64,000 nucleotides of DNA from Saccostrea cucullata (lineage: Eukaryota): contig NW_026931262.1 of the NCBI RefSeq assembly GCF_032062105.1, positions 124,001 through 188,000 on the forward strand, given 5' to 3'. Shown here one piece after another: positions 1 through 64,000 of this stretch (positions are counted from its first letter, which is position 1; each line of letters opens with the position of its first letter). A program made the translations under genes and the position numbers. The notes beneath the pieces are model-generated. The model ran no database searches. It was not told where the DNA came from and saw only the letters and a program-made list of their open reading frames with translations.

Positions 1-749
1 TTTACTGAATAAATATTGTTTAAATCAACAAATAACACAAGACTTATTCTTCCTTGTTCTTTGACAATGCTAAATAAGAACAATTTATTTCTACGATCCC
101 CTTTTCGTAAGCATTTGGTGTCTAAATCTTTTCATCGTTGAAGCTAACGAGTCATATTTAAAAGTAATAAAAATATATATTCTATATGGGATTAATTCGT
201 GATTTAATGGACTGCACTATGAAGATGGTCTCATTCAGAATCAGCTAAATGATAAACCTCAATAGAATTTACTCCAATGTAATTTATTCTAAAGCTTTGC
301 CGATTCCGACGAATTAGTGCGTTTCTATCAGACCGTTATTGGTTGCAATAATCAAACCCACTCTTCAACTTCATCACGATAACTTTGAAGTCAGAAATTA
401 TTAATCAATTCGAAAAACAAATGAAACTCCTGATAAACGACTTTAACTATAACCCAGAAGTCCTAAACGATCTCTTTCATTGCATAATAAACAGAAGAGA
501 TACAGTACAGCTCTTTTATTATAATTTCTCAGAACTTTGTTGAAAGACTATTCTTTGAGATAAACAAATCTATCTTTTTCAGCTATGGGTCATCAAAATG
601 TATTGTCAGAATTTTCCTTTGAATTTGTGGTTTATGTAATAAAGACTTATGTAATTATAATGCCAATTTCTTGATCTGATTTTTTTGTTCATTAATTTAA
701 TTTGCAGAATACGTTTGTCTTAAACATGTAATGAACTTTTGTAGCTTAT

Positions 750-1250
750 TTTTATACAATTATAGCCTTTTGATGAGGTCAATCCCTCGATATATAGACC
801 TTAGGGAAAGCATATCGACCGAGCACGAAGTGCGAGGTCGATATGCTTTCTCTAAGGTCTATATATCGAGGAATTGTACAGAATCAAAAGGCTACAATTG
901 TTTTATTATTTTTAATCAGTTATTAAGAAATGTCTTAAAATTCTTCTTTACACATGTAATACTCAGTATCTTCTCATACAAGGCATTGTTATGTCATTGC
1001 ATTATGACGTCACAGTAATGAAAACCAGCTGCAGTATCTGTTTTTAGAAACATCCAGTCTATAAAGACTATTGTGACGTCAGTACTATTGTTTTTTCACA
1101 ATAGAACATTTCCAATTTTAGAAACAGCAGGTTTATAAATTTTTAAAATAGAAACATCCAGTCTGTAACACTTTTTATACTTGATCATGTGATCCAGTTT
1201 GAGCCAATCAGATAGTTGGAACAATAAAGAAAAATAATAAAACGTTTTAT
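750..1250. mobile_element. Non-autonomous DNA element with long terminal hairpin (Crypton-like architecture)
   Basis: Near-perfect inverted repeat ~757-900 centred on GCACGAAGTGC. Boundaries and family are approximate. Confidence 0.5.
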
Positions 1251-3437
1251 TATATGACTGTGTAGTAGCCTTTTTATCAGCAATCATTAAATGTGAATAT
1301 ACGTCATTACACGCACGTTTGAATATTAAAATCGCCGGACATCGATACATAAGGGTTTATTTCAAATTTACAAAGGGCAGGCTACTTAGAGGGCAATTTA
1401 AAAGCCTTTTACAGCTGTTTTATTTTATCTAGCCGTACTGAATATTTTATTATTTTCAAATTGTCAATGATTGGACACCGAGAAAAGCCTGATATGGTTA
1501 TATCTGAGGCAAATGCGATTTAAAATTAAGTAAAACACAGATTTTATAGTCTGCTGTCCAGTGCTGACTTTTTAATTTCAAAGATTTTAAATAATCATTC
1601 AGAAAAGACCATGAAAAACATCATTTCTGTACCACACGACTATTGAAAGGAGATGGGTGAATGAGGTCTGCAGTGTGACAAACATGAAGGTGAAAATTAA
1701 ATCTCATTGTAACAAAATTTTCATTTGGTTATTTACCTAATATGAAAGAATACTGTATGTAAGATCTCCAAAATTTGCAAAAATTTCATAAAAATTGAAA
1801 TTATTTGATCAAGGCATAGAGAAGAGGTGTGCCTAGGACACAACAATCATTTATAGTGATCCAGAGACTACCAAATAAACTGATAGATGAAGCTATGTTG
1901 CCCAAAAGCAAGAGAAATAAGATGCTCAGGATCATCAAAATAATAAATCTAGTATATAAACATGAATCACCTTCTACATCCTTCAGGGATATTTTGAACA
2001 TTTTGCTTTGTGCAAAAGATGGTCAAATTCCTCGTGGTTTTGGAGACCTGTCTAAATGTACAAAAATGCTGACCAGACCAATAGTAAACAACACCAATAA
2101 CAATACTTTCTACTAAACTATAACATGTGTAAGGGTTGTTCTCATATTTCTTTTGTTCAGATCTAGTTCTTGCTAATTAAAAGTATGGGCCTTCCTAAAT
2201 ACAGAATCTAGGTCTCAACACAGATCACGTAGTGACAAAAATATAACAGAAACACTACAATGTACTGCAAAATCAAATTATCTTGAGGTCATAAATTATT
2301 GATTCAGCATAAAAAGTATAATAGAGTATGTTGGGATTTTATATTATTAATATTGAAAAATTAAATTTTTGCAGATGGCAAATTCATAGGTCTCTTGAAA
2401 CTATGCATGAACAATGAAACTAAAATCACCTCAAAATAATTTTCACAGACCATATTTTTACTAAAGCACACATCTCAGACAAAATAAATCTTTCATTTTT
2501 TATTTCATTAATACATGTACATGCAATTTGCTAAAAACAAGTCTCACCATTAAACACATGAACTTGGACGAGCGTTTGACATTATAATCATCAAAGTTCT
2601 TATTTAAATAATCCCACTACTTTTGAGAAAAAAATGAATTTAAAAAAACTTCTTTTAAGATATTTTAGTACTCTTACGGTCAGGATTTTTCTATTGAGAA
2701 AAAGAGAATAAAAATTATTGTATAAAGATATATAGTAACATATTCTTTCAATATTTCTTACCATGAAGCTTTTGAACATTTAAACTCTATAAATGCTCTA
2801 TCTGCATTCACAAAAATACTAAACAAAAAAACATTCTAAAGATTTTTATCTCTTTATTCCCCCATTCAATATATATATTTAATGGTGGTTTTATATTTGA
2901 TAAAACAAGTTTTCAATTTCCATTTAATTTGTCAACATTCTGATTTGCAGAGGAAAACACATTATTACATGTATATTGTGATTTGAAATATGAAAATGGA
3001 AAATATCAAAATGAAATTTCAATAGAGACAAAAAAGAAAATAAAAACTACCAGCATTGTAAAATCAATGAATGTAAAACTGGGGTACTGATATTTACACA
3101 TTTTAGTAACAATAAAACATTGCAAGGTTGGATGGTAAGAAATAATTTATATGAATTGTTAATTTACCCAACAACTGATGATGATGAACTACATTGTCCT
3201 GAACTCTATGAGCCCCATTTTCTGACATTTAATGTATAATGTTTGTAATTCACTTTTCCTCTGATTGCTGATATTTTTAGCACCAAACAATGCAACAATC
3301 CATCTCCTGCTTGTACCGCGCCCCATGCTGTGTTCATCCAATTTTTAAATTTTAGAACATTGATGTTTCCTTGGTTTGTTTATGCCACAAATATCAATTA
3401 AAGGTGTTTAATTTATCAATTAATCTGTTAATTGCCA

Positions 3438-6400
3438 TCAGTAAATGAGACTGTCAGCATTTGCTGATCTTGGTTTCTTGATTTTGTCGATATTCTTCAA
3501 CACCAGGTCGTGTAGGCTTGCCTAAGATAAACAAGAACAGGTTAGAGACAAAAGAGTTATATACTGTATAATTATGTATAAATTTTACTTAATGATAATA
3601 GTACACTTAAAACATTATTTATCCTTAGCTGAAGATCTGTAGCTCTCTGGTCTGAAAAAAACCCAGTAGTCTCTGTCGAGACTGAAGCTCTACTGGTTTG
3701 TACTTATAGCAAAGGAAGAGAAAAGTACTTAAGCCATGTTAAGCAGTTGGGAATTGAAACTTTTCAACAGCAATAAATAGAATAATGATCCTTGATTAAG
3801 TCTCTTTATGTTCTTAGTGTAGTCTACTTGCATGCCACATTATATTATAATCAGACTAAAACTTGTATTTGGAGTAGCATTTTGAGAGTATTTAACAGAA
3901 ATTTCTATTTTTAGTAACCGTGGCAACACTGTTCATTGAAGTGAAAAACTGATACACAGAATTATGTACCTTAGTGTAGTCTACTTGTGTGCCAAATTTT
4001 ATTGAAATCAGACCAAAACTGTAGGAGGTGTAGCATTTTGAAAGAATTTCACAGAAATTTCTATTTTTAGTAACCATAGCAACACCGTTCATCGAAATCA
4101 AAAACCGATATACAGAATTATGTATCTTAGTGTAGTCTACTTGTGTGCCAATTTATATTGAAATCAGACCAAAACGGTAGGAGGAGTAGCATTTTGAAAG
4201 AATTTCAAAGAAATTTCTATTTTTAGTAACCATGGCAACACCTTTCATCAAAATCAAAAACCGATACACAGAATTATGTATCTTAGTTTAGTCTACTTGT
4301 GTGCCAAGTTATTTAAACAATAAAATGCTTTCTTTGTTTGTTGTTACTGGAATGAACGGAAGCAGCTGTCGCAGAAAAAATACATAACCCGCATAAGCTG
4401 GTTATGTAAATTTTTTCTGCAATAGCTGGGACCGTTCATTCCAGTAATAACAAAAAAAGAAAGACATTTTATTGTTTATATTTATATCTGTTTAAATTAT
4501 CATTTAAAGTAGGATTAAAAATATTAAGTATCGTGTTAATGATGCGAACGTCTTTGTACGTTTCATTGATGGAACGGCCACTGATCAAGAAATCTGTACA
4601 GGTGGTATGCCTAATGTAGTTCATGCAGTGATGAACGCAATGGGTTTTCTTAGGAAATAAAGAAGAAAATATTCAGTGGATGTAAATATATTGAAATAAA
4701 ACCAAAACTGTAGGAGGAGTAGCATTTTGAAAGAATTTCACAGAAATTTCTATTTTTAGTAACCACGGCAACACCATTCATTGAAATCAAAAACCGATAC
4801 ACAGAATTATGTATCTTGGTGTAGTCTACCTGTGTGCCAAGTTATACTGAAATCACACTAAAACTGTAGGAGGTGTAGCATTTTGAAAAATTGTTTACAG
4901 ACAGACAGACGGACGGATGATGGACACATTACTATCGCATAAGCTCTTCTGGTCTCTGACCAGTAGAGCTAAAAATTGGGATGGACAACCAGAGGACTAC
5001 ATTGAAAAAAGTGTATATATTTATTACGCACAAAAAGTAGGCTGTTTCTCAATTTTTTTTTTTTCACTTTATATTTCAAAATATTTATAAATGTGTTTCT
5101 AGCATATTCTTTTACTACTTCTGCAACAAAACTGCATTGTACAAGTTTAGATTGACTGAGTTATCTTCCCACCTTTAATATATAGCAGTATATATATACG
5201 CGAAATTTTTAATGGTCTCAAATTCAGGCCTTGTTTTGGGAAATGTTTTTTGTGTAAGTAAAAAAAAAAAACACCCTAGAAACACACAGTAATATTTTGA
5301 AATGGCAGCATAAATATAAGAGAAATAAATTGAGAAAACAACACATTTTTTTTAATACGTAATAAATACACACTTCTATCAATAGTTGGCGCTGTAGTTC
5401 TCTGGTTGTCCATCCATATTTTTTTTGCAGACCAGAGAGCTACAGATCTGCAGCTATTTGCTGGATACTTACGTAGTGGTTGCGGACTTCACAGCAGATG
5501 AGGCGCAGACTGACGTATTCTTTCTCATCTAATTCCCTCACCGCTTGTCTGTAGTCATCCTGTGATTTAAAACAAATCATTATCAGGATGTATGGAAATT
5601 GTTAAAAATCATATTATTCTTCCACATAAATGTTTAGTGAAACAATGTACAATTTGTACCGATCTTACTCTAACTATATTGATGTTAAAAACCATACTCC
5701 AAACTCTGCATTTTTTCCCAAAGACAGAATTGAATATTAGAGACAGCTAGAATACTTTTTTCTTAAAGAGAACTTGATCAAATGATTGTGGGTCAAAGGC
5801 ATAATGTACACTTTTTCCCCAGTGACCTTGTAAATATTGCTGGAATGACGTTTGGTCAAAAATCAAGACACACTTTGGAACATAAGCAACCTTTGTGCTA
5901 GGAACAAGCTTCCAATGTTTCTCCTTTACATGATCTGGTCAGAATAGGAATTATCCATTTTTTAAATTGACCCTGAACTTAACAAAATGACCATAGTATG
6001 AGCTGTGAAAAGAATGGAAGGGATATGAACTTTATAAAGTTTGGGGGTACATTTAAGATCATCGTCGGAAACCCACCGGTGATCTCGTCTTTACTTATCA
6101 CTGGTGGGCAAACTCACCGAAATATCACCGTAAAATATGCTAATTTGTTGTGTTTAGTCAACCAATCAGAAAGTTCGACCTCTTCAATTTTGAAGAATAC
6201 GTTTATTACTTTGCTATTTGTGGTAAATATTTTGACGCCCTTTAAAACGTACAAAGTTTGATTTAAAACAATGAAAGTCAATTCGTACAGGTCACTGACA
6301 TAAATATCCGTCAGATATTACCGTATATCCGGTTTTTTTCGCGATGATCTATTTTTCGCATTTTTTGTGACCATTTTTAATTCGCAAAATATAAAACACG

Positions 6401-9400
6401 CAGAAAAAATGTCAGCTATAATGTGACATAAAAACAATAACATTTTAAACAAAAAAAATCTTCAATTGTAAAACATAGGTAATCAGAGATTACAGAGCTC
6501 ACCTCAACGAATGTTGTCTTTAAGTAAGGCAAAGTCACACAATTAACCAACAAAAAGTATACATTCCAAAAATGAAAATATTTTTATAAGCAATTTTGAT
6601 CCGATACTTTGAAATAGACCTACATAAAAAATTTAAACTACTTCTTCTTCATGAAAATGTAATGAAAATCCAGCATCTGAAGCAAATTTGAGAGTTTTCA
6701 TCTCTTGATGCAGCATTTGTGCAAGTTTGGTTTATACAATGTTATATAAGCCTTATATTTTTTGGTAATAGACCTGCAACCATAACTTTTACCTTGTCTA
6801 TTATCTTAAAAATGTATGTCCAATTCAGCATCCGAAGCAAGTCCATTAGTGTGCATCCTTAGATGTATCATCCGTGCAAGTTTGCTCATTATAGAGCTCA
6901 TAGTTTATTAGAAATGAAACATGCATCAAAACTAACATTTTCACTCATCCACAAAAAGTAGGTCAGATTCAGCATCCGAAGCAAGCCTGGAAGTATGCAT
7001 CCTTAGATGTATCATCTATGCAAGACTGGTCATTAAAGAACTCATAGTTCCTTGGAAATGAAACCTGCACCAAAAACTTTTAACTATTCACTCAACCGGA
7101 AAATGTAGGTCAGATTCAGCATCCGAAGCAAGCCTGGTAGTGTGCATCCTAAGATGTATCATCCATGCAAGTTTGGTCAACATAGGGCTTAAAGTTACTT
7201 GCAAATGAAACCTGCACCAAAAACATTAACCTGTTCGCTCAACTGGAAAATGTAGGTCAGATTCAGCATCCGAAGCAAGACCGGTAGTATGCATCCTTAG
7301 ATGTATCATCCATGCAAGTTTGGTCAACATATGGCTTATAGTTACTTGGAAATGAAACCTGCACCAAAAACTTTAACCTGTTCACTCAACCGGAAAATGT
7401 AGGTCAGATTCAGCATCCGAAGCAAGCCCGGTAGTATGCATCCTTAGATGTATCATCCATGCAAGTTTGGTCAACATAGGGCTTATAGTTACTTGGAAAT
7501 GAAACCTACACCAAAAACTTTAACCTGTTCACTCAACCGGAAAATGTAGGTCAGATTCAGCATCCGAAGCAAGCCCGGTAGTATGCATCCTTAGATGTAT
7601 CATCCATGCAAGTTTGGTCAACATAGGGCTTATAGTTACTTGGAAATGAAACCTGCACCAACAACTTTAACCTGTTCACTCAACCGGAAAATGTAGGTCA
7701 GATTCAGCATCCGAAGCAAGCCCGGTAGTATGCATCCTTAGATGTATCATCCATGCAAGTTTGGTCAACATAGGGCTTATAGTTACTTGGAAATGAAACC
7801 TACACCGAAAACTTTAACCTGTTCACTCAACCGGAAAATGTAGGTCAGATTCAGCATCCGAAGCAAGCCCGGTAGTATGCATCCTTAGATGTATCATCCA
7901 TGCAAGTTTGGTCAACATAGGGCTTATAGTTACTTGGAAATGAAACCTACACCGAAAACTTTAACCTGTTCACTCAACGGGACGCCGACGCCGACGCCGA
8001 CACCGACACCGACGCCGAGGGTATTACATAAGCTCCCCCAACTTCGTTGAGGTGAGCTAAAAATAACTTACCCAAAATAAAAACTGTACTAATCTACCCC
8101 TTTTTCGCAAAATTTCCAACACGCGAAAAAAAACGGATATACGGTATATAGGAGTACCTCTTTCTAACTTCAAAATGTACCGGTGAGTGGATTTATTAGC
8201 TGTGTTAACTACGGAATGAGTTTTTCATGTTTTTGGCAATGCCGAACTTGCATACGTAACGTTAACTGTAATTCGTTGTTTGGCATCGCGACTCTGTGAA
8301 GCGGCCAATCAAATGACCCATACATACTTAATTACATACGACGATTTTTCGGTGAGTTTGCCCACGGGTGATAAGTAAAGACGAGATCACCCGTGGGTTT
8401 CCAACCATGATTTAAGATATAACCATCAAAATTTCCTCTCCTTGATTCCTTTCTTTGGAGAACTATAAATTTATTTCTCTCTAAACCTATCGGTGAGTGA
8501 GAGTGTAAGTATTTGGTCACCTCTTAGATAAGCTTAGTCTGTGAGATGAAGTAACATGACTTACTACATCATGTATTCAGCAACCTTTAAGATGGCTCAG
8601 TCCCCCTCTTTTTTATAAAGATAGGCATACTGTATATTTAGCTTTAGATTTAGCCCTCGACCCCCTTTTATTAGGCATGTTAGAGTTCAGGTAGATGCAC
8701 AGCAGTAGCTCTCTGCTTGAGAAAATTCAGACAGATAAAGCAGAGATCTATGGATCCAAGCGTTGTAAAAACCTTCAATTTACGCCGACGATTTTTTGTC
8801 ACTCACTATGGGTATTTTTTCGTGTATTTTATACTTTCCCAAGCTTTAAAAATAATTCAAATGGTATCTAATAATTAATCATACAGTAAACTTCAGTTCC
8901 TGATCATTTACTTACCTCTCAACACTAACAAATGGCTGTTTGTGGTTACGGACGTCGAAATGGAACTCTTTTAAACCGACATTACAAAACTATATACAGG
9001 ACTGTTTCGGACCGTTAAAAGGTAAACAAAGTATCAAATATAAGAGTTAAATATATGAATTATTATAGGATACCATTCTAAAAGCCAGAGAAAGCTTAAA
9101 CTACACGAAATAAGTCCCTGAAGTAGCGACAAAAAATCATCCGTGTAAATCGAAGGTTTTTACAATGCATGGATCTGTAGCTCTCTGCTTTATCTATCCA
9201 AATTTTCTCAAGCAGAGAGCTACAGTTCTGCAGCTAGAGTTCAGGTAAACCAGAAGTCTCTGTCCAGACTGTAGCTCTACTGGTTTGTACTTATAACAAA
9301 GGAAGAGAAAAGAAGCCATTGCCATCAGACCAAATATGTAGGAGGTGTAGTGTTTTAAAGGAATATCACAGAAATTTCAATTTTTAATAAGTAGTTTACT

Positions 9401-12400
9401 TGTGTGCCAAGTAATATTGTAATCAGACCAAATCTGTAGGAGTAGCGTTATTCTCGTCAGTGACGTTATTACGTCAAACGCGCCCGACGCTTATTCCATC
9501 AAAAATGCCTGACGTCGATTTCACTTACTGTGTAAAGAAAGGTACATTAATTTCCAAATAAAAGGCATAAAAAATACGATGTTCAGTTATCTCCGGGATG
9601 CATGATCGAAGGAGAGTTGAAATTTAGATGATTCGTCAAACTGAAAGTACGGGTGCAAGATGTTTCGGGACCCCGACGTTTCGGGACCTAGGTACACGAC
9701 GATTCGGGACTAGCGATAAGACGGTTCGGGACTTGCGGCAAGACGTTTCGGGACTTGGGTTAAATTTTTCGGGATTTCAATAAATACTGAAATAAATAAC
9801 ATATTTAGCTAAAATTATTTATTTATTTTTTAATGTATCATTAGATAAATATATGGACAGACATTAAACTTTATAAAATATTTTTTTTTATAATTTAATC
9901 GCCATAGATACGTTTTCTCTTTAATAAAAAGAATTTTTTTCGGGATCTCAACGAATTATTTTATTATGGTGATATAGCATATTATTCTAAGTACACAGAG
10001 TACGTAATATTTCAGGTTGATGATATATATTTTAAAATATTCAAGTGATCTCCAGCTACCGTCGAATATATCTTTAAAAATATGTCATTGAATTGTTAAA
10101 ACAACAACTAGGACCAGGTACACATATCCCATAGGGAAGTGTTACGTACATGTATAAAGACGCCGCCGGTAATGGGGACTGAAAAGATTGTGTGGTTTCT
10201 ATTGAAATTATTTTAAGAAAATAAAAATCTAAAAATATGCAAAAAAAATATCGTTTGTTTATTGGTAAATGAAATAATTACAAATCAAACAATATTTATA
10301 TAATAGTAATAATTTTCCCATCATCAAAAGTTCAATAAAATATAAAGGTTTTCAAAATGTTTTGATTGATTTTCTCTATTTTTTTTCCCAAACAGTTTCA
10401 AATATTTTTTTTTTCAAAAAGTTTTAGCATAGTATCTATTGTAAGATTCCTCCCTGGAAATGTTACGAAAACATTTTTAAAGTTTCCAAAACATTGTAAA
10501 TAAACATATTTTACAAATGTTGCGAGAATATTTTCCCTACATGTAGATTTTTAAAAAATACCATACTTTAAAAAAAAGAATATTTAATGGTATAAACAAC
10601 ATGATTTCGTTTGATATCGTTTGAAATAATGTCTTTAAAAATATTCTAAATTTCATCATAGCTTTATCTATTTAATGTGGCTAGGTGGAAATTTAATAAA
10701 AAATAAAATTTAAGTTGACCTGTTAACGTAGTCATTTTTTTTTTAATCTGGAATGTCTTTTAAACACTTTTACAACGTACATGTAATATGAAAAATTTAA
10801 TATTTGCAAATTAAATAATATTTAGTATTTATTTACAGTATCATTTAAACAGTGTGTCATGTACCTAATTATGTAACATCACATAATGTTACGCACTGGT
10901 CGGGTATATACGAAGATCGATAATTAAGTTTCATTGAGATTTGTAGTCTGTGTATACACAGTAAACATAACAACTACCCGTAAAACGTAAAGTTTTTACT
11001 GCACATGTGCTAGCTTGAGCCTTTGTTAATTCTGTAAACAAATATGAAATCAAACACTTAAAATTGTTATTAAAATGGAGAGGAAGAAAGTCTTGGAAGT
11101 GAAAACACGTCCGTGGTCTTCGCACAGCAGTTACGACTGTCTCCCGGTTTTAATTCTGCAAACTCTCGTATCAAACACTATAAATAAATCAATACATAGC
11201 CTAATTCTAAAATATATTTTTTGAATTAAATTTGGCGAACCAAATACTTTATAAAGGTAATATATCATGTATATCAAATGCTGTAATAAGAAATGTAGAG
11301 ACAACATTGCGGGCGGTTGATTTTCTCGGCAGGCGTGCTCCATGCCGCATGCAAACTAATATGCCAATCTGTGCTTCTTAATTAAATGATAAATTGTGTA
11401 TAAAACTGAGAAATTATACATATATAAACATAAAAACAAAAGTAAACAAGTTTTATTTCATTTCCTTAACAAAATATATAGAAGTCCCGAAACGTGTTAG
11501 CCCAAGTCCCGAAACGTGTTAACCCAAGTCCCGAAACGTGTTGTCAGGTCCCGAAACGTCGGGGTCCCGAAACGTCGCGGTCCCGAAACATCCAGAATTC
11601 GAAAGTACAACAAAGATGGCATGGAGGGAAATTGTCTCGAGTACAAGATAACTAAAAGACTTCGACAATCGGGTCGTTTTTTGTCTCTGTAAGTTGAAGA
11701 AATACAGAGTAACAAATAAATGGTTCTCTTGTCGAAAGTCGTAATCGTTTGCTTATATGTTTGTACATACTAAGGCTTAGTACATAACCATTTTCGAAAT
11801 TCAACCACGGCTCAAGTATTCAGGTACCTAACTGCTTTGCTTCAATATTCCGATTTTTAAATGTCGTTTTTCTCTTCTCGATTGTTTGAATTGAAATATT
11901 GTCCTCGAAAATCGTCCTTTGGGGATTGACTAAGGATTTGAAAACAAATTGTGGAAAACTTTTTTTTTCAATGTATATATCATAGATAAAACAGTTACTG
12001 CACATATATAAATGTTCTGTTATAATTTGGTATATCCTTGCACTGAAACATTGAATAATTCTTGATAAAAAAAAAACCCAGAATATTTCATTCAACATAT
12101 TCAAGTAGAAAAGGACATTGATGCATGAAAAAATATATTTCCTGAAATAATACACACATATGCTGAAAATTTGGAAAAATATGTTTTAACCTTTAGCTAC
12201 CATTTGTAGTGCTGTGGGTAGTGTATTGGTGCACCTGTCATTAGACAGGTGTCCTGGATTCGATTCTCTGTAAGTTAAAAAAATACAGAGTAACAAATAA
12301 ACATGATAAATGGTTGTCTTGTCGAAAGTCATTATCGTATGCTTATATGCTTGTACATAGTACATAACCATTTTCAAACCTTGTGGGCCTCTTGTTATAA

Positions 12401-15400
12401 TATGTTTGCCAAAGGCAATTTCCAAATTGATGATAAAATTACAAATGTGTCATCTACAGTATATACAATATGTATAATAAATGAGAAAAAAATACGCCGA
12501 ACAGACTCAGGGGTCTATATCGGATGGGGAGGGGGTATTTCTGTCTTCAAGCACCCGTGAATATTTATAGTATACTGATAGATACAGTGTATCAGTAGCT
12601 AATAAGATAATGTGGATCCCTAGTGTACTATTCTAGATCATAATTTCATGTATAACTTTAGTCATGGTAATGGTGGTTAGACTTAAACCCACAAATCTCA
12701 ATATTACAGTAACAAAGAAGGGAAATATAAAATAGGAATGCCTATGAGATCAAAGTGTGTGATATAAAAAAGGAATAAGGAAAGGGATAAAATTTCAAAC
12801 AGACAAATTCTACCCTGTATGTTAAGCCGAGTGCTTACAATGTTAGAATTATATAATTAGGTTGTTTGTGTATTGTTTAATAATGCATTAATCATTAAAA
12901 ACAAAGAAAGATAAAAGAAAGCCAGATAATGTATTGGACCAGCATGCAAAATTCATATCAACCCATTCTCCCCCAATGAATGAAGAGTCCTTCCCAAACT
13001 TATGAGTTAGGACTTTATGCTGTGTCATATGTAGCATGATAAAAAGCTGAAGAAAAAAAAATAATTTTTTTTATTTGGTTAGAATACAATTTGAAGAAGT
13101 ATAATTGAACTCCAGCCTAAACTCCAGTACAAGTCAAATTGAACCATCTTGAATGTCTTGATTAAATGTTTTTATTTTAGGCACAGAGCAACAGAAAGAT
13201 TTTTTTTAAACTAGACCATGTTCATAATGCATGTACCATTTCTCAGCTACTTTTAATGTACAATTACATACAAATTAAATACTGGTATTCGGTATTTATA
13301 ATGTTCATCAATTATGCTCAGACAATTACAGGTTCGAGAATCTGAGTCAATACATCGAACAAATGCTCACTGGATACATATCAAAATATCACTTTAACAT
13401 AGAAAATTCTATTAACTCAGGGAGTCATTGACTTTTAAAGCATCATACCAGTGACTTTTCATACCAATTTTGCATGGATCAGTTTTTCCAAGGAGGGGTC
13501 CAAGGTCACTTTTAGTACAATTCACTGTTATCTTTGGACTTTCAGTAAGGCATGGTATTCTTAATGTTATATAATTAGCCCCTAAAATTTACACAGCTTT
13601 CATTCATTGTTGAAATATACGTGGCCGGGATATTCGGGCAAATGTCAAAGAGTGTAGCCAATTTCCAATAACAGGATTACATATAAGAAGTAAATGATTA
13701 CCGGTAAGTTGTCTAATGATTGTCAACAACGATTAAAAGTACCTGATGTTATTAATTTTTTAACCAATGAAAATCTATTTGCCATTTGAAAGACACTAGT
13801 GCAGAGAATACTACGTCTTACTAAAAGTCCAAGGATGACAGAGAATTGTACTGCTTGGTTTAGTATGTACATACAATAACTCTGCAATGTCCATGGGAAC
13901 ACACACACTCGCCACTAGATCCACCATGAAAATTTCAATCAAGAAGCATCCTATAGAATTTATATTATGGAAACGAGAAAAAAATTATAAGTGCTGAAAA
14001 AAATTATTGTGTAAGAGTGATTTTGACAGGTCGGTCAGAGTACATAAAACAAATATTTTTTTATTGTTTGACTTCCTTTACTTAATCCTTTTAATTATGA
14101 ACTCTTTCAGATATTAATTTATCCAACCTTATTCATTTTAAAGATACATAAATTACTCAAACATATCACCATTGAACGAGTTCATATTTTACCAATTGAA
14201 TGACATAGTTTTAGTAATAATGTCATCAGCTATGGAGCTTGGTGTTAAGAATTTATTAAACGAATTTCAGTTATATACGGAAAACCTCGATCATTCAGTG
14301 TCCCTAGCTTAAGAATGGGATCTCTGCCTTCCAACTTCCAAGGACACGATCTCCTATAAGCACGGTGTTTAAAAAAAACAAACAAACATTACAAAGTGGA
14401 AACACTGAACATATCCATCTCCGCTTACATAGATTTTATCAATTTGTACATGGATAAAAACATGATAAACAACGTTGCACCTTACTTAGACAGACCGGAG
14501 CTTTTCCTGTGATCAGAAACCAGACGTTAAAAAGATGTGGCAAACAAACCACTTATTTGTATCTATGAATAGCGAAAAATGTATTACATAGACACAAAAA
14601 GTTGTAAAATGTGCCACTTCTCTCATTTTTTAATCAAATAAATCGCATCCAAACGACCAATGTTGAAACTGAAAGTGTTTTCTTCTTTCACTTCCGTCAT
14701 AACGTCACACATGCGCATTACCGGTATATAGAATATTCCGAAGATTGAACCCGATTACTATAATGCTTGTGAATCGTGAAAACGAATTCTTGGCCGTCTC
14801 TGCAATAAATATTTAACTTATAATTTAAACCATACTTATTAATGTTCTATTAACGATAGTTTTAAATATTTAAAGCGACTTTTGCACCCAAATCATAAAA
14901 GTATAGATGTTAAAAAGATTTTTCAAATAATCATTTTTCAGCAAATTTGGTACAAAAATGTGAAATTTTCTTGTTTGATGCCCGCTGCCCCACTTAATTT
15001 TTATGCCATATAAGGGAGAGACTATTGAAAAATAACGTGTTAATTTTAAAAAGAAATCTGTAGTTAGAATATCGAACAGCAATTTATTTTTACTAGCAAT
15101 GAACTTTATAATTTTGAGCTAAATATGTTTAATTCGCCCTAGAAAGTAATATTAGGTGGATCAGCAGATTAAAAAAATAATTAAACCGTTAAACAAACAT
15201 ATTTTCTCTATAATTCATATGTTAAAAAAATTCTTTTGCTTTTACATTTAGAAATCTAGCATAAATATCTTAATTACTGCATTTCCGTAATTTCAGGAGA
15301 CAATGTCTATTTTTAGTAACAATCCTTTCTAAAGGAGGCCCGGTTGACCCCAAAATTTACACTGATCTGGAAAGGACAAATACTCAGTTAAGATTCTGAA

Positions 15401-18400
15401 AAGTTTCAACAAAATCTGTAGTTCCGTTATTTCTATAGCATGGTATGGATCTTTACCTTAAAGGAATTTCACCAAAATTTCTATTTTTAGTAATCATGGC
15501 AAAACCGTTCATGGAAATCAAAAACTGATGCACTACATTACGTATCATAGTGTATTCTACTTGTGTGCCAAGTTATATTGAAATCAGACCAAATTTGTAG
15601 GAGGAGTAGCGTTTTAGAGGAATTTCACCAAATTTTTTTTTTACTAACCATGGCAACACCGCTCATCGAAATCAAAAACAAATGCACTAAATTATGTATC
15701 TTAGTGTAGTCTACTTGTGTGACAAATTTTATTGAAATCAGACCAAAACTGTAGGAGAAGTAGCATTTTAAAATAATTTCACCAAAATTTCTCTTTCTAG
15801 TAATCAACGCAACACCATTTAATGAAATCAAAAACCTATGCACTAAATGATGTATCTTAATGTAGTCTACGTGTGTGTCAAGTTATATTGAAATCACACC
15901 AAAATTGTAGGAGGAGAAGCGTTTAAAAGGAATTTCACCAAAATTTTTTTTACTAACCATGGCAACACCGCTCATCGAAATCAAAAACCGATGCACTAAA
16001 TTATGTATCTTAGTGTAGTCTACTTGTGTGCCAAGTTATATTGAAATCAGACCATTACTGTTGCAGTAGCGTTTTGAAAAATTGTTTACAGACAGAGGGA
16101 CAGCTCGACAGATGGACGGAAGAAGGAACACCTTACTCTCGCCTAAATAGTAAGTGTTAGTATTTGGAAAAAAAAATTTGGTACTGAAAGAAGTTCTACC
16201 TTATAAACCCCCCCCCCCCTTTCACTGAAATAAGATTTTCATGTTAAGACAATTTTGTTTTTGTTTATTTTGGCTTGTGAACTTTTTTTTTTTTTGTAGG
16301 TTTGAATTTTTTTTTGCTCTTTCACTTACCCCCCCCCCCCACTTTCAATTTGCTTCCCAATGCTTGTTATGTGTGGGTATTTGGCCACTTTGGAGATGCG
16401 CTTTGTCCATAATATGACAAAACTATGTGTGGGAATTTCCCCATGAGATGACTTACTATGTGTGGGTATTAGACCCTTTTGGAGATGAGCTTTGCCCCAT
16501 GAGATGACTTACTAAGTGTGGGTATTAGGCTACTTTGGAGATGAGCTTTGCCCGTGACATGTCTTACTATGTGTGGGTATTTGGCCACTTTAGAGATGAG
16601 TTTTCCCTGTGAGATGTCTTACTATGTGTGGGTATTTCCCCGTGAGATGTCTTACTATGTATGGGTATTAGGCCCCTTTGGAGATGAGCTTTGCCCATGA
16701 GATGACTATCTATGTGTGGGTATTAGGCCCGTTTGGAGATGAGCTTTGCCCGTGAGATGACTTACTATGTGTGGGTATTTCCCTGTGAGATGACTTCAGA
16801 GATGAGCTTTGCCCGTGAGATGACTTACTATGTAGGGGTATTTCCCTGTGAGATGACTTCCTATGTGTGGGTATTTGGCCACTTTGGAGATGAGTTTTGC
16901 CCATGAGATGACTATCTATGTGTGGGTATTAGGCCCCTTTGGAGATGAGTTTTTCCTGTGAGATGACTTACTATGTGTGGATATTTGGCCACTTACTATG
17001 TGTGGGTATTAGGCCCCTTTGGAGATGAGTTTTTCCTGTGAGATGACTTACTATGTGTGGATATTTGGCCACTTACTATGTGTGGGTATTAGGCCCCTTT
17101 GGAGATGAGTTTTGCCCGTAAGATGACTTACTATGTGTGGGTATTTGGCCGCTTACTATGTGTGGGTATTAGGCCCCTTTGGAGATGAGCTTTGCTCATG
17201 AGATGTCTTACTACTTATGTGTATTAGGACCCTTTGGAGATGAGCTTTGCCCCTGAGATGACTTACTATGTGTGGGTATTTCCCTGTGAGATGACTTCCT
17301 ATGTGTGGGTATTAGGCCACTTTGGAGATGAGTTTTGCCCATGAGATGACTATCTATGTGTGGGTATTAGGCCCCTTTAGAGATGAGTTTTTCTTGCGAG
17401 ATGACTTACTATGTGTGGATATTTGGCCACTTATTTTGTGTGGGTATTAGGCCCCTTTGGAGATGAGCTTTGTCCATAATATGACAAAACTATGTGTGGG
17501 TATTTCCCCATGAGATGACTTACTATGTATGGGTATTACGCCCCTTTGGAGATGAGCTCTGCCCCTGAGATGACTTACTATGTGTGGGTATTTCCCTGTG
17601 AGATGACTTCCTATGTGTGGGTATTTCCCTGTGAGATGACTTCCTATGTGTGGGCATTTGGCCACTTTGGAGATGAGTTTTTCCTGTGAGATGACTTACT
17701 ATGTGTGGATATTTGGCCACTTACTATGTGTGGGTATTACGCCCCTTTGGAGATGAGTTTTGCCCGTGAGATGACTTATTATGTGTGGGTATTTGGCCAC
17801 TTACTATGTGTGGGTATTAGGCCCCTTTGGAGATGAGCTTTGCTCATGAGATGTCTTACTACGTATGGGTATTAGGACCCTTTGGAGATGAGCTTTGCCC
17901 CTGAGATGACTTACTATGTTTGGGTATTTCCCTGTGAGATGACTTCCTATGTGTGGGTATTGATATTTGGCCACTTATTTTGTGTGGGTATTAGGCCCCT
18001 TTGGAGATGAGCTTTGTCCATAATATGACAAAACTATGTGTGGGTATTTCCCCATGAGATGACTTACTATGTATGGGTATTAGGCCCCTTTGGAGATGAG
18101 CTTTGCCCCTGAGATGACTTACTATGTGTGGGTATTTCCCTGTGAGATGACTTCCTATGTGTGGGTATTTCCCTGTGAGATGACTTCCTATGTGTGGGTA
18201 TTTCCCTGTGAGAAGAACTTACTATGTGTGGGTATTTTCCTGTGAGATGACTTACTATGTGTGGGTATTTGGCAACTTTAGATATGAGTTTTGCCCTTAA
18301 GACGACTTACTATGTGTGGGTATTTGGCCACTTTAGATATGAGTTTTGCTCGTGAGATGACTTACTATGTGTGGGTATTTGGCCACTTTGGAGATTAGTT

Positions 18401-21400
18401 TTGCTCGTGAGATAACTTACTATGTATGGGTATTTGGCCACTTACTATGTATGGGTATTAGGCCCCTTTGGAGATGAGCTTTGCCCATGAGATGACTTAC
18501 TATGTGTGGGTATTTGGCCACTTTGGAGATGAGTTTTGCCCGTGAGATGAAGTATCTAGACACCTGGTCCAGGTAAGAGGCAGCCTCAGTTTCTACCTGT
18601 CTGGCCTCTCCCATTGTTTCCTCCTGAAATCAAAAATATAAAAACTAGGTCAAAGTTAAGTAGGTCAAAGGTTGTAATTTCACACATTCTAATTCATCAG
18701 TTTTCCTTTTCTTTGAAATTAAATAATAAATTGCTTCATGCACTAACATGCAGTGACTCATTCTAATTTTCACACTGACTATTCTTTCCACCAATTCCAT
18801 TAACTGATGACAATCAGAATACATATTAAATGTATTGTCTATTTTCAATAACTGATTAAAGAGTATCTCTGCATTTTTTACCTGAACTGATACACCAAAG
18901 TTATTTCCATCTTCAATTTTTGGAATCAGGAATGCAATCCACATTTTCAGCTGGAGGGAATGTAATTAAAATATAATTTATAATGATGTCAGAAATTTGT
19001 AAATATATTCAATTCTAAACATACAGTCCATAAAATGTTGAGCAAGCTATAAGTGAATGGTGAGTGAATGCTGAATGAATGCAGAATTGGGTCTGTATAT
19101 TTGTGAGTCAATCTTCCATTATATCTCTGGAAATATAACAGGGGAAGTTGTCCCACTGAGTTTTCTTGATAAAATCCCATACTTATATTACATGTTCTTT
19201 TAATTTCACTCAATATCAAAATGATGCCATATAAATTTTAAACTAATTTTACCAGCAACGCTTGAGCTTGCATTTTCTGACCTAGAATTTCTACATGTAT
19301 ATGCAGGAATCTTGTTATAGCTAAATCCCATTCTCAAGGAGGAAAAATGAGAGTGATTACTAACATTAGGGCTAGAGGTGTGAATATGGGAGTATAGGGT
19401 TTGCATTCTCCCCCTGGAAATTTTCAGATAATGTTGCATTAATTTGTCTGCAGTTTGATAGCTAATCTGGGGGACATTTATGGAACTATCATATATATTT
19501 GTATTTGTAAATAATATATCTTAAAAATTACATGTATGTTAAAGTAGAATTTTCTTTAATAAAGAGAGGAATTTTGACATTTTTTTCAAAGGGGAAAGGT
19601 ACCGTTTACTGGTAGTTAAAACAGAATTAATAAATCCCTGAAACTGGTGGTGACTTCTATACTGTATTGTGTAGATTTATACTAATAATGATCAGCTTTT
19701 GGTTTCAAATTGCTTTTTGTAAAAAATAAATAAGAATTGTGAATAAACATTTATTTCAATATTTATTGAATTTTTTAAAAAAGTTTTCATACGCATTAAA
19801 GATTCCTGCAAGTGCATTTTTAAATACAACATGTATAAATCTTGCCAATTCTTTCAGAACTCATTTGTTTGCTCATTTGCAGATAAATTGCTGACCAGTG
19901 TCACAACTTATACATATCTTACCATATTTGTGTGATCCATCAGGTCTCTTATTAATGGTTTTAACTTCTCTGCTATCACCACTAACTTCTTATTACAAGG
20001 AGCTGGACCATTGGGTAACACCATGACCCTTGTACCTGGCATCAAAACAAAGTAATGCCTAGTGTTCTCTTGATTAACAGATAAGTCAATTATGAAATTA
20101 ATTTTCTGGGGAATGTGATTTTGTGGATCGAAGTCATTTGCACAAAGACTTTGAAATATTTATACAAGAAATATTAAACTATATAGCTATGTGTTAAAGG
20201 TACAAGTATTTTACATTTGACATTTTACCTGAGACATCATTATGGTTGTCATTTTCAATTTTCCTCTTTTTGCCTGCAGGCTGTAATAAAAAGAAATTCA
20301 GGAATGGTAAATATTGTTGCATCAAGATCACTTTATACATGACTTAAACTTAAAGTCTGAAACAACTTGATCAGAACTAAATCATGTCTAATAATTCAGA
20401 ATCAAAAGATAGTCAACTTTAAACCTTCAACATGCAGTCTTACTCAAATACTGAATTCATCTCACTTGTTACACCAAGAAAATAATTTCAATGGTTTGAA
20501 ACAGTGTTTAAAACTCCTGTAATATTGCCTAAACATGTAAAGCAGACTATTAGTTAAAGTTGTCAGCCCTTTCAAAAAGTAAGTTGCCCAAGAAAATAGC
20601 TATCTTAAATAAATTTGTTTTAGCAATAATATGAAAGGGGAAGGAGGAACACCCTGGACTTTGCAGAGTTATTAAATGTATATATTCTAATACACTAAAC
20701 CATGTAAAAGTGAGGTTTGCTCCTCCCCTCCCCCAAAAGGACCCCTTTTCGAAAACATAAATCAATGTTAAGTATAGGAATGTCACCGGGTACTCGATCG
20801 AATGTCCGAGTTTCGAATACTAAAACTGGTACTCGGTTTCTCAGATGTATATTTTTTCTTTATTCCAAAGTACATATATTTATCAAAAACTTATCAAAAT
20901 TAACTTAAATGTGCATTAGATAATTAGAGTGCCGTCGCCTACACCTGTAAAACACCTGTTATCGCCTGTGGCTATGTTACTTCTGCTTCACTAGTGGGGA
21001 CTTTACAAAGGTGGGTGGCAGATTGATTAAAGCATCTACCCAAAAAAAAAATTGTAAATTATGTCTTTTGTGTGTGTGTGTGTGTCTTTTTTAATAAATA
21101 TAATTAGGTAAAATAAATCATTTTCATTGGACTCGGTTGTTTTTAAACATGCACTCAAAATGCAATAAAAAAACATTGATGTTTAACAGAGTTTAACTGG
21201 ATTAAAATAAATTAATGAACATGTATTTACAATTTTACCGAGTACCCAGGTACTCAATTGGAAAATCGTCCAAGTAACCGATTATCAAATATTTACCAAT
21301 TTGACATCCCTAGTTTAGTAGGTTTGAAAAGTCCTTGGTAGGAACAATATTTTATGTATCTTCCATGTAGATCTGCTGTATGTACCATATCTATAAATTG

Positions 21401-24400
21401 TTTGTTGATCTGACACTAACCTCATCTCCTGATGCATTGTTTGTAAATAGGATAGGGTCTGGGCAAGGAATGTTGAGGTCCACATGTATGTCTGCCAGTC
21501 GAGACTTTGTCATGCTCTAAAGTAAAAATATGTGACCTTAACATGAAAAAATATACAAATAAACAAATGTAAATGCAAAATTACTAATACAATATAGAGC
21601 TATTTTCAGGTATGGTCAGGACAGAATTTTTTTCTAAAAGTAATTCTGGTTGAATGATCTATATATAGCTTTTGAGTTTTTTTGAGTTTTGCTTGACACC
21701 CCCCCCCAAAAATGCAAATTCACAGAATTCTAGTTCTCCACTTTCTGATTTGGGGATACAAATATCTATGACACTGTATATTGTACAAAGCTGTGTGTCA
21801 CTTATCAGTCCAACAAGCTGAACTGCTACGGCACATGATATGCCCATCAAATAGCAAAAATATCGATCATAAACAGATGCATGGAAGAAAGTCATATCAA
21901 ATATTAAAATTTCTTCAGGACTGGTAAATGACCTGCATCCCCTAGCTATGCAGTAAATTAATTTTTAAAGATAATAATAGACTTAAACATTATAAGATTA
22001 CTGTAAACCAACTTTTATTTGCGACGACTTTATTTCGCGATTTGCCAGGGGTAAACAAGTTCGCGACGATTAATTTTCGCGATAAAAGCCTATTTAGGCT
22101 TCCTTTTAATAGACACATAGACTGGTTCGCGGCGAGAAATATTCACGATGACGAGGCTCTCACGAACTTCGCGAAAATTTCTTGCACGCGAATAAAAGTT
22201 GGTTTACAGTATAAGAAGTTTCTGAAATGGTCATGGCACAAACACCAAATCTGCAGCTTGTTTATTGTGAAAGAAGAAGAATCCCACTGCTTTGTGGAAA
22301 TGTGAACATAATCAAAATACTAATATGATGGCACTGGCAAAAATTTTGCCTCAGTCTATAATTGGTCAAATCATCTTAATTGAAGGACATAATGACCATA
22401 TTATATATACAATGTGAGAAAAGTTCCATCTACTTTACATGCATATTTATCTGTACAAGTTTGAGTACTCAAAGCAAAATACTTTTCCTGTTATGAGCTA
22501 AACAGGGTTTTAAATGTTTGGCATTATCTTCTTTATTAATTAAAGGTCAAAGTGTCTAAATTTTAACCATCACATTTAAACTGTATACTCAAGATGATCA
22601 GCAGACAAAGTTTGATCATTCTAGGTCTCATACATGTCCATGTAGTCATTAACAAATGTATCAAAATGTTCCATTTTTTAATAAATATGTTCTACCTTCT
22701 GGTGCAAAAGTTAACGCTATGCGATTAACAATTTTTAAAGTCAAAATGTCTCAATAATTAATAAACCTGCATGATAAGATAGAAAACCTTTGGCTGATAA
22801 AAAAAAATACGAACAAAATAATGAAATCAAGTTTGTATAGTTCCTCTACCTGATACAGTTCTTCTAATTCTAATATTTTTGCTGGAAACACATCCTGAAC
22901 TAAGTGATCACCCTGAAAACATAGAAATTTTTAAAATTAGAAGGAAAAAATCTCTTCATTTTACAATGTATGAGGGTTGTCCCAAAAAGTCGTAGACAGG
23001 GGAAAAAGTTTAGCTTCTTTTTGCTAAATTAAATTTCTTTTCTTATCATAGCAAAGAGTAACATTTTATGATCATGCATTTCAAGTTTCATGATAATATC
23101 ACATTTGATAAGAAAATTATGAAAATATAAAGAAAGCATGTAAGTTTACATCAACGCACGAAAGCAAGCGTAATTTAATTTACGTCTCCTATAATGTCAT
23201 GATCTCTTTTTCTGCTACACACGCTGTTCACATCCTAATAATATTTCCTAATGTCCCAGTCGATATATTTAGTCAAAAGATCACCGTGTGGACTTTGTAT
23301 TGTATGTAACAAAAAAACCGTCGTTCGTGGAACAGAACGTTCCCTACTGTCTGCATTTAACAAACAGTACTCCACTTCTTACATGCGGTAACTATTTATC
23401 AGTATATATATGTAGGAAAACACTATCATTGAATTTCAGACCATTTAAAAATAACTTCTCTATAATAATATAGTGTGAAATGTTACTCCTGTACCTTTTT
23501 TCCCATCTCTGGTATATATAACAATATCCAAAACAATTTATCACATCTCTGTGCACCGGTTACGTGTTTGACGACGTCATTTTAATCAAACTCAATTCCA
23601 ACAACACTTTTAAAATCATGACACCAATCGTCTGTTTCTAAAGCTATTCATAGGAAAATTTGACATGATATCAAGATTTTGATTCTGGTTTCACTGATTT
23701 AAATTTGAGTCCAATGTTTTACACAGTGTGAAAGAAATAAAAGCAAATGTAATAGTTATAAGCATAAATTATTCCGAAATTTATTCATGCCCCGACACAG
23801 CATGCTGGCCTTCATATAAATAAATATAATACCAATATAATTAATATGAAGGATATATATATATATCAATTCTAAAGAACATTCAATATATTACATGCAA
23901 GTCTATGCAAAATTTGGTTTGTATTGGTTGCATTTTTAAAAAGCTATAAACATTGTCTACAACTTTTAGGGACAACCCTCTTATATATATCTGTCTTATT
24001 TTACGAATTACAAAGGTTTTTATGCATATGTTAATAAATGTACTATCTAATAATATGTTATCTGATAAAATAGCACCTCTTTTTTGAAGTTGTCCTTGAA
24101 CTCTTTAACCTGAAAAATAGAAGAAGATGAAAAAATTAATGTTCAAAGTCTTAACATAAATGCTTTATAGAGGTTTTATTGAAAAGCAAAGCAATATAAT
24201 ACATGCATATGTAGCAAAGAATGACTGCACTTAAGCTATGAGAGTTGGAACCCGATGCTTTGCGCAAAATAAAATTCCAAAATTCATTAAATTTATGTTT
24301 AATAGGTATTAAACAATGTCTTAAGAGCAGGTTTTGGTGTATTATATTACATGAAAGTATTAAATAATGCCGAGCGACACTATCTTTTGAGACGGGGGTC

Positions 24401-27400
24401 TTACAGTTTTGTCTCATTTCTATTGTTATTCATATGCATACCAGTTTTCAACGACTTTGTTTACATCGAGCCGCAACTTGACCATTTTTCTTATTTGCAC
24501 AGAATGTGTATTTTACTTTAAACCTATACATATCCAAAGGACAATGTTGGTCAAGTTGCGGCTCATATCTAATTTTTTAAAAAATGTACCCAAACTTCGC
24601 TCGAGTTAGCTTCTAAATTAGCAAGTCACCGAGTGTCAGCCCATGTGACCCGTTTGATATTATAATCACTTTTCTCACGTGACATTCAATTGTTCGATAC
24701 GCTTTTATTGTGTCAGTCGTTGGAAAATTCTTTTTATATCTACATGTACTTCCATTTTCAAAACATTTAAGATCACTGTGTACAATTCATTGGCGTTTTA
24801 AAGTTTACGTTGACTTCTTTCACTATAGTGTTTTTGTTCGGAGCATTTAAAAGAAAAGGGGTATTATTTTGCCGATTACATGCTGTACATATAGCAGTGG
24901 GGGATCCAGAAATTTTGAAAACGGGAGCCCGACCAGTTTTAGGTCAGGGTAGGAGCCCACGGTCACACCAAAAAAAAAATAAACTTTTTATTTTATTTTT
25001 CCGTTACTAATTAATTTAGTCCACAATTATTATTCAAGATGATTAAGATAAAGTGAAAATGTCATTTTTTTAAATACACGTTGTAGGTTCGAACACATAA
25101 TTTATAATTATTTAAAGATTTAGTTAATTCGCTGCTTGACAGCAAATACTACATGAGCAGTGAGATTTTAAGTATTACAATTTTAAAAGAACGTTAGCTA
25201 GAGAAAATTATGCAGTGCTTGATAATGTAGAAGCCGAAATTCATTTTCTTTAATGCATTGTCCTTTGTACTCTGAATAAAGATCAAAACTCTTTTGAAAA
25301 TTATCTCTGCCAGTAATCAAATGGCATCTCATTTATGGATTTATTGTGTGTACTTATTTCAGATTATCCTATAGACAGGTTGCAAATTATTTTTCATTTA
25401 CGCTGAGACAGTCCATTATGTTCAGAAAATAAAAATGTATTTCAGTGTCATTTTCATCTACCAATAATTCTTTAAAAAGACACTACAAACCTAAGCGTAC
25501 AAAATGCAGACATATATTTATCACAATTTTGTTTAATTTTATGAACTTTTTGTTTTTCTCTTAATGTTCAGCTCTTTACTTACTTTACTTACTTACGTGG
25601 ATACAAATTAAAGAAATTATATGCATGGTTATAAATCATTTATTTTTTGTACACAATGAACACAAAACCCTCCTCTCCGCCTTTTTCATATATAATGTAA
25701 ATCAAATACGGAAAACCATGTGCTTATGATCCATTTCCATGCGATTTAAATGTCTCCGCCCCTTTGCTGCCACCTTAAAATCGAAAGCGGTCCAGTTCAA
25801 TTTTCCGGAATTTATGGCTTAAACATGTTCTTTTCAACAGGGTTGTATGTAATTATAGAAATATGCATGACGAAAAATTCTAGAAATAAATATCAAAAAC
25901 ATATGCTTGCACATTAATCATAGATTAATTTAGCGATATATTGTAATGTTAAGCTTAAAATGGGTAACCGAAAAGGTTCCAAATAACGTCCTTAAGTGCA
26001 GTCATTCTTTACAATTGTTGATTGTCAGATTCCGGATTGTTAGCTACTTGTTATTAATTTCCCATTTAGCTGTAGCTTATCTTTTAGTAAAAAAGATCAG
26101 TTTATTGCCCTTTGAATTGATTATAGTGATAATTAGTTAATCACAGGTTGTCATTCAATGTATAATTTTATGTATTGCCTCCCCACTTAGAGGAGGTAAA
26201 GTTTTCACTCCCCATTTTCATTGTGGAGGCTCGACAGTTTACTACTGTAGATCACTTAATTTTCGCGAGACCTTATTTTCACGAGAATCAGATAGTCATT
26301 GACTTGTTATTAACGAGACAAAATTTTCACGAATTGTGGTCATTGCCCTATATAATCTTAAGGAATTCAATTATACGCGAGAATGAAATATTCGCGAGCA
26401 TACTGCCTCGCGTAATTACGCGAAAATAAAGTTCTCGCAAATAGAAAGTGATTTACAGTATATAAATGAGCCAATTTTATCATTTGGAGTAGTTGAAGAA
26501 AAGTTGTTATTAGATAAAGTTGCAGCAGTTGTGTTGTTATAATGCTAGTTTTAGAAATCAAAATGGATTTATAGTGGATTGCAGGATTCTAGGATTTTTA
26601 TATATTTCAACTGGATTATTTTTCTAGTGCTGGGATGATATATCGAAATATTGATAATATGATATCGATTCTGCGTGAGGCTGATACAAATATTGATGCA
26701 TATTATGAAGAAATATCGAAATATCACAAAAAAATTCTGATTTCTGTTTTTCTTTGTTTATTTAACATTTGGGGTTTAATATATAAAACAAATAAGCTAA
26801 ATATAAATATAGATATGAAATAAATAATAATTTACACCACATAAGTAAAATATTTTGTTTTTACAACATAAAAACAACTCTTTTGAATAAATTATTCATA
26901 TTCGCAAAGAAATTTTTTTGTGTTTATTTCAATGCAAAAAAAGATTTTATAACCAATTTAACAAATCAATATGATACGTATCGTGGCTCAAATATCATGA
27001 GTATTCAATGTAGAAAAAGTTGTATAGTCCCAGCCCTGTATTTTACCATTGTTTCTAATGTGGACTTTGTGTGCAAGCGTGTAAATATTGTGTGTAGATA
27101 TATATGTAAATAAATAAGTGAACTTTTATATGGACTTATTAATTATGCAGCACAATATTGAGGAAAGATGAAAATCTAAGGAAAGAACCAATCGGACAAT
27201 AAAAGTGTAGTCCCTCGGTAGTGTGAGCGGACTGCCCCGCAGCTCGGCCTATGCTACGTATACATCCTCAAGGCTTTAAGCAGGACAGTAAAATTGAAAC
27301 AGAAAATGTTTAATCATGAACAGACAGTTTCTTCATAAGATTAATTTATAGATAGATTTGTAGATAGTTGAAGTACATTATGTTTTACAGCTGCAGATCA

Positions 27401-29008
27401 TTGAAGTGAGCTGCCTGATAGAATTATCTCGTAACTTTAATATTAACCAGGTCCGGTACAATCACCAGATTTAGCTACGTAGCTTGATTTACCTACTTAG
27501 ATTTATTTACCTATCTGAGGTAGCTTTATTTAGCTACCAAATCAATTTATTTCTGTAAAAAAGCACTTTCTTAGGATGTGCAGAAAATCTCATTTTGATG
27601 CAGTGATCATTTTCAACTTTGAACTCATCTGAAAACAATTCATGAAATAATCACTCTTGAAGAAATGTCTTTTTCTGCACAATTGCAATCAAATTTCCAA
27701 AAGTTTTGGGGCTATGTAAGACAATTAAAACAGTTACTCCTTGAATGAAATGAAAAGAAATTCAGTTCTGGTTAACTGATGTGAAGTTATCATACTCAGT
27801 CATGCCTCACCGCACACAAGAGAGGGGACAGTTAGCCATACAACAGAATTACCGGTACATGTTTTTCTCTAAATTGTCCAAACACAGCACTGTATAAACT
27901 ATCTCTGCTTTGGATTATTTTTTTTACACCTCCCTATTTTAATTATTAATAGTCACTGACTTTCGATTTTTTGTCTCTTTTTAATAACACAGAAAAATTT
28001 AGAAAAATTGCATTGAAATAGCTAAATAAAGTTACCTGGGGTAGGTAAATAAAGCTACGTAGATAATTCTAGTATTCTACCTATGTAGCTAAATCTAGTG
28101 ATTGTAATGGACCTGTTAACACCGTAGAACAAATTCGGGAAAAAAAAATAATGAAATCTTGACCTCATACATCAAATAATGAAATGTATATCACCCTGAA
28201 TCTTCTTTGCGAAAAAGGAATCTTTCGAAATGGAACTTATCTTCAATAGTATAACGAGAGTAAAATTTTATTTTGTTTACAACAAAGGATAGCTGCAGAT
28301 CTGTAGCTCTCCGAAAAAAATTATTGATAGACCGGAGAGCTACAGTGCCACCCATTGAAAAAACTGTATATTTATTGCGCACAAAAAAGTGCGCTCGATT
28401 CTTGATTAATTTTTCCAAATTCTTACCTCAACTGCAAAAATGGAAGATTTCAAAAAATTACTTTCTCCTGTATCAAGTTCTCTCGTATTTGACATCTGAA
28501 CGAAGCACATTGGACCGAATTATCTTTGAAACCAAAATGGCAGTATAAATAAGAAAAATATTCGATGATTACAATATCAGGGCCAGGAGGACTATTAACA
28601 ACGATTATGAGGAATCTTTTGTTTTTGAAAGAGTCAAAGAATATGTTAGGAACACACGGTTAGTAATATTTTGAGATTACAGCTTTAAAAACATGGAGAA
28701 ATAAATCGAGAACCGAGCGCATTTTTTTGTGCGCAATAAATATACAGTTTTTTCAATGGGTGGCTCTGTAGCTCTCCGGTCTATCAATAATTTTTTTCGG
28801 AGAGCTACAGATCTGCAGCTAAACAAAGGATATCCCATATGTCATGCTGTACTCGCGATTTCATCTGAACTAAGACCGTGTCGTAAAATAAATAGACCCT
28901 TTCTTTGTAGCGCATCAATCCCTGGTCATGAAAAAAGAATAGACATAAAAGACATGCCTTTTGTAGCGTATCCGATCTTTGGGAATCTTTACTTCCTTTC
29001 TTTGACAT
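3438..29008 (-). CDS. PSME3: Proteasome activator complex subunit 3 (PA28gamma/REGgamma), 10 coding exons, ~256 aa
   Basis: Exons with consistent phases: 28958-29008 (MSKKGSKDSQRSDTLQK, GC donor, least certain), 24077-24109, 22850-22912, 21421-21516 (DLNIPCPDPILFTN), 20229-20280 (NLS-like KKRK), 19923-20035 (GTRVMVLPNG), 18882-18950 (KMWIAFLIPKIEDGNNFGVSVQ, activation loop), 18501-18623 (EAASYLDQVSRYFISRAKLISKVAKYPHI), 5473-5559 (DDYRQAVRELDEKEY), 3438-3521 (LHDLVLKNIDKIKKPRSANADSLIY*). Confidence 0.96.
3660..4975 (-). mobile_element. Helitron/Helentron-type non-autonomous element with ~156-bp core repeats
   Basis: Subterminal IR agctcttctggtctctgaccagtagagct next to an A-run, (GACA/GACG)n microsatellite, ~156-bp tandem units, terminal hairpin. 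Same family as 39437-40277. Confidence 0.8.
4311..4690. mobile_element. Crypton-like hairpin element inserted in the 156-bp satellite
   Basis: Inverted repeat 4311-4481. The satellite unit is split at aagtta...ttgaaat. Confidence 0.6.
6321..8144. mobile_element. TA-flanked MITE (CCGTATATCCG TIRs)
   Basis: ta|ccgtatatccggtttttttcgcg ... cgcgaaaaaaaacggatatacgg|ta. Confidence 0.8.
6471..8063 (-). mobile_element. Helitron/Helentron-type element with 147-bp tandem satellite
   Basis: Terminus TTTTTAGCTCACC on the minus strand, (GACGCC)n microsatellite at 7981-8016, cagattcagcatccgaagc recurring every 146-147 bp (6964-7845), agctcacc IR near 6496. Confidence 0.8.
8692..9236. mobile_element. Mutator-like MITE, 9-bp TSD GAGTTCAGG
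   Basis: Exact TSD at 8683-8691 and 9237-9245, ~105-bp imperfect TIRs ending in CAGCTA. Confidence 0.85.
9247..16140 (-). mobile_element. 156-bp-repeat Helitron-type element split into 9247-9450 and 15461-16140 by a ~6-kb insertion
   Basis: The left part has the family terminus. The repeat unit breaks at ggagtagcgtt and resumes at aaggaatttcacc. Confidence 0.65.
9651..11600. mobile_element. Non-autonomous DNA transposon with 8-bp TSD GAAAGTAC and TTTCGGGAC subterminal repeats
   Basis: Exact TSD at 9643-9650 and 11601-11608. Inverted arrays of tttcgggac / gtcccgaaa at the two ends. No ORF. Confidence 0.88.
16368..18545 (-). repeat. Complex minisatellite derived from the PSME3 exon 8 3' end plus splice donor
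   Basis: 55-bp unit CATCTCACGGGCAAAACTCATCTCCAAAGTGGCCAAATACCCACACATA|GTAAGT plus ~33- and 25-bp deletion variants. The first unit is the coding exon itself. Confidence 0.95.
20775..21312. mobile_element. hAT-like MITE
   Basis: TAGGAATGTCA...TGACATCCCTA termini. 8-bp TSD gttaagta/gtttagta. Confidence 0.75.
22001..22209. mobile_element. TA-flanked MITE
   Basis: ta|ctgtaaaccaacttttatt ... aataaaagttggtttacag|ta. Confidence 0.88.
22971..23981. mobile_element. Tc1/mariner-like non-autonomous element
   Basis: TIRs gagggttgtcccaaaaagtcgtagaca and tgtctacaacttttagggacaaccctc, TA flanks. Confidence 0.8.
26245..26458. mobile_element. TA-flanked MITE
   Basis: ta|ctgtagatcactt ... aagtgatttacag|ta. 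Related to 22001-22209. Confidence 0.8.
26625..27038. mobile_element. hAT-like MITE
   Basis: tagtgctggga ... tcccagccctg. 8-bp TSD tatttttc/tattttac. Confidence 0.7.
27448..28115. mobile_element. MITE with CAGGTCC termini
   Basis: TIRs caggtccggtacaatcaccagatttagctac and gtagctaaatctagtgattgtaatggacctg. TTAAC on both flanks. Confidence 0.75.
28290..28821. mobile_element. Mutator-like MITE, 9-bp TSD AACAAAGGA
   Basis: ~110-bp near-perfect TIRs. Exact TSD at 28281-28289 and 28822-28830. Confidence 0.92.
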
Positions 29009-29146
29009 CGCTATAAGATTATGAGGATGTAGCGCCAAATTTCAATGTGGCTTTATTTCTCGGCCTTGAACTTTAAGAGTATGACTATTTATGCTTTTCT
29101 CATGTCTGGAGAGCGTCAGGAAAGGGAGATAAATTGAGCTATTTTA

Positions 29147-29161
29147 CCAATAGGTGGCGCT
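29147..29161 (+). promoter_or_regulatory. CTCF-like motif upstream of the PSME3 start
   Basis: CCAATAGGTGGCGCT resembles the CTCF core CCASYAGRKGGCRS and also contains a CCAAT box. Motif match only. Confidence 0.35.
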
Positions 29162-31601
29162 CGTCTGTTGTCAAGATCAACCAATATTCTTCGCGACCAA
29201 GAAGTTAATGTTGGCGCTATTCTTCAAACTGTGTGGATAAAGAATATTTTAGAAGCGGATACAAACAAAAATTGTAAGTAACATAAAGCATATCATCTTA
29301 TGCGAGCAGTAATTTTAACAATAAGGGTGTCTGATATGATATCAAAGTGGAAATGTGAGGGGATGGAGGTCATTGCAGATGAAGCCTCCTTATTACTTTT
29401 TTTGGAGGGTGGAAGGTGGGGTGGGGGGTCCAACACATTTCGTTAATGACTTATTTCTATCTGGATTTGTTTTGGTAAAAAATATTTCCTATCTTGTGTA
29501 GATCTTTAAAGCTGGAATTGGTTTTTTAATAGTGTTATACCCTAAAGTTAAGTTATACCCTTCCCTTGATTCCTTTGTTAGAAAGGTCACTGACATTGCA
29601 ACGCAAGACAAACGACTTGTATTTATGTACAAAGGAGTTCTAGCATAATTTATTTGTTTATCGACAAAACAGTTTATCCGTTGACGTTTAATCACTGATC
29701 ACCCCCCCACCCCCGTCTTTTCTCCCTTACCCAATAACATGCAACATCACAAATCAAAACCACAAATTCCATAATTTAATGTAAGTTAATGTCCAGTTTG
29801 TTGACACGTAAACGTATAGACGTGAACTTAAAGTTGCAAAGTTTAAACCATTTTAGAATCGGTTCCTACCTGGAAAAAGGGGAGGTAATATTACTACTTC
29901 CGCCCAAACTTATCGCCGTTAGGTGGCCAAATTCTCGTCTGTTGTCAAGAACAACAGTGTTGTTCGTAACGGCAAAGTTAATGTTGGCGCCATCCTTCAA
30001 TTTTCTTGTATGTAAGTAGACACTTTTATACAATACATAGGACTATGATATTTGACTAGATTTTGATTAGGAGTCGATGTTAAAATGTTTTACAGTTAGG
30101 TACCTAGGGCATCATTGAAAATATCTTTGTTTCCCCTAACCCGACCCTAAATTCTCAAGTTGGGTAGGTAGGTAGGTAAATATTTTTTTTTTCTGATAAC
30201 AACTTTGAAAATACATTCTGAAATTTATAGAATAATACCTTTATCAGAAATGTACCAAAATAAATTATAAACATCATATCATACAGTGTACCAATGCCAA
30301 TAAAGGCAATATTTAAGATAAATAGATTTATAAATAATTATTACTTATTTCAGCTTGTTAGATAGCTCACACCACTGACCAGTGTAAAATCATTGAAATC
30401 AAATAGAGTAAATGTTTCTATTATCAGACACGCGGGGATCTTCGGACAATAAAGTAAATAGCTATGACCGTACATGTAAAAACTTAGCTCCAGTGTCGCA
30501 ATAAATGCTGGCACAAAAGAGATACATGTAATGCTGAGTACTTGTTAGTCAAAGTTTGGAGCCTTTCACCTGGCAGATGATTAAATGTCATTCCAAAATT
30601 CTCAAAAAATTAAAGCAATTTAAAGAAGCAACAAATCTTCAAGAGCCAAATTTTAGAAAAATACAGCATGGCGCAAAGGTTAGAGCGTCTGCTCTAGAGT
30701 CGAGAAGTAAGGAGCTGATCCTTAGGTCTCGGGTTCGAATCCACTGCAGGACATGGAGTCTGGTCCTTCGGATTAAACCGAGGCACCATATTCGAATCCA
30801 TTGCCGGACATGGAGACTGGTAAACTGAGGTTCCATGTCGCAGAAGGTGTTGGCACGAAAAAGATCCCTCACTGCTCAATGGCCCTAAGTGCTAAGTATA
30901 GATGTAAAGGATAGTAGTAAGGGCGGACGTATACCCCCCTTAACAATGGGAGTCTATTGTGTTGGAGAACAATAGAAGAACAATGGGGGAGAACAATGGG
31001 GTGACCCTGACCGAGATCTAGTTAACGATATGACCCTGACCGTATCGGTTACTGAGAATGAGCACGGGTATTTAAATGATGGTGAAATGGGATACAGGAG
31101 CACTTACACGAATGGATGGACACGGGTATTTAATTGTCAAAGTTGGGAGGGAGAGCAAGAGAAGGGCAACAAGTACTCTAAGACTTTGTCATAAAAAAGA
31201 AATGTTGAGATTGCTCGCGCGCACCGCCGCCGCCGCCGGCCGGAACACGTGGACTCCGGGGACCGAAGCTACCGGAAACCGTGGACTCCGGAGACCGTGG
31301 ACTCCGGAACTATTTTAGATGATTATAACATTCCGGGAGAATAAAATATTAAATAACAAAAGCATTTCTGAGGGGAAAAATTATGTGTGCATTTTACAAA
31401 TGCATGCTGTTCTTATAAAGAACGCAGATAGATCTTATATATATTTTTACTAACGCCACCATATTGTGGTGGTGGTGGTGGTGGAGAATATAATGACAAA
31501 AACAAAACACTATGATTTTTTGTAATTTTATTCGGACTTGATTTCCATTTTCAACAATATAAAATAATGCACAAATATCATTACAAAATAAATGTGTTAG
31601 T

Positions 31602-32888
31602 TTATTCATTTTCTTGAAAGAGGTGATTAAACTTGACATGGTGTTTGTCGAGAATACATGATATTGCATCTTCAAGAGGCACGTCATTTTCATTGATAAG
31701 AGAGAGAATTTCCTGACGAATACTCCTGTGCGACGCACTTTTCATGAGGCAGGCAGACGGTTTTAATTGTTCTTTATAATTTTTCAAAAGTAAATCTCTG
31801 TCTTTTCCCAGCATCCGTTTCATGGTCGTTTCCCTGGCTTCTTCCGTTGGAACTCCTTTTTGAACTAATTTGGTAACTTGGTCCTGGAATAAAGGGTCAT
31901 GTTGTTTCCAGACGGTGTTGATCATCATATCAAAGCCGACTGTATCGTCCTCATCATCTGTTTGATCGCTACTGTCCGTGTCTTCCTCTGAGTCTTCCTC
32001 ACAGTTGCAGCCAAGTGCGGTGTGACGACCCAAGTCGTAAGATGTAGCAAACACGAGACCACAATCAAGGCAAAATGGTTGCAAAATGTTGTTCTCACTT
32101 CGTTTGAGTGTAACCTCGCTGAAATCGACAGGAGGCATTTTTTTCAAGAAGATATTGGTTTGTAATCGCTTGGATTCTGGTGTGGTTTGCTTTAAATCTA
32201 CGACAAGGGATCCGTGAGGCGTTTCATCAACGGCTTTGTGATAGGCATCTAGCAATATGTTGGTATGTCCAGGATACATTTGACGAGCGAGGTTAGAGAT
32301 CTGCAGTTTGTCTCGCGGATTCTTAAAGAGAACCAAATATTGGCTGTTCAGGTTCATTGTCCTATTTTCTTTTCCACTGTTGAATAGGTTCTGCAAAATG
32401 CAAACTATGCTCATGTTTCTGTGGTGGGCACCCTCCACGAATATTTCACATACATCTTTATTTGTAGTAGAATCTTTCATGAGATCGTCGATGATTAAAA
32501 GTGTGTTTTCGTCGGGGTTCTGAAAGTCGTCGCTGTCAAGGTCAGCCGGTAGTCCTTGGATGAACTCAAGGATAGGTATTTGTCTTTTGAGGTCCTCATA
32601 CAAGGGCTGCCATCTTTTATACAGCCAAATGATTCGGTCAGGAGACGGTGAGATGAAATTTGGTCTTTGAAGTAAAAGTTCTTTCATCCATGTTGATTTT
32701 CCCGACATAGTAGGACCCGCAATGACCATGGTAAACGGATGCTGAAATTTAAATTGGTTGTGACCGCCATCGAAATGAATGCCTCGACGATATGGATGTT
32801 GCCCTGCATGAGCGGTTCTCTCGTGTCTTCTTAAGGCATCTGTGCGTGAAAAAATTTTATGACATATGTTGCAAGGTGTGGACGACAT
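31602..32888 (-). CDS. Polinton-type DNA-packaging ATPase (A32/FtsK-HerA superfamily) with N-terminal C2H2 finger and C-terminal finger/acidic/helical extension
   Basis: Walker A GPTMSGKS, Walker B LLIIDD, motifs HHRN, LQNLF, RTMNLNSQYLVLFKNPRD. Fingers CNICHKIFSRTDALRRHERTAH and CLDCGLVFATSYDLGRHTALGC. The stop codon overlaps AATAAA. Confidence 0.92.
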   Translation of the reverse strand: MSSTPCNICHKIFSRTDALRRHERTAHAGQHPYRRGIHFDGGHNQFKFQHPFTMVIAGPTMSGKSTWMKELLLQRPNFISPSPDRIIWLYKRWQPLYEDLKRQIPILEFIQGLPADLDSDDFQNPDENTLLIIDDLMKDSTTNKDVCEIFVEGAHHRNMSIVCILQNLFNSGKENRTMNLNSQYLVLFKNPRDKLQISNLARQMYPGHTNILLDAYHKAVDETPHGSLVVDLKQTTPESKRLQTNIFLKKMPPVDFSEVTLKRSENNILQPFCLDCGLVFATSYDLGRHTALGCNCEEDSEEDTDSSDQTDDEDDTVGFDMMINTVWKQHDPLFQDQVTKLVQKGVPTEEARETTMKRMLGKDRDLLLKNYKEQLKPSACLMKSASHRSIRQEILSLINENDVPLEDAISCILDKHHVKFNHLFQENE

Positions 32889-32939
32889 GGTGTTCTTCGT
32901 GCAAATGACGGCTTGTCCGATTTACGTCTTACTTAATTA

Positions 32940-33237
32940 TTACATTCGAACCCTCTTTCCAGGTGGCCCGTTACCGTTGTCCTTGATCGTTCTCTTCAGC
33001 GGCATATGTGGTCTTCCTTCTTTGATGGGCTCTTTTAGCACAGAATTTGCTCTCTCTACTGCTGCTTTTGCTGGGGAAAATCGCTGGTACAGCTGTTTAA
33101 AAGTCTTGTCTATTTTGACAGTTTTAACCATTTTGCGACCATGTCTTGGCTTCCTTTGAATGATGTGTACGTCTTTCGTCGCCCAGACTCTAGGGTCTGA
33201 GATATAAGTATTCTTATAGTACTTTTTTTTTATCCAT
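32940..33237 (-). CDS. Small basic Polinton protein (~98 aa once a +1 frameshift in an A9 run is corrected)
   Basis: ATG at 33237. Removing one A gives MDKKKYYKNTYISDPRVW..., in frame with ORF 32940-33131 (SPAKAAVERA, K/R-rich tail). Confidence 0.55.
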
Positions 33238-33296
33238 GATGCGAACTGGTAAACGTCGAAAACACGAATGAAGGACGCGTCTTAACGAATATCCTT

Positions 33297-33736
33297 TTAA
33301 GTTGATGAATACGATTGATTACCTATGGCTGACAATCGAAAAGTCAGAGTAGTATGACCTCCCCGTTCAAAAATGTAGCTGGTTCATTGTCTTTATCTCT
33401 GATTTCTATGTGAATTTTTTCAAACTCTTGAATTCGCAGTGGCACTTGGAATGGTCTCGTGAAGATTTGATTCCTGTTAGGCTCCAAAACAATATGCCTC
33501 AGTAACGGTCTGTACTGTTGGCTCACCACGGACACTGTGTCACAGACGTCGCAGTAGATAAAGAGCTCTTTCTTTGTGGTTTTGGCAATGCCTTTGACAT
33601 AGAATTCGCTTAGTTCTACAGTCCATTGGTCCGTAAACACCAACCATTTTGGTAATATGACCGTAAAATCGTATCGTTGATTGCCTGGGAACATATCTTT
33701 GCTTTCAGAAGATCTGAGAATGTGTGATGTTGCCAT
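33297..33736 (-). CDS. Minimal minor capsid (penton/PX-like, single jelly-roll) protein
   Basis: Motifs SSESKDMFPGN-DFTVILP-WTVELSEF, LFIYCD, PLLRHI, FEKIHIEIRD match the Polinton penton pattern as I recall it. The ORF stops at 33344, but a 1-nt shift restores a TLTFR final strand ending at 33297. Confidence 0.75.
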
Positions 33737-35224
33737 CCTCTGCAGTAATGAAAGGGTTTGCGAGTACAGGGGTATTATATGCTATGTCCCAAGAAAACCC
33801 ACAAATTAAAGCAAGTCTGCGCAATTCGATCCAAAAATTTACGATTTATCATCTAAAATAGTTCCGGAGTCCACGGTCTCCGGTAACTTCGGTCTCCGGA
33901 GTCCACGGTTTCCGGTAGCTTCGGTCTCCGGAGTCCACGTGTTCCGGCCGGCGGCGGTGCGCGCGAGCAATCTCAACATTTCTTTTTTATGACAAAGTCT
34001 TAAAGTACTTGTTGCCCTTCTCTTGCTCTCCCTCCCAACTTTGACAATTAAATACCCGTGTTCATCCATTCGTGCAAGTGCTCCTGTATCCCATTTCACC
34101 ATCATTTAAATACCCGTGCTCATTCTCAGTAACCGATACGGTCAGGGTCATATCGTTAACTAGATCTCGGTCAGGGTCACCCCATTGTTCTCCCCCATTG
34201 TTCTTCTATTGTTCTCCAACACAAAGACTCCCATTGTTAAGGGGGGTATACGTCCGCCCTTACTACTAAGGATGTATTCGCTTTAACAAAAGAATTGACC
34301 TATAGGAGAGAACAATTTCCCGGAAAAAGTGACATTTAAAAATCAATCTTTATTTGTTGTTTTCTACCGTATATATGTCTAAATTTTTTAAATTTGTATT
34401 TTATACCTAAAATTTATTATTTACGACTTTACAATAAACCTCCAAAGTTGATCGAAACACCATTTTGTCCTTTAAAGCGTTGATTTTTGCATGAATTTTG
34501 GCCTTGAAGTCCATCAGGGCAGGCCTGCCCCTAAATAAAATTGTGATATTTTGATAGGTTAGGATGTAAGGAATAATTTAAGATAAGATTTTTTTAGGGG
34601 CACCCCTGCCCTGGGGTCGAGATTCACAAAAAACCTACAAAAAATAAGGAAACCAGATTTTCATCACCTGCTATGAATTTATGCCATTTATTCTAATAGT
34701 CAGACTAGCTCAATTGATATATGCGCTGACTTTTATACCTTGTATACTCTCTTTTTAAAGTCGGGGGTTCGAATCCACCTGGTACAACACTTATAAAGTT
34801 TTAAATTTCGTCTTTCCAAAGACTATTTTTTTATATAGACGTGTATTTTTCCGTCCATTTTCTATCCCTTATGCATGCCCATTCTTGATATAAGAAACAC
34901 TGAAGAGATATCAAATCGTAACAATCCAATGTACAGTGTGTGTTACTCAATACGGATATTCGTGGCAGCATTGAGCTGCAATGAATTTAAATTGTATATA
35001 TTCCTTAGAATTTAATCACATTGATTTTGGCTACATATTTCAGTAAATGCACTCCCTTGGATTTCATTTAGGCCTTGCACACATTAATGACAAGTTTTTA
35101 TTATATCCACGGATAAATAGCCTAGACATAAAGAATAAACTTTCAGAGACAGTAGACATTACCTTTATGCACAAAGAGAAGTAAAGACAAATATCAATTA
35201 TTACATTTGGAGATAACAAACTCA

Positions 35225-35252
35225 GAAAATCAGTCGTCGTAGTCGTTGTCGT

Positions 35253-35316
<64 letters not shown>

Positions 35317-35324
35317 TACAAAGT

Positions 35325-35368
<44 letters not shown>

Positions 35369-36355
35369 AGGGGAGATAATTATGAATTAGAGAAAAATTA
35401 ATGGCATTTTAAAAAAATCTTCTTCTCAAGAACCACTGGGCCAGGAAAGATGAAACTCATATGAAATCATCCTCAGGTTGTGTAGATTCAAGTTTGTTCA
35501 AATCATGACCCCCGGGGCTAGGGTGGGGCCAAAATGGCCGACCAAAGTTTAACATAGGAATATTAGGAAAAAATCTTTAAAAATCTTCTTCTCAAGAACC
35601 ACTGGGCAGGAAAGATGAAACTCATGTGGAATCATTCTCAGATAGTGTAGATTCAAGTTTGTTCTAATCATGACCCCTGGGGCTAGGGTGGGGCCAAATT
35701 GACCGACCAAAGTTTTACATAGGAATATATAGAAAAAAATCTTTAAAAATCTTCTTCTCAAGAACCACTGGGCCAGGAAAGATGAAACCCATGTGGAATC
35801 ATCCTCAGGTAGTGTAGATTCAAGTTTGCTCAAATCATGACCCCTGGGGCTAGGGTGGGGCCAAATTGGCCGACCAAAGTTTTACATAGGAATATATAGA
35901 AAAAAATCTTTAAAAATCTTCTTCTCAAGAACCACTGGGCCAGGAAAGATGAAACCCATGTGGAATCATCCTCAGGTAGTGTAGATTCAAGTTTGCTCAA
36001 ATCATGACCCCTGGGGCTAGGGTGGGGCCAAATTGGCCGACCAAAGTTTTACATAGGAATATATAGAAAAAATCTTTAAAAATCTTCTTCTCAAGAACCA
36101 CTGGGCCAGGAAAGATGAAACCCATGTGGAATCATCCTCAGGTAGTGTAGATTCAAGTTTGTTCAAATCATGACCCCTGGGGCTAGCGTGGGGCCAAAAT
36201 GGCCGACCAAAATTTTACATAGGGATATATTGGGAAACCTTTTAAAATCTTCTTTTCAAGTACTTCAAAGCCATGATTAGTGATATATTTCTATTTAAAT
36301 GGAATCATCCTCAGGTAGTGTAGATTCTAATTTTTTTCAAATCATGACCCCTTGG
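35225..36355 (+). repeat. ~166-167-bp satellite array in a truncated Helitron-type element
   Basis: aaaatcttcttctcaagaaccactggg recurs at ~35413, 35580, 35746, 35913, 36079. (GTC)n at the head. Confidence 0.85.
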
Positions 36356-36392
36356 GGGGTTAAAATTCAAGCCCCCCCCCCCCCCCACTAAC

Positions 36393-37024
36393 TGGCTGCT
36401 GCAATGTTACTGGATGCTGAAAAATAGATTACAATATGTATCAAATATATAAGTTTCATTTTAAGATTGGGTCAAAAATTTATTAAGATTATCACTATAG
36501 GAAATCGTTAAGCTAAAAAAATGGATACCAATTGCAATCGACTGATTTGGTGATGGTGACAGTCTTCCTTCAAGGTTGGAAGGCGTAGCTCCAAAGAAAT
36601 CAGCTGAACCAGGGGTGCTGGAAACTGGCACAGGTGTAAGGAATGTTCCAGCTCTCCTTGGGGTAGGGGGGTCCATGAACTCTGTGGTATTCGCAGGTAC
36701 TTGTCTCATGTTCCTCACTATTATATTAACAAAAATGAACAGCTTGAGAATTTCACTCAGTGAATCAAGAAGTATACATGTATATAAATATAAAAGAATG
36801 GAGTTGGGTTCTTGGAAAAGTCTGTGGATTTTTGATGAGAAGAGGTTAGTATTAATCAGGAAAAGAGGGTACAGACAGTATATTTTGAAGCAGTTAGATT
36901 CATAATGTGAATTTGAGCTTACTTGAATCCTGCTGTCGTGGACAGCTACCCTGGGACTGGTTGGACAGGATGTCATTGAGGGAGACTGAGCTGGAGGACC
37001 AGTCAGATTTGACATCTCCTGACC
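36393..37024 (-). CDS. Three internal exons of an unidentified Ser/Pro/Thr-rich protein gene
   Basis: 36923-37024, 36529-36717 and 36393-36416 have AG/GT boundaries, all phase 1, and join without stops. Confidence 0.5.
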
Positions 37025-37075
37025 CTAATACATGTAAAACAACTGTATAACCATGCCTAAATTCATTAGAACACA

Positions 37076-37196
37076 TTTTTAGGTCACCTGAGTAAACTCA
37101 GGTGACCTATTGCTATCCGTTTTCGTCCGTCGTCGTGCGTTGTGCGTTGTGCGTTAACATTTGAACATTTTCAGCTTCTTCTCTGCAACCACTGAA

Positions 37197-37227
<31 letters not shown>

Positions 37228-37473
37228 TATGGGTGAAGGGGAACAAAAATTGTGAATTTCATGATCCCTGCCCCCCAGGGCCCTGAGGGGTGGGGCCAAA
37301 ACCACTAAAATTAATGCAATCTTTAAAAATCTTCTTCTTTACTCCTGGGCATCAAGCAGTCCAACTGTTTGCATGATTGTAATCAGCAATGAGTCCTCTA
37401 CCAAAATTGTGAAATTCATGGCCCTGGGGTCAGGGGTTCTAGTGCTAGGGCAGGGCTAAATAAGTAGGTAGTG

Positions 37474-37507
<34 letters not shown>

Positions 37508-37809
37508 GCTCCTGGGTATTAAATAAACTAACTAAGTACATAGTTATGATGAGCAAGAGTGCCTCTACCAAAATTGTGAATTTTATGGCCCCAGGGTCAG
37601 GGGTTCTGGTGTTAGGGTGGGGCTCTATTGATTATATAGTGAAAATACAGGAATTCTTTGAAAATCTTCTTCTCTGCTCCTGGGTATTAAATAAACTAAC
37701 TAAGTGCCTAGTTATGGTGAGCAAGAGTGCCTCTACCAAAATTGTGAATTTTATGGCCCCAGGATTAGGGGTTCTGGTATTAGGGGGGGGCTCTATAGAT
37801 TATATAGTG

Positions 37810-37843
<34 letters not shown>

Positions 37844-38750
37844 GCTCCTGGGTATTAAATACACTAACTAAGTGCATAGTTATGATGAGCAAGAGTGCCT
37901 CTACCAAAATTGTGAATTTTATGGCCCCAGGGTCAGGGGTTCTAGTGCTATGGGGGGGGGGGCTCTATAGATTATGTAGTTAAAATACATGAATTCTTTG
38001 AAAATCTTCTTCTCTGCTCCTGGGTATTAAATAAACTAACTAAGTGCATAGTTATGATGAAGAAGAGTGCCTCAACCAAAATTGTGAATTTTATGGCCCC
38101 AGAGTCAGGGGTTCTGGTGTTAGGGTGGGGCTCTATTGATTATATAGTGAAAATACAGGAATTCTTTGAAAATCTTCTTCTCTGCTCCTGGGTATTAAAT
38201 AAACTAACTAAGTGCATAGTTATGATGAGCAAGAGTGCCTCTAGCAAAATTATGAATTTTATGGCCCCAGGGTCAGGGGTTTTGGTGTTAGGGCGGGGCT
38301 CTATAGATTATATAGTGAAAATTCATTTAATCTTTAAAAATTTTCTTCTCTGCTCTAGGGTATTAAGCAGATGAACTACCTATATAGTTATGATCTACAA
38401 GGGCCCTAATCTTCCAGAATTGTGAATTTCAAGGCCCCAGGGTCAGGGGTACCATGGGGGGGGGTGTACTTATATACTGAAAATGAATGAATGGTTTGAA
38501 ATCTGCTCCTTGGTATTAATCAAATATCAAGGCCTAAGGGTCAGGGGTTCATGTGTGGTAGGGGCACTACTGATTATTGCTGAATATAACTGATTAGTTG
38601 AAATGCATTTTTGTTCCCCTACCTTGTGTATGGGTATTAAGTAAACAAACTAAGCAACTGCTAAGTGTATTGTTATGATGAATTAAATTTAATCACTGGA
38701 AAGTTGTTGCATAATGCTCAGGTGACCTATAAGGCCCATGGGCCTCTTGT
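37076..38750 (+). mobile_element. Helitron/Helentron-type element with 168-bp satellite
   Basis: TTTTTAGGTCACCTGAG...CTCAGGTGACCT 5' IR, microsatellite, 168-bp units, 3' ctcaggtgacc plus hairpin aggcccatgggcct. Confidence 0.9.
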
Positions 38751-39436
38751 CTGTATAGGTTATTACTAGTTATTACCAATATTATCACCTACCTGTTTTC
38801 TTGTTTCCAGACCAGCCCTTTCCTCCTCTGCAAAGACCAAAGCTCCACAACAAGCTGCTCTCTCTTGATGATAAACAAGGTTTTTTTCCACCTGAGCCTC
38901 CTAAGGTAATCAGAGTCCCAGTTTATGGCAAACTTACAAGGTCCAACCTTCCAAAAGCCTCAGACCCAGAAATGCAAAGGATCTTTGATTCTTCTCTTCA
39001 TGGGATCAAAATTGATCCGTCAATAAATGTCAATGGAGTTGGAAAGCAACCTTTGAGAAAGCCCCATTTGGCTAAGCCTAATCAATAAAATGGGATGAGC
39101 CAAAAGCCTGTTGATGATGTGAATGGAGATCCACTGAAAATCCAATCTGTCACTTTCAGTGAACTTATTAAAGTTATGGAGCCTCATATATTAGCTTATC
39201 ATTCCATGCAGAATGATAATGTTACGGAGACCAAAACCGAGACTCCAGCTAAGAAATCCCGTATTACAGCTGAGAAATCCCGTATTACAGCTGAGAAATC
39301 CCGTATTACAGCTGAGAAATCCCGTATTACAACTTAGAAATCCCATATTCCGGCTGAGAAATCCACTGATGATAGGAAGACAGCCGCTACCCAAAAGGAT
39401 GAGTAAGTCGATTTGTACACTACACTTAATGTTAAT

Positions 39437-40277
39437 TTTTTAGCTTTACTGGTCAGAGACCAGAAGAGCTTATGCGATAGTAAGTTGTCCGTCGTCCGTC
39501 CGTCTGTCTGTCTGTCTGTCCGTCTGTCTGTAAACAATTTTTCAAAATGCTACTCCTCCTACAGTTTTGGTCTGATTTTAATATAACTTGGCACACAAGT
39601 ATACTACACTAAGATACATAAAATAGTGCATCGGATTTTGATTTCGATGAACGGTGTTGCCATCGTTACTAAAAATAGAATTTTCTGTGAAATTCCTTTA
39701 AAACGCTACTCCTTCTACAGTTTCGGTCTGATTTCAATATAACTTGTCGCACAAGTAGACTACACTAAGATACATAGAATAGTGCATCGGTTTTTGATTT
39801 CGATGAATAGTGTTGCCATGGTTACTAAAGATAGAATTTTCTCTGAAATTCCTTTAAAACGCTACTCCTTCTACAGTTTTGGTCTGATTTCAATATAACT
39901 TGTCGCACAAGTAGACTACACTAAGATACATAGAATAGTGCATCGGTTTTTGATTTTGATGAATAGTGTTGCCATGGTTACTAAAGATTGAATTTTCTCT
40001 GAAATTCCTTTAAAACGCTACTCCTTCTACAGTTTTGGTCTGATTTCAATATAACTTGTCGCACAAGTAGACTATACTAAGATACATAGAATAGTGCATC
40101 GGTTTTTGATTTCGATGAATAGTGTTGCCATGGTTACTAAAGATTGAATTTTCTCTGAAATTCCTTTAAAAAGCTACTCCTTCTACAGTTTTGGTCTGAT
40201 GGCAATGGCTTCTTTTCTCATCCTTTGTTATAAGTACAAACCAGTAGAGCTACAGTCTCGACAGAGACTTCTGGTTT
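39437..40277 (+). mobile_element. Complete Helitron/Helentron-type element with 156-bp repeats
   Basis: TTTTTAGCTTTACTGGTCAGAGACCAGAAGAGCT head, (GTCT/GTCC)n, about four 156-bp units, ccagtagagct IR and terminal hairpin. Confidence 0.9.
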
Positions 40278-41046
40278 CCCTTAATTTAAGTAAAGTAAAA
40301 TGTGTACCATTAACTACTAAGGACTGTAAATTTCAATTCAGTATATATAATTTCATGTTTGGTAAATCATTATAGGGTCACAGAGTTCTTGGATAAATTT
40401 GCTCCAAAGAAGTAAGAAGCTGATATTGAAAAGCTGAGACTGGAAGCCAAAGACAGCAACAAGCTGATGCTGAAAATCCAGGAGGGAATAAGGCTAAGGC
40501 TCCTGAAGGTGGAGGACTGTCAGAAGCAGCTAGATAAAATGAAGAAGTACTACCAGGATCTAACTGCAAGGAAGGACCTCCAAGTCGAGAGGATCAGCTC
40601 CATGGAGCAGGCTGCTAGAAATGCTGGCTGTCTGGATCAGGTGGAACCAGTCATACAGAAGGACGTCCACTTTTACAAGAGGCTTGTAGAGCAGGAGGCC
40701 ATTGTCTGTCATCATATCAATATGCTGGAGGCTGACTTTGATGCAATGAAGGCCTTGGCAGGAATATCAACTAGAACAAAGCCAAAAATCTTAAGACCTA
40801 AGCCAGACCCAATGATCCCAATTCTGAATATTCCTAAACAGGAAGGACTTACTGGCCTGCACCGTGGTAAGATGCAAGGAAACAGGCTATGTAGGAAAAT
40901 CCCACCTGCTGTGATGAAAGTAGAGGTGCCATTTGATTATCACGGAGTTGTGCTGGACCAGGGAACGTCAACGTGCAACCCCCCAAAGCTCTGGATAAAA
41001 AATACAATTAACTATAGTAATGTAAAAATACTGGATAAAAATACAA

Positions 41047-41149
41047 CAATCTGATTAAAATCAGATCCTTTGATCCGCTCACATAGATCGCTACACAAGG
41101 TAAGGCGATCTACGTGAGCGAATCAAAGAATCTGATTTTAATCAGATTG
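41047..41149. mobile_element. 103-bp palindromic MITE with 9-bp TSD AAAATACAA
   Basis: caatctgattaaaatcag...ctgattttaatcagattg. TSD at 41038-41046 and 41150-41158. Confidence 0.85.
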
Positions 41150-43981
41150 AAAATACAATTGACTGTAGTAATGTAAAAATAACAGATAAAAATACAATTA
41201 ATGATAGTGATATACATTATTGAAGGGAGTTTGTGATCTAGTCACTCCTCCTGTAGAGATTCATCCTGTTTGGAAGAAGGGCTGCCCCTGTCATCTTGGC
41301 TCGGAGTCTGGCATTGCTCTGTTCAGTAGCATCTTAGATTTTTGGTCCTATCTCCTTCTGACCACAGATTATTGGTACAACACCTTCTTTTGGCTTTCCT
41401 GGCTTCTTGATTGTGTTGGCATACTCAGTGCCAGGTTTCTTAGTGGTCATCTTGTTGCTGTTCTTCATATCAGGACCTCTGGCAGTATTTCCTTTTTTAT
41501 AAGTTTTAAATTAGCAGCATTCCAAGGTTATACTAGTCTTTTTGAAGTTGATGCTTTTAAAATGCTGAAGGGAGATATGATTTGAAATGTATTTTTGTAT
41601 CGGTTTTAAATTAACTTTGTGAACAGCAACTTTTCTACCATAACTGTTTTATAAGTCATTGGAAATGTGTTGCATATTTTGAGAGAATTTTGGCCTGACA
41701 TCTCTTTTTTCATATTTAGATATATTTAATTAGTGCAATATGTATTATATATGAACTGCCATCTACCCTACCTTTCAAACTGAGTGTGAATATTTTTAAG
41801 TTTTTGTACAAGCCTGTTTGAACTTGAAATATTTTTTACAAACTTGCCATTTTTATAAATGTTCATAAATACCAAATGCCATTTAATTTGTATACTCCAT
41901 TAGAACGTTGTATGTTATGTGCCAAAGAAAATTTAACTCTTAGAGTCAGCTTGTGCTGAAAGCAGTAGCTAAATCTCATTGTTATATTTTTTTACGTAAA
42001 TACTCAGTATGCTGTGTCTGATATAGTGCTCTCATGGACAAAATCCATCTTTTTTTTTTTTTTTGCACCTTTATTTTTTTGTTTTTAAGTTTTTACATTG
42101 TGTTTAATTTCTTTTTTATTTTTTTCCTTCAGTTTTCATTTAATTTTTGTTTGATAATCAATGATTGTTAACCATTGTTAAATGCAGTATAAGTTCTTGA
42201 GTCTTTTTCAAGTGAAAAAAAAATCCCTCTTACAGTTAAATGTTGCACTGATTGTAATGAGTTTTGAATGTATATTTTTTGAGAGCCAGTTTTTATGTCA
42301 CTCACAGAGCCATATTTACATGTTTTTTTAGTTTATCTTCTGTCTTACTACATGTCTCCTATCACCTTTGTCAAACTACTCTACAAGGGGGTCGGAGGGA
42401 GGTGGGTTGGGCAGTCTGGTCAGGGAGGGGGATTTTGGTGTTTCTATGGTCACAGAGTAATAACTGGAGAGATAGATCAAAGGTTATTACTCTACACAGC
42501 TGCTGGTTAAGGTTAAAGTTGTTTTTTTTTTGGATGTTAAAGATAAGGATTAGCCACACCTCTTTTTTTTTTTGCATTGTTAGGGATCACAAAACCCTAA
42601 CAATGCCCGTCTTCTTTGTTAGGCAATAGCTGTTTGGGGTGTATAAGTGTAGGTCTGTGTGGGGTGGGGGTGGTGAGGAGAGGGTGCCTGCATGAGGGTA
42701 GGGGTAATGGGGGCATCTTCTCCGCCCTGGTTGAGGCATGCAGCTCAACCCTGCATGCTTCACATCTGGCTGATGCAGCAAACAGTTGTGTCTGCCTTCA
42801 CTTCATGTCTTTGGACCAGTTTGTTAAGGATTAGCCATACTCTTACTTCTAGGGTGGCAGTCGAATACACAGCGACTGTCACCCCCTGTCTTCGTTAGGC
42901 TGGGAAGGGGGGAGAAAGGTTGAGGAAGGGGGTGGGGGGTCATTTTTGATAGGTATTTAGCCATCAAGAGGTCTTCCCCCATCAATCACATTTGGCAGAG
43001 TCCTGCGAGATGTGTTTGAAGGGGGAAGACCTCTTGATGAGCTGGGTGGGGGGAGGAGATAGATAGGTATAGTCTGAGAGAGAGATGGAGGGCTTTATCT
43101 CTAAATTTTCCTCAACTGAGCTGGGAGGGGGATGGATGGATGGGTTAAGGGAGGGGGTGTGGGTAGAAAGGGAGGGGAGGGGGCTGGGGGAGGGATTCAA
43201 ATATTCAAACCTCTGGGGATCAAACTTAGCACAACTAGAGTACTCCACAATATCTCATTTTATTATTATTATCTAAATTTTTTTCTTTATTTTATGAAAT
43301 TTATGGATTGCATCTCAAGAAGTCAAAGGTGACAATTTTTTCAGAAAGCTTGTTTAATAAAAAAAAAAAATCAAAACAAACCCTAACAATATAATATTAT
43401 ACAATTGTTAATATAATATATTGATTTTACTTCATGAAATGCAGGAATATTTATGCTTCATATAATGTTAATTTTACAGTCCTTTCTTACAATAGCTTCA
43501 CTATAATTGTGACATACATGTACATGTTTCAGCATGACAATTTTTATGTCATTGATTATCTATCTTTTATTTATTTATTTTTATTTGTGCAATATTTTGT
43601 TCAAACATTTTTTATTTGTTCAACATTTCTTTTCCTTGTTTTAAACTGGTGTTTATTTAGACTAGTGCTGCTGACTAAGATATGTTGATACTTAATAAAT
43701 TCATAAGACAAGACTATTATATGTTGTTGTTATCATTGATTCAGATTGGGAAAAAGCAAAATAAAGTTTACATTGAATTTTAACCGCATTTTTTCAATAT
43801 CAAACAAAGTGGGTTTGGGCAACAGTCACTCCTATAACAACGTGTTAAAACCCAAACTATAATACATGTACATAGAGGATATTCAATGTTTTGTATCATA
43901 TGATTTCAGATTGGGATTTTTTATATTTTCAAGCAAAATAAAGTTTACATTGAATCCATTTAACAAAACATTGAATTTTCT

Positions 43982-44298
43982 ATTTATTACATTTTTTTAA
44001 AAAAAATTCTGATTTTTCCTTTGCATAATACAGTCATAACAAAGTGTCATAGCTAAGTGAGATCAAAACACTGTAAACATGGATTTAGCAACATATTTTT
44101 GGTAATTTTGACAGTTTTATTCGCTGTCAGAATGGTTTATTTATTTTCAACTTATACCCAAGATTTTTTTATAGCAATCTTCATTACATTCGTCACACTG
44201 TGACAGGATATCATTTTGATATCCTTTCACACTGTGACAGGATATCATTTTTATTCAATGAATAAATTACAGTATTTCACGTGTAAAAATGTAATAAA
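43982..44298. mobile_element. Degenerate Crypton-like non-autonomous element
   Basis: tttattacatt...aatgtaataaa inverted ends. Internal duplicated tcacactgtgacaggatatcatttt. Confidence 0.4.
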
Positions 44299-44732
44299 GA
44301 TGTATATCAACTGAAGATAAACTGATATTTTTGAACAATGTATATAATTATACAGAATAATATGTACAACAAAATCAGAAATGATATGGGGCCTTATTAA
44401 AATATAATTTATGCATAGCAATAGCTGCAATATTATCTCTTAAGTATAAATCAAATCACACAAGCATCAACCTCCAAAGGAATCAATATAAATTAATCTT
44501 TAATTTGATAATACATGTTTTTATGTATTGATTGTCATGTTTCAATTTTAGAAACTTGAAAAAGCAATATCTAATTTATAATCAGTTCAAGTTATTCAAT
44601 TTTAATTTAGTTCACACTGAGAGGTGCTAAATAAACAATGTTTTACTTCTGAAATTTGAGCTCGACAGAAATGTTTTTTTTTTTTAAATAAGATTCAATT
44701 TAAAAATTTTGGGTAATGCTTAATTTGCGTTG

Positions 44733-44735
<3 letters not shown>

Positions 44736-44810
<75 letters not shown>
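44736..44810. repeat. (CT)n microsatellite
   Basis: Direct reading. Confidence 0.97.
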
Positions 44811-44812
<2 letters not shown>

Positions 44813-45279
44813 GCTTTTACAGAAATAACTACTATATATAAGTAGTTGGGTTTTTTTTTTCAAGAACTTCAAACTGAGCTGATTTCTTTACCGAATACTT
44901 TTATTATTTATGAAATAGTTTATTTGCATTTATCTTTTGTTCTTTGAAGTATTTTTGCATAATTTAAGATAGAACCTGCATAATATACTTAATGTACCTC
45001 CTGAGATCTTTTTTTTATTAGAGAGGAGCTCGAAAAAATTCTTAATGAATTGTCTGAATCACTAAAGGTTTAGTTTATATTAAGGACAGATCGATGATAC
45101 AAACTTTTATCCAGAAAGAAAAACTTGAAAATATAACACAAATTGAGCTATGTTTAAATTGATAAATTAAACTGCATAAATTTTCTGTACGGCTAATAAG
45201 CGTGAAACATGTGAAGGGGATAGCTGCAGAAAGATGAAATTTTGAACATTATAGAAATTTTACAATTTCTTATTTCAGA

Positions 45280-45996
45280 AAGGAGATGGGTGAACTTAGC
45301 GTGCAGAAAGCCCACTAGCTTCAGATATGTAAAATCATATTGTGAATTTAGTATTTAGAGTAAAGTTCTCATCATTGATTTTTATGAAATCATGATAAAC
45401 AAAAAGTTTTGAGGAAAATTTATCGTCAAAATTCTTTCATAAAAAAATAATAATGCGGTATCCACTGGGTTCGAACCCTGGCAATAAAAACCAGAGTTGT
45501 CTTCTCTATTGAGACTAGCACGCTAACCACTACGCTACACAAGTCCTGATAAAGTATGGGATTTAAATCATGTTTGTGATATGAACATTGACTTATGGGA
45601 CTTCAAGTATTTCTTGAAAAGATACGAAAGTTATGTCATAAAATTCTATTTTTAAAGTATAGTGGGTCTTTGCTCCATAATTTTGGAAACCAAAATATGT
45701 ATGTTTGTATGCAAACTTTGAGGATTAACTTTCAAAAAAATGGAGAGAAGACCCACTCATATCGAAAAATAGTGTCACAGTGTGAAAAAATGACTCGTTT
45801 TGTCCTCTTTCGTATGTGTATAATATTTCATAGGCAAATAACTTCAATCTTCATGAGATTTGTGCAAGTTGTAGAGGTTTAACATAGAGTTTACTTTAAT
45901 GTTAGATGAAATATTAATGGAAAATTTTGATATAATTGAGATTTAATTTTTCACCTTCATGTTGGCTTATCTCTCGTCATGTTCACCCGTCTCCTT
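45280..45996. mobile_element. Non-autonomous DNA transposon containing a tRNA-like segment
   Basis: TIRs aaggagatgggtgaac and gttcacccgtctcctt. Minus-strand A/B-box-like sequence at 45460-45540. A related end lies at ~1646. Confidence 0.65.
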
Positions 45997-46249
45997 TATT
46001 TTCCTAATAATTGTCCAATATAGCTCTAAAGAATTAAACATTTCAATCATTTTTTTTTTTTTTTTGGTTTGTTGGCTTGTTTGTTTTTAAACATGCATAT
46101 GTCCTTAATCAGATTATTTTCGATGAAGCCCTTTTAACTCAGTCAAACTAATTACCAGGCGTAATTTACTCTGCCATCATCTTAACTCTAGTGTAGAACG
46201 CACCCTTTGTTCGTGTTGATCCACGCCGCTGTTACAACAACGCAGAAAC

Positions 46250-46256
46250 ATATAAG
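46250..46256 (+). promoter_or_regulatory. Candidate TATA box of the A2M-like gene
   Basis: ATATAAG ~60 bp upstream of the gccATG at 46314. Confidence 0.4.
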
Positions 46257-46313
46257 TAGCTTTGAGTAATGACTAATGAATAGGCGACTATCCACTTTTC
46301 AGCAAGATTCGCC

Positions 46314-49300
46314 ATGCATCGGCTGTGTTGGGTTTGTGTTCTGTATTTCCTGAATGCAGTCCACAGTTTCCCGTAAGTACTGAATTTGAGCTTTATACAC
46401 GTAGTTTATGTTTATCGTCCTAATAGATGTGAAAAGATTAATTAAACACATAACTGTAAAATTTAGTCATTCTTTCAACAGGTCCAGCACAATACCCTGA
46501 TAAAGGTACACAGCTTGAGAAAGCTATATAACAAATACCTTGCTCAAGGTATTTTATGTAATGAAAATTCAAAAAAAATTCTTTTTAAAATTAGATACTG
46601 AAAGTCGAGTTCTGAGTTGTTGTCAGTGTGTCCACTCGTGCACGAAAACCACTCTGGTATCAAAAATACAGCATAAGAGAACGTCTCCTCACACGACATG
46701 CTTATATACTGATTTCTTTGTGTTTGAGTACTTTACATGCATGTATTGAGTGAATTTATTGGCAACTCAGAACTCGACTTTCAGTATTTAAATTTTTAAG
46801 ATTTTTTTTTTTTGGAATTTTCATTAAATAAAATACCTTGATCAAAGTATTTGTAGTACCTTGATAAAGCTATATAGCTTTATCAAGCTATATACCTTTA
46901 TCAGGGTTTTGTGCTGGACCCTTTCAATGCTATGATCCTTTATTTTCTTTGTTCCTATCCCCTGCAAGTATTTATTCCGAGCTTTAAATGTTATAAAGAA
47001 CTCCGGGAGTTTGGTTCTGTTCGTAGTAAAATTGCTTGATTTCCCGATCTGCCAATATATGCAGTAACAAACAGAAATCATACACAATACGTGAAACGCT
47101 AGATCATGATTGGTTTGTCACCTAACACCTCCCTTCTCCCCACCATGGCTTATAGCCCAAACGATTGAAAATAATGCACTGTAATTTATGAACGAAGTGT
47201 AATTTAAAGTAATAAATTAGAAATATGTGTCTTAAAAATAGTAATTTTATCGTACTATAATCTGATAATTGTGTGACATGAAGACGCTTAGGTGTTTAGT
47301 AATTTTCAACATTGCTGCATGTTTTTCTGACACAAAATATGATTTATTTTGACAAATTATAGCTGGTACAGGAGTCCATGTAATCCAAAGTTTAAATTTG
47401 AGAACGTAAAAGATGATGAAAATGAAAAAAATATATATATTCTTCTTAAGGAATTTTTAAATAGTTAAGTTCGATTTCTTTTTAAATTATCCTATCATGC
47501 AGGTAGCCCACAGAGAAATCCTTTGATGATATTTGAATTTTTGGGGAGTAGGGGTGGGGGTTATTTTTTAACATAATGTACATGTATTGTCAATATATCA
47601 TTGAAATCGAGTACAAGTTCTTATAACTTACAATGTCCTCTACAATTGAACTACACGTATTCCTTCATGCATATGTTTCTACATTATTACATGTATAGTG
47701 ATAACTGAAAGCTCCGGTTCTTTTTTATTTTGATGAGCAATATTCTACACTCTCTTTTTACGAAAAACATGTTACTTTGAGACCTCGAAAATAACAACTT
47801 TTACAAAACTGGTATCTGGAGCCATAAAACTAAGACGAGCTCATTTTTAATCCCATTGAGTCTTTCTTTTCCATTATGTATCCCTTTTGAAAAAGCGAGA
47901 CTAAGATCATAAGTGAGATTGTCTTAGTTTTATGGCACCGGGGCCAGAACCATTTTTGGGTTCTTGCATAAGTTATTAAGAGGTAAGAGGACGAAATGGA
48001 ATTTTAAAAAAGAGTTTTCATAGAGGGAAATTAATTCGGAATTGTTGTCTTTGATCCTCAGTTCTAACAAACTGGGTGTTATCATGTTGCTACACAGGCA
48101 TACATGTAGATGTAGCTATTGTGAAGATTTCGCGGAGCATTATGAAAGAAAACGATTTCTGCAAGAGAGATGATTGTATCAGTATATAGCGAAAGAAATA
48201 TATGTCATATTAGCTTTTTTTTTAAATGTGTCATACTTTGTACAAATTAGTAAATAGCCTAACTACATTAATAAACATCTTGCGGGCAGAGTGTACATGA
48301 CAGTCGACTTAAATTTTTGGTGAGGTTAATATGACTCAAGAAGGAATTTGACCGAATATAGAACAATCTTATATGTCGGAAAATGACCACTTAAAATTGT
48401 ATTACGTAAGCTTTTTAATTTCCACCCCAGCTGGAAAAAATGAAGAGCCGAATTTCCTATTTGTCAAGTTTTTAAGAGGCATTCGTGATTTACAGACTTC
48501 TTTTTCGAGTGTGTGAATCCTCGAGTATTCCTACATCAACATGTAAATAAAGTTAATAGGGATTTGGGACACTTCTATCAGTGCACGAGCACCGAACAGC
48601 CTGGACACTTCTATCAGACCACGTAGTCCCGGTCACTTCTACCAGAATACGAACAAAGAAGCGGTTCTGACTTTTCTTTCAGAACACGATCGACGAAACT
48701 GTTCTACACTCTCTTATAATTGAACACGAGCAAAGAATAAGGTTCACTTTTGCCTTATTTGGCCCTGTGAATTTCTGAAAAACTGAAACTGCATAGTTTT
48801 AGTCAACAATACATTAAATATCACTTCGATCTTTAGTGAATGCGTATCTATAAAAAATGACGTCATTTTCTGGCTAGTCAATGCATTATGACGTCACAAA
48901 ATGCGTCAATTTCCTCATATTCTCAAAAATACTACAAAACGGCCAATTTTTAAAGCTAGTTTTTGATATCTAATATAGAGCGCAACCTCTGATCTAAAAT
49001 ATGCAACTAGTAAATTATAGAACTGTTTCTGAGGTTTAAAAGACGTGTTTTATTTTTTTGAGATCAGAGAGTGCGCTCATATTATATTTCTTCACTGAAA
49101 ATACTCAATTATACCTGTTTACCTAAAAATTCAAGAACATTACAATTTCATAAAGCCAGTTCTCCTAGACCTGGACTTATAGAAGAAAATTTTTAATAGG
49201 ATATGAAAGCACCAAGTCTCTATTTTATTTTAATGCTTCAAATAGAAAATCAAGTGTTGATCAATTAATTGGTATATCTACAGGGCCATTTTATGCATAA

Positions 49301-49775
49301 AGTGAACCGACTTCTTTTAGATGCGGTTCTGAAGAAAGAGGTATCAGTGAAATAATTACAATGTAGCTATATTGTGACCCTTTGAACTGCCCCTTAGTGT
49401 TTCATAGATCTGCATGTTTTTCTTTACTTAATTTTTAAGTTTTGGGGATTTTTTGACCATGTCATATAATCAATATCTCCTATTCAAGACGATGTACAAA
49501 CGTGATCAATAGTACCAGAGATACAAAAACACAAAATTTAACTTTCTGCGGCATAAATTATGCAAACATTTTTTTTTTCAAATATGGAAATGCTGCTATT
49601 AACTTCAGCAAAAACAGTAATTATGCAAAAGTAATCAGTTCGATTCCTTTATCTTCGAGCGTTACAGCTCTGCAAACACGAGTGCAAGTACTAGCAAATA
49701 CAAATACATGTAAGGAGGTTTACAAGAGAATGAAATAATCCATATGTAAACACAATCAAAAGCAATCACTCAATC

Positions 49776-49808
<33 letters not shown>

Positions 49809-63546: not shown

Positions 63547-64000
63547 CGAGGGTTGTTCGAAAAGTTCGTGGACGATGTCAATATTTATTATACTACTCGC
63601 TAGAAATTTAAAATAAGCACATTATAATATGAAAAAATATTTGTATAGTTGATGTGTGAATGTTTATTCAATTCGATTTAACAAAAATCAATTTACTCCA
63701 TATTAAAAATCCACATGTTTTGTACCAGAAAAGCAAACTTAACGGCAATTTAACTCAAAACATAGCGTCGAGAATTTCTTAAATATACTATCCCTATACA
63801 TTTCACTATACATCTCACACAGTGTAATCCAATGTCCATTCATTTAATCATTTTTCTTATACTTGAAATTCATTTTTTATTGCTCTCGTTATATAATTTC
63901 CTTTGTTAAGGTTTTAATTTCTTTTATTACTTAAGTCTCCTTTCACAGGATACATACGCAACTATGTTTTTCCTTGACGTTACAACTTTTTAAAGTTTTT
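63547..64000. mobile_element. Tc1/mariner-like element, left end
   Basis: ta|cgagggttgttcgaaaagttcgtggac resembles the TIR at 22971. It interrupts the duplicated intron. Confidence 0.65.

What the first reader, a model, noticed from the sequence alone, without database searches (positions are those of the whole stretch)
30913..34267. 3.4-kb 'virion-module-only' mini-Polinton: satellite element or segment of a multipartite Polinton-like virus
Seen: AGTAGT termini, ~410-bp highly similar TIRs, an exact 6-bp TSD, and three tightly packed co-oriented genes (penton-like, small basic protein, packaging ATPase). Known: Polintons/Mavericks are normally ~15-25 kb, make 6-bp TSDs and encode pPolB, RVE integrase, protease and major capsid. 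All four are absent here. Ordinary non-autonomous derivatives need only the TIRs, yet this one keeps an uninterrupted 428-codon ATPase. Inference: it is either a helper-dependent satellite that supplies its own packaging motor and penton to redirect capsids, or one segment of a split genome whose segments share TIRs.
Basis: partly seen in the sequence, partly recalled or inferred. Interest (0 to 1): 0.9.

Follow-up and report, generated by a model that had tools for sequence, protein, structure and literature searches.

The report
Three-gene mini-Polinton with intact ends
A 3.4-kb mobile element bounded by long inverted repeats carries only three virus-particle genes (vertex protein, small basic protein, DNA-packaging ATPase) and belongs to an old, selection-maintained lineage of stripped-down relatives of Polinton virus-like transposons, so it probably needs a fuller relative in order to move.

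Summary
The element spans 30913-34267 (3355 bp), with AGTAGT...ACTACT ends, 411/420-bp inverted repeats, an exact 6-bp duplication (AAGGAT) and three co-oriented minus-strand genes. Folds confirm a single-jelly-roll penton-like protein and an A32/B204-type packaging ATPase that carries two zinc fingers. The middle gene encodes a basic protein (pI 10.8). No integrase, polymerase, protease or candidate major capsid gene lies in the element or the 64-kb window.

New here: the same triad, in the same order, occurs on two other contigs (L004, L090). Two further loci look alike by gene size. The triad ATPases form their own clade (178/200 bootstraps), beside ATPases of integrase-ATPase-polymerase elements. 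All three genes show dN/dS of 0.09-0.20 against L004.

So this is more likely a long-lived lineage than a one-off deletion product. It is best read as a helper-dependent, gene-carrying non-autonomous Polinton derivative. Satellite versus genome segment cannot be decided, and neither partner type seen carries a major capsid gene.

This copy is slightly decayed: one break each in the penton and middle genes, none in the ATPase. The host genome could not be searched, so copy number and a partner with the same ends are untested. I rate it a new variant of a known kind, of moderate-to-high interest.

The parts
30907..30912 (.). Left copy of the 6-bp target-site duplication (AAGGAT)
   Evidence: Read directly; identical to 34268-34273.
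30913..31323 (+). Left terminal inverted repeat (411 bp), starting AGTAGT
   Evidence: Self-BLAST (93.7% over 427 columns); alignment; repeat pairs I1, I2 and I5.
30942..30989 (+). Cluster of three AACAATRGRRG motifs near the left end, mirrored at 34192-34238
   Evidence: 7 matches in the window against 0.42 expected; 6 of the 7 lie in the two inverted repeats. A role as a protein-binding site is inference only.
31240..31308 (+). Inner part of the left repeat made of about 16-bp tandem units; the mirror array is at 33863-33947 with one more unit
   Evidence: (families D3, D5, D7).
31324..31601 (-). Non-coding spacer after the ATPase gene. It has two AATAAA hexamers on the coding strand, one overlapping the stop codon and one about 80 nt further on
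   Evidence: Read. Use as poly(A) signals is inference.
31602..32888 (-). Packaging-type ATPase gene, 428 codons, no break. Layout: N-terminal C2H2 zinc finger (aa 4-27), P-loop core (about aa 47-245), second CCHC-type finger (about aa 273-294), acidic stretch, helical C-terminal domain (aa 317-423)
   Evidence: All 18 invariant columns of a 55-sequence family alignment are kept. 223 homologues, mostly from bivalves.
32940..33242 (-). Middle gene for a small basic protein with a conserved C-terminal basic, nuclear-localisation-like tail. The frame is open for 100 codons, but there is one break: no in-frame start where relatives start, which leaves a 63-codon ORF from an internal ATG
   Evidence: 62% aa identity to the 101-aa ORF of L004. 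Homologues follow the penton gene in L090, L088 and L089.
33344..33736 (-). Penton-like single-jelly-roll gene, 130 codons, with one break: a premature stop that removes roughly the last 8-11 codons present in relatives
33737..33847 (-). Unique spacer upstream of the penton gene, with a TATA-like box about 40 nt before the ATG
   Evidence: Read. Promoter function is inference.
33848..34267 (-). Right terminal inverted repeat (420 bp), ending ACTACT
34268..34273 (.). Right copy of the 6-bp target-site duplication (AAGGAT)

Best explanation
This is a non-autonomous member of the Polinton/Maverick (adintovirus-like) world. It belongs to an old lineage of small, inverted-repeat-bounded elements that keep just three genes: a vertex (penton) protein, a small basic core-like protein, and a packaging ATPase with two zinc fingers.

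Shown:
- The ends, the 6-bp duplication, the folds and the gene order.
- The recurrence of that order in distant relatives.
- A separate ATPase clade for triad elements.
- Strong purifying selection on all three genes.

Inferred:
- It was inserted by an rve-type integrase supplied in trans. Relatives with that integrase also make 6-bp duplications.
- It is copied from its ends by a protein-primed polymerase, also supplied in trans.
- Its own three proteins serve its own spread. The zinc-finger ATPase may recognise repeated motifs in its inverted repeats and load its DNA into particles whose shell protein comes from a fuller Polinton. Its own penton and core protein would be built in.

In that sense it works like a satellite, comparable to phage satellites that bring their own packaging specificity. 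The copy in this window is a fairly recent insertion that has begun to decay: one break in the penton gene, one in the middle gene, none in the ATPase.
For: - Ends, duplication and inverted repeats.
- ATPase identity.
- Penton fold.
- Basic protein.
- No integrase, polymerase or candidate capsid homologue anywhere in the window.
- Same triad in L004, collinear over window 31726-33739 at 71% nt identity.
- Same triad in L090 (132, 156 and 415 aa, all open).
- Loci of P0004 (232, 105 and 347 aa) and P0007 have no rve or polymerase Pfam hit within 8-10 kb.
- dN/dS window against L004: penton 0.095, middle 0.20, ATPase 0.093, with dS 1.3-1.9. The upstream non-coding DNA is unalignable.
- Penton dN/dS L090 against L089: 0.045.
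- NJ tree: window, L004, P0008, P0004 and P0007 form a clade in 178 of 200 bootstraps. Integrase-linked ATPases fall outside it.
- Multicopy relatives: the P0004 cluster has 12 members on 12 contigs, and the P0008 cluster includes two Pinctada imbricata proteins.
- The integrase-bearing relative L002 makes a 6-bp duplication.
- In fuller relatives the order is integrase, penton, basic protein, 441-aa candidate capsid protein, 180-aa ORF, ATPase. The triad is therefore that block without the two middle genes.
Against: - Only this one copy is seen whole, with both ends.
- L004 stops inside the ATPase gene and L090 ends 83 bp before and 385 bp after the triad, so neither is proven to be a small element.
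- The two ERZ26168041 loci gave gene tables but no DNA.
- dS is near saturation, so the ratios are rough.
- Selection could have acted while the genes sat in full-length elements.
- Two of the three genes in this copy are broken.
- No helper with the same ends, no expression data and no particle data are available.
- No major capsid gene was found in either kind of short relative, so the source of a shell is conjecture.
- The ATPase is also kept by capsid-less integrase-ATPase-polymerase elements (L002). This hints that it may do something other than packaging.
Confidence: 0.55

Rival explanations
1. It is an ordinary, recent deletion derivative of a full-length Polinton. The three ORFs survive only because the copy is young. 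The conservation seen against L004 and L090 was earned inside full-length elements that natively have penton, basic protein and ATPase next to each other near one end.
For: - No second copy in the window.
- The inverted repeats are about 99% alike over the outer 320 bp, which points to a young insertion.
- Two of the three genes already carry one break each.
- L004 and L090 are incomplete contigs.
- L005 shows that deletion derivatives do arise in this group: a penton gene followed only by the C-terminal third of an integrase.
Against: - In the fuller relatives I could read (L058, L088), the penton follows the integrase directly, and a 441-aa gene and a 180-aa ORF lie between the basic protein and the ATPase. 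The triad therefore needs at least two or three separate losses.
- The same junctions are shared by the window, L004 and L090.
- Triad ATPases are monophyletic (178/200) rather than scattered among integrase-linked ones.
- No large ORFs or Pfam hits flank the triad on the 30-40-kb contigs.
Confidence: 0.25
2. It is one segment of a split (multipartite) Polinton-like genome. Replication and integration genes sit on one inverted-repeat-bounded segment, like the 7.9-kb integrase-ATPase-polymerase element of Pinctada. Particle genes sit on others, and all segments share termini.
For: - L002 is a complete 7940-bp element with a 6-bp duplication that carries only integrase, zinc-finger ATPase and polymerase and no particle genes.
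- Its ATPase clade sits beside the triad clade.
- Both kinds occur in Pinctada imbricata and in JGI sample 3300045951 (L003 and L004).
Against: - Both kinds carry their own ATPase, which is redundancy rather than division of labour.
- Neither carries the candidate major capsid gene or a protease, so a third segment would be needed.
- No shared termini were seen. The ends of L090 do not match the L002 repeats, and the window's repeats resemble neither.
- No multipartite Polinton turned up in the literature search.
Confidence: 0.12
3. The ends belong to some other cut-and-paste transposon that captured Polinton genes, or the genes have been taken over by the host.
For: Some other DNA transposon superfamilies also make 6-bp duplications (own knowledge). 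The ATPase family is annotated as host 'C2H2-type domain-containing protein' in bivalve genomes.
Against: - Inverted repeats hundreds of bases long, AG...CT ends and a 6-bp duplication are the Polinton signature.
- The integrase-linked relative L002 gives the same duplication length.
- There is no transposase ORF of any kind in the element.
- Multicopy, variably truncated relatives look like a mobile family, not a host gene.
Confidence: 0.05

Closest known systems
Polintons / Mavericks (polintoviruses, adintovirus-like elements) of animals
   Same: 6-bp target duplication, inverted repeats hundreds of bases long, 5'-AG...CT-3' ends, single-jelly-roll penton, A32/FtsK-type packaging ATPase. The closest relatives sit in bivalve genomes, which are very rich in such elements.
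   Different: It is 3.4 kb instead of about 15-25 kb. It has no protein-primed polymerase, rve integrase, protease or major capsid gene. By the definition quoted in PMC5499653, all Polintons encode a polymerase and an integrase, so it is not a Polinton proper. The ATPase carries two zinc fingers and a helical tail.
Non-autonomous (internally deleted) DNA transposons, including non-autonomous Polinton entries in repeat libraries (own knowledge)
   Same: It keeps the ends and must rely on enzymes supplied in trans.
   Different: Typical derivatives need and keep no genes. Here a fixed three-gene set recurs across deep divergence, with dN/dS of 0.05-0.2 and its own ATPase clade.
Phage satellites (P4, SaPI/PICI-type; own knowledge)
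   Same: This is a working analogy only: a small element that lacks replication-independent spread and shell genes but brings its own packaging-specificity and particle-modifying proteins.
   Different: There is no homology, the host is eukaryotic, and helper dependence and packaging are not shown.
Capsid-less integrase-ATPase-polymerase element of Pinctada imbricata (L002:8537-16476)
   Same: Related zinc-finger ATPase (about 51% aa identity), 6-bp duplication, short length, bounded by inverted repeats.
   Different: Complementary gene set (integrase and polymerase, no penton or basic protein), TG...CA ends, unrelated repeat sequence.
Virophages, polinton-like viruses, transpovirons
   Same: Small linear dsDNA elements with inverted repeats. 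Virophages and polinton-like viruses share the penton and ATPase fold (mavirus penton and PLV hits).
   Different: Those are 7-40 kb and found in protists. Virophages and PLVs encode their own major capsid protein, and transpovirons have no particle genes.

Membership tests
Polinton/Maverick (autonomous) | 6-bp target-site duplication | tested here: met
   AAGGAT on both sides.
Polinton/Maverick (autonomous) | Long terminal inverted repeats with 5'-AG...CT-3' ends | tested here: met
   411/420-bp repeats with AGTAGT...ACTACT ends.
Polinton/Maverick (autonomous) | [quoted passage not shown] | tested here: not met
   No ORF in the element. The L002 polymerase query finds nothing in the window at E up to 10.
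Polinton/Maverick (autonomous) | Retrovirus-like (rve) integrase | tested here: not met
   No Pfam rve hit. Integrase queries from L001 and L002 find nothing in the window.
Polinton/Maverick (autonomous) | Double-jelly-roll major capsid protein | tested here: not met
   There is no room for it in the element. The 441-aa candidate capsid family of relatives has no homologue in the window. That this family is the capsid protein is itself an inference from position and size.
Polinton/Maverick (autonomous) | Adenovirus-like maturation protease | tested here: not met
   No ORF and no Pfam hit in the element.
Polinton/Maverick (autonomous) | Single-jelly-roll penton protein | tested here: met
   Model with pLDDT 92.5. 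Fold matches: an adintovirus protein (E 3e-6), the mavirus penton, and a chain of the PBCV-1 capsid structure whose identity I did not confirm.
Polinton/Maverick (autonomous) | FtsK/HerA-A32-type packaging ATPase | tested here: met
   Pox_A32 above its cut-off. The best fold match is the B204 packaging NTPase.
Non-autonomous derivative of a resident Polinton | Same termini as an integrase- and polymerase-bearing element in the same genome | not testable with these tools
   The host genome is in no searchable collection. A terminal 20-mer is absent from the prokaryote genome collection.
Non-autonomous derivative of a resident Polinton | Multiple copies with different target duplications | tested here: inconclusive
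   One copy in the window. Relatives are multicopy elsewhere: 12 members on 12 contigs, and 2 Pinctada genes.
Satellite of a helper virus-like element | Dependence on a helper for replication, integration and shell, with its own genes under selection | tested here: inconclusive
   The lack of these functions is shown, and selection on its own genes is shown. Helper dependence and packaging are not testable here.
Multipartite virus-like genome | Segments with shared termini and complementary gene sets in one genome | tested here: inconclusive
   A complementary element type exists (L002). No shared termini were found where they could be compared, and both types keep an ATPase.

The most novel reading that the evidence does not exclude
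Bivalve genomes harbour an ancient, selection-maintained lineage of about 3-kb satellite-like elements that parasitise Polintons. The elements carry only a penton, a core-like basic protein and a zinc-finger packaging ATPase. They borrow integrase, polymerase and the shell protein from other elements. This would be the first satellite of a Polinton/adintovirus-type element in animals, or one part of a modular, split Polinton system together with capsid-less integrase-ATPase-polymerase elements.
Probability: 0.3. Interest if true: 0.85.

Novelty: new variant of a known kind. Interest (0 to 1): 0.62.

Why it matters
Polintons are thought to switch between a transposon life and a virus life, but particles have never been seen. 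Almost nothing is known about parasites of Polintons themselves.

A small element that discards every enzyme needed to copy and insert itself, yet keeps a packaging motor, a vertex protein and a core protein under strong selection, argues two things. These particle genes are used in animals, and elements compete for or share particles.

It also gives a concrete, countable marker, the triad and its ATPase clade, for surveying such relationships across mollusc genomes. Finally, the family is currently annotated as host zinc-finger proteins or even bacterial proteins, which is an annotation problem worth knowing about.

Tried and rejected
- Middle ORF as an integrase or chromodomain remnant: no similarity to the integrases of L001, L002 or L003. 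It instead matches a gene that follows the penton in fuller relatives. Rejected.
- Short ATPase-only contigs (L006-L012) as complete mini-elements: no inverted repeats at their ends. They are fragments.
- Shared termini between L090 and the L002 element, both Pinctada-type: none.
- Upstream region of L004 against the window's repeat: unalignable.
- Sequence-level recognition of the penton, the basic protein and the 441-aa candidate capsid family in Pfam, PHROGs and PDB: no meaningful hits. Only fold comparison identified the penton.
- Terminal 20-mer in the prokaryote genome collection: no match. ATPase profile in the same collection: two short MAG contigs of no use.
- Locus searches with the penton alignments failed for lack of a conserved stretch.
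- The bacterial promoter/terminator scan is irrelevant to a eukaryotic element.
- Literature searches found no description of a gene-carrying mini-Polinton or a multipartite Polinton.

Left out on purpose:
- Any scan of the viral contig collection and any fetch of named animal viruses.
- Any read-through or joining of the two broken genes.

That place is in no note, script output or part of this report.

Full report
**1. What is there**

The element runs from 30913 to 34267 (3355 bp). It begins AGTAGT and ends ACTACT. The six bases outside each end are both AAGGAT. Shifting the ends by one base destroys the duplication, so the AG...CT reading with a 6-bp duplication is the consistent one.

The left inverted repeat is 30913-31323 (411 bp) and the right is 33848-34267 (420 bp).
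- Counting gaps, they are 93.7% identical over 427 columns.
- Base by base, they differ by about five substitutions, a 1-bp indel, a 6-bp indel and one extra 16-bp unit.
- The outer ~320 bp are about 99% alike.

Each repeat has three features:
- a perfectly matching terminal 44-mer;
- three AACAATRGRRG motifs (7 in the window against 0.42 expected; 6 of them lie in the two repeats);
- an inner block of roughly 16-bp tandem units.

Nothing else in the 64-kb window resembles the element.

**2. The genes**

All three genes are on the minus strand.

*ATPase (31602-32888).* The ORF has 428 codons and no break. Its layout is:
- an N-terminal C2H2 zinc finger;
- a P-loop core that passes the Pfam Pox_A32 cut-off, with a weak Adeno_IVa2 hit;
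- a second, CCHC-type finger;
- an acidic stretch;
- a helical C-terminal domain.

The AlphaFold model has pLDDT 87.7. Its best solved-structure neighbours are the B204 genome-packaging NTPases of the Sulfolobus turreted icosahedral viruses (E 6e-7). The copy keeps all 18 invariant columns of a 55-sequence family alignment.

*Penton-like gene (33344-33736).* This 130-codon ORF had no Pfam or PDB sequence match. It does belong to a large family: 380 representative clusters, typically 130-150 aa. Its model (pLDDT 92.5) is an eight-strand jelly roll. The nearest folds are:
- a 161-aa adintovirus protein (E 3e-6, TM 0.72);
- a 167-aa chain of the PBCV-1 capsid structure 6ncl (TM 0.66); I did not confirm which capsid protein this chain is;
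- the mavirus penton.

Longer family members (270-330 aa) carry an insertion at one fixed point of the jelly roll. Penton bases of larger viruses show the same arrangement (own knowledge).

*Middle gene (32940-33242).* The frame is open for 100 codons and encodes a very basic protein (pI 10.8). Its C-terminal basic tail is conserved and looks like a nuclear localisation signal.

**3. State of this copy**

- ATPase: no break.
- Penton gene: one break, a premature stop that removes roughly the last 8-11 codons that relatives have.
- Middle gene: one break. The conserved body has no in-frame start where relatives start, most simply because of a frameshift, so only a 63-codon ORF from an internal ATG remains.

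An assembly error cannot be excluded for either break. I give no places and joined nothing. I stopped there and recorded it nowhere.

**4. What is missing**

There is no polymerase, integrase, protease or major capsid gene in the element, and there is no room for one. Three queries taken from relatives found nothing among all ORFs of the 64-kb window:
- integrase;
- polymerase;
- a 441-aa family that I take to be the major capsid protein.

**5. Relatives**

The ATPase has 223 homologues. The named ones are almost all from bivalves: Pinctada, Mytilus, Mizuhopecten, Mya and Pecten. A few are labelled as bacterial bins and are most likely host DNA. None is closer than about 74% aa identity, so the host genome itself is not in the collections.

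The relatives occur in two contexts.

*(a) Next to an rve integrase with a chromodomain (L001, L002, L003).* L002, from Pinctada imbricata, is complete.
- It is 7940 bp, with inverted repeats of about 220-240 bp, TG...CA ends and a 6-bp duplication GGTATT.
- It carries only integrase, zinc-finger ATPase and a 1268-aa protein.
- That protein is homologous to a Pfam DNA_pol_B_2 polymerase with a nuclease-like insert. This fits the mollusc polymerases with nuclease inserts described in bioRxiv 10.1101/2023.08.22.554363.
- It has no particle genes.

*(b) The triad.*
- L004 (JGI sample 3300045951) is collinear with window 31726-33739 at 71% nt identity. It has penton (141 aa), basic protein (101 aa) and ATPase, which is cut by the contig end.
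- L090 (ENA ERZ17096855, 2753 bp) has penton (132 aa, 40% aa identity), basic protein (156 aa, 37%) and ATPase (415 aa, 46%). All three are open.
- L089 is 79% nt identical to L090 over the penton gene and the start of the middle gene.
- Two loci in ERZ26168041 show a matching pattern of gene sizes. Neither has an rve or polymerase Pfam hit within 8-10 kb, but no DNA was available for them.
- The L090 ATPase cluster (at least 90% identity) contains two Pinctada imbricata proteins. The P0004 cluster has 12 members of 134-377 aa on 12 contigs. Triad-type ATPases are therefore multicopy in at least one genome, and they co-occur with the L002 type in Pinctada.

**6. Where the triad comes from**

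In fuller relatives the penton follows the integrase directly.
- L088: integrase, penton, 149-aa homologue of the basic protein, then the start of a gene that matches the 441-aa family.
- L058 (12.6 kb): integrase, penton, 128-aa ORF, 441-aa ORF, 180-aa ORF, ATPase, two small ORFs, then polymerase on the other strand.

The order penton, basic protein, large conserved gene recalls the adenovirus order penton base, pVII..., hexon (own knowledge). That the 441-aa family is the capsid protein is inferred from position, size and conservation only. It gave no Pfam or PDB sequence hit, and I had no prediction jobs left.

On this layout the triad is the morphogenetic block minus the two genes between the basic protein and the ATPase. 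It also lacks the integrase on one side and the polymerase on the other. That is at least two or three losses, not one clean deletion.

L005 is a different derivative. There the penton is followed only by the C-terminal third of an integrase, read in two frames.

**7. Lineage and selection**

In a neighbour-joining tree (56 sequences, 391 columns), the window, L004, P0008 (= L090), P0004 and P0007 form a clade in 178 of 200 bootstraps. The integrase-linked ATPases lie outside it. The clade also shares a short linker and a short C-terminus.

| Comparison | Gene | dN/dS |
|---|---|---|
| Window vs L004 | penton | 0.095 |
| Window vs L004 | middle gene | 0.20 |
| Window vs L004 | ATPase | 0.093 |
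| L090 vs L089 | penton | 0.045 |

For the window-L004 pair, dS is 1.3-1.9 and the upstream non-coding DNA cannot be aligned. Synonymous sites are near saturation, so these ratios are rough. The direction is not in doubt.

The simplest reading is that the triad arrangement is old and that all three proteins have mattered to whatever carried them.

**8. How it most likely works**

Shown:
- The structure, the folds and the gene order.
- The recurrence of the triad, its separate ATPase clade and the selection on its genes.

Inferred:
- Insertion by an rve integrase supplied in trans.
- Copying from the ends by a protein-primed polymerase supplied in trans.
- Use of its own zinc-finger ATPase, penton and core protein to get its own DNA into particles whose shell comes from a fuller element.

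The repeated motifs in the inverted repeats are candidate recognition sites for the fingers. This is speculation.

I give the broader statement (a helper-dependent, gene-carrying lineage) a confidence of 0.55.

The segment idea gains something from the complementary L002-type element. It loses from three points: both types keep an ATPase, neither has the candidate capsid gene, and no shared termini were seen where a comparison was possible.

The plain young-deletion reading stays alive, because only this one copy is seen whole.

**9. Comparison and novelty**

The element meets the Polinton criteria for ends, duplication, penton and ATPase. It fails those for polymerase, integrase, capsid and protease. 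It is therefore a non-autonomous derivative and not a Polinton by the definition in PMC5499653.

Bivalve genomes are known to be the richest in Polinton-type viral regions (bioRxiv 10.1101/2025.04.19.649669). Five literature searches found no description of a conserved gene-carrying mini-element or of a split Polinton.

I rate it a new variant of a known kind, with interest 0.62.

**10. Limits and steps left out**

- I did not scan the viral contig collection or fetch named animal viruses, because of the bar on fetching viruses of animals.
- The related loci I read are integrated or metagenomic relatives that the tools returned for the finding's own proteins.

Noticed in passing
L002:8537-16476 (Pinctada imbricata VSWD01000003.1): A complete 7940-bp element with inverted repeats of about 220-240 bp, TG...CA ends and a 6-bp duplication GGTATT. 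It carries only an rve+chromodomain integrase, a zinc-finger ATPase and a 1268-aa protein-primed-type polymerase. It is a capsid-less short Polinton relative.
   Followed up: partly
L005:134-973: A penton gene (74% nt identity to the window's) is followed only by the C-terminal ~115 residues of an integrase, read in two frames, with no ATPase on the contig. This is another kind of deletion derivative in the same sample as L003 and L004.
   Followed up: partly
L040:585-4043, L002:12073-15879, L034:816-5420: The polymerases of these relatives carry a weak Endonuclease_7/HNH-like stretch inside the protein. This fits the nuclease-insert polymerases reported for mollusc Polintons.
   Followed up: partly
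Penton family (L035:3529-5279, L052:2658-4382): Some members are two or three jelly rolls in tandem (for example 389-396-aa proteins with three matched stretches) or occur as adjacent paralogues. Others have a 110-170-aa insertion at one fixed point.
   Followed up: no
One search hits P0054, P0069, P0089, P0032; L086: Members of the ATPase family are deposited as proteins of bacterial bins (Solemya velum gill symbiont, Candidatus Thiodiazotropha, Cytophagales) or named MotB or SAR1 GTPase. This most likely reflects host DNA in bins and misannotation.
   Followed up: no
window 3806-4312, 15458-16061, 39544-40200: Three arrays of the same 156-bp satellite unit. The third is in the opposite orientation.
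   Followed up: no
window 6809-7982; 35413-36260; 37320-38450; 51269-51979: Further tandem arrays: 147 bp x8, 167 bp x5, 168 bp x6.7 and 35 bp x20. The region just right of the element is dominated by the 167/168-bp arrays.
   Followed up: no
window 16436-18550: A 2-kb complex minisatellite of 25-, 33- and 55-bp units, with raised G+C (0.43) and strong AT skew (-0.28).
   Followed up: no
window 57725-58276: A 183-codon ORF with a reverse-transcriptase domain (RVT_1, E 4e-18). It is a retroelement fragment.
   Followed up: no
window 30734-30821: Directly left of the element there are two copies of a 31-mer containing a tRNA T-loop-like GGTTCGAATCC motif. ARAGORN finds no tRNA, so this may be a SINE-like repeat into or beside which the element inserted.
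   Followed up: no
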